IMG/VR virus record: IMGVR_UViG_3300036715_004471
Location: 382,542 to 446,541 of that record
Length of the DNA stretch: 64,000 nt
Direction: 5' to 3' (one strand)
The notes under the pieces are model-generated. The model was not told where the DNA came from, ran no database searches, and saw nothing but the letters and a program-made list of their open reading frames with translations. The position numbers and the translations under genes are program-made. Within the stretch, counting starts at the first letter, position 1; each line of letters starts with the position of its first letter. This document shows positions 1 through 64,000 of the stretch, in pieces.

Positions 1-24
1 GTTTGGTAGCTACCAAACTCACAT

Positions 25-936
25 TTAATTCCTCGGGAAAAAGACAGCGCTGGACTTGTTGTACAGTTTACTATCCAATGTAACTAGTTTATCAAAATCT
101 TCTACTTCGAAAAATGATTTATCGATATCTTTCAAACTAGATTTAGCACCGAACAATGCGCCAACAATGGCAGCAGTTGTATCAGTGTCTCCGCCAGCTT
201 TAATTGCTGCCAACACTGCATCATAATAATTATCGAATCTTAAAACGCAATAGATAGCAGCCGGAACGGTTTCTCTTACATTTGCGCCCGTTCCAAGAAG
301 TGCCAATGACATTGTTGTTGATGCGCCGGCGCTGATAAGAACATGCAGTTTACTTAATTTGTGTTTGACGCAGGAATCAGGCAAATGAACCATGATTTTA
401 TCAATCAAATTGTCAGTGTCATGATTGGCAATATAAGCTGTCGCCAACGCAATCGCCAATGCTCCTGCCTCGGCATCATGCGACTGATGGGTGATAGCGC
501 TGTCAATTTTAACCGATTCAACTAGTTTTGCAATATCATGCCTGAAATAGATTCCAAAGGGTGCAGCTCTCATAGCTGTTCCATTACCATAAGAACCTGG
601 AACTCCCGATTCGGACCAATGAATTCCTTTTTGTAGTTTTTCCACTGCCATAAAAGTAGTTCTGCCGTATCCTCTAGCACGACCAGAAACAATCCAATCT
701 ACATAACGAGCGCACAAATCTTCGGGAACAAATCCATTGTTTTCGATTAAAGATTCAGCAACCATTAATGACATTTGGGTGTCATCTGAATATTGGGCGG
801 GAAGCAATCCATGATGTTTGCTGCCCAAATAAGATTTACCATCCCAATTGACCAGTAGAGGATTATCTCCCCGCATTGTTTCAAATGGAACGCCCAATGC
901 ATCGCCAATAGCAGTTCCAACAAGAACATTACTCAT
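25..936 (-). CDS. ADP-ribosylglycohydrolase (DraG/ARH family)
   Basis: GDALG, YSDDTQM, GNGTAMR and GGDTDTTAAI motifs. Confidence 0.93.
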   Translation of the reverse strand: MSNVLVGTAIGDALGVPFETMRGDNPLLVNWDGKSYLGSKHHGLLPAQYSDDTQMSLMVAESLIENNGFVPEDLCARYVDWIVSGRARGYGRTTFMAVEKLQKGIHWSESGVPGSYGNGTAMRAAPFGIYFRHDIAKLVESVKIDSAITHQSHDAEAGALAIALATAYIANHDTDNLIDKIMVHLPDSCVKHKLSKLHVLISAGASTTMSLALLGTGANVRETVPAAIYCVLRFDNYYDAVLAAIKAGGDTDTTAAIVGALFGAKSSLKDIDKSFFEVEDFDKLVTLDSKLYNKSSAVFFPRN

Positions 937-1565
937 TTTCGAAATCCTTTTGATTTAGGAGCCAAGTTTCTGAACTCTGACATTTTGTTATTATGGAGTT
1001 CATGGTATTTATCTTTGTACGAATCCCATTCCTCCGAATCATCATTCTTAATCTCTTCCCACAAGGAATTACAAGAAGCATAATCTACAATTTTGGAATG
1101 TTGTGCAATTTGCATACCAAAATCAATTATTCTAAATGAATGGAATAATGACTTCTTAGCAATGTAAACATTCTTATCTTGTTCTACTTCTAACTTCTTT
1201 TTTGCTTTCACCCAAGAATGAGAGGCTTTTTCGGAAATACTTGAACGAAGCTTTTCTTTGTCCAAAGAAAAGCTTATCTTCAATCTATTTTTCAAAAGCA
1301 ATTCTTTTGGCAAAAAGATACATTCTAAAGCGGCAATCTTATGTTGAAAACATTGTGTTAAAAAATCATCTATTGAATAAAGATGAACATTGATATTTCC
1401 ATCATTCGATGTAAGAGAAAATTCTTTAACATCTTTATCCATAACTATAATAAAATCATAATCAGAAGATTCAGAATGTGTTCCATAAACACGTGAGCCA
1501 TAAGAATAAATATTCAAAACTTCTTTCTCGTCGAGCCCAAAACTTTTGATGATTAGGTCTTTCAT
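933..1565 (-). CDS. Pol-beta superfamily nucleotidyltransferase
   Basis: YGSRVYGT..SDYDF (GS-x-DxD) motif. Confidence 0.8.
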   Translation of the reverse strand: MKDLIIKSFGLDEKEVLNIYSYGSRVYGTHSESSDYDFIIVMDKDVKEFSLTSNDGNINVHLYSIDDFLTQCFQHKIAALECIFLPKELLLKNRLKISFSLDKEKLRSSISEKASHSWVKAKKKLEVEQDKNVYIAKKSLFHSFRIIDFGMQIAQHSKIVDYASCNSLWEEIKNDDSEEWDSYKDKYHELHNNKMSEFRNLAPKSKGFRK

Positions 1566-2089
1566 AATATTTCATTGTGAACAGAATGATTTCCAGTCAG
1601 TTTAACGATTGGTTTGATAATTTCGTCCAAAAGTGGTTCGAAAACAATATATTTACCTTTTATATTTTCTTTTTCAAGTAACTCATGCCAACTTAATTTG
1701 AAATCATCAAGAACCGGCTCATCATCAAAATGAACTAAAATATCTTGTCTGCCGGGCATTTTGCTATTCAAATAACATTCACAAAAATTAGGTCCACGTT
1801 TACTTTTACGTTCAGACAATGTTCCTTTACCTTTTGCTTTGGGCGCATTTAGTAAAGGTTCATTCCTTTTTGAATCAAAATCTAAAATTAATTTTCTTTT
1901 AGAATCTGCCTCCTCATAAGAATCAAAAACATAAGTTCTTGCTTTAAGAGTTTTAGAATTTAATTTAATTTTTACTCTAATGCCGACTTTTCTTACAGTT
2001 ACCCGTGATTCATCAACATATGATGTCCATATTTTTTCCATCTCTTCTTTGGAATGAGAGGCATAAATTTGAGACATAACTGACATCAA
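1562..2089 (-). CDS. hypothetical protein (true start probably ~2216, separated by a 1-nt frameshift)
   Basis: Frame stays open to ~2212; AAGGAG-ATG upstream lies 1 nt out of frame. Confidence 0.6.
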   Translation of the reverse strand: MMSVMSQIYASHSKEEMEKIWTSYVDESRVTVRKVGIRVKIKLNSKTLKARTYVFDSYEEADSKRKLILDFDSKRNEPLLNAPKAKGKGTLSERKSKRGPNFCECYLNSKMPGRQDILVHFDDEPVLDDFKLSWHELLEKENIKGKYIVFEPLLDEIIKPIVKLTGNHSVHNEIL

Positions 2090-2262
2090 TTTTTGTTCAG
2101 CATATACTTTTATTCTTGTATCTTTGTTTCCAAAAATTGCTTTGCGTTCTTTACTATTATAATCTGATGAATAATGAAATACCCTACCAATTGCCTGAGT
2201 GTAGTTCTGTGATCATACTCCTTATATATCACAGAACTACAAGAGTTTAATGTCGCGGAGCG

Positions 2263-3651
2263 TTATTTTGTACGTTCTCTGATTCTTTCCAGAGAATCAT
2301 CAATCAGTAGTTCTCCATTTTCATAGACAGTCTTTAACGCCGAGAATTCGTTAGCATTCTCGCTATCGGACAAAGAAATTGTCTGCCAAATTCCGTTTGG
2401 CCATTTTACCAAATCTAATCTACCTGGTTTGGACTTTTTGCCGTGATCGGTGATTGGGTCTTTGAAGACTGGTCTGGTTTTACCATCGACCGTAATAGAT
2501 GAACATTTCATGGCGAATTTAAGAGTATCTCTATTCAAACCCTGAATTAAAGCCCCGCCCATTCCAAATCCTACATTGGTGGCAGAATAGCCATAATTCA
2601 ACAGATTTTCTAGAATTGCCCCAATAGAATGCTCATCAACACCATCGCCCTGAATAACCCTTACATTATTCAAGACTTTATATCCCTTTGTATTGGTAGT
2701 GCTACCAAACTTACTATCCAAAATCTGAACAGTTTTCAACACTACATCAGGGGGATTTCCGCTGTCTGGTCTAATAACCACTGTAGCGCCAGAATCAATT
2801 ACTTCCTGTTTTAACTGCCCACCCCATAATTTCTCGCAGGCATTATACAAATCATAAGAGTCAGAAACACAAGCAACCATCGATCCGGGTTTCGCGAACT
2901 GGTTCAGCATATTTCTATAAGCTTCAGCTTCATTCTCTTTACCCCAACTGGTAATCGAAGAGTGTTCCGATGCAGGGATACTAAATCCTGACATAGGACA
3001 ATTATAGTATTCGTTAGCGCAGAGAACTCCTGCTGCCGTATCTGAACCTAAGAAATTGACTAAATGAGCAGCATCACCAATCATTGCTGATTCCTGACTG
3101 CTATTTCCTCTGGCTCCGAATCCATGCAGCTTGAAGTTAATCTCTGCGGCAGGATCATCAGATGACTTGTTCAAAGCATCAAGAATAATCTGTTTAATTG
3201 TATAGCTGCGTGTGGCTACTGTAATTGGATACCAAATCCTAAGTAACATAGTTTCTAGCCATGAAACAATCCAAAATACGTTTGGATCTGTGGATTCAAT
3301 ACTAACTAGAATGTTGTGACCCGAAACGACTGTTCCTTCCGGAACCGCACGAATTCTAACAGGAAGTTTGCCGCCTAATTCTTTGGCAATATACATCCAG
3401 CCTTCATAGTTGAAAGGCTCTCCGTGAGCAGTCCAAAACTCTCTAGCTCTTTCTACTTCTTCTACGGTTACGCGATGCGATAGATACTCTTTCAGATAAT
3501 ACTGTAAGCCGAAAAATACTGTCTTATCATATTCTCCGCCACGACTTTCGATATAACTAAACATCGAAGTGGTCCCCGGCGGATACTGAAGATAATGCGA
3601 AACCTTGTATGAATCAGTATCAAAGAGATAGCTAAATCTAATTGTTTTCAT
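2263..3651 (-). CDS. nadV: nicotinamide phosphoribosyltransferase (NAMPT/NadV-like)
   Basis: TDSYKVSH, FGARG, SIPASEHS, VSDSYD, IRPDSG, IQGDG, KKSKPG motifs. Confidence 0.93.
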   Translation of the reverse strand: MKTIRFSYLFDTDSYKVSHYLQYPPGTTSMFSYIESRGGEYDKTVFFGLQYYLKEYLSHRVTVEEVERAREFWTAHGEPFNYEGWMYIAKELGGKLPVRIRAVPEGTVVSGHNILVSIESTDPNVFWIVSWLETMLLRIWYPITVATRSYTIKQIILDALNKSSDDPAAEINFKLHGFGARGNSSQESAMIGDAAHLVNFLGSDTAAGVLCANEYYNCPMSGFSIPASEHSSITSWGKENEAEAYRNMLNQFAKPGSMVACVSDSYDLYNACEKLWGGQLKQEVIDSGATVVIRPDSGNPPDVVLKTVQILDSKFGSTTNTKGYKVLNNVRVIQGDGVDEHSIGAILENLLNYGYSATNVGFGMGGALIQGLNRDTLKFAMKCSSITVDGKTRPVFKDPITDHGKKSKPGRLDLVKWPNGIWQTISLSDSENANEFSALKTVYENGELLIDDSLERIRERTK

Positions 3652-3667
3652 ATAATCTCTCTTTCTA

Positions 3668-4711
3668 TCAACTAAAAACTAAAAACTTCTTAATGTCAAA
3701 GAGTTTAGTATCTTCGGCTTCAAATGGGTAAAGATTCAAACGCTCCGAATTATATGCAACTTCGTTTTCCAGATATGTTGCAGATGGCTTGGCGTAATTT
3801 TTATCCATTGGCATGTGACCAGTGTATTGAAGAAGTTTGTGTTTTATTTCTTTCTGTGCTTTCTCACGTAGGAAAGTGACGATACTTGATAGGTCAACGT
3901 CCACATGACCAACCTTTTCAATATAAGGATGAGATTTTTTGACATCAAACTTGTAATTTGATTCTGGTTTTAACATTGTGTCAATGTTTTCTTCCAGAGA
4001 ACCATATCTTACTCCATAGAAAAGCATAGATTTTTTAACTGGTTTTTTCTCAAATTCAAAAGTAGCATCTTTTCTATTGTAGTATGGAGTTTTGTCTTTG
4101 AGACTAAAAAGTGTAGTATTTACATATCCCAAAAAGATTGCTTTATTTTTCTTTCTGTCTTGATAAATTCCACCAACTTCTAATTTTTTCTTTCCAACAG
4201 GTTTAACATCTTTGTTTTCTTCAAACTCCATAATTAATCTATGTAGCTCAGATCCAATTCTTATTAGGCTTATGCGGCTTCCGATTTTTGCCCAAATGAA
4301 TTCTCCTTGTAAAACTCCACCTGGAGCGATACCAACTTGTAACATGGTATCCATCAAAACATCTCCCGGCAAGTCTACGTAATATTTATCGATCAAGGCT
4401 TTGAAAGTTTTTCCCCTATATCCAGCAGAAATAACTCTAATATTTGAAATTGGTTTATTTTCCATTTCAACAGTTATTGGAACAGCTTGACCATTCCATC
4501 CGCTTGCTGTCTTTTTAATTTTCGTAAGACTTTTTACGTTCGTATCAGTAACCCACACTGGCAATACTTTTTCTTTTTCGTATTTGCTTATATGTTTCTT
4601 TTCATCATATGAATATTCACTATCCCAAGAAGAACCCACTAATACTTCGCTCTCCTTAGTATAAGTATAAGTAATCTTTTCGGGAATACTTCCAACTACA
4701 ACTTTTGTCAT
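3668..4711 (-). CDS. hypothetical protein
   Basis: 347-aa ORF, operon-like spacing. Confidence 0.75.
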   Translation of the reverse strand: MTKVVVGSIPEKITYTYTKESEVLVGSSWDSEYSYDEKKHISKYEKEKVLPVWVTDTNVKSLTKIKKTASGWNGQAVPITVEMENKPISNIRVISAGYRGKTFKALIDKYYVDLPGDVLMDTMLQVGIAPGGVLQGEFIWAKIGSRISLIRIGSELHRLIMEFEENKDVKPVGKKKLEVGGIYQDRKKNKAIFLGYVNTTLFSLKDKTPYYNRKDATFEFEKKPVKKSMLFYGVRYGSLEENIDTMLKPESNYKFDVKKSHPYIEKVGHVDVDLSSIVTFLREKAQKEIKHKLLQYTGHMPMDKNYAKPSATYLENEVAYNSERLNLYPFEAEDTKLFDIKKFLVFS

Positions 4712-4809
4712 AAACTTTCACCTTGAAAATGAAAAAGGTGAGTGACACTTGGTTCACTCACCTTTAGGTTAGATGTAGCTACACTTAGCTACTTGATGGG
4801 ATGACTGCC

Positions 4810-5745
4810 TCAAAATCTAGTAAAGACTGACTCTGAAACAGCGCGTTTTACTCTTTTGTTTTGAGCCGGAACCCTTGGAGTGCTTTTAATATCCATAATC
4901 TTAAATTCTTTGTCACCTGGGAAACCGGATGGATGAGCGTCTTTAGGAGATTGTTCCTTCAACTTAGCAACAAGTTCATCCCACCAAAGATATCTTACTC
5001 TAATAGATTCTGCAAATTTTGGCTTGATCAAGCCGGTTACATACATAATCTTTTGATCAATGTGTTCGCCTGCGCCCACAGAAACTAAACTTTCCAAACT
5101 TCTATTATCAGATGAGTTATTGCAATTTACTGAAACAGAATCTGTATAACAAAGACTCAAACTTTGAGGTTCAATCACGCCTTTTGTTAAGGACTTAGAT
5201 CTGGATCTACGAAAATCACCTTTAGGTGTACCTAAAGAATTATAACTTCCAGAATATCCAGAGCTTATGCCACCGCTACCAATTGTGCCAGAACCACCAG
5301 ACCAATCTCCTCCAAAAGAAAAATCAAATCTAATTGGCTCTACATGACCTTCTTCATATACAGCAGCAGCAATAATTCCACGATGGCTTAAATCTCCATG
5401 GGTATGCAAAGCAACGCTTTTATCAGCGCTAGTAAATACAAATCCAGCCCCACCATTATTTGTTTCTGGCCAAGCTTTCAATGATAAAGTACCGTATCCG
5501 TTGACAAGCCACATTCCACTTTCTAAATCAGTAGAAGCTGGCTTACCAGTTAAAACATCGGTACCATCAATAGATAGTTTGACTTGAACTTTGGCGGAGG
5601 AATTGTTTTTAAATCTAAGCTCGAACGGCTCGTTGCCCCATGCACCCACAGTTTGAATATCATCAATAAGATGTTTCTTCAACGATCTGTTGACAAACTG
5701 TGGGTGATGACTAATGATATCTAACGAATATTTTGAGTATGACAT
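4810..5745 (-). CDS. hypothetical protein with Gly/Ser-rich linker
   Basis: 311-aa ORF with GGAG RBS. Confidence 0.75.
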   Translation of the reverse strand: MSYSKYSLDIISHHPQFVNRSLKKHLIDDIQTVGAWGNEPFELRFKNNSSAKVQVKLSIDGTDVLTGKPASTDLESGMWLVNGYGTLSLKAWPETNNGGAGFVFTSADKSVALHTHGDLSHRGIIAAAVYEEGHVEPIRFDFSFGGDWSGGSGTIGSGGISSGYSGSYNSLGTPKGDFRRSRSKSLTKGVIEPQSLSLCYTDSVSVNCNNSSDNRSLESLVSVGAGEHIDQKIMYVTGLIKPKFAESIRVRYLWWDELVAKLKEQSPKDAHPSGFPGDKEFKIMDIKSTPRVPAQNKRVKRAVSESVFTRF

Positions 5746-5845
5746 ATAATCTCCTGCGGAGTGAAATTAAACTCCGCAATTATATATATCATATCTTTCA
5801 TAGAATTATCGTTTTTTATCAATAATTTCTTTTTGAAGCGTGAAA

Positions 5846-7000
5846 TTAGTATTCACTATCTTCTTCATCTTGGGCGTCATAAGCATCAGGTTTTTCATGA
5901 ACAACTACTTCATGTTTTCTAGATTCTGGATTCCAGCCATGTTCTCTAGCAACAGAATAGATTTCTGCCAATGTAAACGGCTTATCTTCCTCAATTGAAA
6001 AGATAGTATCAGCCACATTAGCAAGACCAGGAACCAATTTGTTGAATATAAATTGTGATTTGGAAGCGCTCAATGCTCCAACCTTGATATCTTTGCTTAA
6101 TCTGCCGGGGCGCATGATTGCGGCTTCCATTTCCAATTTCTGAGCGTTGGTTGTGGCAATAATACGTAAATCCAACATCGAACCAAGAATACCATCTCCC
6201 AAATTCAACAAAGATTGAATTGAGTTAATATTCTCATTACCCCTAGTTACCAATACTTTATCAGCATCTTCTAAGACCAAAATGATTGGTCCGGATGCAT
6301 GATGCCTATTATCAATCAATAGCGGTAACAGTTCTGGTCCACCCAATGAAGAAACCATCTCTGGTGGAACCAAAACGAACATAGCATCTGGAACCTCCAA
6401 AAGCATCGCTCTTACTAAATGGGTCTTACCAGTACCGGGCTCACCTTCCATGATTACGATTCTTCCAGAAGGTTGATTGGAATTCAAATCTTTGATAACG
6501 AAATCATAATCTTTGATAACTTCATCACTGTAATTATCTCTAACTAATCGTATGCTTGCGTTACCCAATGAGCTAAGAGAAAGATTACCATATTGTTTGG
6601 TAATTGCGAAGACATGCCCTTTTTTCTTCTCTGGAACAATTAAAGGAGCAACAAAATCTCTAATTGTTTCAACTAGTTTTTGATCCTTTGAGGCGGCAGC
6701 AACAGTTACATAGGAACCAGACAAACCATATTCCGCCATGCCGTCCTTCCAAATCCAAACCAAAGATTCCGGTTTACCAATGAAATTATAGACAAGTCTT
6801 CCACCAAGAGCCGTCATTTTTGCCTTAATGGATTCCAGATTATCTGAATCTACATTTCCGTAAATGTAACACTCAGATATATGCCCACTATCGTTTTCCA
6901 ACACATTTCTCAGAAGTGTAGACATGCCCAAAGCATTGACGCTAATTTCTGGTTTGCGACCAAGTTCAATCCAATTCATACCATTTCTCCAGATACTCAT
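5846..7000 (-). CDS. AAA+ ATPase
   Basis: Walker A GEPGTGKT, Walker B LVLEDAD, sensor TTN, RPGR arginine finger. Confidence 0.9.
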   Translation of the reverse strand: MSIWRNGMNWIELGRKPEISVNALGMSTLLRNVLENDSGHISECYIYGNVDSDNLESIKAKMTALGGRLVYNFIGKPESLVWIWKDGMAEYGLSGSYVTVAAASKDQKLVETIRDFVAPLIVPEKKKGHVFAITKQYGNLSLSSLGNASIRLVRDNYSDEVIKDYDFVIKDLNSNQPSGRIVIMEGEPGTGKTHLVRAMLLEVPDAMFVLVPPEMVSSLGGPELLPLLIDNRHHASGPIILVLEDADKVLVTRGNENINSIQSLLNLGDGILGSMLDLRIIATTNAQKLEMEAAIMRPGRLSKDIKVGALSASKSQFIFNKLVPGLANVADTIFSIEEDKPFTLAEIYSVAREHGWNPESRKHEVVVHEKPDAYDAQDEEDSEY

Positions 7001-7008
7001 CTAAATCC

Positions 7009-7623
7009 TCATGCTAATCTGTTAAAGAGTGCTTCATTATCCTTACAATGTTCTTTCAACTTATCTAGCCAAGCTTGGCTTTTAATCTTGAACATAATAG
7101 GCATATTAGTTTTTTTATCATTAGTGCCCTTACACACTACACCCTCCATAGTCATACCAGGAAGAGTGGACTGCTTAACGGCATCAAACAATTCTACGCT
7201 TACTTGTCCTTCGTAAAGGACTCGTGGGATATCCAAATGACTAAACAATTTTAGAAATTCATCTGGTGTTAAGATTCCTTGTTTATATGGATTGACATCA
7301 ATTAAAGTAACATCCATTTTTTCTTCAAAGTTATGTGAGCCCGCAAAGGAGCTTGGTCCCCAATATTCAAAAAAGCACAAAGCATCAGACCACTTATTGT
7401 CTTTGAATACTTTAGAAAGACTTTCTGAATATTTCTCTTGAATTAAAGTAATGGCTCCATTAAAAGGACTTGTGCGATCAATCAATTCGGTACGAGAACC
7501 AAACTTATAAAAACCCTTTTTGGAGTTCCACTCGGCTCTCATATTAGAGCCATCTAGCTTATCAAAAGCATAGATGTAAACATCTTTTCTGACGTCTTTG
7601 GTAATAGACGGATACATTTTCAT
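7009..7623 (-). CDS. ATP-dependent RNA ligase-like nucleotidyltransferase domain
   Basis: Motif I DKLDGSN, FFEYWG, EGVVCK, FKIK. Confidence 0.75.
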   Translation of the reverse strand: MKMYPSITKDVRKDVYIYAFDKLDGSNMRAEWNSKKGFYKFGSRTELIDRTSPFNGAITLIQEKYSESLSKVFKDNKWSDALCFFEYWGPSSFAGSHNFEEKMDVTLIDVNPYKQGILTPDEFLKLFSHLDIPRVLYEGQVSVELFDAVKQSTLPGMTMEGVVCKGTNDKKTNMPIMFKIKSQAWLDKLKEHCKDNEALFNRLA

Positions 7624-8228
7624 AAAAATACTTTCAATGTATGAGGAATAAATCTAACCCATTTCGTATGATTATATTGTTTAGTTGGCTTATGTTCTTC
7701 ACAACAACACCATTCAGTAAACTCATCATAATAATATTTTGTATACAAAGCTTTGTTAGGACAATCTTTATCGAGATTACACAAACCATTCATATAGGCT
7801 TGATGATCGCCACCGGTATTTAACCAAATACTATATTCATAAGATTTTTGATCTCTGTCCCAGCCAACTTCTTTCACACAATCTCCATTGAGATTAAGGT
7901 TATAAACCTCTGGTTTTATCTTGCAAGATACGAATAATTTTCTCAAACATTCTTCGCAAAGAGAAAAAACATATGCATTCAGATCGAGTAGATGAATTGA
8001 ATCATATCCACCAATTACTTTGGCTTTATGTAAACCAAATGGTATTTGATCATTGTATCCTTCCGGATGACACATGCCGCCGCCGCACAAATTACATAAT
8101 ATGGTTAATGGATTTTGAACTTGAAGTGAATTTGCACAATGGGTACAAACATGTTTATTGCGAGTGTCTTCGCTCCAATGGTCACAACTTTTGCAAACAA
8201 CAAAATCTTCGATTACTTCATTCGACAT
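7620..8228 (-). CDS. Cys-rich hypothetical protein
   Basis: Multiple CxxC pairs. Confidence 0.65.
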   Translation of the reverse strand: MSNEVIEDFVVCKSCDHWSEDTRNKHVCTHCANSLQVQNPLTILCNLCGGGMCHPEGYNDQIPFGLHKAKVIGGYDSIHLLDLNAYVFSLCEECLRKLFVSCKIKPEVYNLNLNGDCVKEVGWDRDQKSYEYSIWLNTGGDHQAYMNGLCNLDKDCPNKALYTKYYYDEFTEWCCCEEHKPTKQYNHTKWVRFIPHTLKVFL

Positions 8229-8286
8229 ATAAAAGAAAATGCGAAGCTGTTGGAACAGCTTCGCATCAGTAGAATTATTGATTAAC

Positions 8287-8574
8287 TTACTTAATGATAC
8301 AGAGGACCTGATCTTCTCTCAAAAGAAAATTAGAAACACCATCAACTTTAACTTCGGTCAAGAAGTTTTTATTGAAAGCCACTCTGTCACCAACACTAAC
8401 TTCTAGTGGAATTGATTTGCCGCTGGCATCCAATCTTCCACTACCAACTGCCAGTACCGTGCCAGTTGTAACTTTTTCCTCAGCAGTCTGGGGAACAAAT
8501 AACCCGCCGGCGGTTTGTGTTACTGGCTCATCTTTTGAAACAACTACGAAATCTCTTAGAGGTTGAACTGTCAT
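8287..8574 (-). CDS. groES: co-chaperonin GroES
   Basis: QPLRDFVVV, TAGGLFVP, GTVLAVGSG, VGDRV, LLREDQVL. Confidence 0.95.
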   Translation of the reverse strand: MTVQPLRDFVVVSKDEPVTQTAGGLFVPQTAEEKVTTGTVLAVGSGRLDASGKSIPLEVSVGDRVAFNKNFLTEVKVDGVSNFLLREDQVLCIIK

Positions 8575-8598
8575 AATATCTCCTGTACCACAAATATA

Positions 8599-9117
8599 TC
8601 ATTCGCTGTCTGCTTCGATGATTCTAATAAGTTGCTCAAAACAAAACTTTATCTTTTTTCTTTCGCAAGCATCATTAAACTTTATTTCAAATTGAAATTG
8701 TTTTTCATAGTCAGAGAAATCCATATTTTTTATTCGAAGAATTTGACAAGCTTGATTAATGATTTCTATCGGAATAGCTTTGTCTTCTTTGAGACATTCT
8801 TCTTTGGCTATATTAAGTACTTTAATTCTCAAATTATTGAAATACATTTTTTTGTATTTCAATAATTTGATTTCATCAAAATTGAATCCTTTAACATATT
8901 CAAAAAATGGTTTATTTCCTCTGCTATTGTTACATTCATAACAAGATACAGTTAAGTTGGTTGTATTGAAAGTTCCTCTTTTACTGTCGGGAACAATATG
9001 TTCCATAGTAATTGTTTCTGAAGTTAACAGTTTTTGACAATAACAACAAACTGGTCTGTCTCTGTTTACAACGTATTCTTTGATCTTTTTTTGTCTTTTA
9101 CGTTCCTGGGCGCCCAT
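8599..9117 (-). CDS. HNH endonuclease
   Basis: CCYC..TMEHIVP..NLTVSCYECN. Confidence 0.85.
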   Translation of the reverse strand: MGAQERKRQKKIKEYVVNRDRPVCCYCQKLLTSETITMEHIVPDSKRGTFNTTNLTVSCYECNNSRGNKPFFEYVKGFNFDEIKLLKYKKMYFNNLRIKVLNIAKEECLKEDKAIPIEIINQACQILRIKNMDFSDYEKQFQFEIKFNDACERKKIKFCFEQLIRIIEADSE

Positions 9118-9123
9118 AATACA

Positions 9124-9813
9124 TTAAACCTCGAGATGAAAACAATCATTTACATTCAGTAATCTCCATCCTTCGGGACCGAAATACAATCTAGTCACCG
9201 AAGTATTATCAATTTGAACTTTCCAGGTGAAACCTCTGTCAAATCCAGTAACGTATTGAAGCAGACATTTAATAGTCATGCCATGGCTAAAACATCCAAT
9301 ATTCAACATTGGTAGTTTATTAGCTTTTCTATAGTTGGCTTGTTCAATCATCTTGGGATTATATAGAATTTCATTTTCTACCCAAGCGGAAGATCTGCGC
9401 TCTACCATAGTAAAAGATTCTCCGTTGGGCGGCAAAAATGCTTGATTCAAATAGTTCATTTTTGCTTTAACAGTATCGGTCATTGTAGCAGATCGACTCG
9501 CGCCGGTCCAATCTCCTGCATCATATTCACGAATGTCAGGGACTACAATAATATCTTGATGAATGTCTGCACAAGCTAGTTTAGCAGTTTCTAATGCCCT
9601 ATCATAGCTTGACGAATAAACATAATCGAACTTCTCTCCTCTTTTAAGGAGTCTAAGACCTAAACGTCGCGCTTGATCTTTACCCTTTTCGGTCAGTTTA
9701 ACATGAGCCGTCTGTCCCATGATGTCAGGGGTCGCATTCACCTCAGATTCGCCATGACGAATCAGAGAAAGAATAAATTCATTATCTTGAATCATTCTGA
9801 GTTGTCCTTCCAA
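9124..9813 (-). CDS. histidine phosphatase (phosphoglycerate mutase family)
   Basis: IRHGES, SS..RALETA, GES, SHG, N..HL. Confidence 0.9.
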   Translation of the reverse strand: MEGQLRMIQDNEFILSLIRHGESEVNATPDIMGQTAHVKLTEKGKDQARRLGLRLLKRGEKFDYVYSSSYDRALETAKLACADIHQDIIVVPDIREYDAGDWTGASRSATMTDTVKAKMNYLNQAFLPPNGESFTMVERRSSAWVENEILYNPKMIEQANYRKANKLPMLNIGCFSHGMTIKCLLQYVTGFDRGFTWKVQIDNTSVTRLYFGPEGWRLLNVNDCFHLEV

Positions 9814-10183
9814 TAGTTAAATGGAAACCGTATCTTGGCTCTTTTGAAAGTCCATAATTTTCCCTTAAGTTTAACAAATAGGGACATTGAACCTTAAGCC
9901 AATAATACTCTCCGTTATCTTGTACTCCCCCTTCATATTCAAATTCAATTATTTTGTGTTCGTCCATCCTCCATAAATTGTAATTGGGAATTCTTTCTCC
10001 CCTAATAACGGAAATATGAGCACCCCATACTGGTCGGGTTAATTTCCCCAACCAAGGAGTCTCACTATAGAATAAGCTTCTGTAATATCGTGATATCTCA
10101 TCATCACACATGATTACTAACCACTTGTTGCTCGACGACAGATGGGTGCGCGGCGAATATACCATCTTACCAATAGATTTCAT
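9782..10183 (-). CDS. 2H phosphoesterase family protein
   Basis: Two HxS/T motifs: AHISV and FHLTI. Confidence 0.75.
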   Translation of the reverse strand: MKSIGKMVYSPRTHLSSSNKWLVIMCDDEISRYYRSLFYSETPWLGKLTRPVWGAHISVIRGERIPNYNLWRMDEHKIIEFEYEGGVQDNGEYYWLKVQCPYLLNLRENYGLSKEPRYGFHLTIGRTTQNDSR

Positions 10184-10186
10184 ACA

Positions 10187-10693
10187 TTATTTCTTTTTCG
10201 ACTTTCCAGCATAAGTATCGGTTTGAGAGTGACAATTAGGACATAATATTCTTAAATTGTCCAACCTATTATCATTAGGCTGACCATTTATATGGTCAAT
10301 TTGTAACGATAATTTTTTATTATTCCATTCTGGACCAATACCACATTCGTAACATGAATTTTTCAACAAGCCGAGAGCAAGTAATCTTTTCTTCAAAGTT
10401 GTACGAGAATAAGAAGAGTTAATAACTAAAATTTCTTCTATGGATGATACATATTTGGATTTTTGTTTTCTGCCGCAATTAGCATTTGATCCTAGTTTAA
10501 TATGAGAAAAATCTATATTCTCTTGTTTTAATCTAGTTTTCAATGCCAGATAACTTCCACTTGAAGGGTTTATACTGTATTTCACCAATACAGTATTCAA
10601 ACTGAAATTATTTTTGATAATTTCACGCAACTCTTCCGTTGGAATTGACCAAATTTTTGATCTCTTTTTCCTAGGTAATTTTCTATAATCCAT
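10187..10693 (-). CDS. HNH homing endonuclease
   Basis: LQIDHING..NLRILCPNCH. Confidence 0.9.
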   Translation of the reverse strand: MDYRKLPRKKRSKIWSIPTEELREIIKNNFSLNTVLVKYSINPSSGSYLALKTRLKQENIDFSHIKLGSNANCGRKQKSKYVSSIEEILVINSSYSRTTLKKRLLALGLLKNSCYECGIGPEWNNKKLSLQIDHINGQPNDNRLDNLRILCPNCHSQTDTYAGKSKKK

Positions 10694-10764
10694 AATTAAC
10701 TCTCTAATAGTTTATTGTTTTATCAATAAATTATATCTACCATTAGAGAAATTTTCAATATAAG

Positions 10765-10837
10765 CTCAGGAGATCCGATTCGGACGGATATTTCATAGAG
10801 TCGGAAACTATGCGACCTACCATTAGTCGACTCCTGA
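10765..10837 (-). pseudogene. degenerate tRNA (Gln-like body, 9-nt anticodon loop, no CCA)
   Basis: Cloverleaf folds by eye; loop TTTCCGACT; T-loop TCCGAAT. Confidence 0.6.
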
Positions 10838-10840
10838 ATG

Positions 10841-10914
10841 TGGTTGGGAAACTGAGACTCGAACTCAGATAAACGGATTCAGAGTCCGTTGTCCTGCCGT
10901 TGAACGATTTCCCA
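10841..10914 (-). tRNA. tRNA-Gln(CTG)
   Basis: Cloverleaf, loop CTCTGAA, CCA. Confidence 0.92.
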
Positions 10915-10958
10915 ATAACAGGGTAGGTCACCATTGCCTACCCTCATATATCAGACTA

Positions 10959-11315
10959 TTAGTTGATTGATACCACTACTGCGGCACCAACATCTGATAC
11001 GTGGGAGGCTCTATTATCCGTTAGATAACGAGATAATGTTTCCACCGGATTCTCTGGTAGAGGATTCTCTACAATGAATTTTTCTGCTAACTCTCTCAAA
11101 GCTACAGTTAAGTCCGGATTATGAACCGAACAAACTACTTCCTTCTCACCAGAAACCCAACGAACAATAGAAACGTAATACGTTTCACGTGCGCGAGATA
11201 ACCAAGCAACAGTTAGTCCTGGCGCAGTACCATCAGATTGGTACGCGAAGTTAATAGCCTTGGTGATCTTATCAATTAACGTTTGTGTGTCCATTTTACT
11301 TATCTCTCCATTCAA
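10959..11315 (-). CDS. hypothetical protein
   Basis: ORF coupled to tsf. Confidence 0.6.
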   Translation of the reverse strand: MNGEISKMDTQTLIDKITKAINFAYQSDGTAPGLTVAWLSRARETYYVSIVRWVSGEKEVVCSVHNPDLTVALRELAEKFIVENPLPENPVETLSRYLTDNRASHVSDVGAAVVVSIN

Positions 11316-12300
11316 AATTTGAATTATTTAAAACGCCTTTTTCAAAATTTGGATCTGGCGTAGCAGGAACACCTGACAACTTAGCAACTTCATCAGAGAA
11401 ATTGCCTTTAGTTTGCTGTTCTATTCCTTCACCAACTTGACAACGAATGAAATTCACAATCTCAATCTTGCCACCTAATTGAGCTGCATATTGTGTGTCA
11501 ATAAGTTGCTCTATACTTTTCTTAGGAACCACTACTGATTCCTGTTTAGTCAAACAAACCTCAGTATACCATTTATTAAGCTTGCCTTCAATAATTCTAG
11601 CCCATTGTACTTGAGGTTTTCCAAGCCCTTCTACTTGAGCTTGAAAAATATCTTTTTGTCGATTAAGCACATCTTCTGGTAACTTATCTGGTGATATTGC
11701 TATCGGATTCATTGCCACAATTTGCATTGCTAAATCGTAACCAATTTGTGCAAATGCTTCTGAATTAGCAATTTCTACAGATGGAGCTTTCAATGTAACT
11801 ATTGAAGCTAGTTTATCAGCAGGATGATGTACATATCCAAACACGCGACACGTGTCGTCGATGGGCTCCTCGATCCACCAACGATTGAATACGCATTTTT
11901 CTTTAACTTTAGCAGACAATTCTGTTTGTGCCGTAAGCGCCTCACCATTTGTTAATTTATCGAATGGTAATCCCACCACATGAACTGCGGCAATACTAAA
12001 CCACACTTCTTCCGCGAACCCTCTAAATTCCGGGCTTCTAGCTACAAAATCAGTTTCACAATTTACTTCTAACATCAAAACAGCTTTACTACCAACTGGT
12101 AATTGTACAGGTCCCGCCAATACAATACCTTCAGCGGCGATTTTACCCTCTCTACCAGAAACAATATTCTGTCCCTTGGTTTTGATAATATCAACGGCTT
12201 TTTGTAGATCATCGCCCGCCTCTTTCAAAGCATCATTACAATCTTTCATACCAGCTTGGGTAAGGGCGCGTAATTCTTTTAATAATTCTGATTTATTCAT
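11296..12300 (-). CDS. tsf: translation elongation factor Ts
   Basis: KELRALTQAGMKDC, AAEG, EVNCETDFVA, LAMQIVAMNP, IIEGKL, FIRCQVGEGI. Confidence 0.95.
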   Translation of the reverse strand: MNKSELLKELRALTQAGMKDCNDALKEAGDDLQKAVDIIKTKGQNIVSGREGKIAAEGIVLAGPVQLPVGSKAVLMLEVNCETDFVARSPEFRGFAEEVWFSIAAVHVVGLPFDKLTNGEALTAQTELSAKVKEKCVFNRWWIEEPIDDTCRVFGYVHHPADKLASIVTLKAPSVEIANSEAFAQIGYDLAMQIVAMNPIAISPDKLPEDVLNRQKDIFQAQVEGLGKPQVQWARIIEGKLNKWYTEVCLTKQESVVVPKKSIEQLIDTQYAAQLGGKIEIVNFIRCQVGEGIEQQTKGNFSDEVAKLSGVPATPDPNFEKGVLNNSNFEWRDK

Positions 12301-12316
12301 GACTTCACCTTAAATA

Positions 12317-12610
12317 CTACATCCATAATATGACTATATCTTTTACAAACCCAAACTCAGCCATTGGATTAGTTTTGACAATAAAACCATCTAATTCTAG
12401 CATAGCTTTTACTTTAATAAAGACTGTGTTTCTAATCTTTTTCTTATATAAATCATTATGATGGCTTGCACTCGGATAATGAAGACTGAATTGACCATTA
12501 ACTGCCGAGTTTCTACAACAATCTATAATATGTTTATAGAGCTCATATTCTTCGGTCTTATAAAAATTCATTCGTTCAGCTAATTCTTTAAATTCTTCAG
12601 CTTTATTCAT
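12317..12610 (-). CDS. hypothetical protein
   Basis: ORF in operon. Confidence 0.6.
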   Translation of the reverse strand: MNKAEEFKELAERMNFYKTEEYELYKHIIDCCRNSAVNGQFSLHYPSASHHNDLYKKKIRNTVFIKVKAMLELDGFIVKTNPMAEFGFVKDIVILWM

Positions 12611-12613
12611 AAT

Positions 12614-12997
12614 TTACCTAACTTCTAAATACCAGCGCATGTTGTTAACATAAAGCGAATGACGTAACGAATATTTATAAAGAGGATCATAAATTTTCTT
12701 AGATACAGGATCCCAAACCACTGCATGACCCGATTTTCTACCTGTTTTCCAAACAATAGATAGTATTGCAGCAGTTTTGATATCAGTTAATTTTTTAACT
12801 GGAGCCTTAACCGTTACTGACAATTTGATTTTGTTTAATAAACGTTTACAATCTTTCAGAAAAAATGATTTGTATTTAGAACCTTTTTTATGATTTGGAT
12901 AAGCTATTTTTATTATTTCATTATGCGGAATGTCTTTGATCATCGCCACACAAGTAGGGAAACAATCGCCGTAAAATCTTTGTCTTAATTTACGCAC
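12614..12997 (-). CDS. peptidase C39-like protein
   Basis: Q..DCFPTCVAM, GHAVVW, YDP. Confidence 0.6.
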   Translation of the reverse strand: MRKLRQRFYGDCFPTCVAMIKDIPHNEIIKIAYPNHKKGSKYKSFFLKDCKRLLNKIKLSVTVKAPVKKLTDIKTAAILSIVWKTGRKSGHAVVWDPVSKKIYDPLYKYSLRHSLYVNNMRWYLEVR

Positions 12998-13203
12998 TGA
13001 TATACTCCAATTGAGTAAAGAATTACAGCAGCAATGCTAACACTGCTTTAATAAAGCAATAACAACTAAAAATTAAAATAACAACAGACACCCAATGTCT
13101 GTTGTTTCTTTTTTCATATGATTTCTTTACTCTTGCAAAGAACAAAGAAGATAGAATTATCCAAAACCAAAATATCAATAGCATTTGAATCTCTAATCAA
13201 AAT

Positions 13204-13277
13204 TGGAGCGGGCGCCGGGAATCGAACCCGGATAGCTAGCTTGGAAGGCTAGAGCACAACCACTATGCCACGCCCGC
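13204..13277 (-). tRNA. tRNA-Gly(TCC)
   Basis: Cloverleaf, loop CTTCCAA, U73-CCA. Confidence 0.93.
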
Positions 13278-13309
13278 ATACCTGAACTTATATATCAGGT
13301 TATGCACAA

Positions 13310-13809
13310 TTATCCGATCCAAGATTCTATAAAAATTTTGGGCTCTCCTACATCAATACCAAATTCTTTTTCTAATTTGCTTTTCAATTCCAAAAGTTTT
13401 TCTTTATTCTGTTCGATCCAAGAAATAGGAACCACAGTATTGGAAACTACAACCCCGCCACATTTAATTGCTTCGGATTGAGGAAATTCCAAATAGAAAT
13501 TAATATCAGCAACATCTCCGGCGGCATCAAATGGGATAGAAATTTCACAATCAAACTTTTTGTGAAAGAAATCAGTTTCTTGCACTAATGCCCAAAGGTC
13601 TTCGTAAGTTTCGCCTTCGTAATCTACCAACAGGTAAAACCCGCCAACCTCATCCATTATCTTTACTGGCTTAAGTTTTTTCCACTCTTAGGATCAAAAC
13701 GATCTTCGTAATGAAATTTCTCTTCATGTAGAGAAGAATATGGTTTCATGACATCATCTTGATTTAAGGTATAACCAACTCTTAAATAAAAAGTATAATC
13801 AATTCCCAT
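13310..13809 (-). CDS. hypothetical protein split by an apparent 1-nt deletion in an A6 run (~13680)
   Basis: Upstream ORF MGIDYTFYLRVG..PKSGK joins 13310..13657 frame if one A is added. Confidence 0.55.
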
Positions 13810-14057
13810 ATTTATTCCGTCTGACAACCCAGACTTTCACAATAACCATTGATACAATCAACAGTTAAACATCCCGCCGCAACAATGCAGTCATTAGGCT
13901 GAATACATGTTACTCCGGGCTCAATCTTGCATCCAGTATTAGGTCCTTCCACCTTACAATCACTACTGCTACAATTAATCACAAAGAGCAGCAAAATGCC
14001 CAATATTAATTTATTCATTATTTTTCTTTCTAAATCTAAAATATTAATGACTGATAA

Positions 14058-14132
14058 TGGTAGGCGATAAGGGATTCGAACCCCTGACTTCCTGCGAGTC
14101 AAGCAAGCACTCTACCACTGAGTTAATCGCCC
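14058..14132 (-). tRNA. tRNA-Val(GAC)
   Basis: Cloverleaf, loop TTGACTC, CCA. Confidence 0.9.
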
Positions 14133-14156
14133 ATAAATTATTTACACTTTTCTAAT

Positions 14157-14230
14157 TGGTAGGACCTGATGGAATCGAACCATCGAGTTAGCCTTGTAAA
14201 AGCTACATTATACCATTTAATTAAGGTCCC
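14157..14230 (-). tRNA. tRNA-Val(TAC)
   Basis: Cloverleaf, loop TTTACAA, CCA. Confidence 0.88.
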
Positions 14231-14289
14231 AAAAGCCGGTCTCTCCCTACTTGTCACACCACTATGGTAAGGTGTCACCCTAGTTTAAT

Positions 14290-14364
14290 TGGTCGTCGGT
14301 GAGGGATTCGAACCCACGACTTACACGGTGTAAACGTGTCACTCTACCGCTGAGTTAACCGACG
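14290..14364 (-). tRNA. tRNA-Val(TAC)
   Basis: Cloverleaf, loop TTTACAC, CCA. Confidence 0.9.
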
Positions 14365-14367
14365 ATG

Positions 14368-14443
14368 TGGTCCCGGATGTGGGAGTCGAACCCACTAAAA
14401 ATCGCGTATGAAACGACCGCTCAATCCGATAAGCATATCCGGG
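14368..14443 (-). tRNA. tRNA-Met/Ile2(CAT)
   Basis: Cloverleaf, loop TTCATAC, CCA. Confidence 0.8.
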
Positions 14444-14538
14444 AAAGTACTGTATATATATCACATTATGTATGTCTGATATTTAATAATTCAATTATAT
14501 GATTTTTAAATCATATAATTACAAACCAAGGAGTTATA

Positions 14539-15480
14539 ATGCCTACTTTAAATCCGCCAAAATGTTTCAATTCAACTATGTCATCAAAACCTGGCACCGG
14601 ACCAGTACTAGTAAACAATGTTAACTATCCAGTAAATAGTATGTATACAAATAATACATATTTATGGGATGGCACTAATTGGTCAACAACATCTAGTAAT
14701 GTTATTGATGCATCCGGACCGCTTCCTACAAGACAAAATAGTTGTTCTTCTGAGTTTTTTGGTGCTTCTGGCACAAATCATAATACTGTAATGGTATTTG
14801 GTGGTCAAAGCAGCTCTTCTTTATTAAGAGACACATGGGTATTTGATGGGACTAGTTGGACAAACCCAACACAATCCGGGTCTCCTAGTGCAAGGTACTC
14901 AGCAGCTATGTCATGTGGTTTTTCCGCATTATCAAAAGTTTTGTTATTTGGTGGAAAAAATGAACATGATGTTTTGGGTGACACTTGGTTATGGGATGGA
15001 CATACTAATACATGGGCACAAAAAACACTTGACGTATCACCATCTGCCAGATATGGAGCCAAATTAGTGGGCGGAATTTCTGCTGGAAGAAACTCTATAT
15101 TATTTGGAGGCGCTAATAATTTTGAGCTTTTAAATGATACATTTAGATGGAATGATGCCGCAGAAACTTGGGTAAAATTAACCCCTACGCACTCACCATC
15201 AGCAAGATTTGACCATGTTATGGGAAAAGATGCCGCAAATAGTAACGTTATTGTATTATTTGGCGGATTAAATCAAGACTCTGTACTTTCAGATACATGG
15301 GTTTTTAATGGTACTGATTGGACACAACAGTCTCCCGCAAGTTCTCCATCTGCACGTTATGGCGCTCATATGAGTTATGATGTCACTTCAGGGGCATTAA
15401 TATTATTTGGTGGCACAAATGGATCCACAGTATTTAATGATACTTGGAAATGGACCGGCACAAATTGGGTTCAACTATAA
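14539..15480 (+). CDS. Kelch-repeat beta-propeller protein
   Basis: Repeated SPSAR....LFGG....DTW.WDG..W units. Confidence 0.9.
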   Translation: MPTLNPPKCFNSTMSSKPGTGPVLVNNVNYPVNSMYTNNTYLWDGTNWSTTSSNVIDASGPLPTRQNSCSSEFFGASGTNHNTVMVFGGQSSSSLLRDTWVFDGTSWTNPTQSGSPSARYSAAMSCGFSALSKVLLFGGKNEHDVLGDTWLWDGHTNTWAQKTLDVSPSARYGAKLVGGISAGRNSILFGGANNFELLNDTFRWNDAAETWVKLTPTHSPSARFDHVMGKDAANSNVIVLFGGLNQDSVLSDTWVFNGTDWTQQSPASSPSARYGAHMSYDVTSGALILFGGTNGSTVFNDTWKWTGTNWVQL

Positions 15481-15497
15481 TCTGATATAAGGCTCAT

Positions 15498-15532
15498 AAT
15501 ATGACCCGCATATTTTATATGCGGGTCATATT
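15498..15532. terminator. bidirectional intrinsic terminator
   Basis: Inverted repeat ATATGACCCGCATA/TATGCGGGTCATAT between convergent genes. Confidence 0.8.
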
Positions 15533-16092
15533 TATACGTCTTCTTTTAATTCTAATACCTGAGAAAATCTTGGCAATGCCAAACCAGTTCCATAACTCCA
15601 AGTGTGATCCCCGAACTGACGGTAACCATAAGATCCTAATTCAATGCCTTTACACATCAAATCATAACCTTCGATTGTTTTAACAACACTGATTTTGCAG
15701 TCTCCAAGACTTTCCATGAGAGCGCGGGCGCTATCCATAATTTCAAATACATTTTTAGAATTAGGATTTACTTCAATTAATTCAACCTTAAAAAAGTATA
15801 AACCATGCCATTCATCAACCTGCTCATCTCTGAAACAAGGAGAGGCAGCACAATATTTACCCTTTGGTAATTTATTTTCTACCATCATTTGAATAAAACC
15901 TTGTTCGGCAGAGCCGACTAAATATCCAGGATTTTTGTTTGGATGATCCAACTTAAATCCATATCTATTGTAAGGAAGAGTAACCTCAATGGCTGAGAAT
16001 GGAACAATCCAAGGAGCCTCCATATATGTAAACTCATTGTCCACAAAATGTTGAACAGCTTTGCCTACCCAAACCCAATTGATGGGAGTCAT
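15532..16092 (-). CDS. stand-alone class II aminoacyl-tRNA synthetase-like catalytic domain
   Basis: GSAEQ, motif 2 SPCFRDE, FFKVEL, ELGS, motif 3 GTGLALPR; only 186 aa. Confidence 0.7.
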   Translation of the reverse strand: MTPINWVWVGKAVQHFVDNEFTYMEAPWIVPFSAIEVTLPYNRYGFKLDHPNKNPGYLVGSAEQGFIQMMVENKLPKGKYCAASPCFRDEQVDEWHGLYFFKVELIEVNPNSKNVFEIMDSARALMESLGDCKISVVKTIEGYDLMCKGIELGSYGYRQFGDHTWSYGTGLALPRFSQVLELKEDV

Positions 16093-16334
16093 TTTCGTTT
16101 ACCTTCCCTAAATGCCGATGATGTCATTTCCGACATCTGTTTAATGTCTATCATAGTCATGCCATACTTAGATTGTAAATAACCCTCAATGGCGCCATAC
16201 AAATCAGATAATTCTACCAACTCAAGAATCTTACCACCTTGTTCATGAGCATCCAGTAATTCCTCCCACTCTTCTTGAATTTTGGAAAAGTCTCCGAAAC
16301 TACCTTTTGTTATCTCACGAATATGATATCCTAT
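16089..16334 (-). CDS. small MazG/HisE-like all-alpha NTP pyrophosphatase (ATA start; absent from ORF track)
   Basis: Manual translation IGYHIREITKGSFGDFSKIQEEWEELLDAHEQGGKILELVELSDLYGAIEGYL..; EExxE..ELSD; GAGG upstream; ATGA overlap with next gene. Confidence 0.65.
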   Translation of the reverse strand: MGYHIREITKGSFGDFSKIQEEWEELLDAHEQGGKILELVELSDLYGAIEGYLQSKYGMTMIDIKQMSEMTSSAFREGKRK

Positions 16335-16344
16335 ACAGCCTCAC

Positions 16345-17229
16345 TTAAAGATGTTTCATTATAATACTATAGAATTCCTCTAGGTTAACGTGATCAGGAA
16401 GTCCTGCCGAACCACCATCATTCACTTCAATGACCCACCATTTATCATCTTCAGCTTGAACAATATCCAAAGCCACAAATGGACTCTTGATTCTTTTACC
16501 AATTTCAATCAACCAACTCATTGGAGGAAATTCTACATTCTCAGGATAAACAGCATCATTGCCCCAATAAGGAGTAGTAAATACTGGCGTTCCTTTTACA
16601 AAGAAAGTTCTAAACTCTACTGGTAAGGGCATTCTGCTTTTTGGATGAAGCCCAATCTTTTTCAAAGAAAGAAAATCTCGACAAACTAATCCGCCGTAGA
16701 AGTCTCTACCCTGTAACTTAAAGAAGTTGCTCATGACACGTAACGACTCTTTTTGATCAGATGCGTCTCTAATGAAACACGCGTCATACCATTCATGTTT
16801 ACGGCTTTTCAAGTAATCTTTAATCAAGATTGATTTGTCATTAAATTCTTCTGCAATCTTCTTAGAAATGGCTGGAAGACCGGCATTTGCAATATCATCA
16901 GCCGGAATAATCATTGAATATGGAGTGTATTCTTTCAGTTCTACGTACCATTCTGGAAAATTATAAGACCACATATAGTCTTGATAAGAGTTAACCAACT
17001 CCGCGCCCAAACTATCCATCTCTTGGTAAACGGAAGGTTTAACAATCCATCCTCGATAAAGAGTAGGAGTTTGTTTATTGAAAATAGACATTGGGGATCC
17101 GAAATGACTTTCACTTAGAATACTCACACCAAACCCAACGGATCCGGCAGCTCCCGCTTCGTTCTGCCAAAAACTGTCTACTTGGCGCGGAGAACTAAGA
17201 TTAGTAGGGAATAAGATATTCATTTTCAC
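16345..17229 (-). CDS. ATP-grasp domain protein (DUF4343/R2K-like)
   Basis: LYRGW, IKDYLKSRKHEW, EFRTF, FVALD, VIEVNDG. Confidence 0.8.
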   Translation of the reverse strand: MKMNILFPTNLSSPRQVDSFWQNEAGAAGSVGFGVSILSESHFGSPMSIFNKQTPTLYRGWIVKPSVYQEMDSLGAELVNSYQDYMWSYNFPEWYVELKEYTPYSMIIPADDIANAGLPAISKKIAEEFNDKSILIKDYLKSRKHEWYDACFIRDASDQKESLRVMSNFFKLQGRDFYGGLVCRDFLSLKKIGLHPKSRMPLPVEFRTFFVKGTPVFTTPYWGNDAVYPENVEFPPMSWLIEIGKRIKSPFVALDIVQAEDDKWWVIEVNDGGSAGLPDHVNLEEFYSIIMKHL

Positions 17230-17882
17230 TCGTTAACTGGAATGTTCATTCCTTCAAAAACTTTTAACTTGTATGACAACCTATGTAGCGGACTGTATCC
17301 ATACTTGGTAATACCCGCAATGTGTTGACCATCTGCACCATAATAACCAACATTGTTGACCCAATCATAATGAGGATACTTAAGATGATAATCTCTCATT
17401 TTTTTGTCACGGTACGTCTTAGCAAGAATACTTGCCGCCATGACTGATGGGACTAGCGTGTCCGCTTTAACGAGCGAGACCTTATCATAGTCATCCACGC
17501 CTAAATTGTCAAATTTTAGATTTCCATCGCAAATTAATAATGATTCGTCAGTGTATAAAGATTTGAAATTTTCAACGTAACAATCTTTCAAAGCGACGCT
17601 AACACCGAATTTATCAATCTCAGCATTGGTTCTTTCTGCCAAATGAAATTTAATAGTACCAGCCTCAATGATTTTCATCAATTGATCTCGCATCACATTG
17701 CGACGGTTCTCACTCAATTTTTTTGAGTCGTTCAACCCAGCCAAAGTCCATCCTTTAGGGGCGCGAACACCGCAAACAACTAATGGTCCGGCAATAGATC
17801 CATAGCCAACCTCATCACAACCTACAATAGAGGTTTTCTTTTCTAAGAGGCTTTTCAATTCTTCATATTTAATTTGTGCCAT
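17226..17882 (-). CDS. rnhB: ribonuclease HII
   Basis: GCDEVGYG..AGP, DSKKL, DG, KAD, AASILAK, HRLS. Confidence 0.93.
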   Translation of the reverse strand: MAQIKYEELKSLLEKKTSIVGCDEVGYGSIAGPLVVCGVRAPKGWTLAGLNDSKKLSENRRNVMRDQLMKIIEAGTIKFHLAERTNAEIDKFGVSVALKDCYVENFKSLYTDESLLICDGNLKFDNLGVDDYDKVSLVKADTLVPSVMAASILAKTYRDKKMRDYHLKYPHYDWVNNVGYYGADGQHIAGITKYGYSPLHRLSYKLKVFEGMNIPVNE

Positions 17883-17888
17883 AACGGA

Positions 17889-18119
17889 TCACCAAAACAC
17901 TTTGTTTTTGATTAACTTATCACAGAATACAATTACTCTCTTCAATTTTTCATCAAGAGAATCCAATTTATCTATTCCTTCCCAACATACCCCATTTTCG
18001 GATAAAGGAAATCTAAATAACCTTCTGCCACGAGAAAAAGAATTAACATCCCAAATGGCAACAGAGAATTTGGCTACTACAACCAAATACCCTTCCACTT
18101 CGTATTCTTTATTATCCAC
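17889..18119 (-). CDS. small protein with C-terminal ..NKVFW motif
   Basis: ORF in operon; shared C-terminus. Confidence 0.65.
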   Translation of the reverse strand: MDNKEYEVEGYLVVVAKFSVAIWDVNSFSRGRRLFRFPLSENGVCWEGIDKLDSLDEKLKRVIVFCDKLIKNKVFW

Positions 18120-18855
18120 GCGCCACTGTCCCTTCCATACAATCTAATACAGAATCAGGATCGCACTGATAAATACCAGATGCCCAAATAGGATTAGTTT
18201 CAATTACTGCCCAACCTTTGTTGGGAATAATTCCTACATCAATCACACACCCGGGCACAGGATCAATCTCCTTGAGAAGATTGTTAACGAATTCATCTGG
18301 TCTAATGTGATCGCCAGGAATCATATATTGATATCGAGGATCATTTATCTCCCCAAAGAACAGATAATTCGACCAAGTTTTAACTCGATTGTCTTTAACA
18401 AAGCATCTATATTCTACGTCCCATTGAACCACGTCTGATACCAAAACTGGACAATCATCCGCAATTAATTCATTGGGCTGAAACTCACCGGCTTCATAAA
18501 CTTTGGCATCGAAACATTTATCATCTGCTGGTTTGATAAATTTCTTGACATTGATTTTCTTAGCGTCAGCCAAGGTCATGAAATCTACCCGACGCTTAAG
18601 ATAATGACGAGGTACTTTAGTCAACCAATCAAATGAATTTTGATGAAGCTTCCATCCCATTTGCTGAGCGATAACTTCACAAAAGATTTGCGAACCATAT
18701 GGAATTCCAACTTGATGAGTTTGAATCAATTCATCATCCAAACGCCAGCCACCTGGTGCAGGAATAACTTCCCACCCCTTTTCTCTGGCAGACATTTGTA
18801 AAGCAATAATCTCATTGTGAGACGTGCCCACACGCGGCTGAGTAATGAATAACAT
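18112..18855 (-). CDS. ATP-grasp domain protein (DUF4343-like)
   Basis: FIKPADDKCF, EYRCF, VIDVG, WAVIETN. Confidence 0.8.
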   Translation of the reverse strand: MLFITQPRVGTSHNEIIALQMSAREKGWEVIPAPGGWRLDDELIQTHQVGIPYGSQIFCEVIAQQMGWKLHQNSFDWLTKVPRHYLKRRVDFMTLADAKKINVKKFIKPADDKCFDAKVYEAGEFQPNELIADDCPVLVSDVVQWDVEYRCFVKDNRVKTWSNYLFFGEINDPRYQYMIPGDHIRPDEFVNNLLKEIDPVPGCVIDVGIIPNKGWAVIETNPIWASGIYQCDPDSVLDCMEGTVARG

Positions 18856-18864
18856 AATTTTAAA

Positions 18865-19113
18865 TCACCAAAATGCTCTGTTTTTTATAAAACGTTCGCA
18901 GATTTTTTTAATTTGAACGGGTATTTCTTCCCCAAACCAGGTAAAATTACCATCTCGAAAATCCGCAGCCGCCAAATACAACCAATAACTATAGATAGTT
19001 AAAGATTCTTCACCATATTTCCAAACATACACTGTGTGCTTATCATCTGTTAAAATGTGCATGTCGTCTATCTTATAGATATCTTTATCTATTGAATAAA
19101 TAATTGGTTCCAT
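18865..19113 (-). CDS. small protein ending ..NRAFW
   Basis: Paralog of 19135..19389 (YKID..YVWKY..YW.Y.A). Confidence 0.7.
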   Translation of the reverse strand: MEPIIYSIDKDIYKIDDMHILTDDKHTVYVWKYGEESLTIYSYWLYLAAADFRDGNFTWFGEEIPVQIKKICERFIKNRAFW

Positions 19114-19134
19114 TTTTATTTCTTTTGAAAATAA

Positions 19135-19389
19135 TTACCAAAATGCTTTATTTGCCAAAGTTCTTGTACAAAATTTTGCCAATTCTAATGGAATAAAACG
19201 TTCCCAATTGTAACCTAATTTACCATTTTTGATTTTGGAACTAGCAACATAAACCCAAAATCCTAACTTATCAGACACAGGATTGTATTTCCAGATGTAT
19301 AATAAGTTAGGACTAAAATCAATTTTGTAATTATCATTACCTATTGAAAGAGAAAGTTGCTTTTTTATTTCTGAGATATTTTTTGACAT
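19135..19389 (-). CDS. small protein ending ..NKAFW
   Basis: Paralog of 18865..19113. Confidence 0.7.
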   Translation of the reverse strand: MSKNISEIKKQLSLSIGNDNYKIDFSPNLLYIWKYNPVSDKLGFWVYVASSKIKNGKLGYNWERFIPLELAKFCTRTLANKAFW

Positions 19390-19451
19390 GAATCACCACA
19401 AATGCGAAGAGGCGGAAAAACCGCCTCTTCAATCAAGAATCACTAACATTT

Positions 19452-19799
19452 TCAGTTCACTTGAGTATTAGTTACCTTATGTTGCAATTCGTATTCTTCA
19501 ATTAAGAAGATACAATCATATGCTTGACTTACCGCATCTCCAAAATAAGCATTCTTACAAATGCTCTGTAAGAAACTCTTAATATGTGGTAAAGACTCCA
19601 TCTTTACATAACCAGCCTCAATGGCTTGCGCAACACCAGTATCCAGAATAGTTTCTACTTGATTTTGAATTTGCCAACCTAATTTATTGTATTCTCTACA
19701 AATATTGATTATGTCAGAAATATCTAGTGGGATACTGTATTCTTCATCATTAGCGCTATTATTGACAATATTTGTCAATTTCAAATCTTGGGCAGTCAT
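19452..19799 (-). CDS. hypothetical protein
   Basis: GGAG RBS; followed by hairpin ~19406-19430. Confidence 0.7.
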   Translation of the reverse strand: MTAQDLKLTNIVNNSANDEEYSIPLDISDIINICREYNKLGWQIQNQVETILDTGVAQAIEAGYVKMESLPHIKSFLQSICKNAYFGDAVSQAYDCIFLIEEYELQHKVTNTQVN

Positions 19800-19904
19800 A
19801 AATACTCCATCTTAAGAAAGTATGAAAATCATATAATAATACGAATCTAAGTGAACCTCCAGGTTAATCGAACATATACAATATATCAAATTAAACACTA
19901 ATGA

Positions 19905-20306
19905 TCACTGAAATACTTTCATTCTCGATAAGCGCGCAGTAAATTTCATCATCTCCAAAAGTACATCTGGAGATACAATTGCGGCACTTCTGGGATCTTT
20001 CTGGAAAAACTCTGTCCAATCCACACCGACAAATCTTTGATCATTCTTAGGATATAAGAGACCAAATGTTTTGTTACGCCCATGAGATTCATACAAATGG
20101 ACTCTTAATTCATTGATTTCATCTGCTGGAACGTCTTGTGGAGCGTAAACGCTAAAAGAAAACATATTCTCAACAGAGAAACAAAATAGAACCCAGCGTT
20201 TTGAATCGAACTCTTTTTCTGCCTGAAAAGGATAAAGCACAACTAATTCTTTTAATAGATTATTTTTGGTGAGGGATCTCACATCATCGAACGTTAGATT
20301 TTTCAT
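19905..20306 (-). CDS. hypothetical protein ending ..RMKVFQ
   Basis: ORF in operon. Confidence 0.65.
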   Translation of the reverse strand: MKNLTFDDVRSLTKNNLLKELVVLYPFQAEKEFDSKRWVLFCFSVENMFSFSVYAPQDVPADEINELRVHLYESHGRNKTFGLLYPKNDQRFVGVDWTEFFQKDPRSAAIVSPDVLLEMMKFTARLSRMKVFQ

Positions 20307-20629
20307 AGCTTTAGACTAGCTTTCTTAGCTTTCTCTAGGGAAGATTTGATTGCAGTATACAAATCCTCAATTGAAAAACCTGGAACAGCGGTTCCGGTAG
20401 AGTGAAATTCTTCTGCTTTCTTGTGGCACTCTTCACATAATGAAATACCATTTTCCTTAACATACCCACCATTTGGTAATTCATTTCTATCTGTTATGTG
20501 GTGGGCATCCAATTCTTGTTCGGCTTTTTGAAAAGATGATTTATATCCACAAGTCACACAACTGTAACTGTCTCTTCTAAAGCAATCATCTCGGAATTTT
20601 TGACGAACAAATTTCTTTTGGGCACTCAT
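20303..20629 (-). CDS. HNH endonuclease
   Basis: CVTCG..LDAHHI..NGISLCEECH. Confidence 0.85.
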   Translation of the reverse strand: MSAQKKFVRQKFRDDCFRRDSYSCVTCGYKSSFQKAEQELDAHHITDRNELPNGGYVKENGISLCEECHKKAEEFHSTGTAVPGFSIEDLYTAIKSSLEKAKKASLKL

Positions 20630-20630
20630 A

Positions 20631-21047
20631 TTAAAAATATGATGCCAGACGGCTAAGTCTGGACAAATGTTGCATGATTTTATGTAATTCTCTTAAAGGC
20701 ATTTTAAATATTCTTTGAGATGAATCAAAATATGACATCCATGGTTGTGACAAAAACCAATCGTCTTCAGATAATTGATTTAGTTGAAAATCAAAATCTA
20801 TATTCAAAATCCAAAAACGCACAACTCTTTCTAAAGTATCAGAATATTGTATTTCATATTCATATTCCACTCCACAAATATATGGACCAACCATGAAAAT
20901 CAATACGTTTGATGGCAAATTAACAGATAGATAAAGTTCCAAAAAACTATTGCACTCATCCTCGGAAGGATCTTGTGATAATAGTTTAGGAACTTCATCT
21001 TTTGAAAAACCCAACTCTTCTAAATAATCTAACTTTTTCGGAAACAT
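20631..21047 (-). CDS. hypothetical protein
   Basis: ORF in operon. Confidence 0.6.
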   Translation of the reverse strand: MFPKKLDYLEELGFSKDEVPKLLSQDPSEDECNSFLELYLSVNLPSNVLIFMVGPYICGVEYEYEIQYSDTLERVVRFWILNIDFDFQLNQLSEDDWFLSQPWMSYFDSSQRIFKMPLRELHKIMQHLSRLSRLASYF

Positions 21048-21048
21048 G

Positions 21049-21342
21049 TTACCAAAACGCTATTACTTTCTTATAACGAGAACAAATCTCATCTATTTCT
21101 TGATTGAGTTCCTGTAACGTTTCATCTGACATAGATGAGTCGCAGTCAGCGAGTCGAATAACGTAGCAATTTAATGGTTTCTCACAAACCATTGATAATG
21201 ATCTTAGTGATGGTCTAACATAATATAAGCTACTACTGTTAGCATACCAATTGATAAATGTTGATTTCCGCATTATGGGGGATTCATTATATCGCACTAA
21301 TATCTCATAGATTTCAGAAAATATCGTAGACAAAACAGACAT
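21049..21342 (-). CDS. hypothetical protein ending ..VIAFW
   Basis: AAGGTG RBS. Confidence 0.6.
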   Translation of the reverse strand: MSVLSTIFSEIYEILVRYNESPIMRKSTFINWYANSSSLYYVRPSLRSLSMVCEKPLNCYVIRLADCDSSMSDETLQELNQEIDEICSRYKKVIAFW

Positions 21343-21409
21343 ATCACCTTACTGATACCTAAGTACCATAGCACTTGGTTAAGGGTTAATTAAAGGTGAG
21401 AAGTCTAGA

Positions 21410-21901
21410 TCAACCGTCTAATTCTTCATAGATCAGATTAAATCCAAACTCCTCATACAAAACATCAAGGCTTTCTTTTACTTCTGGAAATCTAGCCGAA
21501 AGATTCGTGACAGCATTTTTACCATCATGAACTTCATAGAAAATATCTTGAAGAATGTTTCTTCCACAAATTTTTTCCAATCTATCTAATTCAGAAATAA
21601 GAAATTCCAAATCTACCGATTCAGATTCTTCCACCGAAGAATCTTCTTTGATTACAATTGCCGCCGGTACTACCGGAACAACAGGTTTGGAGACAGAATA
21701 TTGGTTTGATTGTGATGCCGCATAATGGAATAAAACATGATATCCACCAATCATTTGTGGAACACTTCCAATGAAATTGATGTCAAATTCATAGACATAA
21801 ACCACAAGTCTATTGTATCGATCAAACTCAACGTCACAGAACCAATCATATTGATCAAGTGTCGACACAAATTGTTGTAGCTCTTCGTTGAGCGAATTCA
21901 T
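21410..21901 (-). CDS. hypothetical protein (start likely at internal MNSL)
   Basis: AAGGA RBS before ATG at 21901. Confidence 0.6.
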   Translation of the reverse strand: MNSLNEELQQFVSTLDQYDWFCDVEFDRYNRLVVYVYEFDINFIGSVPQMIGGYHVLFHYAASQSNQYSVSKPVVPVVPAAIVIKEDSSVEESESVDLEFLISELDRLEKICGRNILQDIFYEVHDGKNAVTNLSARFPEVKESLDVLYEEFGFNLIYEELDG

Positions 21902-21997
21902 AATCCTTTTTCCTTCCAAACGAAATAAATATACCCTTTTGATCGGGCAAGGTCCTGCGCTTCTGACAAAAGACAAGTCAAGGGATTTTTAATCTGA

Positions 21998-22324
21998 TCA
22001 GGGCAGATTATTCTCAAATCTAGCGATGGGTGTCCCGATAAGCCTTTTGAACTTATAAGCTTCATAAGATGATTCTTCAACATCGCAACACAAACAAATT
22101 CTATGTTCGGGATGTTCATCTTCATAATCATATGAATGAGAACCATCATACGCAGAACGTAAAACAACAATAGAATTCTCATGATCACATGATGATTTCA
22201 ATCTTCCCAAAAGCAATGACGCCTCTTTTCTCAAAGAAGCGTCGGTTGACTTAGAATCTGTTTCATTAGCTAGTTTAATACATGCCCTGTAATCATTACG
22301 GAGCTGTAGAATGATTTCATTCAT
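21998..22324 (-). CDS. hypothetical protein
   Basis: ORF. Confidence 0.6.
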   Translation of the reverse strand: MNEIILQLRNDYRACIKLANETDSKSTDASLRKEASLLLGRLKSSCDHENSIVVLRSAYDGSHSYDYEDEHPEHRICLCCDVEESSYEAYKFKRLIGTPIARFENNLP

Positions 22325-22357
22325 AATATGTAACTTTCAATGAAGAATAAAAGAATT

Positions 22358-22431
22358 TGGCAGGGGCAGAAGGAATTGAACCTTCATTAGCCGTTTTGGA
22401 GGCGGCAGTCCTACCGTTGAACGATACCCCT
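22358..22431 (-). tRNA. tRNA-Trp(CCA)
   Basis: Cloverleaf, loop CTCCAAA, CCA. Confidence 0.92.
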
Positions 22432-22434
22432 ATA

Positions 22435-22527
22435 ATTGTAAAATAAAGAGGACTCGAACCCCATATCCTATCGGATGCCCGAACCTCATCGGTTCGTGAT
22501 AGCGCCCGCTATCTTCATATTTTACAA
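22435..22527 (-). ncRNA. non-canonical tRNA-like RNA (extended closing stem, T arm, no CCA)
   Basis: TTGTAAAATA/TATTTTACAA stem, three internal hairpins, GGGG-TTCGAGT-CCTC. Confidence 0.55.
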
Positions 22528-22617
22528 TGGCGGAAAGTACAGGATTCGAACCTGTGGAGGTTGTTACACCTCAATTGTTTAGCAAACAATCACCATAGAC
22601 CACTCGGACAACTTTCC
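22528..22617 (-). tRNA. tRNA-Ser(GCT)
   Basis: Type II cloverleaf, G73-CCA. Confidence 0.92.
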
Positions 22618-22636
22618 ATGATCTGATACCTATATA

Positions 22637-23002
22637 TCAGATATTATTAATAGATAAATGTTTCTTGTCTTTACAATGCTTATACCAAACATCATAATCA
22701 TTACCGAACACTTCTTGTGCTCTTTTAACCATATCTGCCAGAATTACTTGTTCTTCCTCAACAACTACCCAGGGACTTTTATGTTCATTAAGAACATACT
22801 CTTCTTGTTCTACGATAGCGTTAAATACTCCCCAAGCCGAGAATTGCTGATAATCCATGCCAGCTATCTTGCCGCCAACACTTGGTTCATCTAACTGGAC
22901 TTCTTCAAGTGCATTAGCAAAATCTTCAAGAGCATAAGCTCGATTCTCTAAGTAAGTCTGTCTAACGTCTTCTAATTCTTTCTTTTTTTCTTTCTTCTTC
23001 AT
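22637..23002 (-). CDS. hypothetical protein
   Basis: ATGA-coupled ORF. Confidence 0.65.
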   Translation of the reverse strand: MKKKEKKKELEDVRQTYLENRAYALEDFANALEEVQLDEPSVGGKIAGMDYQQFSAWGVFNAIVEQEEYVLNEHKSPWVVVEEEQVILADMVKRAQEVFGNDYDVWYKHCKDKKHLSINNI

Positions 23003-23920
23003 GACTCTTTTATATCAAAGAGCGAAGCAAGCTCTAAATCTAAAGAATGAAGCATTTCAAAATTCTCTACTTGCTCTTTATATTCTTCTGGAATTTCATC
23101 CAAACCATAAAGAGTTCCCGCCATACCACCAGCAATAGCAGCGGTAGTATCAGTGTCGCCACCTGCTTTGACCGCCATCACAACAGTATCCCTAAAATTA
23201 TCATTCACCAACAAACAATAGAAGGCGGCGCCAACAGTTTCAGGAACATATCCCTGTGAACCAATGTCGGCTAAAGCAACATCAACATCTGTTCCAGATT
23301 CTAAATGTTCTAACACTAAAGACAATTTCTTATTGACAATTGTGTCTCCAGTTACTGCAATGACTGATTTTAATACAACCAATGGATCAATACCAGATGC
23401 TAATCTGTGCAGTTCCTAATGCTATTGCAATTGATCCGTTGATGGGTTCAGAAGAATTGTGAGTGATAATGGCATCTTCCGAAGCATGTTTCATACATGT
23501 TAAGAAATCATTTCTATAAGCGAGACCCAATGGAGTGGCACGCATTGCGGTTCCGTTTCCACCAATATTATCACCTACAACACCACTCTTATCCCAAGAC
23601 AAACCGTGTTGCAAGTTAACCATAGCACGAGCTGTAGTTCCACCGATACCACGAGTATTTTTTGATTCATACCAGGCTAAATACTCCCTAGCCACATCAG
23701 CAGGGTTAAAACCTTTACAACGTACAAGGCTTCTAGCCAGCCCAAGACTCATTAGAGTATCATCAGTGTATTGACCTGGCTGACCCCACCAAAAAGTTCC
23801 ACCCTCTTTAAATTTACCATCCCACTCACGCAATGGTTGATAAGAAGATAGCTTTGTTTCAAAAGGATTGCCCAATGCATCACCAATAGCGCATCCGACT
23901 AATGTTGCAAATTTACTCAT
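22999..23920 (-). pseudogene. second ADP-ribosylglycohydrolase, frameshifted near 23400 (or sequencing indel)
   Basis: N-half GDALG/YTDDT/GNGTAMR in 23387..23947; C-half GGDTDTTAAI in 22999..23382. Confidence 0.85.
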
Positions 23921-23978
23921 AAAATTTATTAAACCTAATGGGGGCAAAGTATCATATCATTAATACTTTGCCCTAATT

Positions 23979-24536
23979 TCAAAAGAAAGTGACCTGATAG
24001 CCAACATGGACAGTAGTAATTGGTCCCTTCCACAAGGAAGTTGCCATATAAGCTACATGACCCTCTGCAATTATACCATGGCGTTCTGTTATATATCCAT
24101 TAATATTTAACACCCCGCCAGGCGTCCACCCACCAAGTTTGGCGCACTGATCATCATTAGAACATACTGTCATAAAATATGTTCCAATTGCAGGACCAGC
24201 TTCAATTCCAAAATGTTTAGATGGAAGCCAACCTAGTTCTAGCGCATGCATATCATAAATTCCAATACCTTTTAAGGATCGGAATGTAGATAGATAAGCA
24301 GAATTGCGATATACAAATGTCCAGCCAGTTGTTTCTTGACCGCCCCTATATCCAACAACGCCACCACCTAGAAATGCAAATCCTCCAGATGGATGTTTAT
24401 CTCCAACTACTAACATACCAAAACCAACTTGGGCGCCCAATCTAAATGGACCTGTACCAGTATCATCAGCATATGCTGATTGAGATGATAATAGTACAGC
24501 TATCAACATTGCCATTACAGCAAATATTTTTTTCAC
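23979..24536 (-). CDS. secreted/outer-membrane beta-barrel-like protein
   Basis: Signal peptide (..SAYA), Gly/aromatic strands, terminal Phe. Confidence 0.55.
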   Translation of the reverse strand: MKKIFAVMAMLIAVLLSSQSAYADDTGTGPFRLGAQVGFGMLVVGDKHPSGGFAFLGGGVVGYRGGQETTGWTFVYRNSAYLSTFRSLKGIGIYDMHALELGWLPSKHFGIEAGPAIGTYFMTVCSNDDQCAKLGGWTPGGVLNINGYITERHGIIAEGHVAYMATSLWKGPITTVHVGYQVTFF

Positions 24537-25123
24537 TTACCATTTCCTCCAGGCTGAGCACCACTACCAGGTACGGGACCAGGATCTACAGTACCAGGAT
24601 CACCAGGAGCTGGCAAATCATTTCCACCATTAAACCCTTCCATTGAACAAGTAAGTGGCGGTTTATTGGCAAATGTTTCTTCGCAATGAACATTATCTAC
24701 TGTAATTTTATCTGCTGGAGACGTGTTCCATCCATTCTTGATCAAGAATAAATCAATATTATCCCTGCTACTCAAAAAGCCATTTTTAAAAAATATTTTG
24801 GCTAAATCCATAGCTAAAGCTCGCCAAGCTCCAAATGTTTTAGCAAACATCCCTTGATACAAAGCTTTTGTAGTAATATCTATTCCTGATTGCTTAATAA
24901 AACCTTCAAAAAATTTCCCTGCACCATTAGTTACCGCGACACGCGCCGTGCAATCAAAACTAAATTGCTTATCATTTGGCGCCTGGTTTCCAACCCATTC
25001 GGAATCAGGACTAATTTGAACATCCTCTACTGCCGGGAATTTATTACAATCCGGCGCAGAGCAATTTAAACTCATAATACTACACATCAAAGCAGCAATA
25101 AATACTTTTGCATTTTTAATCAT
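24533..25123 (-). CDS. putative lipoprotein with Pro/Gly-rich tail
   Basis: Hydrophobic N-terminus followed by Cys. Confidence 0.55.
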   Translation of the reverse strand: MIKNAKVFIAALMCSIMSLNCSAPDCNKFPAVEDVQISPDSEWVGNQAPNDKQFSFDCTARVAVTNGAGKFFEGFIKQSGIDITTKALYQGMFAKTFGAWRALAMDLAKIFFKNGFLSSRDNIDLFLIKNGWNTSPADKITVDNVHCEETFANKPPLTCSMEGFNGGNDLPAPGDPGTVDPGPVPGSGAQPGGNGK

Positions 25124-25414
25124 CTTTATGACTTTCTTGTTTTAATAATAATCACCTATTAAGTGATTGTTTGTAATCGTAAATATAAATTGGAGGAAGC
25201 AGTCTTACTAATAAATTACTCTTCATCATGAATTGAAAAATCACAATCTTTTAAATTAAGTTTAGGTAATTCTTTTGCAATTTCTCTTTTTACAATTTTA
25301 ATAGCATTATTTTTGTCAACGCACAAAACATGGTGTGTAGAAGTTTCAGTACCTGCACTGGCGATCCAATAATCGTTCTCTAACGCGTCCATATCAATTA
25401 TTTCTTTTTTTACT

Positions 25415-25873
25415 TTAATTTTTATCATAATGTTCTTCCGCATGACAATTAGGGCAAATCAATTGCAAATTATCTAATTCATCTGAACCTCCATCACATT
25501 GTCTTATTATGTGATGAACTTCCAATATTTTCGTATTAGGATATTTACATTTTTCACAACTAGAACCTTTTAAATCAATTAATCTTATTTTAAGAGCTTT
25601 TCTAGTTTTTACTTTATCTTTACTGGGTCTGCCAGTTTTATATTTAGAGCCTATCCTTAATTTATTAGAACACTCTCTATTACAGGTATTTTTATTCAAA
25701 CCTGATTTCAAATCAGCGCCGCAATTCAAACATTGAATTAAAATAGTACAAGATTTACCATAACATTCCTGGCTACAATAAACATGACCCTTTTCAATTT
25801 CAGAAGGTCTTTTATAAATATATTTATTACAAATCTTGCAATTAAAATTTGGTTTTCTTTTGTATGTTTCCAT
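25415..25873 (-). CDS. HNH endonuclease with Zn-finger repeats
   Basis: LEVHHI..NLQLICPNCH; paralog of 26087..26560. Confidence 0.9.
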   Translation of the reverse strand: METYKRKPNFNCKICNKYIYKRPSEIEKGHVYCSQECYGKSCTILIQCLNCGADLKSGLNKNTCNRECSNKLRIGSKYKTGRPSKDKVKTRKALKIRLIDLKGSSCEKCKYPNTKILEVHHIIRQCDGGSDELDNLQLICPNCHAEEHYDKN

Positions 25874-25911
25874 GTCTAATTATATATCAGACACTCGTGC
25901 AGTTAACCAGT

Positions 25912-25999
25912 TGGCGGAAGCCAGAATATTCGAAATCCATACCGATCAAGGTACCATCAGTTTTCAAGGCTGCGTTCGCTCCTCGCGAATTTAACTTCC
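25912..25999 (-). tRNA. tRNA-Ser(TGA)
   Basis: Type II cloverleaf, loop CTTGAAA, CCA. Confidence 0.8.
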
Positions 26000-26008
26000 A
26001 TTAATAAT

Positions 26009-26100
26009 TGGAGGAATGAGAGGGATTCGAACCCTCGGAACCCTTACGAGTCCACAACCTTTCCAGGGTTGCCGTTTCAGCCAAACTCACGCACCATTCC
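26009..26100 (-). tRNA. tRNA-Ser(GGA)
   Basis: Type II cloverleaf, loop CTGGAAA, CCA. Confidence 0.88.
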
Positions 26101-26560
26101 CTAATCTTCTTAAATAATGTTCTTCTGCATGACAATTAGGACATATCAATTCCAAATTATCTATATCATCAGAACCACCTTTTGATTTTTCTATTTTGTG
26201 ATGAATTTCCAAAATTTCTAGTTTTGAATAATTACATCTCTCACATTTATATCCTCGTAAATCAACTATTCTTTTTCTTAATTCACTAAGACTTTTTACT
26301 TTATCTTTTATTGGTCTTCCAGTTTTATATGTTGACCCAATTTTTTGTTTATTCGCACAAGCCCTACTACATGTTTTCTTATGTAAACCAGATTTAATTT
26401 GGTTATCACACATAGTGCATTTGTGTAATTTTTGCTGTGCTTTTCCCTTGCAATCATGAGAGCAATATACAGGACCTTTTGCTATTTGAAATGGTCTTCT
26501 ATAAATTTCCATAAAACAAACACTGCATGTACAATTTGGTTGACGTTGATATTTTTCCAT
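26087..26560 (-). CDS. HNH endonuclease with Zn-finger repeats
   Basis: LEIHHK..NLELICPNCH; stop codon inside tRNA-Ser. Confidence 0.9.
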   Translation of the reverse strand: MEKYQRQPNCTCSVCFMEIYRRPFQIAKGPVYCSHDCKGKAQQKLHKCTMCDNQIKSGLHKKTCSRACANKQKIGSTYKTGRPIKDKVKSLSELRKRIVDLRGYKCERCNYSKLEILEIHHKIEKSKGGSDDIDNLELICPNCHAEEHYLRRLGNGA

Positions 26561-26600
26561 ATCAAACTATATATCAACCACTCATGCATTAAACCATTTT

Positions 26601-26677
26601 TGGAGTCGTCGGTTCGATTCGAACAAACGAATACGAGTTTTGCAGACTCGCCCCTTAAGCCTCTTGGGTACAACGAC
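26601..26677 (-). tRNA. tRNA-Cys(GCA)
   Basis: Loop CTGCAAA, U73-CCA. Confidence 0.88.
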
Positions 26678-26701
26678 ATGTGCTTCTATATATCAGATTA
26701 T

Positions 26702-26971
26702 TCACAAGAATGATTTCAGATTTATCATTCTTAACATACCGGACTCTTTGAGATTTTTTCCGTGAAGTCGGTAAGTTACACTACCATCACGATATTCGTA
26801 AGCAATAACATTATCTACTGGCGGATATCCACTACCATCATGTTCTCCATGAAAATAGATAACAATATTCCCACCTTGACTATGAAGTGTTCTACTTTTT
26901 ATTTCTTTACCATTAGTGGTACAAAAATTCAAAATATCTTTATGAAGAGGATAATTATCTTGAGTGTTCAT
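26702..26971 (-). CDS. small protein ending ..NLKSFL
   Basis: ORF. Confidence 0.6.
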   Translation of the reverse strand: MNTQDNYPLHKDILNFCTTNGKEIKSRTLHSQGGNIVIYFHGEHDGSGYPPVDNVIAYEYRDGSVTYRLHGKNLKESGMLRMINLKSFL

Positions 26972-27491
26972 GTAATTTTTTATTGGCTAAGTTGAAATTA
27001 TTAAATCTTTTATCAGAAGTTACCTCTTCCACAATTTTAAGGTACGGAGGCAACTCTACTTTTTGATTCTTATCTTCTAATTCAATTTCAAGAATAGCAA
27101 GTCCTTTTAAAGCACTTTTGAAAACATCTAGCTCAAAAACCTGCTCATTATATTTGAAAACAAATCTGGTTTTATCTATGGTGACTTTATCTGGATGAGA
27201 TTTTTGCAAATACTTCTCGTATTGCTTTTCAGAAATCTCATGTTCTTTTTCTTCGTTGACACCATCTTCAACAAAGACTTTCTTATTAAAATGATAAACC
27301 GTCTCTTTATCACCCGTCAAACCTTCGACGGTTTTACGAACTCTAGCAGAAGGCTCTTTACCTTCCGGTTTGAGATAAGTCTGACTGATTCTTTTTACAT
27401 CAACCAACTCATCAAACATTTCTGCTAACTCGGACCAGTAAGATGGAAAGTTAACCAAAAATTTTCTTTCTATTTCTAATTGTTTTGCCAT
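26955..27491 (-). CDS. CYTH domain protein (triphosphate tunnel metalloenzyme)
   Basis: EIERKFLV, QTYL, RVR, KTR, ELD, LEIEL. Confidence 0.88.
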   Translation of the reverse strand: MAKQLEIERKFLVNFPSYWSELAEMFDELVDVKRISQTYLKPEGKEPSARVRKTVEGLTGDKETVYHFNKKVFVEDGVNEEKEHEISEKQYEKYLQKSHPDKVTIDKTRFVFKYNEQVFELDVFKSALKGLAILEIELEDKNQKVELPPYLKIVEEVTSDKRFNNFNLANKKLHEHSR

Positions 27492-27555
27492 TTTTCCCTT
27501 TTGAAATGAGCAAGATGCTCTCTTCAAAAGGACCGAACAAACGGTCCGAAAACAC

Positions 27556-27912
27556 TCAGTCTTCTGAATCCTCAGTAGGTTCGACTAGAGCAATCGATGG
27601 GTCGCGGGCGACCGATACTGTTTTGGAAGTTGTGGACTTAGCTAATTTAGCTGGCTTTGCTGTCTTCACCCCCTTTATAACGCCACCGTTCTTACCACGG
27701 GTTACATAAGCAATATCGCTGTTGTGTACGAAGTGATTTACAAAACCTAGCACGTGCTTTGGCTCCATAGCTACAGCAAGTCCTACAGTTTGTGCCAACT
27801 CCTTCAACTGAAGTCTTTCGCCATCATTCATCGAATCAACAGTTGCATGCGTTGCTTCAAAAATTCTTTCTACGGTTTCCAACATATTAGAGATACTTTT
27901 ATTCTTACTCAT
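27556..27912 (-). CDS. hypothetical, possible winged-helix protein (paralog of 62068..62496)
   Basis: IFEAT..YVTRGKNGGV vs VFAAT..HVTRGAHGGI. Confidence 0.6.
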   Translation of the reverse strand: MSKNKSISNMLETVERIFEATHATVDSMNDGERLQLKELAQTVGLAVAMEPKHVLGFVNHFVHNSDIAYVTRGKNGGVIKGVKTAKPAKLAKSTTSKTVSVARDPSIALVEPTEDSED

Positions 27913-27963
27913 TCTTATTCTCCAAAATTGCGGCACCCAAATCGGCGCCATTTGATAAATGGA

Positions 27964-27991
27964 ATATTAACCACCCCGCGACAAGCGTCAA
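27964..27991 (-). promoter_or_regulatory. sigma70-like promoter
   Basis: TTGACG-N16-TAATAT upstream of the 27912 start. Confidence 0.45.
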
Positions 27992-28058
27992 GCCTCCCCA
28001 AACATAAAAAATTAACAGACACAAAATCGCTTGGATAAGTGCCAGCGAGTTAAAAACT

Positions 28059-28415
28059 CTAAGCTTTACCTTTATGATTAGTGGGGGTAAATTTTGTAAT
28101 TGATTCAAACTTAATTGCTGGCGTAGTAGAAAGATGATTTCCTAATTGACAAGATTTGCCTTTATGTAAACCTGAATTGTTTTGCCAGAAACGCAAATAT
28201 TGTTCACGATCTTGAGTAGACTCAAACTTTAAAATAGTTGCCTGAGCCTGCTTACCGTCAGCGGCTTGAACGCCGGCGTATTTTATAACATTCTCCCGAG
28301 AGCAAGAGGGGCACTCGTTGATTCGACCTCCTGCTGCGCGTTTGGCAGAAGAAGATAAGTCAAATTCATCCTCACAATGAACACAAAAAACAATATTCTT
28401 CACTCTTTTTTCCAT
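28059..28415 (-). CDS. Zn-ribbon protein
   Basis: CxxC..CxxC. Confidence 0.6.
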   Translation of the reverse strand: MEKRVKNIVFCVHCEDEFDLSSSAKRAAGGRINECPSCSRENVIKYAGVQAADGKQAQATILKFESTQDREQYLRFWQNNSGLHKGKSCQLGNHLSTTPAIKFESITKFTPTNHKGKA

Positions 28416-28596
28416 TCACGATCTTCAATTAAAAGATCAAGCAATTGAGCCTCAAAAGATTCTGGAAGCCCTATTCTTTCTTTTATCAAATCTTGTTGAG
28501 TAGGTAACACATTATTTGATCTGTAGAAAGCATCTTCATCTAAACCTTCTTTGAAAATAAAAAGAAGGATATCTTTTATTTTTTCAGTCAGCATAT

Positions 28597-29136
28597 TTAT
28601 AGATTCCTTTTAAGGATATCCAGCTCTTCTGGAGAAAGTTTTTTCTTTAACTCACTCATCATCTTAATATCCTCAACAGATCTAAGAGCTTCTTTTTGTT
28701 TCTTCTTTTCTTTTTTCTCTTTTAATTGCAACTTACGCAATTTTTCTTTCTCATCAAACTTTTGTTTGCCCTCTATAAGTTCATCTTCAAAATCTTCAAA
28801 TAACCAACGAGATGGAAGAAGACCTTCATAAGACCATTCGGAACCATCTTTAAGCAAATAACTATATTCTTATATACCGCCATTACATTCAGTAACTATA
28901 GAATATATAGTATCGCCACTTATATGATTTCTTAAATTTCCTACTTCTCCTTCGGCAGCACCGTCAAAATACCAAGTACTTAACTTTGCTGACTCAAAAT
29001 CAAAAATAAAATTTAAAATATAATGTATACGATCAGTAATTTGTCCTTCTAATTCATCTGCTTCGCCTCGTTTTTGTTCCCAACGACTTGGCAAATCATT
29101 AGCTATTGGATCTATTTTTTCAATTGTTTTTTTCAT
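28597..29136 (-). CDS. hypothetical protein interrupted by in-frame TAA at 28870
   Basis: 28870..29136 and 28597..28857 are in the same frame (GGI*EYSYLLKDG). Confidence 0.5.
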
Positions 29137-29150
29137 AATTTTTATAAAAT

Positions 29151-29500
29151 GGAAGAGTTATTCTATAATCCGGGTTCTGTTATTTCAAACAATCATTAAT
29201 CTTGGCGAATAGTCACCTATTCGCTCCAGCACCAACCCGTAAACATCGGGCGAGTAACCCTCAAACGTTTACTATTTGGCTTGCTTCAAATGGGGTTTGC
29301 CGTGCCATGTTTGTTACCAAACATGCGGTGGGCTCTTACTCCACCATTTCACCCTTACCGGAAGCCGAAGCTTCTTAGGCGGTATCTTTCTGTTGCACTT
29401 TCCGTCGTGTCACCACGCCCAGCCGTTAACTGGCATTCTACTCTACGAAGCCCAGAATTTCCTCAGTCTTGCGACCGCGATTGCTCAAACAACTCTTTCC
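29151..29500 (-). ncRNA. rnpB: RNase P RNA (bacterial type A-like)
   Basis: GAGGAAATTCTGGGC, GGAAAGTGCAACAGAAA, AAGGGTGAAA, GGTAAC, AAACCCC..GAAGCAAG, ACAGAACCCGGATTAT; P1 GAGTTGTT/AATAACTC. Confidence 0.93.
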
Positions 29501-29814
29501 AAAGCTTTACGATAATGATGCGCTATTACATTTTTCAAATAAGAAAGAAATTTAGGAGGATAAGGCATTAGATCAATTCTAGACAAAATGTTGTCTCTTA
29601 CCAAAGATAACACGGGATTTTTAACTCTTCTATCAGAAATAACACTAATGCCTTTGAATTGGCAAGTAGCCATGTTGATAAAAGATAATACTCTATGTTT
29701 TTCGTAAGCGGGGATTAGATCTTGATTCATCAAATCCGCCAATACTTCACAAGCTTTGGTTCCGCCAAATGTATGCGGCTCTACATAAATGTATGTAGAC
29801 CAAGCCCTACTCAT
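29485..29814 (-). CDS. hypothetical protein
   Basis: ORF; stop overlaps 5' end of rnpB. Confidence 0.55.
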   Translation of the reverse strand: MSRAWSTYIYVEPHTFGGTKACEVLADLMNQDLIPAYEKHRVLSFINMATCQFKGISVISDRRVKNPVLSLVRDNILSRIDLMPYPPKFLSYLKNVIAHHYRKALERVV

Positions 29815-29817
29815 AAA

Positions 29818-30492
29818 TCAACCCTTCTTTTTGAAAGAAACATTCAATCCTACACTCACCTTAGCAGCGCCAGGAGTAATGTCAATAGCATCATCTGCCG
29901 CCATTTCATCATCTTGAATCATGCGCGCAGCAGCCAACTTGGCGCCAGCTGGAGCAACAGGTCGTTTAGAATCGCTGTATGTTGCTTCCCAACTCTCAAT
30001 CTCATAATCCGCCGCACTCAATCCCAACACATCGCATTCATCAGCAAATCTCTCTGTCACTTTCTTCCAAGCATTCTTAAGCGCCTTTTTGTTAAGACGA
30101 TCAGTGCTCTTCAATTGAAATGAAGGAGAGTGCAAAGTAACTTCATGCAGATTAGAAAGCGCTTCATAAATCTGATTGATTTTGTCCATAGACTCAACCT
30201 GAAATGATAAAGTATATGTTCCAGTAAATCCATCATTGATGCGGTTGTTATTGTTATCCCAATGATATTTGGGCTGAACATTCATATTAGTTCGCGTAGA
30301 ATCTTTTACTAGTTTAACCTTCAAGTTATCAATAACAAATTTGAGAGTATCTTCTAGCTCATCAATCTTAGTCTTTAATCTTAGCTTGACTCCAGGTACA
30401 AGAGTATCCTCAGCCGTCAAAACCAATGAAAAGGTGGCAAGATCGTACTTGCCCTCTGTTTCACCCGTAGCTGACACAGTAGTTACAATCAT
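29818..30492 (-). CDS. SIMPL (DUF541) domain protein
   Basis: VSATG..DLA, VQPKY, ALKNA..A, ITPG..V.V.F. Confidence 0.75.
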   Translation of the reverse strand: MIVTTVSATGETEGKYDLATFSLVLTAEDTLVPGVKLRLKTKIDELEDTLKFVIDNLKVKLVKDSTRTNMNVQPKYHWDNNNNRINDGFTGTYTLSFQVESMDKINQIYEALSNLHEVTLHSPSFQLKSTDRLNKKALKNAWKKVTERFADECDVLGLSAADYEIESWEATYSDSKRPVAPAGAKLAAARMIQDDEMAADDAIDITPGAAKVSVGLNVSFKKKG

Positions 30493-30520
30493 TTTATCTT
30501 CCTCAATTTAGAATAATTTT

Positions 30521-31081
30521 TTATTCCCAAATATCACACAAATAATCAATTAACTCATCTCCACTAAAAGGAAATGCAGTTGCTACTACATATTTTCTTT
30601 TGTAGTATTCGCTATCTATAGCCTGCTGACTATCTAGTTTATCTATTAGTTTCAGCTGTAACATACGACTATATTTGCCAGCACACCCTCTGGAACAGAA
30701 TGGACCGGCTTTATTTTTCTTAGCTTTATCTCTAATCAGTCTAGGACTACGTTCAAATTCCTTATCACACCATGCACAATTGAATTTAACCAATTTTACA
30801 CGACGAGTATCGTCTCCAGAATGCTGAGAGCGCTCAACTAATCTCAAATTATTGAGATCATTGTTTTCAAAATTGCTATCAATATGATCAACAGTTTCTA
30901 GATTAGGATCTAATTTCCTTCCTAAATGAAGTTCCATAATCCATTTAGGATAGGAAACGGTCCTTCTCTTGCCCTTACGATCCACAACAATTACTATTTG
31001 TCTTGAATCTCTACGGCGATAAGGTCCAAAAACTTTGAATTTATCTGCATATTCCATACCATTATATGGTTTTATATGCAT
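30521..31081 (-). CDS. HNH endonuclease
   Basis: TVDHIDSN..NDLNNL. Confidence 0.85.
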   Translation of the reverse strand: MHIKPYNGMEYADKFKVFGPYRRRDSRQIVIVVDRKGKRRTVSYPKWIMELHLGRKLDPNLETVDHIDSNFENNDLNNLRLVERSQHSGDDTRRVKLVKFNCAWCDKEFERSPRLIRDKAKKNKAGPFCSRGCAGKYSRMLQLKLIDKLDSQQAIDSEYYKRKYVVATAFPFSGDELIDYLCDIWE

Positions 31082-31271
31082 TATGAAACGGAATAATTAT
31101 CCGGTGATAAGCGAGACATTCTCCTTCAAACAAAGTCTTGGACCTGGTTCTCCATCAATTTGAACTACAACCCTGCCATGCACAAATTCAATTACCGTTC
31201 CCGGACTAGAACCATTAGTAGAAATTGTGACTCTATCACCAATTTTAAATACATTGTTTTTCATATCAATC

Positions 31272-32189
31272 TCAATAATAGTAATAAGAATTATATTTTG
31301 GTCTCAGATTTTCTGGATAAGTTGGAGAACGCTCCAATACCTTGGTCTGAACCCACGCAGGCATAGAATTCCAGAAAACCATTTCTTTATCGTTCAACTT
31401 ACGATCTTGACGCAAAGATGGGATGCCGCCAGATTTCCAAACTGGTTTGTAACTAGTGATAACAAGAATGCCTTCTTTGTTCTTCTCATAGACTGGTTCA
31501 TCGTAAGAATACAAAAAAGAGAAACCATTGTACCAATTGTAAAAATTGTTACGGACATTGCCCCATTCGATTTTCCATTTACGATTGGTGCCGCCATATT
31601 TTTTGGTTTTGTTTGCGGGAACAAACCAAAACAACTTATCACCAACTTTTCCTACCATACGCCCGCTCAACCAATTAGCAACAGCTTGAGTGTTGAACTT
31701 GGGAGTCTTGGGGTGACGAGGGCGCATGATCTTGGCGCGCAAAACGCCACCATCATCCACATAAAAATCGTTCTCGTAATTGGTGGTGATGTAATCTTCT
31801 TCGCTTTTGTAGAAACGACCAAATCTCAGATCTGGAACTTCTTCCACAGAAGAGAGCAAATGATCATAAAGAATGTGACGACCTGCGGTGGTGCGAGAAT
31901 CGAATTTCTTGCAAACATCGGATTTCACATCATTCCAAAGTCGACCAACCTGACAATGAAGCCAACGATACATAGGACCGAGCTTATCATCAAATTCCTT
32001 ACGAACTTTTTCTTTTTTGGTGATGACAATATTATCTTCATCAGAAAAATCTGGATTATCTTTCAAGAAGTGACAGTAATCTCTTTCAGAGGCTCTTTCA
32101 ACAGTGAAGGAATTACGACGTTCCCACTTGTTGAAACGAGCGCGACCACCCTCGATGGTGGTTTTAGCAAGATTCTTTTTAGACATAAC
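31272..32189 (-). CDS. hypothetical protein
   Basis: Long ORF co-oriented with neighbours; GGAG RBS before MSKK. Confidence 0.7.
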   Translation of the reverse strand, partial: VMSKKNLAKTTIEGGRARFNKWERRNSFTVERASERDYCHFLKDNPDFSDEDNIVITKKEKVRKEFDDKLGPMYRWLHCQVGRLWNDVKSDVCKKFDSRTTAGRHILYDHLLSSVEEVPDLRFGRFYKSEEDYITTNYENDFYVDDGGVLRAKIMRPRHPKTPKFNTQAVANWLSGRMVGKVGDKLFWFVPANKTKKYGGTNRKWKIEWGNVRNNFYNWYNGFSFLYSYDEPVYEKNKEGILVITSYKPVWKSGGIPSLRQDRKLNDKEMVFWNSMPAWVQTKVLERSPTYPENLRPKYNSYYYY

Positions 32190-32211
32190 ATTCTCCAGTG
32201 GAGACAAATTT

Positions 32212-32589
32212 TTATTGAAACGTTAACATAACTTTTAACTTGTTGACGATCTTATTCATATCGCCATCTAAAAAATCAAAAGCTAATGTTGGCAAATCAT
32301 TAAACTCTGAAGTACAAATATATTTATCTTCATTATCATAAACAACAACCAATACATCGTTATTGTTTAGATACTGAGTAATTTCATACTTTTTATGATT
32401 GAAACGAATTCTAATCATTTCCTCATCTCCGGCAATAAAATCATTGCCGAATTTGAATGCGTAATGTGCATTTCCGAACAGCGCACATTTATAGGTGACA
32501 AGCGTACTTGCTTTGAAATCAACCCGCTCTTTCTTCAAAAGAGCCTGGCAGATGGGGCAGCGCTTGGCATCTAAGTTTTTCATAATCAA
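32212..32589 (-). CDS. Zn-binding hypothetical ending ..MLTFQ
   Basis: Paralog of 32586..32987. Confidence 0.65.
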   Translation of the reverse strand: MIMKNLDAKRCPICQALLKKERVDFKASTLVTYKCALFGNAHYAFKFGNDFIAGDEEMIRIRFNHKKYEITQYLNNNDVLVVVYDNEDKYICTSEFNDLPTLAFDFLDGDMNKIVNKLKVMLTFQ

Positions 32590-32987
32590 CTGAATGTAAA
32601 AACAGTTCTTATTCTATTGATTGCTTTGTCAACATTGAATTTTGAAAAGTCAAAAAGTTCTTTGTCGAGGGTAAAAGCATTGTTCTTAAAACTAAAATTG
32701 ACCCTACCCTCCGCATCCACCTTAAAAACCATAATCTCGGTTTTAACAGATGTTGCTGGCGCAGAGTCATATTTCTTAGTCAACCTATACTTATGTTTAT
32801 CATCGTAGATATTAACTATCTCGGAAAACAATTGAGGAATACCAAAATCGTTTCTCATAATTGAGATAACATAATGATCTAGATCGCTAACGCAACCGTA
32901 TCCTGACTTGCGGTCAATCATATCAATCTGACATTGGCAAGTTGGGCATTTGAGACTATTTAATAGTTTCTTTAACAGGGGATCCAT
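32586..32987 (-). CDS. Zn-binding hypothetical ending ..VFTFS
   Basis: CP.CQ..C..HY..KY..T..FDF shared with neighbour. Confidence 0.65.
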   Translation of the reverse strand: MDPLLKKLLNSLKCPTCQCQIDMIDRKSGYGCVSDLDHYVISIMRNDFGIPQLFSEIVNIYDDKHKYRLTKKYDSAPATSVKTEIMVFKVDAEGRVNFSFKNNAFTLDKELFDFSKFNVDKAINRIRTVFTFS

Positions 32988-33203
32988 TCTCTTATGAATA
33001 TATCTTGTTAATGCCTGTTCATATCATTTCTAGTGATGCGCCAATACACCAAACTTGCAATTTGACGATGTGACATGCCCTCTGTATGAAGTTTTAAGGA
33101 ACGAGCAAGTCTCAATAAGTTTTCTGTCTTTGCTCGTCTCAAATCTAAGCGCAAGACATTTGCATATTTAGCTTTCCATAAATGTCTATGACTTATTTCC
33201 ATA

Positions 33204-33281
33204 TGGCTGAGGAGGTAGGATTCGAACCTACATTACATCGTGATTCAAAGTCACGGATTCTGCCAGTTAAATTACTCCTCA
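33204..33281 (-). tRNA. tRNA-Gln(TTG)
   Basis: Loop CTTTGAA, CCA. Confidence 0.88.
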
Positions 33282-33763
33282 ATATTCGCGTTATCTAATG
33301 CCGAAAAAATGGCAGAATCTTCTGCTGCCAAAATATCACTTTTGCATTTATCTATTAAATCAAACCTTCTCTTCTTTATGTCACTTATTCTGATCGTAGG
33401 ATTAGAATAAATTTCAAAAAGCGGCATCCTTACTCTAACTCCCCTTGGAAAAGAGTTTCGTTTATTAAGCCTACCACTAGAATTTATAACTAGCTCACGA
33501 TGTTTATAAGCACCAACATTGAGTACAATGTTACAAACACCGGGCTCTTTATCATAGATCGGTAAAGCCCCAGAAGGTAATTGATCAATCAGAAAAGTTT
33601 TTCTGGCTATACCTTGATAATCTATTCTGGTTCTTAATGGCTGAATCATTGATTGCGCCAGCCTCATACGACCAGCCGCACTTGACAAGTAACTTCCAAT
33701 AAAACCAGGTTTAGTTCTTTTGTAGAGAGCGCCATCGGATGATATGAGAACAGGATGCTTCAT
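33272..33763 (-). CDS. truncated major-capsid-protein-like protein
   Basis: LAQSMIQPLRTRIDY..RKTFLIDQLPSGALPIYDKEP..PLFEI.SNP.I....IK.RRFDLI resembles large-phage HK97-fold MCPs (from memory; unverified). Confidence 0.55.
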   Translation of the reverse strand: MKHPVLISSDGALYKRTKPGFIGSYLSSAAGRMRLAQSMIQPLRTRIDYQGIARKTFLIDQLPSGALPIYDKEPGVCNIVLNVGAYKHRELVINSSGRLNKRNSFPRGVRVRMPLFEIYSNPTIRISDIKKRRFDLIDKCKSDILAAEDSAIFSALDNANIEE

Positions 33764-33769
33764 GTAGTA

Positions 33770-33973
33770 TCATATATCATCTTTGTTTTCTACTGAATCC
33801 GACCAGGCTAAAATATCTTTCCAGTCAGCCTCACTCATAAAGATTCTGGAAGGCTTGAGCGGTGCATTAAAAATTTTATTGAAAGACCTCTTGAAGGATC
33901 TGGTTACATTACCAACCGGGTCATTTACATTTATTAATTCACCATCTGAATCAATAACAATGGGATGCTTCAT
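33770..33973 (-). CDS. small protein sharing MKHP..I.SDG.L leader with neighbour
   Basis: N-terminal similarity; both starts read GGATGCTTCATGTAG on + strand. Confidence 0.6.
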   Translation of the reverse strand: MKHPIVIDSDGELINVNDPVGNVTRSFKRSFNKIFNAPLKPSRIFMSEADWKDILAWSDSVENKDDI

Positions 33974-34021
33974 GTAGAAGCATATAACCTGTCACTAATC
34001 TTATTAATCCAAAAATAAAAA

Positions 34022-34097
34022 TGGTGGAGCTAAAGGGAGTCGAACCCTTAACCTCATCGCAGCCAGCGACGCGCTCTCCCAGTTGAGCTATAGCCCC
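34022..34097 (-). tRNA. tRNA-Ala(GGC)
   Basis: G3:U70, loop CTGGCTG, CCA. Confidence 0.92.
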
Positions 34098-34600
34098 AAT
34101 GTTCTTCTATTTATTCTTCTATTTTTGGTCCATCTCTCTTTAGATCTTCTATCAGCAATTGGAACACCAATATCAATCTCAACTACCGATGGACTCATCG
34201 ATAATTCTTTAATCTCATTCTTCATCAATCTCATTCTTGAAACTGAACTAGACAGTTTTACATTCACATCAAACGGACCTTCACTTTCTTGAAAAGCAAG
34301 GCACAAAAGAACAGTTAATTTGTCTAAGTTCATATACTGTTTAAGTTGAGAATCTTAATGAAAATTTGATAGTTCATAGCAGCCTTATATTATCAATTAT
34401 GACAGCTCGGCTCACAATCTTCATTGTGACAAACACCATCTGCAAGCCCCGCATCAGCAGTAAAATTACATACTGTGCCATCGCTTTTGCCCTGACATTG
34501 ATCGTCATTATATGTTACATCAGGAAATGTACAACCAACCAATGCAAAAAGCAAAATAACATTTAATAATTTCATCATAAATCTTTCTTAATGAATTCTA

Positions 34601-34676
34601 TGGTGGAGCTGGAGAGATTCGAACTCTCAACTTTTTGCTTGCAAAGCAAACACGCTGCCAATTGCGTCACAGCCCC
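34601..34676 (-). tRNA. tRNA-Ala(TGC)
   Basis: G3:U70, loop TTTGCAA, CCA. Confidence 0.9.
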
Positions 34677-35016
34677 ATAATCCTGCATGTATTTCTCTAT
34701 GACAATTAGAACACAATAGCAAACATTTATCAAGTTCTAATTTTGCTTTTTCTAAACCCCAATATCTCATACTTTGAAAAGTAGGGTCTTTATATTCGGG
34801 ATCTATATGATGAAATTCTAATGCCTCCATACATTTTGAATAATCACATTTTTGACACTTACCACCCTTATACTCGACATATAAAGATTTGTTTGTACGA
34901 CCCCTACTTATTGTATTTGTGTTGTGACAATTTTTGCATAAAGTTAAGCATTTTCTGCCCTGACCTTTATTCATCATTTTGTCAGGATCTGACTCCCCAC
35001 AAATTTTACATTTCAT
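34627..35016 (-). CDS. HNH endonuclease
   Basis: ALEFHHIDP..ELDKC.LLCSNCHRE; runs 50 nt into tRNA-Ala. Confidence 0.88.
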   Translation of the reverse strand: MKCKICGESDPDKMMNKGQGRKCLTLCKNCHNTNTISRGRTNKSLYVEYKGGKCQKCDYSKCMEALEFHHIDPEYKDPTFQSMRYWGLEKAKLELDKCLLLCSNCHREIHAGLWGCDAIGSVFALQAKS

Positions 35017-35018
35017 TT

Positions 35019-35100
35019 TGGTGGATTTGGAGAGAATCGAACTCTCAAACTCTGAAACTCTGAATGCAAATCAGAAATTATCCCATTTAATTACAAGCCC
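35019..35100 (-). tRNA. tRNA-Ala(TGC), atypical (8-nt duplication in variable region)
   Basis: G3:U70, loop TTTGCAT, AAACTCTG tandem repeat, CCA. Confidence 0.65.
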
Positions 35101-35304
35101 ATACAGTCTTATTTATATCAGTTTATGCATAATTATTTAATTCCACATATTTTATATATTATTTTCAAGAATCTTTTACTTTTCTTTTTATTAATTGATT
35201 CTAATAAATAATTCAAATCTGCATTATTATTAAACATGTTATGTTCTGCCTTTGCAAGCAAATACCCAATCATATGTTTCATATTAAAAATCTCATTCAA
35301 TTTT

Positions 35305-35389
35305 TGGTGGATCTGGAGGGACTCGAACCCGCGTAGGCTTTCGCCGAGAGCTTAAAAGGCTCTTGTCATTGCCGCTAGACAACAAATCC
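35305..35389 (-). tRNA. tRNA with Lys anticodon (TTT) and long variable arm
   Basis: AGAGC-CTTTTAA-GCTCT, V-arm GGC-GAAA-GCC, CCA. Confidence 0.8.
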
Positions 35390-35402
35390 ATATTTCGTAA
35401 TT

Positions 35403-35479
35403 TGGTAGGTTTACTTGGATTCGAACCAAGACTGAGCAGATTAAAAGTCTGCTGTGCTAGCCATTAACACTATAAACCC
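35403..35479 (-). tRNA. tRNA-Lys(TTT)
   Basis: Cloverleaf, CCA. Confidence 0.88.
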
Positions 35480-35511
35480 ATGAAGGAGATTATAACATCT
35501 CCTTTTTTTTA

Positions 35512-35907
35512 TTAGGCAGTAGTTGGTGCTAAGACCCAACAATTACCTGTGCGTGGTTGTGCTTGAGGAACACTTACAAAAAATCCACCAGTTGGTGCAC
35601 TTGGTCCATATGCTTCACCAGTTAAGGTTCCATCCGTATTTTTTACTAACTTAGCTGGCGCTTTAACTGTTGGATCAGTAGTTGGGAAATAACAACCAAC
35701 CGTAACTCCACCATCAGAATCTAGTCCCCCAAAATCAGCGGCGCAAGGAGCTTGAGCTAACTCTCCCTTAGCAACTCCTGATACAACTTTTAAAGTTCCC
35801 TTGCCCGTGTCTACAACTATTGTAGCAACACCATCAGAATCAACACTAGTAACAAATCCAAAACTCATATCATCATCAGAAAAATACATAACGTAAAAAG
35901 GTTTCAT
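35512..35907 (-). CDS. hypothetical protein
   Basis: AGGAG RBS before MKPF; hairpin plus A/T run downstream. Confidence 0.6.
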   Translation of the reverse strand: MKPFYVMYFSDDDMSFGFVTSVDSDGVATIVVDTGKGTLKVVSGVAKGELAQAPCAADFGGLDSDGGVTVGCYFPTTDPTVKAPAKLVKNTDGTLTGEAYGPSAPTGGFFVSVPQAQPRTGNCWVLAPTTA

Positions 35908-35984
35908 TTTAGCTCCTAAAATAACAATCCCAGTTATATAAGCCAAAATGCATACATTATTCTATAATGTATTTTTTATTCATG

Positions 35985-36392
35985 TCACGCTTGATTTTGA
36001 GCAAATGCGTGGCGAATTTTTCCACTTTTACTGACGAAAACAAAACCTTTGAAAGTATCACCCTCATCCACTACTTCACAGTCAAACATAAACTGAATCA
36101 TGTTTGGATTTTCATTTCCTCTGACAGCCATCAGTTTCCAATGCTCTGGTTTGGCTGATTCATTTTTTAGAAAGTCTGCCATGTCGTCATTATCTTCCAG
36201 AAGACCGCCATAGTCGCCTGATGGGGCGATGTTGACAAACTCGTGAGTTAACTCTTCTGAATTCTTCTTGATCCATTCGCAAATTGCGTTTTGCAAATCA
36301 TTTATCTTAAGTCCCAATTTTTCTTGAAGTTGCTCTTCCCATTTTTCGATACTAGCACCTTCTTCAAGACCAAGATCATCTAGAACGTCCAT
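35985..36392 (-). CDS. hypothetical acidic protein
   Basis: ORF with RBS. Confidence 0.65.
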   Translation of the reverse strand: MDVLDDLGLEEGASIEKWEEQLQEKLGLKINDLQNAICEWIKKNSEELTHEFVNIAPSGDYGGLLEDNDDMADFLKNESAKPEHWKLMAVRGNENPNMIQFMFDCEVVDEGDTFKGFVFVSKSGKIRHAFAQNQA

Positions 36393-36404
36393 GATAACTT
36401 TCCT

Positions 36405-36653
36405 TCAATGGAAAACCCATAAGTTAGAATTCAAAATCTTTTTCAACTCTGCATAAATCTTGTCTATGCAACCACGACAATAATATCCTAAAATACCAGG
36501 TTCAGTGCCACCTGCCCCATATACAGTAATGGTTGCACAAGTTGTACCCTTTTTTATTTTGCCATTTTCTCCAACATATTGAGGATCTTTATCACATTCA
36601 TGATAACGACATTTTTTTCTACCAGACTTATCTACTTCTAGTCCAACTCTCAT
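36405..36653 (-). CDS. PARP-type Zn-finger-like small protein
   Basis: EVDKSGRKKC...C..IKKG..YCRGC. Confidence 0.45.
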   Translation of the reverse strand: MRVGLEVDKSGRKKCRYHECDKDPQYVGENGKIKKGTTCATITVYGAGGTEPGILGYYCRGCIDKIYAELKKILNSNLWVFH

Positions 36654-37017
36654 TCTGAAAGCATCCTTTCCAAACGAGCGTGAAGTCTTTCAGCTTCATA
36701 TCTAGTCAAAGCAATAAGCGCATCTTCTTCAACAGCTTTTGCGCCTACTTCCATGATTTGATCGTCCCAATTACTGTATCGGAAATCTTCAAAATCTTCT
36801 TTTGAATCTGGTCCCTCTACAGAATAAGAATCTTCAATAGTTTGAAGAGGAGTATTGACGTTAACAACATGAATGTAAAAAATCTTATTCTTACTTGAAG
36901 AATCTTTTGCTTTATGTCTTTTCACAACACACCATTTAATAAAAATTGAAACAACAAGAATTGGAAAGACTATTTTTCGCGTGTTACCATTACACCACAC
37001 TGCAATGTTTAATTTCT

Positions 37018-37092
37018 TGGTTGCAGTGGAGGGAATCGGACCCCCTTCTCGTTCTTATAATGAAATGTAATCCTTCACAGGCATTTGTTTCA
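37018..37092 (-). ncRNA. chimeric Y-RNA 5' half / tRNA 3' half
   Basis: AATGC..AAGGATTACAT followed by T arm and CACTGCA-ACCA. Confidence 0.5.
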
Positions 37093-37215
37093 TGGTCTCT
37101 CAAGTAGGGTTTACGCCTACAACATCCCTTTAATTCAGGAGTTTTACACATTACTTTTCATAATTAAGTTAAGTTAACTGCCCTTAATATGAATTTCACT
37201 TAAACTATCGAGAGA
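37093..37215 (-). pseudogene. degenerate tRNA-like element with ~50-nt AT-rich insert in D-loop
   Basis: TCTCTCGA/TTGAGAGA stem + CCA; GTAGG/CCTAC T stem. Confidence 0.45.
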
Positions 37216-37217
37216 TA

Positions 37218-37292
37218 TGGAGGGTTCGGAGGGACTTGAACCCTCAACAAACTGGTTAAAAGCCAGCTACTCTGCCATTGAGTTACGAACCC
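37218..37292 (-). tRNA. tRNA-Lys(TTT)
   Basis: Cloverleaf, loop CTTTTAA, CCA. Confidence 0.92.
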
Positions 37293-37294
37293 AT

Positions 37295-37558
37295 TTATAC
37301 GCCGTTAATCTTCTTAGAAGTCCAATCATGGAAATCAAAAGTCGATTTACACGGAAAAACTCCAATCAAAGGATGTGCAATGCAATTATGCACAAACCAC
37401 CAACTATGATGTTTGTAGACAGGCTTCTCTTCCTGCTTATATCCTTCGATACGTTTATGAAACCTCATTTCGGCTCCCGACTCATCAGAGTTTGGGAATT
37501 CCTTTTCTTCCTTCTTCGGTTTCACTTCGCCATCTTCTTCATCATATTCCCAAAACAT
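37295..37558 (-). CDS. hypothetical protein
   Basis: WWFVHNCIAHPL..FHDWT. Confidence 0.6.
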   Translation of the reverse strand: MFWEYDEEDGEVKPKKEEKEFPNSDESGAEMRFHKRIEGYKQEEKPVYKHHSWWFVHNCIAHPLIGVFPCKSTFDFHDWTSKKINGV

Positions 37559-37602
37559 TTTATTATCTTTCTATGTTTGTGGTTTGGTAGGGCAACGGGT
37601 AT

Positions 37603-38394
37603 GTGAAAATATATTTTCACATATCAATATTATCATACATATGTATGTTTCAACTATTTACACAAGAGCAATTACAAACTTCCAGATCAAATGATTTGTT
37701 ACCATTAAAATGTCAACAATGCTCTAAAACATTTTTAATATCTAAAAAGTACATAACACAAGTTCTCAATGGTAAATCTAGCCGAGGGTATAAACTACAT
37801 TTTTGTAGTTCTAAATGTTCACAATTGTCAAGAACTACTTCTGAAATTTTTTCATGCACTTTTTGTGATAATCCATTAAAAATGAAATTATCACAAAAAC
37901 AAAGATCAAAATCTGGAAATATTTTTTGTTCTAAATCGTGCGCAGCTAAATATAATAACACTCATAAAACTAAAGGTAGCAGGCGTTCTAAACTTGAAAT
38001 TTGGTTAGAGCAACAACTTTTATCATCTTACCAACAATTAAAAATACAATTCAATTGCAAAGAAACTATCAATTCTGAATTAGATATTTATATTCCAAGT
38101 TTAAAATTAGCATTTGAGTTAAATGGCATCTTTCATTATGAGCCAATTTATGGTTCAGAAAAATTGGCTTCCATTCAAAATAATGATAACAGGAAATTTC
38201 AAGCCTGTTTAGAACAAGACATTGAGCTTGTTATTATAGATACGTCATCTCAAAAATATTTTAAAGAAAAAACATCACAAAAATATCTTAAAATTATAAA
38301 AGATATAATTGATAATAAACTAAATTACTGGTCGTCCCCCCGAGATTCGAACTCGGCACCTCTGCCTTATCAGAGCAGCGTTCTAACCAAATGA
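37603..38394 (+). CDS. Zn-finger + PD-(D/E)xK/Vsr-like endonuclease
   Basis: FCSxxC repeats; ELDIYIPSLKLAFELNGIFHY. Confidence 0.8.
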   Translation: MKIYFHISILSYICMFQLFTQEQLQTSRSNDLLPLKCQQCSKTFLISKKYITQVLNGKSSRGYKLHFCSSKCSQLSRTTSEIFSCTFCDNPLKMKLSQKQRSKSGNIFCSKSCAAKYNNTHKTKGSRRSKLEIWLEQQLLSSYQQLKIQFNCKETINSELDIYIPSLKLAFELNGIFHYEPIYGSEKLASIQNNDNRKFQACLEQDIELVIIDTSSQKYFKEKTSQKYLKIIKDIIDNKLNYWSSPRDSNSAPLPYQSSVLTK

Positions 38395-38405
38395 ACTAGA
38401 GGACG
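38329..38405 (-). tRNA. tRNA-Ile(GAT)
   Basis: Loop CTGATAA, CCA. Confidence 0.9.
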
Positions 38406-38410
38406 GTTAT

Positions 38411-38504
38411 TGTGGATACACAGGGAATCGAACCCTACGCTAGCCTGCTTTCGACTCCTTTCTACCCACCTTGGTAGGTGGACAATGGCGGGCTCTCTAT
38501 ACCC
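38411..38504 (-). ncRNA. D-armless tRNA-like RNA with G3:U70
   Basis: GGGTATA/TGTATCC acceptor, T arm, long central stem. Confidence 0.55.
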
Positions 38505-38508
38505 AAGT

Positions 38509-38586
38509 TGGTGGACACATTGGGAGTCGAACCCAATTTTTCCCGACAATTGTCCGAGCTTTTCATAGGGACGGGTTACTGTGCCC
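38509..38586 (-). ncRNA. D-armless tRNA-like RNA with G3:U70, A73-CCA
   Basis: GGGCACA/TGTGTCC-ACCA, TTGGG-TTCGACT-CCCAA. Confidence 0.6.
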
Positions 38587-38793
38587 AAAATCTTAAACAC
38601 TAAAAATGAGTACGATATCTTCTCCGCCTTCCTTAATAAAAGCATCATAACTCATACTACACGGAGCGTTGAACCAAACATAATTGTTATTATCAATAGT
38701 CCATGTCAACTTTCTATCAGGATTAAATCTAACTTCTTTATCATCTTCCATGATATAAGTGCCAAATTTGTCCATCTTGATCTGTCTTTTCAT

Positions 38794-38869
38794 TGGTGGT
38801 ACCTAACAGGATCGAACTGTTTTCGTCCGCTTTTCAGACGGCGGTCTTGACCACAAATACGAAGGTACC
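38794..38869 (-). tRNA. tRNA-Phe(GAA)
   Basis: Loop CTGAAAA, CCA; weak D and AC stems. Confidence 0.75.
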
Positions 38870-38878
38870 ATATTTGTC

Positions 38879-38953
38879 TGGTGGCTCCTGTTGGTATCGC
38901 GCCAACATTTCCTGCTCTTCAGGCAGGCGCTAATCTATTTCAGCTAAGGAGCC
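38879..38953 (-). tRNA. tRNA-Phe(GAA)
   Basis: Loop CTGAAGA, CCA; atypical T-loop. Confidence 0.8.
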
Positions 38954-38958
38954 ATGTT

Positions 38959-39033
38959 GTAGTTTAATAAGGGCTCGAACCTTAATATATTTTTGTATAT
39001 CGTTTCCACGAGTACTCATAAACATTAAACTAC
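38959..39033 (-). ncRNA. tRNA-like RNA with extended closing stem, no CCA
   Basis: GTAGTTTAAT/ATTAAACTAC, TAAGG-TTCGAGC-CCTTA. Confidence 0.5.
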
Positions 39034-39111
39034 TGGTCGGGCGAGTGGGGATCGAACCCACCTCAAGGTGCTTATAAGACACCCGGATGCAACCAGCTTA
39101 CCTTTCACCCG
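39034..39111 (-). tRNA. tRNA-Ile(TAT)
   Basis: GGTGT-CTTATAA-GCACC, CCA. Confidence 0.82.
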
Positions 39112-39117
39112 GTTGAC

Positions 39118-39291
39118 TCACCAAAGATTATAGTGGCAGGCGAAACATTCGAATAAAAATGTTGAAGATTTTGGTTTTTCTTTAACCATTACTACTTCAT
39201 CATCTTCATTATTTTCATAATGACCGCTCACCATTCTCTTGCAACGATGGCATTCATAAGTAAAATCGCAAGACTTCTCTTCGTTTTCCAT
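39118..39291 (-). CDS. 57-aa Zn-ribbon protein (below ORF-track cutoff)
   Basis: MENEEKSCDFTYECHRCK..FECFACHYNLW. Confidence 0.55.
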   Translation of the reverse strand: MENEEKSCDFTYECHRCKRMVSGHYENNEDDEVVMVKEKPKSSTFLFECFACHYNLW

Positions 39292-39309
39292 GTTGTTTCT
39301 TTCTTTGGC

Positions 39310-39385
39310 TGGCAGGTGTAACGGGTGCTGCCCCCGCTTGGTCTTGCTCGACAGGCAAGTGCAATTGCTGAATTGCTATACACCT
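39310..39385 (-). tRNA. tRNA-Asp(GTC)
   Basis: Loop CTGTCGA, G73-CCA; atypical T-loop. Confidence 0.8.
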
Positions 39386-39388
39386 ATA

Positions 39389-39463
39389 TGGCACCCCCGA
39401 GCGGACTCGAACCGCCCTCATCTGCGTGACAAGCAGACCGCCTCACCCGATGCGTACGGGGGT
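39389..39463 (-). tRNA. tRNA-Asp(GTC)
   Basis: Loop TTGTCAC, G73-CCA. Confidence 0.87.
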
Positions 39464-39483
39464 ATGTTATACAATATATCACT

Positions 39484-39885
39484 TTATTCGTAGATGAAAG
39501 GTCTTTCTAATCTCCCAATTGTTAAATGAAACCAAGGCTTAAACGGAAAGCCTAACATTTCTCTGACTGCCGACAATTCTTCTGAATAAACATCAATCCG
39601 GGCATGGATTCCATTTTCGAATCTTATCACATGGTTGTAATAAAAATCTACTTCGTATCCCTCCAACTTACCCCAGGCTGATGGGTCAGTGACGGTCTCG
39701 CCGCGAACAACTGAGATATGTGTTCCCCACAACCCTTTTGGATTAGATTCTATTCCATATTTTTTCAAATGCCAAGAATAATACTCAGCAATTTGATCGT
39801 CACACGAAAGTAAACACCACCAAGGTTCAAATTGTTTAGATCCTTTTTTCAAATCGAAATGAAGTGTTCCAGATGAACTAAACAT
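39484..39885 (-). CDS. 2H phosphoesterase family protein (paralog of 9782..10183)
   Basis: WGTHISVVRGE..FHLTIGR. Confidence 0.75.
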   Translation of the reverse strand: MFSSSGTLHFDLKKGSKQFEPWWCLLSCDDQIAEYYSWHLKKYGIESNPKGLWGTHISVVRGETVTDPSAWGKLEGYEVDFYYNHVIRFENGIHARIDVYSEELSAVREMLGFPFKPWFHLTIGRLERPFIYE

Positions 39886-39906
39886 GGCTTGTGTCTTTCA
39901 AAAATT

Positions 39907-40076
39907 TGATGACTAGAAATCGTAAAGACGAAGTTTATTGAATTGAATGACCAATCAACAATAATATGGTATTACAGTTTTAACCTTCTGATAATAATAC
40001 AGGACATTCTATTTATTCTCTTAGAAATGCTTGGAGGTTATTGTTATTATTTATGTAGTCCTTACTGCATTCATCA
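39907..40076 (-). ncRNA. Y-RNA-like module with long AT-rich insert
   Basis: TGATG-AATGC-AGTAAGG-ACTACAT..CTTTAC-GATTTCTAGT-CATCA. Confidence 0.65.
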
Positions 40077-40155
40077 TGGTCCGCCCCGCCGGGGTTTCAC
40101 CAGCATTTCCGCCTCATGGCAGCGTCTTGACTATTTAGACGATGGATAGATATTA

Positions 40156-40231
40156 TGGCGATACGTGTGGGAATCGAACCCACCGTCATCCGCTTAACAG
40201 GCGGGCGCTGCACCAAGCCAGCTAACGTACC
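40156..40231 (-). tRNA. tRNA-Asn(GTT)
   Basis: Loop CTGTTAA, CCA. Confidence 0.85.
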
Positions 40232-40356
40232 ATTTAGTTATGTTAGAGTCGGTTACGGTAGATCTTTGCCGTCACTCTCTCTAATCCTAGAGTCAAAGTC
40301 TAGATGCTCTTACATTACATAACAAGGTAACATATTTTCGAAGATATGTTTTCCTT

Positions 40357-40432
40357 TGGCTCATCCCCTCAGATTCGAACTGAGATATCACGAGTTAACA
40401 GCCCGCCTCACGACCAATTGTGATAAGGATGA
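40357..40432 (-). tRNA. tRNA-Asn(GTT)
   Basis: Loop CTGTTAA, CCA. Confidence 0.8.
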
Positions 40433-40435
40433 ATA

Positions 40436-40583
40436 TATTGACGAGAATTGTAAAGATTCGCTGCGCCCTGCACTTTTGTCTTGCGACCCACTTGTGCTAC
40501 CACTCATGCGAGTCTTTGAGTGGATGGGATTCGATACCCATACCATCGAGCATTTTCTATGTAATCCTTAACGTATTCACTAT
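40436..40583 (-). ncRNA. YrlA-like Y RNA (Ro stem + permuted T/acceptor/D arms)
   Basis: Conserved stem plus ATGGG-TATCGAAT-CCCAT, CCACTCA/TGAGTGG closed acceptor, D-like arm. Confidence 0.75.
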
Positions 40584-40586
40584 CAA

Positions 40587-40740
40587 CAATAAACTGAGAG
40601 GAACAGCTCTGACAATAATAACCCTCTTGCCAGTCAGCGGAGCTCGTTTACGTTTTACTTCAAACACGAACAAATTGAAGGTTTTCGGTAATCCATTTCA
40701 ACCGAGACTGTTTTAACCCATTCCTAATCGCAGCTTACTG
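40587..40740 (-). ncRNA. unknown structured RNA
   Basis: CAGTAAGCTG/CAGTTTATTG and AGGAATGG/CTGTTCCT closing helices with 3 internal hairpins. Confidence 0.45.
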
Positions 40741-40741
40741 C

Positions 40742-40817
40742 TGGCTCCGTGGGTACGATTCGAACGTACATATCATTGGTTAACAGCCAATTTCATTGCC
40801 AGTTATGATACCACGGA
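40742..40817 (-). tRNA. tRNA-Asn(GTT)
   Basis: Loop CTGTTAA, CCA. Confidence 0.87.
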
Positions 40818-40926
40818 ATGATGCCAGCGATATGAGTTTAAGCCCACATTCTATTGTCCCCTATATGGACATACTGACAAAGAAAAGTCAACGAGTATAT
40901 ATATCTAGAATAATAGTCATTGACGT

Positions 40927-41142
40927 CTAGTCTTCAACTTTCATTTCATCGATTATGAGATATCTTCCCTGAGATACCCATAACGTTGATCTGTCTCTGG
41001 TCCAAGGACTTGCATGTGGTAAGTCCTTGCAATCTTGCTCGATATATTCTTCAACGTATTTCTCGGCTGATTCGAAAGATTTGAATGCCTTTTGAATATC
41101 ACTACCTTCGTAATCATAGCCCAAAGATACTAAAAAGATCAT
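40927..41142 (-). CDS. hypothetical protein
   Basis: 71-aa ORF inside tRNA array. Confidence 0.55.
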   Translation of the reverse strand: MIFLVSLGYDYEGSDIQKAFKSFESAEKYVEEYIEQDCKDLPHASPWTRDRSTLWVSQGRYLIIDEMKVED

Positions 41143-41156
41143 AAATCAACTTTCTT

Positions 41157-41232
41157 TGGTCGGGGACACGGGATTTGAACCCACACCACATGATTCCGGA
41201 TCACGTACGCTACCAAGTTACGCCAATCCCCG
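41157..41232 (-). tRNA. tRNA-Pro(CGG)
   Basis: C1:G72, A73; loop TCCGGAA. Confidence 0.8.
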
Positions 41233-41234
41233 AT

Positions 41235-41310
41235 ATCAAAATACGTCAGGAATCGAACCTGAACTGTGGGGTGATTACCCCAATCCTGCCCTTAGACGAC
41301 ATATTTTGAT
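41235..41310 (-). ncRNA. tRNA-like RNA with extended closing stem, 6-nt loop, no CCA
   Basis: ATCAAAATATG/CGTATTTTGAT, TGGGG-TAATCA-CCCCA, TCAGG-TTCGATT-CCTGA. Confidence 0.55.
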
Positions 41311-41386
41311 TGGTCGGGGAACTCAGATTTGAACTGAGACTACATGCTTCCTGAGCACGGATGCTACCAGATTACAACATTCCCCG
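41311..41386 (-). tRNA. tRNA-Pro(AGG)
   Basis: C1:G72, A73; loop TCAGGAA. Confidence 0.78.
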
Positions 41387-41389
41387 ATT

Positions 41390-41465
41390 TTGACGACAAA
41401 ATGAAATAAGTTATTTTGATTCGGTTTATAAGACTGAAATGTAAACCTAATTTCTCATTCGTCAA
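41390..41465 (-). ncRNA. short Y-RNA-like module
   Basis: TTGACG-AATGA..AGG-TTTACAT..ATTTTGT-CGTCAA. Confidence 0.7.
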
Positions 41466-41466
41466 T

Positions 41467-41542
41467 TGGTCGGGAATGCCGGATTTGAACCGACACAAGA
41501 TGATTCCAGATCACCGAGACTACCAAATTATCATAATTCCCG
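41467..41542 (-). tRNA. tRNA-Pro(TGG)
   Basis: Loop TCTGGAA, CCA. Confidence 0.78.
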
Positions 41543-41563
41543 AAAATATAACCCCATGGTTAT

Positions 41564-41648
41564 TGGCGGATCTGGAGAGACTCGAACTCTCGATGGGTTT
41601 CCCCGACTGGTTAAGAGCCAGCTGTTATTGCCACTAAACGACAGATCC
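41564..41648 (-). tRNA. tRNA with Lys anticodon (CTT) and long variable arm
   Basis: GCTGG-CTCTTAA-CCAGT, V-arm GGG-GAAA-CCC, G73-CCA. Confidence 0.82.
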
Positions 41649-41656
41649 ATTCTTAA

Positions 41657-41804
41657 AGACAACAAAAATTGAAAGTTATCACGCCTTTCGGCTTCAACGC
41701 GTTTGCCTTTTCGCCACCACCAACAGTAAGTCGATGGGAGGGACTCGAACCCTCAAACCTTTTCAGATATTGATTTTAATATGTAAACCTTCTGACATTT
41801 GTCT
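41657..41804 (-). ncRNA. YrlA-like Y RNA
   Basis: Conserved stem plus GAGGG-TTCGAGT-CCCTC, CCATCGAC/GTTGGTGG closed acceptor, TGGCGAAAAGGCAAACGC D arm. Confidence 0.8.
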
Positions 41805-41813
41805 AGAAGAAGC

Positions 41814-41889
41814 TGGTCGAGCATATTGGATTTGAACCACCCTACATCGCCCCAAACGACGTGTGCAACCAGGCTACACTTTATGCTCG
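41814..41889 (-). tRNA. tRNA-Pro(TGG)
   Basis: Loop TTTGGGG, CCA. Confidence 0.78.
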
Positions 41890-42236
41890 ATTAATTTTTC
41901 TTCATAATGCTCTATTCTGTGGCAATTTGCACACAGAACTTTACATTTAGAAATCTCATTCATAATCTTTTCTTTAGACTTACCACTTTGTACTAGATTA
42001 GTTACTTCTGTAAGTTTTTGTGTTGGATCTATGTGATGGAAATCTAAAACTCTCCAATCACTAATCTCACATTTGAGTAACTTCCTATACTCTATAAACC
42101 ATTCTCTTTTTTCTTTACGAATACGATATTTCGTGGCTTTATCTTTTTTCTTATAATCTTCTCTGTGCTTATTGTTTTCATACCATTGTCTCCAATAAGC
42201 TCGTCTTTCTTCAACGCTGTTAAATTTCTTAGCCAT
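41874..42236 (-). CDS. HNH endonuclease
   Basis: VLDFHHIDP..EISKCKVLCANCHR; stop inside tRNA-Pro. Confidence 0.85.
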   Translation of the reverse strand: MAKKFNSVEERRAYWRQWYENNKHREDYKKKDKATKYRIRKEKREWFIEYRKLLKCEISDWRVLDFHHIDPTQKLTEVTNLVQSGKSKEKIMNEISKCKVLCANCHRIEHYEEKLIEHKV

Positions 42237-42254
42237 GCTAAGAATATATCAGCT

Positions 42255-42333
42255 TGGTCGGGCATGCTGGATTTGAACCAGCAAAATCTCCTGTACCCAA
42301 AACAGGCGCGATACCAGATTACGCTAATGCCCG
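42255..42333 (-). tRNA. tRNA-Pro(TGG)
   Basis: Loop TTTGGGT, CCA. Confidence 0.88.
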
Positions 42334-42386
42334 ATCTATATTGTTTCATTCCCGCATCAAAAAGCGCAGAAACAATTAAACTGCCT

Positions 42387-42473
42387 TGGTCCCCCATAGT
42401 GGAATCGAACCACATAGCACATAGGCACTCGTTTTACAGACGAGGGATCCTCCCAGGGATCTAGTTACAGGGG
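42387..42473 (-). tRNA. tRNA-Tyr(GTA), atypical C1:G72
   Basis: CTCGT-CTGTAAA-ACGAG, CCA. Confidence 0.75.
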
Positions 42474-42562
42474 ATAATTTCAACTGATTGTGTGGCGCCC
42501 GACATTCAGTAGGAGCACATAATCGCCTGGTGTCCCTACTTATTCAATTGAAGTTAAACTTA

Positions 42563-42619
42563 GCTGACAAAAATTGATAAGTTTTTACAACCCAAATGTA
42601 AACCTATCGAGCATTCAGC
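42563..42619 (-). ncRNA. minimal Y-RNA-like module
   Basis: GCTG-AATGC-TCGATAGG-TTTACAT..CTTATC-AATTTTTGT-CAGC. Confidence 0.7.
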
Positions 42620-42695
42620 TGGAGTCGAAAGTAGGAATCGAACCTACTGTGACAGTTTTGCAGACTGTTCCTCAAAGCCATCGAGGACTTTCGAC
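42620..42695 (-). tRNA. tRNA-Cys(GCA)
   Basis: Loop CTGCAAA, U73-CCA. Confidence 0.85.
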
Positions 42696-42747
42696 TTATC
42701 AAGGCTCTCGCCTTGGTCCAACCACCGAAGTGAATTGGGGGATGTTA

Positions 42748-42809
42748 GACGACAAAAATTGAATAAGATGTTGTTTATCCTAAAATGTAATCCTATTCTA
42801 GCATTCGTC
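42748..42809 (-). ncRNA. minimal Y-RNA-like module
   Basis: GACG-AATGC-TAGAATAGG-ATTACAT..CTTATTC-AATTTTTGT-CGTC. Confidence 0.7.
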
Positions 42810-42810
42810 A

Positions 42811-42884
42811 TGGTTGGGATGTATGGATTCGAACCATAATAAGAAGATTCAAAGTCTTCTGTCCTGCCGTTGAACGACACCCCA
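42811..42884 (-). tRNA. tRNA-Gln(TTG)
   Basis: Loop CTTTGAA, CCA. Confidence 0.92.
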
Positions 42885-42888
42885 ATAA

Positions 42889-43329
42889 TTATCTACCCAA
42901 TCTCCACCAACCAAAATCTTTAGCAGTTTTTCTTCTGTGACAATTTGCGCATCTAACAACACATTTAGATATTTCTAAAGCTATTTTATCTAAGGATGCG
43001 CAATCATTAATCATACTGGAAATGCTGCATTCTTTATTTTCAAGATGATCAAAATCCAAAACAATCAAATCTTTTTCACCACAATCCACACAACCATTTT
43101 TTAGATGTGAAACAATAAAATCTTGTATTAAAGGCTTTAATGTTTCTTTTCTATTATAAATACGTTGTTTTACTTTTTCAGTATTAAGTAAGTAATGTTT
43201 CTTACCATTTTCTAAATTGCACAACTTACAAAGATTTTGTCTTCCATCTTTAGATAATTTCTTTTTGTTAAAATCATCTAGCGATTTTTTATCTTTACAG
43301 ATTGTACAAACTTTGAATTCTTCACTCAT
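42889..43329 (-). CDS. HNH endonuclease
   Basis: CVDCGE..VLDFDH..EISKCVVRCANCHR. Confidence 0.88.
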   Translation of the reverse strand: MSEEFKVCTICKDKKSLDDFNKKKLSKDGRQNLCKLCNLENGKKHYLLNTEKVKQRIYNRKETLKPLIQDFIVSHLKNGCVDCGEKDLIVLDFDHLENKECSISSMINDCASLDKIALEISKCVVRCANCHRRKTAKDFGWWRLGR

Positions 43330-43365
43330 AACTTTGATATCAAAGTATTAGTAGTTTTCAAAGTT

Positions 43366-43437
43366 TGGTTGCGACGGCAAGATTCGAACTTGCGGGGGCT
43401 GGCTTATGAGACCTGCTTGAATCCAATTCTCATCACA
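43366..43437 (-). tRNA. tRNA-Met(CAT), short D arm
   Basis: Loop CTCATAA, CCA. Confidence 0.7.
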
Positions 43438-43441
43438 ATAG

Positions 43442-43530
43442 TGGTTGCAACAGTAAGACATTACCACTTACGGTCTCCCCCAGATGAACGGGAGGCGGGA
43501 GGCGGGATATGTATTCTTCCCTATATTGCA
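43442..43530 (-). pseudogene. degenerate tRNA-Met-like
   Basis: TGCAATA/TGTTGCA-ACCA, TTCAT loop, CGCCTCC duplication, aberrant T-loop. Confidence 0.5.
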
Positions 43531-43608
43531 TGGTTGCGGGGGCTGGAGTCGAACCAACTATTACAAGGCTTATGAGACCTGTGTGATATTCCGTTTCACT
43601 CTCCCACA
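43531..43608 (-). tRNA. tRNA-Met(CAT)
   Basis: Loop CTCATAA, CCA. Confidence 0.85.
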
Positions 43609-43612
43609 ATAT

Positions 43613-43689
43613 TGGGGTGTCGTACGAGTTTCGATCTCGCCTAAGATTGATTCACAGTCAATCGGGGTCACCAGCTCCCTCACGACACC
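43613..43689 (-). tRNA. tRNA-His(GTG)
   Basis: G-1:C73, loop CTGTGAA, CCA. Confidence 0.85.
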
Positions 43690-43785
43690 ATAATATTTAA
43701 AAAAGTACTTCATGAACACCCGCAATTTATAACTGCTCAGTTTGTAACAAGATATCCTTGTTCACCACACCTTTTTTAAATACAG

Positions 43786-43853
43786 CAGGATGGGAGGGAA
43801 TCGAACCCTCTTCCAGAGGGTTGGAGGCTCTGTTGCGCCCTGCACTCCATCCT
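43786..43853 (-). tRNA. tRNA-Trp(CCA), short D arm, no encoded CCA
   Basis: Loop CTCCAAC, canonical T arm. Confidence 0.6.
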
Positions 43854-43908
43854 ATATCGTCTCTCCGATTGTCATGCCTAGATCGATTGATCGGCGGCAT
43901 TCCCTTGA

Positions 43909-43983
43909 TGGTGGGGCAGCTTGGACTTTAACCAAGGACCTCAACTCTTACTGAGTTGCGCTCTTTCGCTGAGCTAATGCCCC
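43909..43983 (-). tRNA. tRNA with aberrant anticodon loop (CAGTAAG); identity unclear
   Basis: Good acceptor and D arms, CCA; no U33; T-loop TTAAAGT. Confidence 0.5.
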
Positions 43984-43987
43984 ATTG

Positions 43988-44059
43988 CACCTCTAGTAGG
44001 ACTCGAACCTACAACATTCGGTTTAGAATACCGACACTCTTCCATTGAGTTATAGAGGC
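43988..44059 (-). tRNA. tRNA-Arg(TCT), no encoded CCA
   Basis: TCGGT-ATTCTAA-ACCGA. Confidence 0.75.
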
Positions 44060-44064
44060 ATATC

Positions 44065-44169
44065 GTATTGACGAATATTGAAGAAATTTTTTCCTGTCAC
44101 CGGACATCACGGAGTCGAACCGTCACGGATTGTTTCCTATACAATGTAATTCCCTCGAGCATTCAATAC
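44065..44169 (-). ncRNA. Y-RNA-like module with T-arm insert
   Basis: GTATTG-AATGC..ATTACAT..ACGG-TTCGACT-CCGT..AATATTCGT-CAATAC. Confidence 0.7.
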
Positions 44170-44258
44170 AAACTTTTTAAAATCTGTGTATCTACTATAT
44201 CATCTTATTGATATGTTGGAACGTTTTTTGTTTTCTTTCGTCGTCCCAGGTGACTCAT

Positions 44259-44286
44259 ACTATAACACCGTTGATGGGACCGTCAA
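44259..44286 (-). promoter_or_regulatory. sigma70-like promoter heading the tRNA/Y-RNA array
   Basis: TTGACG-N16-TATAGT with TGn extended -10. Confidence 0.6.
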
Positions 44287-44392
44287 CATCCGGCTTATTT
44301 TTTTCTTTTTCGTCGGCGTCTCCGCCGCGTCGTTGCATCAACCGCCCGGCGACCGTAGTTGATGGGAGCCGACGGGCGTCCGAAAATTTCAA

Positions 44393-44872
44393 TCAACCTT
44401 TTAGATGAGTGATTTTAGATACCAGTTTTTCTAATTCTTGTTCTGCAAGATATAACTGATACTTCTTATCAGCCTCGACATATTCTGCATATTTGCGCTG
44501 ATACTCTTCTTCTTCTGCATCATGTGCGGCTTGCCAGGCTTGAGCATCTACTTGTGTTCTATGTTCAACAGAAATCCCAACATGAATTATATCCCTATCT
44601 CTTGATAGAGATATAATTATATCTTTGGGGTTTTTGCCTTTAGCTAAATCAAGTAAGTCTTGTAAAGTATACAAGTTAGTATCATAATTCCATGCATGTA
44701 CGCCGGCAGGAAGTTCATCATTATTGCGATAATTATCGTAATCTTCTTCGCTTTCTATCCAACGTTCTATACATTCAGGATGAACATAAGTTTTACTGTC
44801 TAATGTCTCAGACTCATATTCTGGCAAACAAATATATTTACAAGATTTGAATGGTTCTTTAGGTTTTTCCAT
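44393..44872 (-). CDS. hypothetical protein
   Basis: ORF. Confidence 0.65.
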   Translation of the reverse strand: MEKPKEPFKSCKYICLPEYESETLDSKTYVHPECIERWIESEEDYDNYRNNDELPAGVHAWNYDTNLYTLQDLLDLAKGKNPKDIIISLSRDRDIIHVGISVEHRTQVDAQAWQAAHDAEEEEYQRKYAEYVEADKKYQLYLAEQELEKLVSKITHLKG

Positions 44873-44889
44873 GTATACTTTACCAAATC

Positions 44890-45564
44890 TTAAATATCAC
44901 ATTTATGTAAACTAGCAGCAAACTCTTTCAAATCATCTAAACTACCAACAAACACATCACGATCAACATTGCCATGAATACCTGGTACATGAAGTATAGT
45001 ATCACCAGCAGCAGCTTGATCACCACTTCTTTGCCAAAACTTCCAGCTCAAATCTTTCCAAACACTTGGCACATATTTATCCGGATTTTTCGTATAAGCA
45101 GCCAACCATAATGGAAAATGTGACAACCTAGTTATTTCATCCTCGCTTGGATTACCATCATGAGAACTCCAAAATGGTCCGCCAGTATAAACTATTGGAG
45201 TCACTCCAGTTTGAGATTCTACTCTTTCTAGCCATGCAAGATTCCATTGTACAAATGATTCTCCGGCAATTGAAGAAGTTTCTACATCTAAAACTAACAT
45301 GTCTGTTGGATCAAGATCACCTAAAACAGACAAAAAATGATCTGCCTCAGCTACTGGATCATTTTTTAATCTAGCAAAATGATAGGCGCCCCTAACAAAA
45401 CCACGGTCCTTGACCGCCTGCCAATTCTTCTGAAATTGAGGATCAACAAAAGTAACACCTTCAGTAGTCTTACAAAATACATAGTTAACCAATTGGGATG
45501 CGACAACCGTATCCCAATTGATTGTACCTTGAGCACTTGATACATCAATACCTATTAAATCCAT
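44890..45564 (-). CDS. GH25 muramidase (endolysin-like)
   Basis: GIDVS..QG.INW, KTTEG, GAYHF, LDVE, LWLAAY, FWQ, VDRD. Confidence 0.92.
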   Translation of the reverse strand: MDLIGIDVSSAQGTINWDTVVASQLVNYVFCKTTEGVTFVDPQFQKNWQAVKDRGFVRGAYHFARLKNDPVAEADHFLSVLGDLDPTDMLVLDVETSSIAGESFVQWNLAWLERVESQTGVTPIVYTGGPFWSSHDGNPSEDEITRLSHFPLWLAAYTKNPDKYVPSVWKDLSWKFWQRSGDQAAAGDTILHVPGIHGNVDRDVFVGSLDDLKEFAASLHKCDI

Positions 45565-45606
45565 ATCTATTCTCCTTAGAGTAGATACGAATAATTTCAT
45601 AGATTA

Positions 45607-46299
45607 TCAGGGATTAAAAAATCCTGAACCACCACCAACACGGAATCTAGTAGTAGCTGCTGACGATGTAGCATACAGTTTTTTGGTTCCAGCAGAAGTA
45701 GCCTCATATTGCAATGTATTGTCCTTAGCTACCCCTAATGAGGCGCCAGCACCGAAAGCATCAATATTAGCTCCCATGAACACAAATTCCCAATTATACT
45801 TAGATTTTTGATGATCAATCATTTCCTTAATGCGCTCAAGAGGATATTTCAAATCATTAAAACGAGGAACAGATCCGTTCTTATAGAATCCTTTAGAAGG
45901 CATAGCCACGGCACCATCTTTAAGAAGATGGCTAGAATTTTCCTCACCATCAGTAATGATCAAGAATAAAATCTTAGATGGTCTGTCTTCTTCTTTCATA
46001 TTGGATAATTTTTCGCCCAACTTATCAACAGATAAGCCAACAGCATCTAATAATGCAGTTCCTCCAGAAGCTTTATAAGTTTTATTGTTTAATAGTGGAA
46101 CAGAAGCTAGTGGAATATAATCGTGCACGATATCTGGCTTTGTATTGAAAATACAAAGCGAAACCATTGCTTCACCTGGCGCCGCTTGCTGATCTGTAAG
46201 AAATTGGTTCACTCCACCAATAGTATCATTAACTAATGGTGCCATTGAACCACTACCGTCTAGAAGAATATTAATTGAAGTTAAATTTGGTTTTGTCAT
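45607..46299 (-). CDS. vWA domain protein
   Basis: LDGSGSM, GGTALLDA, ITDGEENSS, FMGAN. Confidence 0.88.
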   Translation of the reverse strand: MTKPNLTSINILLDGSGSMAPLVNDTIGGVNQFLTDQQAAPGEAMVSLCIFNTKPDIVHDYIPLASVPLLNNKTYKASGGTALLDAVGLSVDKLGEKLSNMKEEDRPSKILFLIITDGEENSSHLLKDGAVAMPSKGFYKNGSVPRFNDLKYPLERIKEMIDHQKSKYNWEFVFMGANIDAFGAGASLGVAKDNTLQYEATSAGTKKLYATSSAATTRFRVGGGSGFFNP

Positions 46300-46832
46300 A
46301 TTATTCCTTTGTTGTTTGACAGATCTTCTATAGCTTCTGTCATATGGTAATATAAAGTATCTTTTTTGTCAGCGTATGAGTTTTTATCCTGCATCCACTG
46401 TCTTATGATTTTATCTTTTTGTTTTTCAACAGCCTTGAATACCCATTCAGGCGTTTGATAATAATTACAATATTCTTGCAATTCAATTGCTGGTAAAGTA
46501 TATTCAGCTCGTCCCTGAGCCCACATTTTTATCTGTAAGTTGACCGAAGCTTTACAAGTAAGCAATTCAACCAACAACTGAGGCTCCGAACATGAACCAC
46601 ATTTACCTTCACTATCTATTTTGTAAAAACATATCTTGGCATTCTTGCCGGCTTCAGAATAAGTAATATTAAATGGAATTTCTTTTTCTTCTTCATCAAG
46701 CCCGGGTAAATCTCCTGGAAATTGAATACCAAAATCAGATTTAATGTCGGATCCAGAAAAAGTAAAAGTATCTTTTTGAGAGAGATAAAACTGGTAATCT
46801 CTTTCAAACTGTGGACTAAATTTGATTTTCAT
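46296..46832 (-). CDS. hypothetical protein
   Basis: ORF. Confidence 0.6.
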   Translation of the reverse strand: MKIKFSPQFERDYQFYLSQKDTFTFSGSDIKSDFGIQFPGDLPGLDEEEKEIPFNITYSEAGKNAKICFYKIDSEGKCGSCSEPQLLVELLTCKASVNLQIKMWAQGRAEYTLPAIELQEYCNYYQTPEWVFKAVEKQKDKIIRQWMQDKNSYADKKDTLYYHMTEAIEDLSNNKGII

Positions 46833-46875
46833 AATCTAGTTTCTTAATTTCATATCAATAAATACATATATAACT

Positions 46876-47487
46876 ATGAATAGTAGAAAAATAAAAGAAG
46901 ATATTCTTGGTTATAAATTTGGCAAACTTACTGTTTTAGAATTTATTGGCTCCAAAACACGAAACAATAAATACCACAAACTACTTAGATTTTACAAATG
47001 TTTATGCGATTGTGGATCTATCTGTGAAAAATTTGGGACAGATTTGAAATCTGGAACAGTAACAAGTTGTGGTTGTTGGCGTAAAGAAATACAAATAAAA
47101 ATTCATACCGGTCAAATCTCTAAAATGAGATATGCTGCTGGCGCATCAAAAAGAACAGCTAAAGATATTTGGAAAAGTTCTTATTCTGATGGATTGCCTC
47201 TTGATGATTTTTTAATCTTATCACAACTTAATTGTCATTATTGCGGCGTCCCACCATCAAATAAATCTAATAAAATTAATCCTAAATCATGCAGTAAAGA
47301 ATGGTATGATCAAGGTTGGTGGACATACAATGGTTTGGATCGTATTGATAGTTCACAAAATCATAATAAAAACAATGTTGTTCCATGTTGTTGGAAATGT
47401 AATAGAGGCAAAAGCTCTATGACACATGAAGAATTCATGGAATGGATTTCTCTTGTGTACAATCATAATCAGACAAAGAAAACTTAA
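46876..47487 (+). CDS. HNH homing endonuclease
   Basis: KFGKLTV, CLCDCG, SCGC, CHYCG, NGLDRIDS..NVVPCCWKCN. Confidence 0.88.
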   Translation: MNSRKIKEDILGYKFGKLTVLEFIGSKTRNNKYHKLLRFYKCLCDCGSICEKFGTDLKSGTVTSCGCWRKEIQIKIHTGQISKMRYAAGASKRTAKDIWKSSYSDGLPLDDFLILSQLNCHYCGVPPSNKSNKINPKSCSKEWYDQGWWTYNGLDRIDSSQNHNKNNVVPCCWKCNRGKSSMTHEEFMEWISLVYNHNQTKKT

Positions 47488-47710
47488 GTTTATCTTCTCT
47501 TGGAAGAGATTTTATTTTTAACTCTATTCTGAGGGCACAACTTTTGTTATCTACTTCAAAAGATTTGATCAATACAACGGGGAGACGACCTTTTGTATAT
47601 TTGGCGCCTTTTCTTTTGTTATGGGTCTCAATTCTTTTTTCAAGATTGTTCGTAATTCCACAATATAAAGAATCATCAGAACACCTGAGAAGATAAACAA
47701 ACCATTTCAT
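47435..47710 (-). CDS. GIY-YIG nuclease (UPF0213/YhbQ-like)
   Basis: VYLLRCSDDSLYCGITNNLEKR..H...GAKYT. Confidence 0.9.
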   Translation of the reverse strand: MKWFVYLLRCSDDSLYCGITNNLEKRIETHNKRKGAKYTKGRLPVVLIKSFEVDNKSCALRIELKIKSLPREDKLKFSLSDYDCTQEKSIP

Positions 47711-48537
47711 TCTAAACAATTCTTTTGGAAAATGTTTAAGAAAGGTTTCTCTTCATTGTTTTCATAAATAGCAAAACATACTTCATCAAAATCTGGAACT
47801 TTATCCAAGGCTGCCATAAATGCTTTAGATACCATTTCTGGATCATTTCCAAAAGCACCACAACCCCAAGCTCCCAACACTATGTTTCGATGACCATGAG
47901 CGCTTGCTATTCTCAAAATCTTAATCGACCTGCGCAATAGGATTTCTTTTAAATCCTTCGGATCAACTTCATCCAAGGCTCTAACATTTGGAGCCGGAGC
48001 TGTAATTACTGAGACAAGAAATGGTTGTTCTAGTAGTAATAAATGTTCATCTCTAATGAACGGCACCTTAGGAGAATAAATCATATTATCTGTATACAAC
48101 GAATTATCTGCTAGAATATTTTCATTATAGAAAATTGGTTTAGTTTTGATACAGGTATACAAACCAGAACATCTACACAAGTCTTCTTCTTGAGCCATTG
48201 CGCCAGCTAAGAATCCGCCGCCAGGATTTCTGGCAGAAGCAAAATTCAAAACCACTATGTCTTTACCAGCTTCACAATAACGTCTGGCTGCTTGACCAGA
48301 CGTTTCTGGAGTAACTTCTACTTTTGCTTCAGTCTTTTTAACTTGAGTATGCGGCTCATCTTTATAGAGAATAGTTCCTTTTACAGCTTTGTCAAGGTCG
48401 TCAGAAAAATCTACAATAACACTAGATCTTGTAAGATAATTTCCTTCTTTTACAATAGCAAGAGTTTCTTTACCAATAGCTACATTATTGGTTCGCGCAT
48501 TCATTAATGCAACGCCATTCTTTTTAATCATATTCAT
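47707..48537 (-). CDS. bacterial-type PARG / TIGR02452 family macrodomain protein
   Basis: LNFASARNPGGGF..GAMAQEEDLCR, LGAWGCGAFGNDP. Confidence 0.9.
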   Translation of the reverse strand: MNMIKKNGVALMNARTNNVAIGKETLAIVKEGNYLTRSSVIVDFSDDLDKAVKGTILYKDEPHTQVKKTEAKVEVTPETSGQAARRYCEAGKDIVVLNFASARNPGGGFLAGAMAQEEDLCRCSGLYTCIKTKPIFYNENILADNSLYTDNMIYSPKVPFIRDEHLLLLEQPFLVSVITAPAPNVRALDEVDPKDLKEILLRRSIKILRIASAHGHRNIVLGAWGCGAFGNDPEMVSKAFMAALDKVPDFDEVCFAIYENNEEKPFLNIFQKNCLE

Positions 48538-49153
48538 TCTCGATAATCGTTATAAATTTCTAATATACCCAATTGGTTAATAATTAAATCATGCCCCAGA
48601 ATTTCTGGCATATGAAATAAATCTTCCAATGAATCAATTTCTAATTCGTAAATCGGTGGCTTAGGTTCATTGCCATCATATTCCATTTCTGATGGTACAG
48701 CTAATATTCCCAATTTTTCTAGAATCTCTTTTGCGTCGCCCGAAGTGCTAGATACCAATATTTTCATATTATTTTCTTTCAAAACAACGTTTTGAGCCAT
48801 GTAATAACCAAGAACAGCACTCATTACAATCAAAACAATGAAGTGGTCCTATCAAATTTCCGGAACATAATGCTTTGATTATTTTCCACCACCTACCAGA
48901 AGATTCTAATACTTTCATAAAATCAACCTCCACACCAGCCACAGCCGCCAGGAATATAGCCACATTTTCTGCAAAGTGTTCTTTTACAATGTCCACAATA
49001 ACTATATGGTTCTTGAATTAAATCTTTTTTGCACGCAATGCATTTGAGATTTTTCCACCAATCATTATTTTCTGCCTTATTGTTTTTTAATCTTTGTAGT
49101 AAACTTGCTAATATTTTCACACTGAACTCCAAATAATTTTGAACCAGAAACAC

Positions 49154-49188
49154 GATTTGCCGGCAGGGAATAACCCTGCCGGCAAATC
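49154..49188 (-). terminator. strong hairpin after rsr
   Basis: GATTTGCCGGCAGGG/CCCTGCCGGCAAATC. Confidence 0.7.
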
Positions 49189-49193
49189 ATATA

Positions 49194-50756
49194 TCAGATT
49201 TGAACAGACTCAATGGTTGAGACCCATAGGTCTTTGTTGTTACCAAGTTCAAGGAACTTTGCAATTACATCAAAAACTTGATCACTAAAACCACCTACGT
49301 TAAGGATATTCTCCTTATCGTAAGCTTGAGTAGAGGTATTCGGAGTAAGATCAATACAAACAAGCTTTGCTTTCTTGTTACGAGCTTTGAACTCAGTCCA
49401 AGCTTTCATCGTAGCGGTACCACGACTTCTGCCTGAATCAACCCAAGACTCGTTATCGCTTACATAAATGACTAGATCGCCCATGGCTTTTCTACGATTC
49501 AACTCTTCCATTGGAAGCGAACAGTTAGTGCCACCTCCGCCAAATCCTGCTAGGATCTTGGCGTTAGTCATAATTGAATCCATTGGATTCAGCTTATGAG
49601 CATGAACTCTAGTATCGAATGGTAATACTTCTACATCAGAATTTCTGCGCATAATAGCTGCGGCAACCAGGGCTGCCACATCAATACAACGCATCTTGCT
49701 GGATACATTTCCACGATTTCCGGTGACCGGAGAATTCATGGATCCAGAAGTATCTACCATTACATAAACCTTTTTGTTTTCAAACTCTGGAATGTTCTCC
49801 AACGCATGCTCAGCAGCCTTTTGCAAAGCTACAGAAACCTTAGCAGGAACACTTGCATCCATATTCAAAAACGTAGTGAACAACTGGTACGGGAATACCT
49901 TTGCTCTCTTAACTTGCTCCTTATCCTCCAACTTGGCACAGATAAGCCCTAACAGATCACGATCTGCTAACACATTATGACGAGCAAATGTGTTAAGGTT
50001 CTGTCTAATCTGGTTCCAAGTTGCATTGACTGCAATCTTTTTCCAGTGTTCAGCAGTCAATGGTAAAGCCGTAAGCTTTTGGAAAGGTACATGCGGGATT
50101 TCTTTTGACATATCTTTCTTGAAGTCTTCAAACTGCTTAACTAGAGCACACAAGTCTTCCTTTGCATACTCCTTATCTAGCAAGTACCCAAATATAGCAG
50201 AACGTTGCTTATTGGTTGGCTTCGGATGAACCAACTTGATGATATCTTGCAATGACGGATCATTACCAACATCTGCCGCAAACAACTGCTCATCATTCAA
50301 AGATTCCAAATACTTTTGGATTAATCTTTTAGGGCGAGTACCTAAAGACTTACGTCCAGTAGCCCCTGAACGAATAACCTGCACGAAATTTCTCAACATC
50401 TTTGGAGAATCAACTACCTTATCAAAGATTTTGGACAAAAGCTCGGAGTCCTTTCCAGCAACTACCGCAGCCAAAACCGCAGGCATATCTTTCATTAAAC
50501 CCTCTTGACGAGAGTATACTGCCAAGCGAGCAACGTACTCAGCCGGCAACTTGTTAGCTAACTCTAACACTTTCTTAAGTTGATCTTCATCAGATACATA
50601 ATATGTTCCGTTAAAACAACCAGTCATAGCTAATTGAGCCAATGCGGCTTTGTCAGACAAACTATAAGCTTGTCCACCAGCATTGTTAACTACATTGGTC
50701 GGCTTTACAGCCTTTGAAGACACAAACTTGCTAGCAAATAATTTCTTTGATGACAT
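49194..50756 (-). CDS. rsr: Ro60/Rsr TROVE + vWA RNA-binding protein
   Basis: NNAGGQAY, LAQLAMTG..GTYY, MKDMP, HPKP, VFPYQL, DTSGSM, GGGTNC, VSDNESW, VGGFSD. Confidence 0.93.
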   Translation of the reverse strand: MSSKKLFASKFVSSKAVKPTNVVNNAGGQAYSLSDKAALAQLAMTGCFNGTYYVSDEDQLKKVLELANKLPAEYVARLAVYSRQEGLMKDMPAVLAAVVAGKDSELLSKIFDKVVDSPKMLRNFVQVIRSGATGRKSLGTRPKRLIQKYLESLNDEQLFAADVGNDPSLQDIIKLVHPKPTNKQRSAIFGYLLDKEYAKEDLCALVKQFEDFKKDMSKEIPHVPFQKLTALPLTAEHWKKIAVNATWNQIRQNLNTFARHNVLADRDLLGLICAKLEDKEQVKRAKVFPYQLFTTFLNMDASVPAKVSVALQKAAEHALENIPEFENKKVYVMVDTSGSMNSPVTGNRGNVSSKMRCIDVAALVAAAIMRRNSDVEVLPFDTRVHAHKLNPMDSIMTNAKILAGFGGGGTNCSLPMEELNRRKAMGDLVIYVSDNESWVDSGRSRGTATMKAWTEFKARNKKAKLVCIDLTPNTSTQAYDKENILNVGGFSDQVFDVIAKFLELGNNKDLWVSTIESVQI

Positions 50757-51143
50757 ATGAATAACTCCTTTTGAACAAAAGTTTCAGGAAATAATAACCA
50801 GGATGGTTGAAGATTACAATTCACCAACATCAAGTTTACTATTTATTCTGGAGAATTTTTAATGAAAATAGCTTTCCCCTCGCTATCTCGAATCTACTAT
50901 ATAACCGTCTTAATTTATCTTTTCAATTTTCTAAATAAAAATATTTTCAATCTCGTAAAACTTTAGAATGTGATCCACATGGACATTCTAATACAATTTT
51001 ATCTTCCTGTACCTTTTCTATATCGATGTGCTCGTCGAACTCAACGCTTACTATCATCTGACAATCTTCGCAACGAAACAAAAATTTTCTTAATTCCTTC
51101 ATATCAATATATGTTTTATATGCATTATGTGATATGATTTATC

Positions 51144-51725
51144 ATGACAATCACGCAACAATGTACTAGATGTGGTGTTACAAAATCATCTTTAGAATTT
51201 CTAAAGAATCCATTACATAATGACATTCTATACAAAAATTGTATTTCTTGCACGGAAAAACAAAAGACATATAGAAAAAAACATAAGAACGAATCAAAAA
51301 TAGCAAGACAAACCTATTACAAAAAGAACAAAGAAAAAATAATCAAGATTAGACAAAAACGTTTTGATACGTTAAACGGTAGATTAAAAAACATTTTGTC
51401 AAACATAAAAAACAGATCTAAATTTCATGAATATGATTTGGATATTGATTTTCTTATTTCATTATTCAAATCACAAAATGGTAAATGCGCTTTAACCAAC
51501 ATAGAAATGTCTCTAACAAATAAATCTAATCATAGATCAGATCCATTTGTGGTTTCTGTTGATCGAATTAATCCATCAATAGGATATTTGAAATCTAATG
51601 TTCGACTTGTTTGTACAGTTGTGAACTATGCTCTCAATGAATTTGGAGAAGATGTTTTTCAAACTATTTGTATAGCTTATATCCAACAACTTCAAAAAAA
51701 GAAAATTTCACAGGAAACATTTTAA
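51144..51725 (+). CDS. HNH-like endonuclease
   Basis: QNGKCALT, SVDRINP..GY..SNVRLVC..VN. Confidence 0.8.
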   Translation: MTITQQCTRCGVTKSSLEFLKNPLHNDILYKNCISCTEKQKTYRKKHKNESKIARQTYYKKNKEKIIKIRQKRFDTLNGRLKNILSNIKNRSKFHEYDLDIDFLISLFKSQNGKCALTNIEMSLTNKSNHRSDPFVVSVDRINPSIGYLKSNVRLVCTVVNYALNEFGEDVFQTICIAYIQQLQKKKISQETF

Positions 51726-51998
51726 TTTCGATATTCGTCCATAGAAATTTTCTACTTCATTTTTAATGTCCGAACCAATTTTTGAATGTTTTTTCGTCCA
51801 TTGTGGTATTTGATCTTTAAATACCAAATCAAAAACTTTTTCTTTGTATGAAGAATTGATTATTTGACCACTAGGTATAGTAATCCATGCTTTATGGATT
51901 CCGAAAAATTCTACCCAAAAATCTTTTCCAGAACTCTCATCTTTCAAATAAAATGACAGTCTGTTTTCAAAATTAGAAGAAAGTTGACTAATCTTCAT
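51708..51998 (-). CDS. small protein ending ..KLKCFL
   Basis: ORF. Confidence 0.55.
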   Translation of the reverse strand: MKISQLSSNFENRLSFYLKDESSGKDFWVEFFGIHKAWITIPSGQIINSSYKEKVFDLVFKDQIPQWTKKHSKIGSDIKNEVENFYGRISKLKCFL

Positions 51999-52408
51999 TA
52001 TTCTTTAACTTTCCACCACATTTTAGAAGAATTTCTTAATTCTTGCAAACAATCTTTACTATCACATAATGTAAATAAATAATATCCACATTTTGTACAA
52101 TAATGATCATGTTGATTCAACGAATACATTGGCTCAACATGCCAGCCAAGTGTACAAATGTGACAAAAAATTTGTTTTAAATTCATAATAAATCTAACCA
52201 ATCCGTGGTAATTCTAATACCTTTGAATTTTTCCTTAAGAACCCATTTTCTATTAATGTAGTAATGAGTCTTATCATACAATCTTTGTTCTTTTAATTCT
52301 TTATCCGCAATTCTTTGGAAATAATACAAATATAGAAATAAAAAAATAAGCGAAAGAACAGAATCAATTGCACTCATATTGTGATGTATAAAATATGATA
52401 TAATATTT

Positions 52409-53296
52409 TCAATTAGAAATTTTTAAGCAATGCGGAGAAAAATATATGACTTCTTTGTTTGCATTTTCTTTTCCTCTGCCGCTTCCTAATGCTGACATGC
52501 CGCCTCCCGTTTTCCAAGCATAAGTTTGCCAAGTGTCAGGAATCCCATGATCACCATCGTAACCGCACAATACAATTCTCATGCGCGGATGTGATCCATT
52601 CTCGATAGCCCACTTACAAACTTGTTTAAAAATATCTTTATCTTCTTTATACACTTTATCTCTAACACTAGCTTCATACGGAGGATCTAAAAAAACACCC
52701 GTAATATCTTTATCACCTAATCCTTTACTAGCATAAGTAATACTTGGCGTTACTACTCTAGACCAATCACCACAAGCTACTCTAACGCGCCTGAGTCTGG
52801 TTTGCAATTTCCGAAAATCTTCTTTAATATTGTAAGTTAAACCATGAACCCCGCCGCCAGCAGAAGAAAGCATGGGCAAAGCTTTAAGTCCTTTTTGTTG
52901 AAGCCAATTGTTTCCTACACTAGCACATTGCCCCCAAACCCAATATCCAGCCATTCGAGCATCAAAAAAATCTGGATCCGAATCCATATTCTTTCTAAAA
53001 TCATCTGTTAATCTTTCAATTAACCATTTATGCTTGGCATGTAAATCAGTTTCATTAACTGGATAATCTGTCCATTTAGCTACTTCATCAGGAGAATTAG
53101 AAATTGCTCTCCAAAAATTGGATAACCCACAATCTAAATCATTTATTGTTTCTATTTTAGGAATTTTTGGATTTGATAAAAGTACTGCCAAAGAACCAGC
53201 GAAAGGTTCAACATAATTGGAAACTTCCCCCAAACCCGACCAAACTACCTTGGCGACCTTACTTTTACCACCAAACCAACTGAACGGAGATTTCAT
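52409..53296 (-). CDS. Dam-like (D12 class) DNA adenine methyltransferase
   Basis: WFGGKS, EPFAGS, IND, LDPPY. Confidence 0.9.
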   Translation of the reverse strand: MKSPFSWFGGKSKVAKVVWSGLGEVSNYVEPFAGSLAVLLSNPKIPKIETINDLDCGLSNFWRAISNSPDEVAKWTDYPVNETDLHAKHKWLIERLTDDFRKNMDSDPDFFDARMAGYWVWGQCASVGNNWLQQKGLKALPMLSSAGGGVHGLTYNIKEDFRKLQTRLRRVRVACGDWSRVVTPSITYASKGLGDKDITGVFLDPPYEASVRDKVYKEDKDIFKQVCKWAIENGSHPRMRIVLCGYDGDHGIPDTWQTYAWKTGGGMSALGSGRGKENANKEVIYFSPHCLKISN

Positions 53297-53323
53297 TGAT
53301 ATATACCTTTCTGTGAGGTATAT

Positions 53324-54013
53324 ATGTTATTATGTAAAAAATGCAATCAAGAAAAAATAGAAACAGATTTTTCTGAGAAAAGAAAAGATTGGTGCAAATT
53401 GTGTGTCAAAGACTATAATGCTATCTATAGACAAAATAACAAAGAAAAATATAAACAATACAAACAAACAGAAGAATACAAACAAAAAGCAAAAGAATAT
53501 AAACAAAAAACCAAACAACACATCCAAGATTGGGGTAAAGAATATTTTGTAAAAAATAAAGACAGGATCATGGAATATCGACAAGAAAATAAAGAGAAAA
53601 TATTAGAAACCAATAGAAAAAGAGAGATGAAGAGATTATCTACTGAACCAAACTATAAATTACGAAAAGTTATTTCAGCATATTTACATGCTACATTCAA
53701 AAAGAAAAATGGAGAATCAATGTTAAAACATCTTCCATATACATTAGAAGAATTAAAAAAACACCTTGAAAATCAATTTGAGTCATGGATGAATTGGAGT
53801 AATCATGGCAGGTATAGTCCAAAAACTTGGAATGACGATGATTCGTCAACTTGGACTTGGCAAATAGATCATATAGTTCCTCACTCAATATTTAAGTATG
53901 AATCCATACAGGAAGAAAATTTCAAAAAGTGTTGGGCACTGGAAAACCTAAGACCACTGTCTGCCAAACAAAATATATTGGATGGCATCTATAAAATCAG
54001 ACACAATCAATAA
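53324..54013 (+). CDS. HNH-like endonuclease
   Basis: LKKHLE.QF..WMNW.NHG..WQIDHIVP..NLRPL. Confidence 0.8.
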   Translation: MLLCKKCNQEKIETDFSEKRKDWCKLCVKDYNAIYRQNNKEKYKQYKQTEEYKQKAKEYKQKTKQHIQDWGKEYFVKNKDRIMEYRQENKEKILETNRKREMKRLSTEPNYKLRKVISAYLHATFKKKNGESMLKHLPYTLEELKKHLENQFESWMNWSNHGRYSPKTWNDDDSSTWTWQIDHIVPHSIFKYESIQEENFKKCWALENLRPLSAKQNILDGIYKIRHNQ

Positions 54014-54058
54014 TTTTACATAAGATTGAACACTTAACCAGGTTATATAATAAAAGCT

Positions 54059-56209
54059 ATGTCAAAACTATCAAACTTACTTGAAAACGTAGATCACTTC
54101 TATAATACAGCTGTGAACGAGTATCGACTTTCTAAATTAGCTGCCGAACCGCCTCAAACTTGGAGCATGCCCGATGATCCTGATGAAGATGGAGACGGTC
54201 CACCAACAAACAAAGCTGGTGGTCAAAATGATTTGTTTAATCAAGTACAAGAGGCTGCCCGTGCAGTCAGAGATCCAGATGCAATTTCTGAAGCTCTATT
54301 AGTTGCAAATTTATATCGTAAAGCTGTTCAGCTAAACGATGGTTTCAATTTCGTTGTTCAAAAAATCAAAGCAGCTTTGAATGCAATAGAAGTTGAAGAC
54401 CCAGATGACGAAGAAGATCCGACAAATTTATTGGTTGAAAGCTTGATGGCAATGAGCGTTGATGCCACTAAAAGAGCTAAACAAGCTGGTGGTGGTATGA
54501 ATAAAGGAGATTCTGATGCGGGTGCCAAAGCACTAAAGAATCTTCAACAAACAATGAATACCGATGAAAGAGATAGAGATTTATCTCGAGCTGGCAGAAG
54601 TACAAGTGATTTATCAGATTACGAAGAAAATGCCAAAGACGTATTCGATATGACTGGTGGAGTAGGTATGGAAGCCGCTCAGCAGGGCTCTGGTAGAGGA
54701 TATTTCGTAAGAAACCGTAAGGATCCAAAAGATTGGATCAAAACTTACGAAAATGAAAAACAAATATTGATGGAAGAACTTCCTCATGATACCGATCGAA
54801 ACATCGTTAAAAAGAAACAACAACTTATTGAACTTCTTGAAAGATTGAAAAGAGCAACTGCTGTTGAGGCTGCAACCTCCGAAAAAATTCAAACTACTAC
54901 TGGTTGGACTGAAAAAGATGATGGAGAAGGTGGAAAAACTCAAGTAGCAGTAAGACCAGAAGATCAGGCAGAAATTACTCGTGCTAGAGCAGAACTTAGA
55001 GAATTAAAAGATCAAAGGTCTTCTTTGAAGACATCTTTACGTAAGGATGTTTTGGGTCGTCAACAAGATAAACTTTTTGATGAATTAAAAGGCGCCAAAG
55101 ATACTAAAGGAAAGATAGTTGCTACTCAAAAATTATTGTTGCTTAAAAACTTAATTAGTCAAGACAAGAATAAGGGCGCAGAAACTAAAGCTAGAAAGCA
55201 ATTGATTGCTTATTTAGAAAATGGTGGCACAACTGAATCTGAAGTTGGTAAAGTAACTTATCAAAAATTGTTAGCAAATATTAAAGCCGCTGAAGAAAAA
55301 AAGATTACAATTGAAGACTATCATGTAGAACAAGCCGAGATAATTCGTGATGTTAAAAGTAGTGGTGATTTTAGCGCTGCATTTTATACGCTAAATCAGC
55401 ACGTATTTATGAATTTACGATCTGCTGATGTTAAACAATTTTTTGATAAATGGAGAGAGGAAATGATTAAACAAGCTTCAGATCAGGAGCTTACTGTTTT
55501 TGGTAAATACTTGCAACCATTAATCGAAATAAAAAAACAAAATCCAAGACTAACTGTTACACAAATGAAAAGTTTGCCACAAATGAGAGCATTATGGCAA
55601 GCAATGAAAGATCTCTTATATTTATTTGAGAGTAAGGCAAAAATAGTCGCCGAAAGAAAAGACCATACTAATAAACAAATGAAAGATATAGAAGAGTGGT
55701 TGCACGCCATACAAAACATGGCGACGGGAAAATTTATATTTGAACTTGTGACATTAGAAGGAGAAAATGCCAAAGTAAAAGCTCCGACTTTTAAACCAAA
55801 ATTAACAATGGAAGAAGTTGGCGTAGCCAAAACATTAATGGGTCAAATAACAGAATTTTCTAAAAGACAATATCCAAATCCATTTTCTGGTAAAGAAAGA
55901 GACAATACTAAAAAATTCTTAAATAATATGGCAGATGCAATGATTCGAGCTATTATGGGGGCGGGGAAAACAGTAGAAGATCCATTATGGACAAAACATC
56001 TTAAAAAGATAGAAGCCCCAACCTCAGCTCCAAATCCAAAAAATTTAGAACAAATTATGGATGAAATTACTGGTGAGGTTATATGGAAAGATAAATCTAC
56101 TGGCATATTATATGAAAAAGATATAAACGATAATTTTATTATCAGAAAAGATTCTTCACACAAAATAAGAATGTTTAAACTTCATCAAATTAAACTAGGT
56201 ACCAAATGA
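54059..56209 (+). CDS. large hypothetical coiled-coil protein
   Basis: 716-aa ORF. Confidence 0.8.
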   Translation: MSKLSNLLENVDHFYNTAVNEYRLSKLAAEPPQTWSMPDDPDEDGDGPPTNKAGGQNDLFNQVQEAARAVRDPDAISEALLVANLYRKAVQLNDGFNFVVQKIKAALNAIEVEDPDDEEDPTNLLVESLMAMSVDATKRAKQAGGGMNKGDSDAGAKALKNLQQTMNTDERDRDLSRAGRSTSDLSDYEENAKDVFDMTGGVGMEAAQQGSGRGYFVRNRKDPKDWIKTYENEKQILMEELPHDTDRNIVKKKQQLIELLERLKRATAVEAATSEKIQTTTGWTEKDDGEGGKTQVAVRPEDQAEITRARAELRELKDQRSSLKTSLRKDVLGRQQDKLFDELKGAKDTKGKIVATQKLLLLKNLISQDKNKGAETKARKQLIAYLENGGTTESEVGKVTYQKLLANIKAAEEKKITIEDYHVEQAEIIRDVKSSGDFSAAFYTLNQHVFMNLRSADVKQFFDKWREEMIKQASDQELTVFGKYLQPLIEIKKQNPRLTVTQMKSLPQMRALWQAMKDLLYLFESKAKIVAERKDHTNKQMKDIEEWLHAIQNMATGKFIFELVTLEGENAKVKAPTFKPKLTMEEVGVAKTLMGQITEFSKRQYPNPFSGKERDNTKKFLNNMADAMIRAIMGAGKTVEDPLWTKHLKKIEAPTSAPNPKNLEQIMDEITGEVIWKDKSTGILYEKDINDNFIIRKDSSHKIRMFKLHQIKLGTK

Positions 56210-56420
56210 ATTCAAAAAATAGAAAAAAAATGTTAAACATACTTCTAAAAGAAGGATTTCTAGATCAAACAAAATTACCCGATAACTATGATGCAATTTT
56301 TAATGATCCTACATTGGGGACAATACAAGACCCAAATGAACTTATGCATCAAATTTTTCTTAAAATGTTATCTCAGATAGATGAGGGCATGAAAACTATT
56401 ACATCAGAAATAGATAAAAA

Positions 56421-57353
56421 ATGATTACATTTTGTGATCTATTTGCCGGAATTGGCGGCTTTAGACTTGCTTTAGAATCACTTGGGGCAAAATGTGTATT
56501 TACTAGTGAAATAAACAAATATGCTCAGCAAGTTTATGCCGCCAATTTTACTGGCGAAATTCATGGTGACATTACCCAAATTAAAGAGTCTGATATTCCT
56601 GCCCACGATATTCTTTGTGGTGGATTTCCATGTCAGACTTTTTCTACTTGTGGAAATGGAAAAGGATTTAGTGATCCTCGCGGGACTTTATTCTTTGATA
56701 TCTTAAGAATCGCTGAACACCACAAACCAAAAATCATTTTCTTGGAAAATGTAAAAGGCTTGTTATCTCATAATCAAGGTGATACTTTCGAAACAATAAA
56801 AAATTGTTTAACCAAATTAAGATATACAATTAATTGGAAAGTACTAAAAGCTACCATGTTTGACGTTCCGCAATTAAGAGAACGTGTTTATATTGTAGCT
56901 GTTAGAAATGATATTGAAAAAACTTTTCAATATCCCGTAGGGAAATTAACCGATAAAAGATTGATTGATATTAAAGAATCTAATGTTGAGGCTTGTCATT
57001 TTCTAACAGAAGATAGAAATGAAAAGATTAAACAAAATAGAATTCTCAAGAGAGGCGGATTTGGATATCATTTGGTTAAAGACCAAGATTTTGTTTTCAC
57101 CTTGTTACGTGAAAAATATGAATTCAATCTTATTGTAGATAAAAGCAAACCAGTAAATCTAAAGTCCAGAAAGAATCCAATCAATTCAGAAAAGGTGCGT
57201 CGACTTACTCCTAAAGAATATGCTAGACTACAAGGCTTTCCAGAAGATTTTAAGGTTCCGGTTTCTAATAAACAAAAATATTATATGTTTGGAAACTCTG
57301 TAGCAGTTCCCGTTATCAGAGCCATTGGTCAAGAGATAATGAAGATTATTTAA
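56421..57353 (+). CDS. DNA (cytosine-5) methyltransferase
   Basis: DLFAGIGG, GFPCQ, ENV, Q.RER, RLQGFP, GNSV. Confidence 0.95.
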   Translation: MITFCDLFAGIGGFRLALESLGAKCVFTSEINKYAQQVYAANFTGEIHGDITQIKESDIPAHDILCGGFPCQTFSTCGNGKGFSDPRGTLFFDILRIAEHHKPKIIFLENVKGLLSHNQGDTFETIKNCLTKLRYTINWKVLKATMFDVPQLRERVYIVAVRNDIEKTFQYPVGKLTDKRLIDIKESNVEACHFLTEDRNEKIKQNRILKRGGFGYHLVKDQDFVFTLLREKYEFNLIVDKSKPVNLKSRKNPINSEKVRRLTPKEYARLQGFPEDFKVPVSNKQKYYMFGNSVAVPVIRAIGQEIMKII

Positions 57354-58078
57354 TCTTTCTCTAATCTTTCTCTTGCTTTCTGACAATAATCCTCAGAAAC
57401 ATCTATTCCAATATAATCCTTACCTAATTGTTTGGCTGCTAGTGCTGTGGTACCACTGCCAGAAAAAGGATCCATTATTAATTTGCCTGGAGTTAATTCA
57501 CAGCATCTTTTAGCTAAATCCAATGGAAATGGAGCGGGATGCCAAGATTTAGTTTCTTGGTGAATACGCCAAACGTCTCCATACTTATTGGTACCAGGAG
57601 CCAATTTGAATCCTGGCTTAGTAATAAGATAAATTACTTCGTAAGTTGGCAATAAATGAGTTTCAGCAAAATTTACCCCGCCTGACTTTGCCCAAATGAT
57701 AATTTGTCTTAAAGGTAACCCCTCAACAATTTCCATTCGTTGTTGAATCAACTTATTTTGTACACGCCATCTAGTGTTGTAAAGAATGGCGCCATCATTC
57801 TTAATGAGACGCATACATTCTTTTAATACATTCTTTTGCCAAGTTACGTATTCTTCTTCTGTCATGTAGTCATTATGTTTATCGTAACCCGCAGCTTGCA
57901 ATTTAGAATTATTGGTCTTCCCCTTCCACTTCTGGGTATTACCAAATGTTTTTCTAATAGCCAAATTGTATGGGGGCGAAGTAACTACCAGATCAAGACA
58001 TTCATCTGGCATTTGCTTCATGACCCCCATACAATCACCACAAATTATTTTATTAACGAAATCATTCGGAAATTCCAT
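57350..58078 (-). CDS. N4-cytosine/N6-adenine DNA methyltransferase (beta class)
   Basis: VTSPPY, HPAPFP, DPFSGSGTT. Confidence 0.92.
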   Translation of the reverse strand: MEFPNDFVNKIICGDCMGVMKQMPDECLDLVVTSPPYNLAIRKTFGNTQKWKGKTNNSKLQAAGYDKHNDYMTEEEYVTWQKNVLKECMRLIKNDGAILYNTRWRVQNKLIQQRMEIVEGLPLRQIIIWAKSGGVNFAETHLLPTYEVIYLITKPGFKLAPGTNKYGDVWRIHQETKSWHPAPFPLDLAKRCCELTPGKLIMDPFSGSGTTALAAKQLGKDYIGIDVSEDYCQKARERLEKD

Positions 58079-58550
58079 GAGACACCTTGTTGAAATAATC
58101 TACAAGGTATGATATAACCGCATCAATTGATTTCACTAACAAAACAGTATTATGCATTCCCAATTTTTTGATTATCTTATTACTGGGATCTCCAGGAATA
58201 GCAAAATTAAATTCCATCCATTGCTCTTTCTTAAGCAATTTACTAGAAGCTAACCAAAAACAATAATCTCTTGTTACTGAAACAGCGATGTTCTGATTAT
58301 CTTTGTACTCAGCATCATTGTCAACTCTGTTCAGAAAAATAACTACATCTTTGTTGGGATCAAACAAAGTAACAAAAATCCTAGGATTCAAAATATTATC
58401 AATGATTACAGAGTCAGTAACCGATAGTAATTTTTCTAAATCACACATCCATTCTTCTGGATTAAGATATGATATTCCTAAATTACTAGACAATGCTTTT
58501 GCGACAGTTGTTCGCCCACTCGCCGGCAATCCGATAATAAAAATCCTCAT
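58062..58550 (-). CDS. P-loop kinase-like protein
   Basis: IIGLPASGRTT (variant Walker A). Confidence 0.5.
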   Translation of the reverse strand: MRIFIIGLPASGRTTVAKALSSNLGISYLNPEEWMCDLEKLLSVTDSVIIDNILNPRIFVTLFDPNKDVVIFLNRVDNDAEYKDNQNIAVSVTRDYCFWLASSKLLKKEQWMEFNFAIPGDPSNKIIKKLGMHNTVLLVKSIDAVISYLVDYFNKVSHGISE

Positions 58551-59275
58551 ACAATTCCATCATTTAATGTCTAGAAATTATTCATTGTAAATATACCACT
58601 TGAATCTTGGAAATCATTTCTTCTACTTCCATTTCTAAATCTTCTTCATTAATTTCCAAAGACTGACTGGGATCATGATCATTTTTGATTGCTTCTTGCG
58701 TTTTGAATTTTATCAAAGACTTGCGCGTGTTAGTTCGTAATATTGTAAAACAATCTTCCGGAGAATCATAAAATGCGTGCCAACACCAAATAGGCTGACT
58801 AAGCTTTCCAGTTACAGGATGCTTCTCATAAAGTGAAGTAGGTTTACTAATTTTACCTTTCCACTCATCTTCTTTCAACCACAACACTGCAATGTCTTCT
58901 ATAGCAGAAACTTTTTCAAATTCAACTTCAATAATGGAAGTTTGCTTAAAATAGTTGATAATAAACTTTCTCATGATTTTTTCTTATCAGTTCCTAAAAC
59001 CAAAGTTTCTGGGATATCATAAAATCTTTTTCCAAGAAATTTATCATCAATTCCTTGATATTTAACATGAAATCTGCTGATATTCCAGCCCGACATATCT
59101 TGCTCAATGATAATTTTATATGTTTGCATGAACGAATCTATCGCCACAATCGGAAAATTCATAACTTCAATTTTCGAATCTGGTTGTGGTTCACGAATAG
59201 ATAATCTTTTCTTTTTGTTTTTATCAGTCTCGACATTAACAGAAACAAGATCGTCAATTTTGTATTTCATTTTTC

Positions 59276-60202
59276 TCAGAATTTCAGACAGTCAAAGGTA
59301 TTTTTGAACTTTTCCCAAGATTTGTCATTGATAATTGATTCAAATTGCATTATCACAAATTCTTCTTTCAAGGTTGAAAAATCTGCATGTCCTTCTTGGA
59401 TTTCAATTTCTTCTTCTGGAACATTTCTAAATTCAATTAACTGTCTGTTAACACTAAAATTAGCCCTATTCTCTTCAACATTTAAGAAACTTTTGAATTT
59501 ATCTGGTGATGTTACCGTATTCAAAGCTTTCTTGGGAGAAAGAAGCGCCGGAATATTATCCGACTTATCTCCATTCAAAGATTTCCAAGCCACATAAGGA
59601 TAGTCCGGTGATGCCATAAATTCCTTTTTAATAGGATTGTAAATACGACAGCTTTTGTACCCTCTTTGAAGCAATTGAATATAATCAGAATCATTACTGA
59701 GAATTACCAGCTCTTCATCTTTCAAATTGTTACACAATGAACCTATCACATCATCACACTCATACTGAGTAGCACGACAAGTAGTGATTGGCAACAACTG
59801 AATCAATCTTACGATTTCATTCTTGGCTTTATGAAACTTATCTAAGTCTTCTTTTCTAGAAGCTTGTTTGATAATCCTATTAGCTTTATAATCAGCAAAC
59901 AAATCATATCTAAATTGAGGATGACCCTCCAAAACAAAAAAACATTTTTCTGGAGAGAACATCTCTATTATGGGTCGTAGATTTCGGAAAAAATTGAAAA
60001 TAGGAATGAACTCTGGATTTGGTTCTTCTGAACATTTTCCATCAATCCATCTACCGCCGCAGACGCAATGCTCATGCAACATCACAATACATCTATTCTC
60101 ATCACACTCATGACATGAATAATGTTTGTTTTTACCAAATGAAAATGTAGTGTTAGCTCTCCAAATAAAATTCATTCCATCTATCAATAATATTTTATCC
60201 AT
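59276..60202 (-). CDS. 5'-3' exonuclease / T4 RNase H-like flap endonuclease
   Basis: IDG.N, YKANR, ECDD, SNDSD, GDKSDNIP. Confidence 0.9.
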   Translation of the reverse strand: MDKILLIDGMNFIWRANTTFSFGKNKHYSCHECDENRCIVMLHEHCVCGGRWIDGKCSEEPNPEFIPIFNFFRNLRPIIEMFSPEKCFFVLEGHPQFRYDLFADYKANRIIKQASRKEDLDKFHKAKNEIVRLIQLLPITTCRATQYECDDVIGSLCNNLKDEELVILSNDSDYIQLLQRGYKSCRIYNPIKKEFMASPDYPYVAWKSLNGDKSDNIPALLSPKKALNTVTSPDKFKSFLNVEENRANFSVNRQLIEFRNVPEEEIEIQEGHADFSTLKEEFVIMQFESIINDKSWEKFKNTFDCLKF

Positions 60203-60225
60203 ACATAACCTTTGGAGAAGAATTT

Positions 60226-61077
60226 ATGAACACAAGATACGAACATAAAACTGGACATTTAACAAAAGAATTACTACAAACAGAATATAATTCTTTAAAA
60301 TCAATAAGAAAAATTGCTAAAAAATACAATGTACATCATGGAACTATAAGTACATTGTTGCGAAAACATAATATTGTATACATACCAAAAACAAGAGAAA
60401 AAGATGAAACATTTTTTTCACAAGAAAATGAAGCTTCATTTTATCTAGCAGGATTTATTGCGGCAGATGGCAATATTCATCATAGTAATAAAAACTATAA
60501 TTTACATATTAGATTGTCAATACATGATGAAAATCATGTTGTGAAACTACATAACTTATTAAAATCAAATTCAAAAATACAAACCCAATTAAACCATGAA
60601 AGTTACATAAACTCTCAAAAAATAATAAGTTCTACAAAGGGGTTTACAATTTGTTCCAAACAAATTTATGATGATCTTATTAAGAAATTCAACATTACTG
60701 AGAACAAAAGTTTAACCTTGAAATTTCCAGAGCATTTAAAAAATCACAAATTAATACCTCATTTTATTAGAGGGTACTTTGATGGAGATGGTTCTTGGAC
60801 TATTAGAAATCCAAATGAAATTAACAAGCAATCTAAAATAAATATTGGGTTCGAAATTCTAGGAACTGAAAATTTTATATCTAATATACAAGATATTCTA
60901 ATTAGAGATTTGAAACTTAAAACAAATAAGATTGAACAAAAAGAAAATATATACAGACTTAGATATTCTGGAAATCGTTTATCATCTCTTATTGGAGATT
61001 GGATGTATAAAGACGCCACTATCTACTTAAATAGAAAATATGAAAGATACCAATTAGCAAAATCATTATTAACCTAA
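60226..61077 (+). CDS. LAGLIDADG homing endonuclease
   Basis: YLAGFIAADG and FIRGYFDGDG. Confidence 0.92.
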   Translation: MNTRYEHKTGHLTKELLQTEYNSLKSIRKIAKKYNVHHGTISTLLRKHNIVYIPKTREKDETFFSQENEASFYLAGFIAADGNIHHSNKNYNLHIRLSIHDENHVVKLHNLLKSNSKIQTQLNHESYINSQKIISSTKGFTICSKQIYDDLIKKFNITENKSLTLKFPEHLKNHKLIPHFIRGYFDGDGSWTIRNPNEINKQSKINIGFEILGTENFISNIQDILIRDLKLKTNKIEQKENIYRLRYSGNRLSSLIGDWMYKDATIYLNRKYERYQLAKSLLT

Positions 61078-61284
61078 TTCAGTGTTTTGTAATATCAGAA
61101 TTGGTAATATGTTTTGTTAATCTTTCGAACTCAGAAAAGACAGCCAAAGAAACAAGATACATGCCTTTGCGCTCCTCTTTTTTGGCATTTCTAATTAAAT
61201 CTTCAAATAAAATCTTTCTCATTTGAAGTAAACGATCTTTATTCTCTTCATTGAGATTATCTATCTGTAGAAAAGAATCTTCTT

Positions 61285-61791
61285 TCATTGAGATAATTTC
61301 AAAGAGGAAGCTATCTTAAAACAAGATTCTTTTGTGGAAGGATTGTCTTCTGGGCTACCACATAAGATGGATTGCATATTTCCATCTTTAATAATCATCC
61401 ATGTCCAAAGTTTGATTCCATCTTTGGAAGCTTCAATTTGAAGAGCTTTAACACCATTGATTTCAATATCATCAACGGAATTTAACTCGGCGCCGACACT
61501 GATTATACCTTTGATAGCAAATACCATACATTGTGTATATGTCATGCCACATTCTTCTTTAGAAAGAACTAGCAAAGTCTTTTTGGACATGTTAGCATAT
61601 TTCACAATACCCTCTCTGGCAGCCACTTTTACCCAACCTAATGGAATTGTAACTGCCAATTTATCTAAAGTTACTTGTTGATCTATCGGATCAACAGCAG
61701 CAGAAATTGGATGCGGCGCAGAAATACTTGAACAACTTGGGCAAGACATTACACATAAACCTAGTAATAAGCAAGCTAATATTCTATTCAT
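61285..61791 (-). CDS. putative lipoprotein
   Basis: Signal-like N-terminus with Cys. Confidence 0.55.
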   Translation of the reverse strand: MNRILACLLLGLCVMSCPSCSSISAPHPISAAVDPIDQQVTLDKLAVTIPLGWVKVAAREGIVKYANMSKKTLLVLSKEECGMTYTQCMVFAIKGIISVGAELNSVDDIEINGVKALQIEASKDGIKLWTWMIIKDGNMQSILCGSPEDNPSTKESCFKIASSLKLSQ

Positions 61792-62067
61792 TTAATCACC
61801 TTTCAGATCAATTTATATCAATCATCCCGATCTTGAGGATCCCGGAGTGCGGATCTTGAACAAATTCTTTCTTATAGACTTATGTGTAATGTCTAAAAAT
61901 TGCCGCAAGACCAATCCACAAGTCTTTGATTTGCAATAATCCTCTGGTAAGAGGCGTCTCTCGACAAAAGAATGGGGATATATAATAGGGGAAGTAGTTA
62001 TTATCTGATCAGGGGAAAGAAAAAACTCAAGGTAAGCAGATGTTGTGCATCCACCTACCTTAAGTCA

Positions 62068-62496
62068 TCATACATCCGAAAATAGATCATCATTCAAATC
62101 CTCATCTTCGTCATCATCGTTTGATGATGTAGAGGAATTTGAAATAGTATTTGCAATTAATGCAGCTGTTTTGGCTTCTAAAGCAGCTTTCATTTGAATC
62201 TTAGCCGCTTCTTTGGCTGCCTTAGCAGCTTCTTTCTTTTGCTTTTCCGTAGCCCTCATAATGCCACCGTGGGCACCACGGGTTACATGCCAATCGGGAT
62301 GACGTCTAATGTAGAATCTGATCAGTGGATCAGCTTCACGCAATTGTTTATCATTCCAATTTAGCCTGATCGCTATCATGCCTAGTAGGGCTGGGAATTG
62401 AAGATTTCCTTCGCCGCTCCATTCATTCAGCGCCTCATCTGTTGCTGCAAAAACAACAGTTATTTGATCTAATACGGACTCAATGGTTTCACTCAT
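62068..62496 (-). CDS. hypothetical (paralog of 27556..27912) with acidic tail
   Basis: Shared VTRG..GG motif. Confidence 0.65.
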   Translation of the reverse strand: MSETIESVLDQITVVFAATDEALNEWSGEGNLQFPALLGMIAIRLNWNDKQLREADPLIRFYIRRHPDWHVTRGAHGGIMRATEKQKKEAAKAAKEAAKIQMKAALEAKTAALIANTISNSSTSSNDDDEDEDLNDDLFSDV

Positions 62497-62719
62497 GTTA
62501 ACATGGCTCCTGGTTATTTAATAAGTAATCTTAATCTGTGATTGAATGTAATATAGGAATATACTGCGATCGCTGAAATTATCCCTCCCCACAGCGACCA
62601 ATTCCCATATCCTTTAGATAGTAAATGTAACATTATTTCATATGCAACAATCGTTGATATAAACACATTACATAATGTAGTAATCAATATGACAGGAATA
62701 ACTGTCAAAATCTTTTGAA

Positions 62720-63019
62720 TCATGCTTTGACAAAACGACCAGTAACAGTATTTCTTGCCTTATGGTTATTGGTATAGTTTCTAACTTTACCTGGCTTCAC
62801 TGTTTTAACTGTGACTTTTTTAACAACCGTTACTGATTGCATATTGTCAACAGCCGACACCTCGCCTAAAGCAAACACTAAGGTAAGGTTATTTCTTACC
62901 AATTCATTGGCGATAGCCAACACATCAGAGCCGGCATCAATTCTATTCTGAACTTCTTTAGCAAGAGCCTCGATAGCAACTGCTAATTGCTTTACATCAT
63001 CACGAGTAGATGTTTTCAT
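62720..63019 (-). CDS. hypothetical protein
   Basis: ORF. Confidence 0.55.
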   Translation of the reverse strand: MKTSTRDDVKQLAVAIEALAKEVQNRIDAGSDVLAIANELVRNNLTLVFALGEVSAVDNMQSVTVVKKVTVKTVKPGKVRNYTNNHKARNTVTGRFVKA

Positions 63020-63033
63020 TTTTATATTACCTT

Positions 63034-63345
63034 TCAATTAACTGATCCGCCTGAGCCTTTGATTCCACCTAGAATCTTATCCAGGAAATCTGGAGTTTTT
63101 TGAGACTGAGCGGGTTGTTGACTGACGCGCACAATGGTAGAAATATCACCAATCAACATGGTGCTTTCTTGCATCAAGCCCGCCAATAATCCCGAAGCTT
63201 TTGACATTTCAACAACAAAATCAGCAATATCGCCATCATCTGCCTTTTTGATCTGTTCACCAGATTCCATCGAAGCTTCAAACTGTGCAACTAATTTTCT
63301 CAGAATGCTTAGATCGGGAGCAGGTAATTTACCTAATTTAGACAT
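63034..63345 (-). CDS. hypothetical protein
   Basis: GGAG RBS. Confidence 0.6.
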   Translation of the reverse strand: MSKLGKLPAPDLSILRKLVAQFEASMESGEQIKKADDGDIADFVVEMSKASGLLAGLMQESTMLIGDISTIVRVSQQPAQSQKTPDFLDKILGGIKGSGGSVN

Positions 63346-63962
63346 GTTTATTCTCCATTATTTGTGACAATTTGCTTCGGTCAAAATCAATTAACTTGAA
63401 ATTTCCAAACCGATCTTTCATAATATTTCTTGGATGAAGATCCGAATGATCGATTGGTGTCTTTTTTAGATCCTGACATAATTGCAAAACTTTTTTGAGA
63501 TCGAAATCCAATCCCATATTCAAACCATACAACACTTTTTGTAATTGTTGATCTGAATATTTTTTCTTAGCGCCACGATCCTCGTGTGAAAGAATACTGT
63601 GGAATACTTTTTTCTCATCCTCGGAGAGCTTGAAACACTTCTCCATGATGTAATAGTACAGAAAATATTCCTGTGGACCAGAAACGGTTTTTCGAGTGGA
63701 GCGCCCTAGATAGTTAAATCTAAACACACGTGCGTACGTGGATGGGCATGTCTCCGCCAAAAAACTTAATACTTCGTTAATTCTGCAAAATTCTTTTTCC
63801 AAAGGCTCCGAATAATGGTACAGAGTGGAAAACTTAATTACTTTATCTGTAGATCCCTCAATTTCAAAAACTTCACCATCGGCACCATCACCCAATTGAG
63901 AAGATGGTACAACCGGAATTAATTTCGGACAAAGCTCTCGACACAACGAAAGAGATTTCATA
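63338..63962 (-). CDS. protein kinase-like protein
   Basis: LGDGADGEVF, VIK, HSDLHPRNIM, LIDFD. Confidence 0.82.
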
Positions 63963-64000
63963 AAAACCAAAGGGAGCCTGACTAGCAAGCTCCCTTTCAA

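Follow-up and report, generated by a model that had tools for sequence, protein, structure and literature searches.

Does a huge phage bring its own catalyst for tRNA maturation? The question arises from the window analyzed here, a stretch of 64,000 nucleotides that forms the last 64 kb of a 446,541-bp IMG/VR record (IMGVR_UViG_3300036715_004471, positions 382,542 to 446,541), and to which all coordinates refer unless stated otherwise. An earlier note, made from the sequence alone, proposed that positions 29151-29500 hold a virus-encoded RNase P RNA with a compensatory change in its catalytic P4 helix. We confirm this. The record encodes a complete, well-conserved copy of the ribozyme that trims the 5' ends of tRNAs, but not its protein partner, and the gene sits among more than 50 phage tRNA genes built as ideal RNase P substrates, so the phage probably carries its own tRNA-maturation catalyst. 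Catalysis itself is inferred.

Identity of the RNA and its P4 helix

A covariance-model search of the window against Rfam gives one RNase P hit, RF00010 (RNaseP_bact_a), at 29150-29496 on the minus strand, with 288.2 bits against a gathering score of 100, an E-value of 3.4e-93, and model positions 1-367 of 367 matched without truncation. It is the only copy in the record. The earlier note had the span right to within a few bases, but the RNA is the reverse complement of the plus strand. As delimited by the model the RNA is 347 nt long with a GC content of 48%, although its true extent may be 357 nt (29148-29504, minus strand), with P1 extended by about four pairs (5' cuuUGGAa / UCCAuu 3'). This longer extent is inferred; the "uuuggaa" 5' flank is also present in a distant relative, L053, described below.

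The two P4 strands read GAGGAAAUUCUGGGCU (29464-29449) and ACAGAACCCGGAUUA (29180-29166). Alignment with an annotated E. coli rnpB (L092:241-617), in which GAGGAAAGUCCGGG starts at position 61 and ACAGAACCCGGCUUA at 347, fixes the numbering: G68 has become U (29457), C71 has become U (29454), and C358 has become A (29169), whereas U69 (29456) and G356 are unchanged. The 5' strand (E. coli A66-G74) is therefore AAUUCUGGG at 29451-29459 and the 3' strand (E. coli C353-U360) is CCCGGAUU at 29167-29174, both on the minus strand. P4 keeps eight pairs (A-U, A-U, U-A, C-G, U.G, G-C, G-C, G-C), of which U68-A358 and U71.G356 are non-canonical for the family, and U69 stays bulged. Rfam's structure line does not mark P4 or P6 as pairs, so the high score does not reward this compensation; the pairing was checked by eye and is independent of the score.

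All helices of the model are matched, and the P6 pseudoknot is present between GAGU (29440-29443, E. coli 82-85) and ACUC in the P17 loop (29252-29255, E. coli 276-279). The alignment with E. coli keeps the T-loop-binding adenosines, A129/A130, A232-A234, the J18/2 AGA, A248/A249 in J5/15 (29281-29282), and the GGU motif of the P15/16 loop (G292 G293 U294; 29235-29237). According to PMC11221534, A248 contacts the N-1 nucleotide of the leader and the GGU motif pairs with the 3' RCC of pre-tRNA. G332 is U throughout the phage clade, a change reported to be kinetically like wild type (PMC11221534). P3, on the other hand, is reduced to a short hairpin of about 4-5 pairs. In addition, G68 and U69 form the P4 metal site, and the neighboring C70U wobble mutation lowers E. 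coli kc about 30-fold in Mg2+ (PMC11221534), so U68/U71 could lower or alter activity.

Could the P4 variant have come from a bacterium? Among one genome for each of 185,579 prokaryotic species, the pattern with both U68 and U71 was found in none, and U68 with any base at 71 was found in 17. As the pattern requires AAGGGTGAAA 80-110 nt downstream, these counts are lower bounds. All 17 are genuine RNase P RNAs with C71 from MAGs, and those with a named taxon are Zixibacteria, Fibrobacteraceae, Krumholzibacteriota, or Gemmatimonadaceae. Position 358 could be read in 13 of them and was A in 12 and G in 1, so the U-A pair is a rare natural variant that works in cellular RNase P. These RNAs are 366-400 nt long, with 61-73% GC, are only 58-63% identical to the phage RNA, and do not group with it in a tree. 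The shared pair is therefore convergent and is not a clue to the donor. A metagenome scan for the variant P4 gave only two hits, both chance matches inside protein-coding sequence with no RNase P score even at E 0.01.

Phage location and inheritance of the gene

CheckV rates the record as 100% complete, whereas IMG/VR classes it as "provirus," which raises the possibility that the gene is bacterial DNA from a host flank, an integration-site copy, or a chimeric assembly. The record encodes a portal (1.9e-52), a large terminase (9.9e-58), an SbcC-like nuclease, a tail sheath, a prohead protease, DnaB-like and DNA helicases, and a weak match to PhuZ tubulin. Pfam Terminase_6N missed the large terminase of this record and scored in only one of five other large records, so it is too insensitive for these phages. 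From 130 kb to the end the record has 32-37% GC, with nearly all long open reading frames (ORFs) on the minus strand. Table 11 fits the ORFs, and recoding a stop codon did not lengthen the longest ones appreciably, although two tRNA genes at record positions 15230-15303 and 320811-320884 have a CUA anticodon (amber suppressors, labeled "Pyl" by ARAGORN).

The RNase P RNA gene lies 35 kb inside the record, in a low-GC, single-strand array of tRNA genes, ORFans, an HNH endonuclease, and a SIMPL/DUF541 protein. Upstream lies an ORF of 109 aa (29485-29814, minus strand), whose stop codon is 10-12 nt inside the RNA. Downstream, the ATG of an 88-aa ORF (28870-29136, minus strand) lies 14 nt after the RNA's 3' end with no terminator between them. 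In relatives (a contig from run X6, and L028) the sequence at 28836-29146 is swapped for unrelated sequence of similar length, while the RNA and the upstream genes stay colinear. No convincing promoter or terminator flanks the gene; a sigma-70-like site at 29538-29509 on the minus strand scores 9 of 12, which is no better than shuffled sequence, and its -10 box is degraded in L028 and L036.

One part of the record remains unexplained. A block at record positions 20,000-130,000 has 43-59% GC and genes on both strands, inside an otherwise 32-39% GC, one-strand phage genome. Its recognizable genes are phage-type, including several COOH-NH2 ligase paralogues, an amidoligase with a LysM domain, an HNH endonuclease, and a helicase, and it carries tRNA genes without encoded CCA. 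It does not look like host chromosome, but a chimeric assembly is not excluded.

A scan of IMG/VR for the variant P4 16-mer found 16 contigs, four of which carry the RNase P RNA. One contig, L033, is 100% identical to the window over 12.9 kb. Two others, L028 (94 kb) and L036 (33.6 kb), each differ from the window at 5 of 347 positions (six sites between them), while their flanks are 84-89% identical; at the flank divergence of 11-15%, about 40-50 differences would be expected. All six variable positions lie in helices and keep pairing. P9 changes U-A to U.G, P14 changes A-U to G.U, and P18 has a G-C to A-U exchange as well as an A-U that becomes G.U in L028 and G-C in L036.

Two deeper relatives, L056 (a 268-kb contig) and L053, turned up in a scan for the canonical P4. 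Their RNAs are 71-73% identical to that of the window, group with it in a tree, and sit in the same gene order. Homologues of window ORFs 31272-32207, 30521-31081 (HNH), 29485-29814, 27556-27951, 26955-27527, and 26087-26560 flank the L056 copy at 43-76% amino-acid identity. RNAalifold on the five RNAs predicts 102 pairs, and 24 of them have changes on both sides that keep the pair. The P6 pseudoknot, which neither the model nor RNAalifold scores, also covaries, being GAGU/ACUC in the window and GGAC/GUCC in L056 and L053. As both have the canonical G68-C358 and C71, the double transversion happened inside the phage lineage. A metatranscriptome contig from run X20, 95.5% identical to the window RNA, has C at 29454 (C71), which suggests that U71 came after U68-A358.

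Taken with the virion genes, these relatives make it very unlikely that the gene is bacterial DNA. For it speak the "provirus" label, the odd 46-59% GC block, and the fact that many canonical-P4 hits in IMG/VR lie at contig ends, as expected for proviruses next to a host rnpB. Against it, the same RNA sits in the same gene order in L028, L036, L033, L056, and L053, which come from other samples, the record of L056 also has a terminase match, and none of the 17 U68 genomes is more than 63% identical. Equally improbable is a decaying or neutral passenger copy, despite the lack of a phage rnpA and the unusual substitutions in the most conserved helix. The RNA is 98.6% identical where the flanks are 85-89% identical, every substitution preserves pairing, the 24 compensatory pairs span 27-29% divergence, and the full model is matched. 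The proposal in the earlier note that the RNA is functional is thus much stronger now.

Protein partner, substrates, and expression

The earlier note saw no rnpA in the window, and this holds for the whole record: a six-frame PF00825 search at E<=10 found nothing, while 10 of 14 control genomes scored. The 109-aa upstream ORF is unlikely to be a substitute protein cofactor. It has no Pfam or PHROG match, and although L056 has a homologue at 48% identity directly upstream of its RNase P RNA, a different ORF takes its place in L053. The simplest inference is that the RNA uses the host's RnpA. A tblastn search of the tail sheath against cultured phages found only remote hits at 29% identity, so no host can be inferred and no RnpA partner can be named.

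ARAGORN finds 56 tRNA genes in the record, of which 38 lie in the window between 10764 and 44059, all on the strand of the RNA; these are its presumed substrates. Further copies of the tRNA 3'-half repeat at 37018-37043, 38410-38435, 38509-38534, 42386-42411, and 43531-43556 were not called, so there are probably more tRNA-like elements than the 38 listed. A short repeated motif (..AAATGTAAaCCTA..; families D9 and D12) recurs between tRNA genes at 37055-37088, 41424-41449, 42581-42606, and 42770-42808. We could not identify the "Y modules" that the earlier note thought the RNA might release.

Of the 50 tRNA genes outside the high-GC block, 46 encode 3' CCA, 42 have U at -1 (p 2e-14 against base composition), and 44 have A at -2 (p 3e-15). 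U(-1), A(-2), and pairing of RCC with G292-U294 are the optimal features for the bacterial enzyme (PMC11221534). Unusual genes (35305-35389, 41564-41648, 35019-35100, and 41237-41307) include tRNA-Lys(UUU) and tRNA-Lys(CUU) genes of 85 nt with long, class-II-like variable arms, an 82-nt tRNA-Ala(UGC), and one tRNA-like gene with a 6-nt anticodon loop. The unusual tRNAs keep normal acceptor and T arms, which is what RNase P reads. Elsewhere, the genome encodes an RtcB RNA ligase (record positions 8543-10075; PF01139, 1.6e-92) and a CCA-adding-type nucleotidyltransferase (260626-261018; PF01743, 8e-15), which together with the RNase P RNA form a tRNA repair and maturation kit.

An alternative is that the RNA folds like RNase P but that its main role is not bulk tRNA 5' maturation. 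It might act as a decoy that captures host RnpA and starves the host enzyme, or as a variant with altered metal or substrate specificity that acts on particular phage RNAs, such as mRNA punctuation at tRNA-like elements. Without a phage rnpA it must compete with the host RNA for RnpA, and many tRNA and tRNA-like elements lie between ORFs on one strand. In addition, the P4 changes lie next to the metal site (G68/U69; PMC11221534). We nevertheless consider this alternative unlikely, because all known substrate-binding nucleotides are kept, the phage tRNA genes carry the canonical optimal signature, and the distant clade members have a canonical P4, so that the family-wide function does not depend on the variant.

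Is the RNA made? No RNA run contains the whole of the 2.2-kb stretch that was queried. With the RNA alone as query, three RNA runs (one of them only guessed to be RNA) contain 22-28% of its sampled words and 13 others contain 9-13%. When contigs from three soil metatranscriptome studies were aligned to the stretch, most matches were short pieces of the universally conserved core from other organisms. Three contigs, however (run X18 record 1, run X19 record 9, and run X20 record 17), are 95.5-98% identical over variable helices and carry lineage-specific P18 variants, and no contig lies on either flank. This fits a stable, discrete RNA, although the depth is only 2-8 and carried-over DNA cannot be excluded.

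The X20 contig (334 nt) joins 29504 directly to 29148 on the same strand. These positions are the ends of a P1 helix that can be extended by about four pairs, and joining them would cap P1 with a UUCUU loop. This could reflect a circular RNA, a reverse-transcription or ligation artefact that marks the true ends, or a tandem copy in that relative's DNA. The 20-mer spanning the junction is absent from IMG/VR, which is a weak negative because the relative's sequence differs, and no RNase III gene (PF00636) is present that could process an extended P1. It is a speculative possibility, and a doubtful one, that the RNA is released as a discrete species of about 357 nt and closed into a circle, possibly by the phage's own RtcB, as a nuclease-resistant, phage-specific ribozyme that takes over tRNA maturation during infection. 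The same reading would make RNase P RNA a recurrent but so far undescribed component of huge-phage tRNA arrays.

RNase P RNA in other viral records and its meaning

The canonical-P4 pattern occurs in 34 IMG/VR contigs. Six hits are in contigs of 162-497 kb, namely L056 and five further records in several other lineages: L048 (162 kb), L045 (168.6 kb, with direct terminal repeats), L072 (190 kb), L040 (372 kb), and L071 (497 kb). In five of the six loci (L040, L045, L048, L056, and L072) the scan also found tRNA genes, from one to about thirty. The five further records, viral according to IMG/VR, have a canonical P4 and, where computed (L048, L072, L040, and L071), a GC content of 62-71%; apart from L040/L071, they fall in other parts of the tree. 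In L048 (727-1224) tRNA genes on the same strand abut the RNA on both sides, and in L072 (462-1021) one abuts its 5' end and the next lies about 60 nt past its 3' end, so tRNA processing would free at least one end of the RNA. No rnpA was found at E<=1 in eight other large viral records that carry RNase P RNA, nor in two short fragments.

The earlier note held that such RNAs are reported in some huge phages but are rare. We found no paper that describes a phage-encoded RNase P RNA, which is not proof that none exists. Two jumbo-phage reviews do not mention it, and neither does the 2020 survey of huge phages (Al-Shayeb et al. 2020, PMC7162821), which reported tRNA sets, tmRNA/SmpB, and aminoacyl-tRNA synthetases but annotated RNAs only with tRNAscan and ARAGORN. 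Surveys of this kind would have missed this class of gene. As an RNA, the molecule belongs to a known family; as a viral gene, it appears to be undescribed.

We are fairly confident that this is a functional RNase P ribozyme gene carried by a huge tailed phage, inherited vertically within its clade, and transcribed on the same strand as the surrounding small ORFs and tRNA genes. The RNA most likely assembles with the host's RnpA into a hybrid holoenzyme, which would cut the 5' leaders off the phage's 50-plus tRNA precursors, many of which lie between ORFs in what appear to be polycistronic transcripts. There is no biochemical evidence of cleavage, and the host protein partner and the benefit to the phage, which could be extra processing capacity or independence from the host during infection, are likewise inferred.

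RNase P is a universal, essential ribozyme that has been treated as a cellular (and organellar) gene. A phage clade that keeps a complete copy under strong purifying selection, without the protein subunit, extends the list of translation-apparatus parts that huge phages carry to a catalytic RNA, and implies a hybrid enzyme made of a viral RNA and a host protein. It also provides a natural experiment in the catalytic P4 helix, with a double transversion at the G68 metal-site pair plus a wobble at position 71, and with the intermediate and ancestral states available in relatives. The coherent substrate signature in about 50 phage tRNA genes (A-2, U-1, and encoded CCA) suggests co-adaptation of enzyme and substrates.

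Follow-up and report, generated by a model that had tools for sequence, protein, structure and literature searches.

The analyzed window is a stretch of 64,000 nucleotides, representing positions 382,542-446,541 of the 446,541-bp virus record IMGVR_UViG_3300036715_004471, an aquatic phage. It possesses 38 tRNA genes, all situated on the minus strand. DNA of this phage or its close kin was found in microbial-mat, lake, sediment and other aquatic metagenomes. Inside the tRNA array, two small ORFs were found on the minus strand. The upstream one, P0002 (33770-33973), encodes 67 amino acids and the downstream one, P0001 (33272-33763), encodes 163 amino acids. They lie in the same frame and are separated only by TGA plus six bases. 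The pair is flanked upstream by tRNA-Ala(GGC) (34022-34097, minus strand) and downstream by tRNA-Gln(UUG) (33204-33281, minus strand). The acceptor stem of tRNA-Gln, at the 5' end of the tRNA gene, holds the last two codons and the stop of P0001. Rfam identified only tRNAs in the region.

To understand the relationship of these ORFs with the major capsid protein (MCP), profile and sequence searches were conducted. P0001 matched PHROG 2522 'major head protein', the phage G gp27-type HK97-fold MCP, at E 3.4e-19 over profile positions 49-176 of 318. The complete MCP of the same genome (P0003, 337 aa) is encoded at genome positions 234,225-235,217, beside a decoration-like gene and an acidic scaffold-like gene and about 181 kb away from the two ORFs, which lie at 416 kb between tRNA genes. 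P0001 aligns to residues 44-181 of this MCP with 39% identity (E 6e-33). It is somewhat closer (46.8% identity) to the 291-aa MCP of the uncultured 485-kb phage LR745208.1, and is 38% identical to gp27 of Bacillus phage G, whose structure is solved (PDB 6WKK). On the basis of the alignment with gp27 and the general features of the HK97 fold, P0001 is composed of a leader followed by the MCP N-arm, probable E-loop and spine helix, with a family-specific insertion before the probable E-loop strand. P0002 alone showed only weak similarity to MCP (PHROG E 0.11, BLASTP E 0.025). However, a profile of its family matched the MCP family by hhalign at E 1e-5, with P0002 residues 28-59 (33797-33892, minus strand) placed on MCP residues 202-233, the conserved motif that follows the spine helix. 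Its homologues in three loci of other phages (L045, L050 and L013) hit MCP 196-234 at E 4e-8, 1e-6 and 5e-6, and a further homologue at E 1e-4. In P0002 this segment, which represents PHROG positions 192-227, is preceded by the leader and followed by an acidic tail. Positions 228-318 of the profile are absent from the locus, so neither protein covers the whole fold of about 280-340 aa. Pfam gave no hit for P0001, P0002, the resident MCP or other family members. Megablast of the region and tblastn of P0002 against GenBank phage records found nothing, and the only matches to P0001 in these records were full-length MCPs. AF2 modelling of P0001 with an 18-row alignment gave a pLDDT of 59.5, too low for a fold search, with only the N-arm and spine helices predicted confidently and no sign of a compact fold on its own. 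A control model of the resident MCP also reached only pLDDT 45.

Both ORFs begin with the same leader module of about 18 residues, predicted to form a strand-turn-strand hairpin (33704-33763 in P0001 and 33914-33973 in P0002, both minus strand, residues 1-20 of each protein). The two leaders share 10 of 19 residues (E 1e-5), and the leader together with the start region occurs only at these two places in the genome. The leader of P0001 is a copy of its own internal segment at residues about 86-106 (33446-33508, minus strand), which aligns to resident MCP residues 110-124, the probable E-loop first strand and tip, and is the source-like copy of the leader. In every lineage, the first 20 or so residues of the N-half protein best matched the same protein at residues about 86-106, with the best match falling at about 86-97. 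The match is lineage-specific. Turn residues are shared by the leader, the internal copy and the partner minigene within one genome but differ between genomes, and the mean score was 30.3 for own-against-own and 18.0 for own-against-other comparison (pairing permutation p = 4.5e-4). Codon comparison suggests episodic gene conversion, as 7 of 8 identical residues in locus L015 and 6 of 8 in locus L016 use the same codon, and this alone could account for the co-variation. In the window lineage the figure is only 2 of 6 and synonymous sites have diverged, so protein-level constraint also acts there. The corresponding strand of the real MCP is unchanged across these phages, so the hairpins are not tracking the MCP.

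The upstream sequence shared by the two ORFs is GATATATG for P0001 (33771-33778, minus strand) and GTTATATG for P0002 (33981-33988, minus strand), each exactly 7 nt before the ATG. It represents a genome-wide start motif, G[AT]TATAT[GAC]. Of its 94 occurrences, 14 are followed after 6-7 nt by an ATG that opens at least 40 codons, against 18 of 1479 for permuted cores, a 12-fold enrichment at gene starts. Of the 16 other ORFs of at least 40 codons following the motif within 5-11 nt, 15 were analyzed by Pfam and seven were identified as homing endonucleases, five HNH, one LAGLIDADG and one GIY-YIG. The motif is also conserved in front of the homologues in five other loci. The real MCP gene has a classical AGGAG ribosome-binding site instead, while the minigenes lack a Shine-Dalgarno sequence. 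A sigma-70 promoter scan found nothing in front of either ORF, the terminator-like hits lie inside coding sequence, and no stem-loop or inverted repeat was found in association with the motif. The motif is inferred to be a promoter giving a leaderless or very short-leader mRNA. In P0001 it overlaps the last two codons and the TGA stop of P0002, which explains the fixed spacing and the shared frame.

Two diverged relatives, L008 and L009, keep both ORFs intact with the same order, spacing, ends and following tRNA-Gln. Nei-Gojobori dN/dS against these relatives was 0.21 for P0001 and 0.08-0.10 for P0002 at dS 0.6-0.75, and neighbouring genes gave similar values. A strain variant from another metagenome differed by substitutions only, without indels, with 8 synonymous against 3 non-synonymous changes in P0001 and 4 against 6 in P0002. 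The latter hints at a weaker constraint, though the numbers are small. Between the window genome and the genome of locus L012, the MCP has dN 0.046 (95% identity) while P0001 has dN 0.60 (41% identity), about 13-fold faster. This rate is similar to that of neighbouring small accessory genes and does not by itself indicate a conflict. L069, considered as the MCP of the L008 phage, was only 69% identical to the resident MCP and was excluded as coming from a different phage.

A word search found short homologues of 129-211 aa (up to 214 aa) with 45-78% identity. All of them carry the leader and most end just after the spine-helix motif. The cluster is syntenic in L008, L009, L012, L013, L015, L016, L045 and L050. 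In L013, L016 and L050 the layout is tRNA-Ala(GGC), zero to five small leader-bearing ORFs, the N-half gene and tRNA-Gln(UUG), while in L012, L015 and L045 the same genes lack the tRNAs but keep the same downstream zinc-ribbon and helix-turn-helix neighbours. L045 has three tagged genes in a row, carrying MCP 196-234, the spine helix 149-179 and the N-half, and L013 has five or six tagged mini-ORFs. In L012 both genes are shorter, the P0002-type copy lacks the MCP-like motif and the P0001-type copy has a premature stop which interrupts residual homology, so the MCP-derived parts are dispensable or decaying in at least one lineage. A different lineage (L096 and L097) has two ORFs of 47-52 aa, which match MCP 121-158 and 150-188, lack the hairpin and share a C-terminal ...LICA tail. 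Altogether, the cluster, usually between tRNA-Ala(GGC) and tRNA-Gln(UUG), was found in at least 10 lineages of huge phages, with one to six tagged minigenes each that carry different MCP pieces, and it sits in many aquatic phages of 0.3-0.5 Mb. A tree of the N-half was a star and did not show the short family as one clade. P0011 grouped with real MCPs in this tree, and both P0011 and the L050 copy are mosaics with stretches almost identical to the resident-type MCP, which is read as gene conversion between the two loci. The real MCP genes of several relatives are split after residue 75 by inserts of 0.8-1.2 kb encoding LAGLIDADG endonucleases, while others lie in overlapping pieces. Rfam found no intron model in the split MCP genes. 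An HNH gene abuts the pair in L008 and L009 and another lies 650 bases away in the window. Endonuclease traffic through the capsid gene is therefore a plausible source of the fragments.

The initial annotation, which described the two ORFs as resembling the N-terminal half and a later segment of a large-phage MCP, with a shared leader and upstream sequence and a position far from structural genes, is confirmed in its observation. Its interpretation is partly supported, in that the descriptive part is right, while the proposed roles as decoys for capsid-sensing defences, assembly modulators or agents of interference with competing phages are guesses at function. The two outcomes it had named as refuting, absence of MCP similarity and neutral decay, were both examined and neither was found. 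The conflict-type readings fit the indirect evidence of fast protein evolution, variable copy number and start signals shared with homing endonucleases, but this is inference only. Two points need correction. The leader it called duplicated is not a simple local duplication but a module copied from the probable E-loop of the paralogue itself and found on every minigene of the family, and the shared upstream sequence is a genome-wide start motif rather than part of a duplicated block.

Taken together, the two ORFs are intact, separately started and selectively maintained minigenes which descend from a diverged paralogue of the HK97-fold MCP of the phage. The homology, intactness, purifying selection, synteny, hairpin co-variation and start motif rest directly on the analysis and are held with high confidence, whereas expression, binding, the structural labels, the mimicry and its target are inferred from sequence alone. 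The minigenes lack most of the A and P domains and so are not expected to form a shell. It is proposed, tentatively for the explanation as a whole, that they act as capsid-protein mimics, soluble pieces that would present MCP surface elements to a partner which normally contacts the MCP. As they evolve fast and vary in number while the MCP is nearly frozen, this partner is more likely an outside, fast-evolving one, such as a host sensor of capsid protein or the assembly of a rival phage, than the own capsid of the phage. MCPs are frequent triggers of bacterial defences (PMC13728456; bioRxiv 10.64898/2026.01.04.697583). On the other hand, no RNA run was found to hold the locus, a complex prediction of P0001 with P0002 scored 0.00, which is not evidence either way, and literature searches for truncated capsid paralogues or capsid decoys in phages found nothing relevant.

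A role as accessory factors of the own head assembly is considered unlikely but ranks next. In this view the minigenes would dock through the probable E-loop-type hairpin onto MCP capsomers, as caps, size or vertex modulators, minor shell components, or titrators of scaffold, protease or chaperone. They retain exactly the elements that make inter-subunit contacts in HK97-fold shells, the hairpins of the window clade resemble the probable E-loop strand of the own MCP, and AF2 suggests that P0001 is not a stable fold by itself. However, a partner of an unchanging MCP should be conserved. The MCP is 85-95% identical across these phages with an unchanged probable E-loop strand, while the minigenes fall to 35-50% identity, their hairpins change completely between lineages, copy number varies from 1 to 6, and the genes sit in the tRNA and endonuclease island without the Shine-Dalgarno sequence of the MCP gene. 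Somewhat more doubtful is an origin as by-products of homing-endonuclease and intron traffic through the MCP gene, in which exon pieces copied into the island persist as hitch-hikers, or as a DNA-level repair template letting the real MCP gene escape cleavage, and the protein itself does not matter. The split MCP genes, the shared start motif, the nearby HNH genes and the mosaic copies favor it, and homing endonucleases drive amplification in phage tRNA clusters (PMC13096335). But the dN/dS values show constraint on the encoded proteins, the frames, leader and C-terminal motif of the P0002 type are kept across lineages whose DNA is saturated, and at 39% protein identity P0001 is too diverged from the own MCP to serve as a recombination template. 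This reading explains where the genes came from better than why they are kept.

Two further readings are very unlikely. Decay of a second capsid gene would fit the partial homology in shuffled order, the later MCP segment lying upstream of the N-half, the end of P0001 at a tRNA gene and the shortened copies in L012. It is largely refuted by the intact ORFs without indels in every sampled relative of the window clade, the dN/dS far below 1, the conserved start motif of each gene and the conservation of the family at 45-50% identity with the same ends. Read-through of the in-frame TGA into one circularly permuted capsid-like protein would fit the common frame in the window, L008 and L009, where TGA plus two codons separate the ORFs, and the in-frame pairs of L012 and L015. 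But the genome gives no sign of another genetic code, the MCP and other genes read cleanly in table 11, no suppressor tRNA is among the 38, the TGA is part of the start motif GATATATG-A of P0001, L013 is out of frame, L016 has no upstream partner, and each ORF has its own ATG and leader.

Among known systems, the phage G gp27-type MCP shares clear sequence homology, but the minigenes cover only parts of it, carry an added N-terminal hairpin, lie outside the head module, evolve about 13 times faster and coexist with a complete MCP. T4 gp24, the vertex protein derived from gp23, is likewise a capsid gene duplicate retained by selection in the same genome, but it is a complete HK97 fold encoded next to gp23 and built into the shell, while the proteins here are fragments of 67-214 aa that would not be expected to complete the fold. 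In genes in pieces made by free-standing homing endonucleases, such as Aeromonas phage Aeh1 NrdA split by mobE, and in the LAGLIDADG-split MCP genes of relatives, each piece also has its own start and endonuclease genes are adjacent or carry the same start motif. Here the pieces do not add up to a whole protein, are in the wrong order, have no endonuclease between them and coexist with an intact MCP gene. The PeSL mobile regulatory cassettes of T4-type phages (PMC2839356, PMC4122927) also place a short repeated element, inferred here to be regulatory and in those cassettes a promoter plus stem-loop terminator, before small variable genes in a hyperplastic region and probably promote shuffling and duplication. 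In the present locus the motif lies 7 nt from the ATG, no stem-loop was found, and the repeat continues into the coding sequence as a protein module conserved at the amino-acid level. SegB-driven segmental amplification (PMC13096335) shares the setting of a tRNA cluster with homing endonucleases and tandem arrays of small units, but is a rapid laboratory amplification of tRNA and anti-defence genes, while the array here is ancient, diverged and protein-coding. Like phage anti-defence sponges and mimics, the minigenes encode small, fast-evolving accessory proteins of variable copy number, derived from a protein sensed by defences such as CapRel and some Avs families (PMC13728456; bioRxiv 10.64898/2026.01.04.697583), though no capsid-fragment decoy has been described in the literature searched.

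In the boldest form of this view, which remains possible but unlikely, huge phages would keep a dedicated and rapidly evolving set of capsid-mimic minigenes, each displaying one MCP surface element on a common tag, an N-terminal E-loop-type hairpin in this lineage or a C-terminal ...LICA tail in another. They would blind host immune sensors that recognise the capsid protein or poison the capsid assembly of co-infecting rivals, forming a new class of counter-defence or interference genes built from the own structural protein of the phage. Capsid proteins are among the most commonly sensed phage molecules, yet no phage gene made of capsid pieces has been described as a working unit in the literature searched. 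The locus represents a conserved, selected and variable-copy family of such pieces in at least ten lineages of giant phages, with a nearly unchanging real capsid gene in the same genomes as a built-in comparison, so that it can be asked whether phages use fragments of their own shell protein as mimics, and against what. It also documents a start signal shared with homing endonuclease genes and the concerted evolution of a short protein module across separate genes. The real capsid genes of this phage group are themselves split by endonuclease-bearing inserts, suggesting how structural-gene fragments are generated and then put to new use.

The real major capsid genes of related phages were found to be split after residue 75 by an insert of 0.8-1.2 kb. 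This organization was observed in five loci of these relatives (L071, L076, L077, L078 and L081), in each of which the match to the major capsid protein (MCP) lies at about 1080-3290. The insert encodes a LAGLIDADG_2 endonuclease (E 7e-14 to 3e-33). In two other loci, L092 and L094, the MCP is present in two or three overlapping pieces. An Rfam search of the interrupted genes identified no intron model in them. In contrast, the MCP gene of the window genome is uninterrupted.

Analysis of the whole genome showed that the motif G[AT]TATAT[GAC], positioned 6-7 nt before an ATG, marks a class of gene starts which have no Shine-Dalgarno sequence. Most of these are HNH, LAGLIDADG or GIY-YIG homing endonuclease genes. 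The motif itself is rarer in the genome than its permuted versions, with 94 occurrences against 139-194. In the window, motif starts were located at 25888, 26575, 26694, 33778, 33988 and 54042. A 129-aa HNH-like ORF (HNH_2, E 0.002) is situated at 34627-35016 on the minus strand, where it overlaps tRNA-Ala(UGC) at 34601-34676 on the same strand. In the related loci L008 and L009, a different HNH gene of 177 aa replaces tRNA-Ala(GGC) next to the minigene pair.

Downstream of tRNA-Gln, the region 32212-33202 on the minus strand contains a 64-aa helix-turn-helix-like ORF and two paralogous zinc-ribbon ORFs of 125 and 133 aa, the latter two with similar C-terminal ends. The same neighbours follow the minigene cluster in the loci L008, L009, L012, L013, L015 and L045. 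The tRNA array also contains some odd predictions at 41237-41307, 35019-35100, 35305-35389 and 41564-41648, all on the minus strand. These include one tRNA call with a two-base anticodon ('???') and tRNA-Ala and tRNA-Lys genes of 82-85 nt, which are unusually long for these types. Many tRNAs of the array are duplicated (Pro x6, Lys x5, Asn x3 and Val x3). IMG/VR classes this 446.5-kb record, as well as the 432.8-kb genome of the relative which carries L012, as 'provirus'. However, the content seen here, comprising a head module, a tRNA island and endonucleases, looks like a free huge-phage genome.

In the 432.8-kb genome which carries L012, three further weak matches to PHROG 2522 (E 0.01-0.04) were found at 21353-21478, 212513-212632 and 199489-199566. 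They fall on different segments of the profile and lie outside the MCP gene and the minigene locus, and they may be chance matches or further fragments. High-GC phage contigs (L079, L080, L084, L086, L062 and L098-L105) encode proteins of 230-360 aa of unrelated sequence, each of which contains a short stretch 50-65% identical to residues 13-74 or 108-141 of P0001, the 163-aa minigene product. These may be fusions of MCP-like segments to other domains, or may simply reflect the search pattern.

The N-half genes of two phages, P0011 at L013:5001-5636 and the copy at L050:2501-3145, carry internal duplications. P0011 has an extra hairpin along with a repeat of the spine-helix start, while the L050 copy shows a restart at MCP residue 63. 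Both also possess stretches nearly identical to the resident-type MCP, which indicates unequal crossing-over and gene conversion. Another huge-phage lineage, represented by a 458-kb contig, has, at both L096:2480-2809 and L097:2483-2812, two adjacent ORFs of 47-52 aa. They match MCP 121-158 and 150-188, lack the hairpin leader and share a C-terminal tail ending in ...LICA. This looks like a parallel version of tagged capsid fragments in a lineage of huge phages distinct from that of the window genome.

Follow-up and report, generated by a model that had tools for sequence, protein, structure and literature searches.

The window analyzed here, a stretch of 64,000 nucleotides, is the end of a 446.5-kb phage record (IMGVR_UViG_3300036715_004471, positions 382,542 to 446,541) that carries 56 tRNAs. 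ARAGORN calls a tRNA-Lys(ttt) at 35305-35389(-) and a tRNA-Lys(ctt) at 41564-41648(-), the latter inside the Pro tRNA cluster. Both are 85 nt with encoded CCA, and their Rfam tRNA (RF00005) scores, 47.2 and 55.4 bits respectively, exceed the gathering score of 29. Canonical, class I tRNA-Lys(UUU) genes coexist with them. One, at 35403-35479(-), has A73, lies 13 nt upstream of the long-arm UUU gene, scores 60.1 bits and folds as a clean cloverleaf; the other, at 37218-37292(-), has U73, scores 70.1 bits and has an anticodon stem (GCTGG/CCAGT) identical to that of the long-arm CUU tRNA. An 82-nt tRNA-Ala(UGC) at 35019-35100(-) has a 12-nt variable region and G3.U70 (50.8 bits). Its T arm and 3' acceptor strand resemble those of the long-arm Lys genes, and it may thus be a paralog, but it folds poorly (z -0.03) and its status is uncertain. 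Also inside the tRNA region, at 29150-29496(-), is a phage-encoded bacterial class A RNase P RNA (Rfam RF00010, 288.2 bits, full length), the ribozyme that processes tRNA 5' ends.

An earlier note had claimed that the two lysine tRNAs possess long variable arms of a kind that bacteria normally limit to Leu, Ser, Tyr and Sec tRNAs, and that canonical tRNA-Lys(UUU) genes accompany them; we confirm this observation. One point of context requires correction, in that the source is a huge phage and not a bacterium. The acceptor stems are GGATTTG/CAGATCC (UUU) and GGATCTG/CAGATCC (CUU), the discriminators are A73 and G73, and the anticodon loops are CTTTTAA (anticodon at 35354-35356) and CTCTTAA (anticodon at 41613-41615). 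The acceptor/T branch is a normal 7/5, although the UUU tRNA has a C50.U64 mismatch in its T stem; the anticodon stem has 5 bp, the anticodon and T loops have 7 nt, U33 is present and the T loop is of the TTCGA type. The D stems have only 3 bp (GTC/GAC and GTT/AAC), with U13 and U22 unpaired. The 14-nt variable regions, C-GGC-GAAA-GCC-TAC (35333-35346) and C-GGG-GAAA-CCC-ATC (41592-41605), each comprise 1 nt, a 3-bp stem capped by GAAA, and 3 nt. The two molecules thus have the architecture of class II tRNAs, with a variable region of more than 10 nt forming a stem-loop together with a 3-bp D stem and 13:22 unpaired, but not the anticodons. The note had proposed that an alternative fold lacking the arm would refute its claim; thermodynamic folding instead keeps the extra hairpin in both. 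It is present in the MFE five-arm cloverleaf of the CUU tRNA (z -2.24) and in both the MFE and the centroid of the UUU tRNA, whose MFE is an alternative fold 0.8 kcal/mol below the cloverleaf centroid. The sequence was found in no RNA run.

These genes are not oddities, but belong to a widespread, apparently undescribed family. Close relatives carry UUU and CUU long forms side by side. A pattern of D loop, anticodon and T loop that requires a long variable region matched 95 viral contigs and at least 120 metagenome stretches, whereas among 185,579 prokaryote species genomes it found only 4 short MAG contigs, all of them phage-like tRNA arrays. Because this pattern fixes the anticodon loop, D loop and T loop, statistics on those parts are biased. 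Model R1, which scores the two genes at 101.4 (UUU) and 101.2 (CUU) bits, yielded 96 distinct best hits in which 96.8% of cells pair (62.7% when shuffled), with a covariation score of 0.80 against 0.17. The extra-arm helix is 81% paired, with 10, 30 and 33 double changes. Homologs in other phage contigs keep the fold through compensatory changes, and a strain variant in an independent metagenome sample (run X3) carries two double changes, 27:43 A-U to G-C and 31:39 C-G to A-U.

The molecule is a mosaic. In nearest-neighbor comparisons, ordinary tRNA-Lys is closest for the acceptor arm (43 v 7), the anticodon stem (39 v 8) and the T arm (62 v 0), whereas tRNA-Tyr is closest only for the D arm (47 v 6; 47 of 67 cases). 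Bacterial-type tRNA-Tyr, including phage tRNA-Tyr(GUA), shares the 3-bp D stem, a D loop of the TAGYGGCAAT/GAGCGGCCAAA type, an extra arm of 1 nt, 3 bp, tetraloop and 3 nt, G1-C72, U35 and, in the UUU tRNA, A73. One relative, the L002 UUU homolog, shares with phage tRNA-Tyr a 37-nt stretch of D arm plus anticodon stem that differs only at positions 34 and 36. On the other hand, the 3' tail of the variable region is A-Y-C rather than UUC. Canonical tRNA-Lys shares the anticodon loop CUYUUAA, the Lys-like acceptor and T arms, the spread of discriminator bases and the clustering with Lys genes in arrays, but has a variable region of 4-8 nt rather than 11-21 nt, and a D stem of 4 bp.

The Tyr-like core, which the earlier note missed along with the family, makes TyrRS the relevant mischarging risk. 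The UUU tRNA keeps A73, U35, G1-C72 and a Tyr-type extra arm, which are the determinants listed as critical for Tyr (PMC9976931), so some Tyr charging cannot be excluded. TyrRS binds the extra arm and needs A73 and U35, and this phage has no normal class II tRNA-Tyr. However, several facts make deliberate or tolerated insertion of Tyr at Lys codons improbable. Both G34 and A36 of the Tyr anticodon are replaced, and the G73 of the CUU tRNA is a known antideterminant for TyrRS (PMC9976931). Position 73 is A56/U22/G2 in 80 long Lys tRNAs, so that 24 of 80 lack A73, and A41/U7/G1 in 49 ordinary phage tRNA-Lys of the same arrays, but A in 44 of 44 Tyr tRNAs. Genuine tRNA-Tyr(GUA) coexists in 40 of 99 loci. 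The acceptor and T arms are Lys-like. Finally, Lys codons sit at conserved Lys/Arg positions: the 25 Lys codons of the conserved phage gene NAMPT align to K11, R5, Q4, A2, D, E and V in a bacterial homolog, and none to Y, L or S; as AAA is the commonest codon of the phage (5.6%), K-to-Y substitution would damage its proteins.

The earlier note offered two interpretations, a nuclease-resistant tRNA-Lys or Leu/Ser-charged missense tRNAs, and our results support it only in part, disfavoring the second. The first is consistent with everything found: Lys-type acceptor, anticodon and T arms, Lys-like variation at position 73, complementary isoacceptor sets, a standard Lys meaning of AAR, a phage-only distribution and RNA-repair genes in the same genome. 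For the second reading, LeuRS and SerRS ignore the anticodon, the UUU and CUU tRNAs have A73 and G73, respectively, and the phage's own tRNA-Leu(AAG/UAG) also have 3-bp, GAAA-capped arms. Nevertheless, Leu tRNAs in these arrays have A73 in 92 of 92 cases and Ser tRNAs G73 in 57 of 70, while G73 occurs in 2 of 80 family members. The D arm is nearest to Leu in 0 of 80. Arms of the co-resident Ser tRNAs are mostly 4-7 bp and 16-20 nt, against 3 bp and 14 nt here (0-5 bp across the family). Both Lys isoacceptors are kept together, and in 31 of 45 loci holding both forms, the long and ordinary forms carry complementary wobble bases; in many arrays, the long form supplies the Lys anticodon that the ordinary form lacks. 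No LeuRS-family or class IIa aaRS gene is present in the record. We thus consider Leu or Ser charging very unlikely. Nematode nev-tRNAs likewise combine a class II shape with anticodons of class I amino acids and are conserved within one lineage, but they derive from tRNA-Leu, are charged only with Leu and misread codons (PMC3333845), whereas the phage family is Tyr-like only in its core, varies at N73 and fits standard Lys decoding. The allo-tRNAs are non-canonical bacterial or phage tRNAs with long variable arms and diverse anticodons, but have 8/4 or 9/3 acceptor/T branches and insert Ser, Ala or Cys (PMC5389517). The two tRNAs here, with 7-bp acceptor and 5-bp T stems, have none of the 8/4, 9/3, 8/5 or 9/4 branches of allo-tRNAs and tRNA-Sec-like molecules; the only Rfam tRNA-Sec hit in the window is a Cys(GCA) tRNA at 42623-42696.

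We propose that the two genes are functional elongator tRNAs of a phage-restricted family, tRNA-Lys built on a class II, tRNA-Tyr-like core, whose altered shape may evade tRNA-Lys-cutting nucleases; we assign this reading a probability of roughly 0.55. The analysis itself establishes the five-arm fold and its maintenance by compensatory changes, the occurrence of the family in many unrelated phage tRNA arrays and essentially nowhere in cellular genomes, and the mosaic of Tyr-like and Lys-like parts. Lysylation, decoding and nuclease evasion are inferred. In this view, the host LysRS, which reads the anticodon (U35, U36, N34) and tolerates foreign tRNA bodies, would charge the tRNAs, which would then decode AAA/AAG during infection. 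The UUU anticodon alone transfers Lys identity to other tRNA bodies (PMC9976931). The E. coli rule of A73 for tRNA-Lys appears loose here, given the variation among ordinary phage tRNA-Lys. Non-A discriminators (G73 here, U73 in many relatives) may additionally block TyrRS and LeuRS. It should be noted, however, that class IIb synthetases approach tRNA from the variable-loop side, as in the yeast AspRS complex, so a long arm could hinder LysRS. A switch of shape within one amino-acid identity, when the synthetase does not read the arm, is exemplified by the type I tRNA-Leu of Streptomyces coelicolor (PMC6614811), a cellular tRNA in which the arm was lost rather than gained.

The most likely reason for the odd shape, also an inference, is that tRNA-Lys is a repeated target of anti-phage nucleases that cut the anticodon arm. 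tRNA-Lys(UUU) is cut by PrrC, by AriB of PARIS (at 40/41) and by the bacterial Schlafen RorSlfn5 (at 30/31) (PMC12409363; PMC13056530). A remodeled core with an extra arm emerging next to the 3' strand of the anticodon stem would make the phage copy a poor substrate while leaving anticodon-based charging intact. The functional model is the phage T5 tRNA-Lys(UUU), which escapes AriB by two base changes at 39 and 41, next to the cut site, but retains the class I shape (PMC12409363), whereas here the whole core architecture is changed and escape is only a hypothesis. The phage studied here encodes RtcB, an RNA ligase and Ro60, and these RNA-repair genes are consistent with such a conflict. Long variable regions in normally class I species are enriched among ANN decoders even without Lys (30/270 v 10/533, p = 5e-8), although this enrichment is driven half by Ile(UAU). 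Two facts sit uneasily with this proposal. About half of the family has an unstructured, A-rich variable region of 11-12 nt rather than a helix, and thus one steric mechanism may not fit all members; and the canonical tRNA-Lys genes beside the long ones are unexpected if canonical shapes were useless during infection.

A less likely but possible alternative is that the extra arm is a tolerated relic. A tRNA-Tyr-like gene, or a Tyr/Lys recombinant, could have acquired a Lys anticodon inside a phage tRNA array and, because LysRS reads mainly the anticodon, never lost its class II core; the tRNAs would then be ordinary Lys suppliers. The Tyr-like core, the variation of the arm from 0 to 5 bp and the general plasticity of variable regions in phage arrays, where 63 of 92 Leu tRNAs have lost the arm, favor this idea. 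Against it, the long variable region persists in at least 75 distinct sequences whose acceptor stems have diverged completely, the arm stems covary, and the A-Y-C tail (and in half the family the whole A-rich motif) is conserved. A neutral 10-nt insert should often have been deleted, and the family is essentially absent from cellular genomes.

Two further possibilities are doubtful. The class II core could tune decoding rather than defense, since A/U-rich anticodons (Lys, Asn, Ile, Met, Thr) pair weakly and a changed core could alter ribosome or EF-Tu behavior, modification, or frameshifting at AAA-rich sites in an AT-rich phage. This phage does invest in translation (EF-Ts, RNase P RNA and 56 tRNAs), and the enrichment of long variable regions among ANN decoders would fit, although it is equally explained by nuclease targeting. 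However, no precedent is known for a variable arm improving decoding, and canonical tRNA-Lys genes are kept alongside. More doubtful still is a non-translational use, as a decoy that soaks up a tRNA-Lys nuclease or as a dedicated substrate for a phage enzyme. A candidate enzyme lies in the tRNA region, at 15532-16092: a minimal class II aaRS-like protein, confidently identified as a catalytic core but of unknown substrate. It belongs to a broad phage family (PHROG 4806) and was not found in any of the other fetched long-Lys loci, which cover only a few kb around each tRNA, and the tRNAs have full elongator features, encoded CCA and both isoacceptors.

Finally, the data raise a broader possibility, which we consider possible but less likely than not: that phages systematically reshape the tRNAs that bacterial immune nucleases attack. 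The clearest case is Lys, but Thr(UGU), Asn, Met and Ile(UAU) also show long variable regions. In this view, such tRNAs are rebuilt into five-armed, class II-like molecules that anticodon-reading synthetases still charge, but that shape-reading nucleases such as PrrC/RloC, PARIS AriB or Schlafens cannot cut. If so, the extra arm would be a general, previously unrecognized counter-defense device, and a natural source of nuclease-proof, body-orthogonal tRNAs.

ARAGORN finds 38 tRNA genes on the minus strand of the window, among them tRNA-Lys(ttt) at 35305-35389 and tRNA-Lys(ctt) at 41564-41648, both 85 nt, which Rfam's tRNA model scores at 47.2 and 55.4 bits. Read from the sequence, both have a 7-bp acceptor stem (GGATTTG or GGATCTG paired with CAGATCC), a D stem of only 3 bp with 13:22 unpaired, a D loop AGYGGCAA, a 5-bp anticodon stem with the loop CUUUUAA or CUCUUAA, a 14-nt variable region made of 1 nt, a 3-bp stem, a GAAA loop and 3 nt, a 5-bp T stem (with one C.U mismatch in the UUU gene), and an encoded CCA. 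The discriminators are A73 (UUU) and G73 (CUU), and free-energy folding keeps the extra hairpin in both. Two ordinary tRNA-Lys(UUU) genes lie at 35403-35479 and 37218-37292. The earlier note's description of two tRNAs with Lys anticodons and long variable arms, coexisting with canonical Lys(UUU) tRNAs, is therefore correct. Its interpretation, that these might be nuclease-resistant tRNA-Lys or Leu/Ser-charged missense tRNAs, is only partly supported, as detailed below.

The window is the last 64 kb of a 446,541-bp IMG/VR virus record with 56 tRNA genes, and the DNA occurs in microbial-mat, sediment and aquatic metagenomes. IMG/VR classes the record as a provirus. Positions 20,000-130,000 of the record, outside the window, have 46-59% GC against 33-36% in the rest, and three oddly shaped tRNA calls lie there; the record may be composite, by way of a host flank, an island or a chimeric assembly. 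The window carries a full-length bacterial class A RNase P RNA (29150-29496, minus strand; 288 bits) inside its tRNA region, as well as a C5 DNA methylase. It also encodes EF-Ts, a Ro60/TROVE-vWA protein and NAMPT (11296-12300, 49194-50756 and 2263-3651, all on the minus strand), the last very similar to a bacterial NAMPT of solved structure (7yqo; 579 bits). Elsewhere the record encodes RtcB and an RNA ligase (record positions 8546-9850 and 335796-336278), and together these genes form a translation and RNA-repair module. An HNH endonuclease gene (PHROG 2255; window 42889-43329, minus strand) is inserted among the tRNA genes, and may be a mobile element that shuffles the array.

Other tRNAs of the record are also unusual. 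A 75-nt class I-sized “tRNA-Tyr(GUA)” at window 43909-43983 (minus strand) has A33 and an aberrant T loop (TTAAAGT), and the record has no normal class II tRNA-Tyr. The same phage has an 88-nt tRNA-Arg(ACG) with a stem-loop variable arm (record positions 357716-357803) and an 82-nt tRNA-Ala(UGC) with a 12-nt variable region that folds poorly (window 35019-35100, minus strand; z -0.03). One ARAGORN call with an undefined two-base anticodon and two weak Rfam-only tRNA hits (34.3 and 32.8 bits), at window 41237-41307, 38797-38869 and 43534-43608 (all minus strand), may be degenerate or unusual tRNAs within the array.

The two long-arm genes belong to a family. A D-loop plus anticodon pattern found close relatives in three viral contigs, where the long UUU and CUU forms sit side by side, next to Ala and ordinary Lys genes. 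A looser pattern, which required only the T loop, a long gap, a YUU anticodon loop and the D-loop core, matched 95 viral contigs and at least 120 metagenome stretches. Among one genome each of 185,579 prokaryote species, it matched only 4 contigs, all of them short MAG contigs filled with tRNA genes, that is, phage-type arrays. Similar DNA was also sought in cultured or deposited phages: a megablast search with 12 kb returned nothing, and blastn searches with single tRNAs found only three uncultured 634-642 kb phages and unrelated 26-nt T-arm matches.

Parsing of all Lys and Tyr tRNAs in the fetched loci gave 80 distinct long Lys tRNAs, with variable regions of 11-21 nt, and 49 ordinary ones, with variable regions of 4-8 nt; nothing lay in between. 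A covariance model built from eight members retrieved them ahead of all other tRNAs. On its 96 distinct best hits, 96.8% of cells pair, against 62.7% after shuffling and below 49% when partners are slid, and 22 of 23 pairs show double changes. The extra-arm helix is 81% paired, with 10, 30 and 33 double changes. We note that this alignment is fitted to the model and includes a few Tyr and other tRNAs. Arm stems differ widely (GGC/GCC, GCA/TGC, GTGA/TCAC, GCCCA/TGGGC and others) under GNRA-type caps. Further, a strain variant in an independent aquatic sample, found among DNA contigs, carries two compensatory pairs in the anticodon stem and converts U5.G68 to C5-G68. About half of the family (43/80) instead has an unstructured, sequence-conserved, A-rich region of 11-12 nt, of the type UAUACAAACAYC. 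No RNA run was found that holds the region.

The anatomy of the molecule is that of a mosaic. The D arm GTCTAGCGGCAATGACA is the D arm of class II phage tRNA-Tyr(GUA), and one relative shares 37 nt with such Tyr tRNAs and differs only at positions 34 and 36. The arm architecture (1 nt/3 bp/tetraloop/3 nt) is also that of those Tyr tRNAs. A FastTree phylogeny of tRNA bodies groups most long Lys tRNAs with some Tyr, which raised the possibility of a single origin from tRNA-Tyr. However, this tree is weakly supported, and comparison with Tyr and ordinary Lys sets that were not chosen by D-arm pattern shows that only the D arm is Tyr-like. In that comparison, the nearest neighbor of a long Lys is Tyr for the D arm (47 v 6), but ordinary Lys for the acceptor plus N73 (43 v 7), the anticodon stem (39 v 8) and the T arm (62 v 0). 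The anticodon stem of the window's CUU tRNA is identical to that of the canonical gene at 37218-37292. Anticodon switch, recombination and convergence all remain possible as sources of this mosaic.

The finding is real, under selection and phage-specific, whereas the amino acid that these tRNAs accept is inferred from four lines of evidence, and the purpose of their shape is hypothesis. First, N73 is A56/U22/G2 in long Lys and A41/U7/G1 in ordinary Lys, but it is A in all 44 Tyr and all 92 Leu tRNAs, and G in 57/70 Ser tRNAs of the same arrays. The family therefore does not behave as a TyrRS, LeuRS or SerRS substrate. Second, Lys identity rests on the anticodon triplet plus a modest A73 effect, and a UUU anticodon transplanted into other bodies confers Lys acceptance (PMC9976931). 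Third, of 45 loci with both forms, 24 have long UUU plus ordinary CUU and 7 have the reverse, and the long form is often the phage's only copy of that isoacceptor. Fourth, the 25 Lys codons of the phage NAMPT align with K (11), R (5), Q (4), A (2), D, E and V in a bacterial homolog of solved structure, and never with Y, L or S. This result led us to reject a sense-codon reassignment of AAR. AAA is the commonest codon of the phage, at 5.6%, and missense at AAR would hit the phage's own proteins. On the other hand, class IIb synthetases face the variable-loop side of tRNA, as in the AspRS complex. Also, the UUU gene keeps A73, U35 and G1-C72, so minor Tyr charging cannot be excluded.

Two tRNAs with a CUA (amber-reading) anticodon exist, at record positions 15230-15303 and 320811-320884, but reading TAG as sense lengthens ORFs only in the 20-130 kb high-GC part, where spurious frames are expected; in the low-GC phage part, TAGs lie upstream of starts and stop codons are read normally. 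Stop-codon recoding was thus rejected for the window. A phage-encoded LysRS, LeuRS, SerRS or other full synthetase was likewise not found: profile searches of the record, which did not extend to the TyrRS (PF00579) and class I LysRS (PF01921) families, gave no PF00133 or PF00587 match, and no LeuRS-family or class IIa synthetase gene. The only PF00152 match was a weak hit to a 186-aa stand-alone protein at window 15532-16092 (minus strand). This protein has no sequence match in the PDB, but is confidently predicted (pLDDT 96) to fold as a class II aaRS catalytic core without an anticodon-binding domain, closest to the PylRS catalytic domain (TM 0.70). Its motif 2 (FRDE) and motif 3 (GTGLALPR) are invariant, at least 558 clusters of about 190 aa exist, many on huge contigs, and it matches PHROG 4806 (“histidyl tRNA synthetase”). 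It lies next to an R2K ATP-grasp gene (16345-17229) and a Kelch-repeat gene (14539-15480). It was not found in any of the other fetched long-Lys loci, although these cover only a few kb around each tRNA.

Why these tRNAs have acquired such a shape is a matter of hypothesis. tRNA-Lys(UUU) is the target of PrrC, of PARIS AriB (which cuts between 40 and 41 of the anticodon stem) and of a bacterial Schlafen (which cuts at 30/31), and phage T5 escapes AriB through two base changes beside the cut (PMC12409363; PMC13056530; PMC10264068). The extra arm leaves the core directly after position 43, next to these sites, and the phage also carries the RNA-repair genes noted above. In the same arrays, long variable regions appear in other normally class I species: Ile(UAU) 15/21, Asn 5/49, Thr(UGU) 5/34, Met 4/67 and His 3/36. 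They are 6.5-fold enriched among ANN decoders even with Lys excluded (30/270 v 10/533, p = 5e-8), and AriB's other targets are Thr(UGU) and Asn(GUU) (PMC12409363). These facts fit a counter-defense reading but do not prove it, as half of the enrichment comes from Ile(UAU) and known nuclease targets are numerous. A neutral relic and a decoding-tuning role remain live alternatives.

The variation in shape within these arrays (loci L034-L126, phage tRNA arrays) is not confined to lysine. Of 92 distinct Leu tRNAs, 63 are class I-sized (variable region 5-7 nt), all with A73. The long arm carried by 15 of 21 Ile(UAU) tRNAs has a loop that is a conserved CAGAUUA-type sequence, and some Thr(UGU) and Trp(CCA) tRNAs share the long-Lys body and even its A-rich variable motif. 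Long-arm Thr, Asn, Met and Arg tRNAs are also present in the arrays. Annotation by anticodon alone hides such variants.

By these inferences, the tRNAs would work like tRNA-Lys, but they look like tRNA-Tyr. They are not allo-tRNAs, which have an 8/4 or 9/3 branch; they are not nev-tRNA-like, as those are Leu-derived and Leu-charged; and they are not tRNA-Sec-like. Full-text literature searches found no description of a long-arm tRNA-Lys in phages, and the report on evasion by phage tRNAs (PMC10264068) does not mention variable arms.

Textbook rules hold that, in bacteria and their phages, only Leu, Ser, Tyr and Sec tRNAs carry a long extra arm. Here, a large, phage-specific family breaks that rule for lysine while apparently keeping the standard code. 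If the tRNAs are lysylated, then class IIb LysRS, EF-Tu and the ribosome accept a class II core with a Lys anticodon, which is useful for tRNA engineering. If the arm blocks tRNA-Lys nucleases, it adds a structural route to the known sequence-level escape of phage tRNAs, and would also give a direct, testable explanation for part of the large tRNA arrays of huge phages.

What the first reader, a model, noticed from the sequence alone, without database searches (positions are those of the whole stretch)
37018..44169. Array of eight modular Y-RNA-like RNAs interleaved with tRNAs, linked to a phage Ro60/Rsr gene
Seen: eight minus-strand elements at 37018-37092, 39907-40076, 40436-40583, 41390-41465, 41657-41804, 42563-42619, 42748-42809 and 44065-44169. 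They share [stem]-AAT(G/A)N-n(7-9, usually ending AGG)-(A/T)(T/C)TACAT ... (A/G)AT-pyrimidine-rich-GT-[stem]; the first element has only the 5' half. Outer stems differ but co-vary (TGATG/CATCA, TTGACG/CGTCAA, AGACA/TGTCT, GCTG/CAGC, GTATTG/CAATAC). Inserts differ: permuted T-acceptor-D tRNA mimic (2 copies), T arm only, tiny loops, and a ~115-nt AT-rich insert. Five begin 0-1 nt after a tRNA or tRNA-like CCA. Known: bacterial YrlA Y RNAs pair a Ro-binding stem with a permuted tRNA-like domain, and some phages encode Rsr/YrlA. Inference: one Ro scaffold with a library of swappable RNA adaptors or decoys released by tRNA processing. I do not know of a description of such an expanded repertoire.
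Basis: partly seen in the sequence, partly recalled or inferred. Interest (0 to 1): 0.92.

Follow-up and report, generated by a model that had tools for sequence, protein, structure and literature searches.

The report
Eight Y RNAs in a huge-phage tRNA array
A roughly 447-kb phage carries a Ro60 gene and eight different Y-RNA-like small RNA genes wedged between its tRNA genes, which extends a known RNA-protein partnership into a much larger, modular set than has been described for bacteria or phages.

Summary
The window holds exactly eight minus-strand copies of a two-helix module. It has a conserved internal loop, 5' AAUGC and 3' AAUUYUUG, plus a UUACAU box. Both helices co-vary strongly, within the window and across 63 distinct homologues from related phage contigs.

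One correction: element 1 is complete (36945-37093) and carries a third tRNA-like insert.

The module matches the Ro-binding end of bacterial YrlA/YrlB Y RNAs. It scores well below the Rfam threshold, but so does the region of a mycobacteriophage locus where Rfam finds its YrlA match.

The ORF at 49194-50756 is a full-length Ro60/Rsr with an intact MIDAS motif. All 111 model hits found in Ro-anchored phage loci lie on the Ro strand. There were no hits in 724 kb of unrelated viral DNA.

Inserts fall into three size classes:
- Minimal hairpins.
- A T-arm plus a small hairpin.
- Long inserts, mostly permuted T-acceptor-D tRNA mimics. About half of these (14 of 29) carry an encoded N-CCA before a loop of variable length.

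Modules abut tRNAs 10-15 times more often than chance, so release by tRNA-processing enzymes is likely.

Ro binding, discrete transcripts and function remain untested. I rate this a new variant of a known kind, of moderately high interest.

The parts
44064..44170 (-). Y module E8, medium class. Outer stem UGUAUUGA/UCAAUACG. The insert is a T-arm (GACGGUUCGACUCCGUG) plus a small hairpin. It is the first element after a candidate promoter and ends 4 nt before tRNA-Arg.
   Evidence: R2 83 bits; fold; orthologue in L002, similar T-arm modules in L008, L009, L013/14, L016, L018, L019
42747..42810 (-). Y module E7, short class with a 16-nt apical region. Stem GACGA/UCGUC. It has an exact GNCGAANG motif and starts directly after the CCA of tRNA-Gln.
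   Evidence: R2 57 bits; fold; sequence
42562..42620 (-). Y module E6, short class. Stem (A)GCUGA/UCAGC(U). It starts at or just after the CCA of tRNA-Cys. Rfam gives a weak YrlB match.
   Evidence: R2 47 bits; Rfam YrlB 22.1 bits; fold z=-3.4
41655..41806 (-). Y module E5, long class. It has a canonical T-arm (GAGGGUUCGAGUCCCUC), a closed acceptor-like stem of 7-8 bp (5-nt loop in the MFE fold) and a D-like arm. It lies 9 nt after tRNA-Pro and 6-8 nt before tRNA-Lys.
   Evidence: R2 80 bits
41389..41466 (-). Y module E4, short class. Stem UUGACGA/UCGUCAA. It has an exact GNCGAANG motif and sits between two tRNA-Pro genes, 0 nt after the CCA and 2 nt before the next tRNA.
   Evidence: R2 58 bits
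40434..40584 (-). Y module E3, long class. It has a T-like arm with an 8-nt loop, a 7-bp closed acceptor-like stem (CCACUCA/UGAGUGG) and a D-like region. The outer stem has one G-A mismatch. It ends 1 nt before tRNA-Asn.
   Evidence: R2 91 bits; Rfam YrlA full-length match 23.8 bits; orthologues in L017 and L021
39905..40078 (-). Y module E2, long class. The insert is about 124 nt, A/U-rich and not significantly structured. Stem UGAUGA/UCAUCA. It starts after a tRNA-like ...GGACCA end.
   Evidence: R2 70 bits; fold z=-0.9; orthologue L017:19429-19628 has the same stems and a diverged insert
36945..37093 (-). Y module E1, long class and complete. Order: T-arm GGGGGUCCGAUUCCCUC, acceptor 3' strand CACUGCA, A, CCA, 13-nt loop, acceptor 5' strand UGCAGUG, D-arm GUGUAAUGGUAACAC. 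This is a permuted tRNA with an encoded CCA.
   Evidence: R2 108 bits; Rfam YrlA 25.7 bits over model 1-114; orthologue alignment with compensatory changes
49194..50756 (-). Ro60/Rsr homologue, 520 aa, with a TROVE/HEAT ring, a vWA domain and a DTSGSM MIDAS motif.
   Evidence: Pfam vWA_Ro60 1e-18 and TROVE 2e-7; NCBIfam Rsr 5e-22, below cutoff; full-length alignment to PDB 9KOP/9L5Y, 9NEN, 2NVO, 1YVP
49150..49192 (-). Terminator-like hairpin with a 19-bp stem, directly after the Ro60 stop codon. It suggests that Ro60 and the RNA array are separate transcription units.
   Evidence: consensus scan only
44259..44286 (-). Candidate sigma-70-type promoter (TTGACG-16-TG-TATAGT), about 90 nt upstream of E8. 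It may be the start of the Y RNA/tRNA transcription unit.
   Evidence: consensus scan; promoter-like sites are not enriched in the region, so this is weak
29150..29496 (-). Phage-encoded bacterial class A RNase P RNA. It is a plausible processing enzyme for the tRNA/Y RNA precursor and for the tRNA-like domain of E1.
   Evidence: Rfam RF00010 288 bits; its role here is inferred

Best explanation
The eight elements are paralogous Y RNAs of the bacterial YrlA/YrlB kind, and they serve the phage's own Ro60.

Anatomy. Each has the same Ro60-docking end. This consists of a 5-8 bp terminal helix whose sequence is free to vary, an asymmetric internal loop (5' AUGC(n); 3' (C)AAUUYUUG), and a second helix with a conserved A-U/G-U/G-C core followed by UACAU. 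Each carries a different distal domain:
- Three are permuted tRNA mimics in the order T-arm, acceptor, D-arm.
- One has a T-arm plus a small hairpin.
- Three are minimal hairpins.
- One has a long A/U-rich loop.

Processing (inferred). The elements are transcribed as part of the tRNA operon, which is separate from Ro60. They are released by tRNA-end processing. The 5' end would be the nucleotide after the upstream tRNA's CCA. The 3' end would be set by RNase P cleavage at the next tRNA. The E1 type encodes N-CCA followed by a loop of variable length. It is probably opened by RNase P and 3' trimming into a two-piece RNA with real tRNA-like ends, as was shown for M. smegmatis YrlA.

Function (inferred by analogy). 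The resulting set of Ro60-Y RNPs would gate Ro60 or tether it to different partners, such as host PNPase or other exonucleases and tRNA-binding proteins. This would let the phage control RNA surveillance and turnover during infection.

Shown: the sequence family, its structure, its linkage to Ro60 and its abutment to tRNAs.
Inferred: Ro60 binding, the processing route and partner diversity.
For: Copy number and structure:
- Exactly eight strong model hits in the window (the eight are also the model's seeds).
- Covariation in both helices among the eight copies.
- Across 63 distinct homologues, 82% of cells are paired against 61% when shuffled, with 252 double-sided changes against 93, and 0 of 500 shuffles reaching the score. 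Slid controls give 32-52% paired.

Similarity to YrlA:
- Same loop letters and layout as the Rfam YrlA consensus.
- Sub-threshold YrlA/YrlB matches at E1, E3 and E6.
- The YrlA match just upstream of Ro in a mycobacteriophage locus and the Mx1 element score no better, at 28.8 and 32 bits.
- The published GNCGAAN0-1G motif (PMC4201824) is exact in E4 and E7.

Ro60: a full-length homologue with a MIDAS motif.

Linkage to Ro60:
- 74 hits in 20 loci with 66-100% Ro identity, all downstream of Ro and on its strand.
- 37 hits in loci with 41-50% Ro identity, all on the Ro strand, many directly adjacent to Ro.
- 0 hits in 724 kb of unrelated viral DNA.
- A motif-anchored search that did not use Ro recovered contigs which carry Ro wherever the flank allows a check.

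Inserts:
- Three discrete insert size classes, several conserved as orthologous groups.
- 29 of 45 long modules have a T-arm, a 6-7 bp acceptor and a D-arm. 14 of these have N-CCA.

tRNA abutment: 69% of modules abut a tRNA against about 3% by chance. CCA lies exactly at the start of the stem in 38 of 65.

Precedents:
- Thermus phage Ro60 binds two phage Yrl RNAs and host PNPase in vitro (PMC12135203).
Against: - There is no expression, end-mapping or binding data.
- The Rfam YrlA and YrlB gathering scores are not reached.
- In the window the array lies 5-14 kb from Ro60, not within the roughly 2 kb usual in bacteria, and a terminator-like hairpin separates them.
- A cut exactly after an encoded CCA, with no spacer, needs an activity that cannot be verified here. 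A tRNA-Y RNA fusion cannot be excluded.
- Linkage was measured mostly on loci chosen because they encode Ro60. Two motif-positive contigs could not be checked for Ro.
- No PNPase or other obvious partner gene is present in the window.
Confidence: 0.75

Rival explanations
1. The modules act in cis as punctuation or processing elements of the polycistronic tRNA precursor. They might be recognition structures for a phage or host endonuclease, or folding insulators between tRNAs. In this reading their resemblance to Y RNAs is superficial, and Ro60 is merely a neighbour in a tRNA-rich region.
For: - The modules abut tRNAs tightly on one or both sides.
- In the window, Ro60 is 5 kb away behind a terminator-like hairpin.
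- Ro genes also sit inside tRNA arrays in Streptomyces phages and in Mx1, so linkage to tRNAs could produce linkage to Ro.
Against: - In more distant relatives the modules sit directly next to Ro60. Examples are L197 (four modules just after Ro), L175 and L206 (just before Ro) and L143.
- The conserved loop letters are those of YrlA.
- A plain spacer has no need for T-acceptor-D mimics with an encoded CCA.
- Most tRNA-tRNA junctions in the window have no such module.
Confidence: 0.1
2. The elements are mainly tRNA decoys or baits, independent of Ro60. They would soak up host tRNA-targeting defence nucleases or tRNA-modifying enzymes, and the shared two-helix end would only stabilise them.
For: - Three of the eight copies, and 29 of 45 long homologues, are good tRNA mimics.
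- The neighbourhood holds RNA-repair and counter-defence genes: RNA ligase, a weak 2H phosphoesterase match, NAMPT, ADP-ribosylglycohydrolases and PARG.
- The array also holds further non-canonical tRNA-like structures.
Against: - The short class has no tRNA-like part, yet it is the most numerous (42 of 75) and keeps the conserved loop.
- The most conserved part of every copy is the YrlA-type end, not the mimic.
- Co-orientation with Ro60 is complete.
Confidence: 0.1
3. The copies are decaying duplicates or a small mobile repeat spreading within tRNA arrays, with no function of their own.
For: L016 has four identical 61-nt copies in tandem at a 142-bp period. A possible degenerate 3' half lies at about 40660-40700 in the window.
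Against: - Compensatory changes maintain both helices across 63 distinct sequences.
- Copies are diverged yet retained at syntenic positions, with E8-E7-E6-E5 in the same order in L002.
- Insert classes are conserved as orthologous groups.
Confidence: 0.03

Closest known systems
YrlA (Rfam RF02553): bacterial and mycobacteriophage Y RNA with a tRNA-like domain (Chen et al. 2014, PMC4201824)
   Same: - Terminal helix, then an AAUGC / A-rich...UUG internal loop, then a second helix.
- A distal T-arm, acceptor-like stem and D-arm in permuted order.
- Encoded on the Ro60 strand.
- The M. smegmatis member is cut by RNase P and gains CCA, which matches the N-CCA design of E1.
   Different: - Scores are only 24-26 bits against the 69-bit threshold.
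- The motif is GNCGAANG in only 2 of 8 copies. In the others the C-G is replaced by co-varying pairs.
- A UUACAU box is conserved here.
- The elements lie 5-14 kb from Ro60, inside a tRNA array, and there are three such copies per genome segment.
- CCA is encoded in the genome in E1 (and in 14 of 29 tRNA-mimic homologues), rather than added afterwards.
YrlB / Yrn2: short hairpin Y RNAs without a full tRNA mimic (PMC4201824; Rfam RF02565)
   Same: E4, E6 and E7 are 59-78 nt hairpins that carry only the Ro-type end and a small apical loop. E6 gives a weak YrlB match.
   Different: There are three paralogues here and up to four or five in relatives, each fused to tRNA ends. The Rfam score is far below threshold (22 against 97 bits).
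Thermus phage phiLo Ro60 with Yrl1/Yrl2 (PMC12135203; PDB 9KOP, 9L5Y)
   Same: A phage Ro60 with more than one phage-encoded Y-like RNA. The window's Ro60 aligns over its full length with phiLo Ro60, which is its best PDB match.
   Different: phiLo has two RNAs directly upstream of Ro60 with a CGAA bulge. Neither a tRNA array nor a tRNA-like module is reported for them.
Multi-paralogue Y RNA sets in animals (human Y1, Y3, Y4, Y5; nematode stem-bulge RNAs)
   Same: One Ro60 protein, several RNAs that share the Ro-binding stem, and variable distal loops thought to recruit different partners (my own knowledge; PMC4030889 and PMC4450293 appeared but were not read).
   Different: Those are Pol III genes, with no tRNA mimic and no co-processing with tRNAs.
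Permuted (two-piece) tmRNA and permuted tRNA genes
   Same: E1-type inserts have the order T-arm, acceptor 3' strand, CCA, intervening loop, acceptor 5' strand. E1 gives a weak match to the permuted tmRNA model (17.7 bits).
   Different: There is no tag reading frame or pseudoknots, and ARAGORN calls no tmRNA. The anticodon arm is replaced by the Ro-type helices.
Small stable RNAs encoded within the phage T4 tRNA cluster (species 1 and 2; from my own knowledge, not checked here)
   Same: Non-tRNA small RNAs that are co-transcribed and co-processed with phage tRNAs.
   Different: No sequence relation was tested, and T4 has no Ro60.

Membership tests
Bacterial/phage Y RNA (YrlA/YrlB class) | Specific binding to, and stabilisation by, Ro60/Rsr | not testable with these tools
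   This needs RIP, EMSA or Northern blots in a Ro60 deletion. The only proxy here is genomic linkage.
Bacterial/phage Y RNA (YrlA/YrlB class) | Encoded near the Ro60 gene and on the same strand | tested here: met
   Same strand, 5.0-13.8 kb downstream of Ro60 in the window. All 111 hits in Ro-anchored loci are on the Ro strand, and in more distant relatives they lie directly next to Ro. The distance in the window exceeds the roughly 2 kb described for D. radiodurans and S. Typhimurium (PMC4201824).
Bacterial/phage Y RNA (YrlA/YrlB class) | 5'-proximal GNCGAAN0-1G motif within a 5'/3' terminal helix and internal loop | tested here: inconclusive
   The motif is exact in E4 and E7 (GACGAAUG). The other six read NNYRAAUR, with the C-G position co-varying as a base pair. 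The invariant part here is A-AUG.
Bacterial/phage Y RNA (YrlA/YrlB class) | At least one Y RNA per genome with a tRNA-like domain (T-arm, acceptor-like stem, D-arm) | tested here: met
   E1, E3 and E5 qualify. E1 aligns arm for arm with the YrlA model. Compensatory changes occur in the T and acceptor stems across orthologues.
Rfam RF02553 YrlA / RF02565 YrlB (as curated models) | Score at or above the gathering threshold (69 and 97 bits) | tested here: not met
   25.7 and 23.8 bits for YrlA, and 22.1 bits for YrlB. The models are narrow: the YrlA match just upstream of Ro in a mycobacteriophage locus reaches only 28.8 bits and Mx1 reaches 32.
Ro60/Rsr (TROVE) protein, for ORF 49194-50756 | TROVE/HEAT-repeat ring plus a C-terminal vWA domain with a MIDAS motif | tested here: met
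   Pfam vWA_Ro60 and TROVE score above their cutoffs. The ORF aligns over its full length with five solved Ro60 structures, and the DTSGSM motif is present. The NCBIfam Rsr equivalog scores only 78 bits against a cutoff of 900, so this is a divergent family member.
Transfer RNA | Cloverleaf with an anticodon arm, called by ARAGORN or the Rfam tRNA model | tested here: not met
   None of the eight elements is called as a tRNA. The tRNA-like inserts are permuted and lack an anticodon arm.

The most novel reading that the evidence does not exclude
A clade of huge phages runs a programmable Ro60 system. One Ro60 ring is loaded with any of eight or more interchangeable Y-RNA adaptors, produced in fixed proportion with tRNAs from the same precursor. 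Each adaptor would direct Ro60, and a recruited host exonuclease, to a different class of RNA or protein. The E1 type would be cut open by the phage's own RNase P into a two-piece tRNA mimic with a free CCA end. That mimic could be charged, or could engage tRNA-directed host defences as a Ro60-tethered bait.
Probability: 0.2. Interest if true: 0.85.

Novelty: new variant of a known kind. Interest (0 to 1): 0.62.

Why it matters
The role of the variable distal domains of Y RNAs is still unresolved. In particular, nobody knows why bacterial Y RNAs mimic tRNA.

This phage clade offers a natural series. The Ro-type end is the same throughout, while the distal modules fall into discrete, conserved classes, and more than 100 homologues are available for comparison.

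It also shows that Y RNAs can be built into tRNA operons. Their ends would then be made by tRNA-processing enzymes, which ties Ro60 biology to the large tRNA and translation investment of huge phages.

A cultivable relative, Myxococcus phage Mx1, carries a homologous Ro60 (48% identity) and two module copies. The idea can therefore be tested at the bench.

Tried and rejected
- Model R1, built from two short copies, found only the three short elements because long inserts were penalised. I replaced it with R2, built from all eight.
- MAFFT alignments misplace the 3' strand of the inner helix. I therefore used model-based realignment and an alignment-free chimera test.
- The ninth regex hit at 20703-20682 is rejected, because it gives no model hit.
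- A 14-base collection pattern returned only chance matches. One of them, L058, does encode a Ro60 with the pattern 140 nt upstream and a weak model hit.
- R2 finds nothing in the actinophage Ro loci, which are too diverged.
- The megablast search of the region against deposited phages found nothing.
- The genome-contig search gave only two short MAG contigs (Sandaracinaceae and 'Deltaproteobacteria', 51% Ro identity) with no modules in their small flanks.
- No Y-like RNA lies directly next to Ro60 in the window.
- The two Y RNA reviews were not held in the library, and the supplement of Chen 2014 listing phage Y RNAs was not available. Prior counts per phage could not be checked.
- The promoter scan shows no enrichment, so transcription units are only suggested.

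Full report
**What the window is**

The window matches IMG/VR contig IMGVR_UViG_3300036715_004471 (446,541 bp) at 100% over the Ro60 protein. The window contains:
- 38 ARAGORN tRNAs, all on the minus strand between 10.7 and 44.1 kb.
- A full-length class A RNase P RNA (288 bits).
- A GH25 lysozyme, DNA methylases, HNH endonucleases, an RNA ligase, NAMPT, ADP-ribosylglycohydrolases, a PARG and EF-Ts.

The closest deposited phage is Myxococcus phage Mx1, with 48% Ro60 identity. This is a huge phage.

**Checking the observation**

- A regex for the 5' motif (AAT[GA]...RGR.WYTACAT) hits 9 times on the minus strand and never on the plus strand. Shuffles give 0.78.
- Covariance model R2, built from the eight copies with two helices, finds exactly those eight in the 64 kb at 47-108 bits. 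The next hit scores 15.8 bits, E=0.78, and the ninth regex hit at 20703 is not among the hits.

The common architecture is:
- An outer helix of 5-8 bp.
- A 5' loop, AUGC plus 1-4 nt.
- An inner helix of 7-10 bp with a conserved core: 5' AGG paired to 3' CUU, which includes a G-U pair.
- UACAU, then a variable insert.
- A 3' loop, (C)AAUUYUUG.
- The outer helix 3' strand.

One correction is needed. Element 1 is not a half copy. It continues to 36945, with the 3' loop CAAUUCUUG and the stem UUGUUUCA that pairs with UGAAACAA.

**Is the structure real?**

Among the eight copies:
- 6 of 8 outer-helix pairs change on both sides. No shuffle of 500 reaches the observed covariation score, and sliding the partner by 1-3 columns collapses pairing from 79% to 36-52%.
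- In an alignment-free test, I joined each 5' half to each 3' half. Cognate pairs fold at a mean of -12.2 kcal/mol against -6.9 for non-cognate pairs. The cognate assignment is the best of all 40,320 permutations.

Across relatives (74 hits, 63 distinct):
- Outer-helix positions 4-7 are paired in essentially every sequence, using AU, GC, CG and UA.
- The innermost pair is an invariant A-U.
- The inner helix keeps a G-U in 50 of 63 sequences.
- Overall 82% of cells are paired against 61% shuffled, and 252 cells show double-sided change against 93.

That alignment was fitted to the model, which favours pairing. The slid and shuffled controls and the chimera test do not depend on the fit.

**What it resembles**

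With permissive thresholds, Rfam gives YrlA at E1 (25.7 bits, covering the model from position 1 to 114) and at E3 (23.8 bits), and YrlB at E6 (22.1 bits).

The E1 alignment shows the same parts in the same order as YrlA:
- Terminal helix, AAUGC loop and inner helix.
- T-arm, acceptor-like hairpin and D-arm.
- Inner helix 3' strand, A/U-rich loop ending in UUG, and terminal helix.

These scores are far below the gathering threshold of 69 bits, but the model is narrow. The YrlA match just upstream of the annotated Ro gene in a mycobacteriophage locus reaches only 28.8 bits. Mycobacteriophages are a group in which YrlA was described. The Mx1 element reaches 32 bits.

The published signature GNCGAAN0-1G (PMC4201824) is exact in E4 and E7. 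In the other copies its C-G position is one of the co-varying pairs.

**The protein**

ORF 49194-50756 has the Ro60 vWA and TROVE domains. It aligns from residue 20 to about residue 505 with solved Ro60 structures from Thermus phage phiLo, human, Xenopus and Deinococcus, and it keeps the MIDAS DTSGSM motif. phiLo Ro60 was shown to bind two phage-encoded Y-like RNAs and to form a complex with host PNPase in vitro (PMC12135203).

**Linkage to Ro60**

- Twenty IMG/VR loci with Ro60 at 66-100% identity, on contigs up to 480 kb, carry 74 model hits. All are on the Ro60 strand and downstream of it. The two loci without hits have less than 3 kb of downstream flank.
- Sixty loci with more distant Ro60 (about 39-50% identity, plus one at 68%) carry 37 hits. 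All are again on the Ro60 strand and often directly beside the gene. Examples are four modules just after Ro60 in L197, two or three just before it in L175 and L206, and five after it in L143.
- Mx1 has two, inside its tRNA array upstream of Ro60.
- A search anchored on the RNA motif alone recovered 12 contigs with true modules. Eight were already known to encode Ro60. Two more show Ro60 within the fetched stretch. Two could not be checked.
- 724 kb of unrelated viral contigs gave no hit.

Most of this sampling is conditioned on Ro60. A full 2x2 census is still needed.

**The inserts**

The lengths of 75 inserts are trimodal: 9-26 nt (42 copies), 56-60 nt (9 copies) and 77-173 nt (24 copies). 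In the window:
- E4, E6 and E7 are short.
- E8 is medium, with a T-arm plus a small hairpin.
- E1, E2, E3 and E5 are long.

Several types recur as orthologous groups in other contigs, and the order E8-E7-E6-E5 is kept in L002.

Among 45 distinct modules of at least 100 nt, 29 have a T-arm followed directly by a 6-7 bp acceptor-like helix and then a D-arm. That D-arm is often the canonical UAGCUCAGUUGGUAGAGC or UGGUGUAAUGGUAGCAC. In 14 of the 29, the acceptor 3' strand is followed by N-CCA and then a loop of 5-97 nt.

E1 is of this kind: CACUGCA-A-CCA, a 13-nt loop, then UGCAGUG. Its orthologues show compensatory changes in both the T and the acceptor stems, and the loop length varies from about 12 to about 100 nt.

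E3 and E5 have closed acceptor-like stems without CCA. The 124-nt insert of E2 is A/U-rich and has no significant fold (z = -0.9). Its orthologue keeps the stems but not the insert sequence.

**Relation to tRNAs**

In the window:
- E4, E6 and E7 begin at the nucleotide after the CCA of a called tRNA.
- E1 and E2 begin after tRNA-like ...CCA ends that ARAGORN does not call.
- E8, E5, E4 and E3 end 1-8 nt before the next tRNA.

Across 65 non-redundant modules:
- 37% abut a called tRNA upstream, 51% abut one downstream, and 69% abut at least one. Random placement within the arrays gives about 3%.
- 63% have CCA at the 5' junction. In 38 of 65 the CCA lies 4-7 nt before the invariant A, which is exactly at the start of the outer helix.

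A terminator-like hairpin with a 19-bp stem follows Ro60, and a promoter-like site lies about 90 nt upstream of E8. These are consensus matches only.

**How it most likely works**

Shown: a structured RNA family with a YrlA-type end, linked to and co-oriented with phage Ro60, diversified into discrete insert classes, and fused end to end with tRNAs.

Inferred:
- The RNAs are cut out of the tRNA precursor. RNase P would act at the downstream tRNA. A 3'-end activity would cut at or trim to the upstream CCA.
- Ro60 then binds the common end.
- The E1 type is probably opened at the acceptor by RNase P and trimmed to CCA. This was shown for M. smegmatis YrlA, whose 7-bp acceptor makes it an RNase P substrate (PMC4201824). 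The phage's own RNase P RNA may contribute.

By analogy with the Deinococcus, Salmonella and phiLo systems, the RNPs would gate Ro60 or tether it to exonucleases and other partners, with the insert deciding the partner. I give the identification as Ro60-partner Y RNAs about 0.75, the processing route about 0.6, and distinct partners for each class about 0.4.

**Rivals**

- Cis-acting processing punctuation is weakened by the relatives in which modules sit beside Ro60, and by the YrlA-type loop.
- Ro60-independent tRNA decoys do not explain the dominant short class.
- Decaying repeats are contradicted by the compensatory changes and the synteny.

**Novelty**

Already known:
- Bacterial Y RNAs with tRNA-like domains.
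- At least two Y RNAs in each characterised species, cut from one precursor in M. smegmatis.
- YrlA-like sequences in 22 phages (PMC4201824), and two Yrl RNAs in phiLo (PMC12135203).

I found no description of the following:
- Eight diverged paralogues in one phage.
- Their discrete modular classes.
- Their insertion into tRNA arrays with shared ends.
- The encoded N-CCA permuted design.

Two reviews and the 2014 supplement could not be read. I therefore rate this a new variant of a known kind, with interest about 0.6.

Noticed in passing
window 29150-29496 (-): A full-length bacterial class A RNase P RNA (288 bits) sits inside the phage genome, among the tRNA genes. In a search of papers on RNase P RNA and jumbo or huge phages, none of the 15 top-ranked papers contained the term 'RNase P RNA'.
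   Followed up: partly
window 43787-43853 (-), 38410-38600 (-), 37094-37207 (-), 40079-40155 (-): Several tRNA-like structures are not called by ARAGORN. They have acceptor-type ends and T-arms, and some end in CCA. One is about 114 nt long with acceptor UCUCUCG/UGAGAGA-CCA. They give weak mascRNA and tmRNA-type matches. They may be further tRNA mimics or interrupted tRNAs.
   Followed up: no
window about 40585-40741 (-): The spacer between tRNA-Asn and E3 contains CCUUCAAUUUGUUCGUG, which resembles the 3' half of a Y module. There is no model hit, so it may be a degenerate ninth copy.
   Followed up: no
L016:14616-15102: Four tandem copies of a short module (the last three 61 nt) lie at a 142-bp period in a related 354-kb contig. 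This is a recent local amplification of a short-class Y RNA.
   Followed up: no
window 42889-43329 (-), 41874-42236 (-), 39484-39885 (-), 30521-31081 (-): Small ORFs are interspersed with the tRNAs and Y RNAs. One further along the tRNA region is HNH_3, two have cysteine/histidine-rich motifs with no Pfam hit, and one gives a weak 2H phosphoesterase match.
   Followed up: partly
window 25-9813 (-), 23387-23947 (-) and 47707-48537 (-): There is a cluster of NAD/ADP-ribose and RNA-end genes: two ADP-ribosylglycohydrolases, NAMPT, a nucleotidyltransferase, an RNA ligase (PF09414), a histidine phosphatase and a microbial PARG. This suggests counter-defence and RNA repair functions near the Ro60 system.
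   Followed up: partly
window 45607-46299 (-); L001:15898-16551: A stand-alone vWA-domain protein lies 3-4 kb from Ro60 in both the window (weak Pfam match) and Mx1 (annotated as such). It might be a conserved companion of phage Ro60.
   Followed up: no
L001:9732-10109: Mx1 carries a tmRNA (118 bits) in the same tRNA array that holds its two Y modules. One Mx1 module (8606-8711) is covered by an annotated 'hypothetical protein' CDS (8610-8732), which is probably a mis-annotation.
   Followed up: partly
L172, L173 (genome contigs): The only bacterial-genome matches to this Ro60 (51% identity) are short contigs in MAGs of Sandaracinaceae (Myxococcota) and 'Deltaproteobacteria'. Together with the similarity to Mx1, this hints at a myxobacterial host range, or at phage fragments binned into those MAGs.
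   Followed up: no
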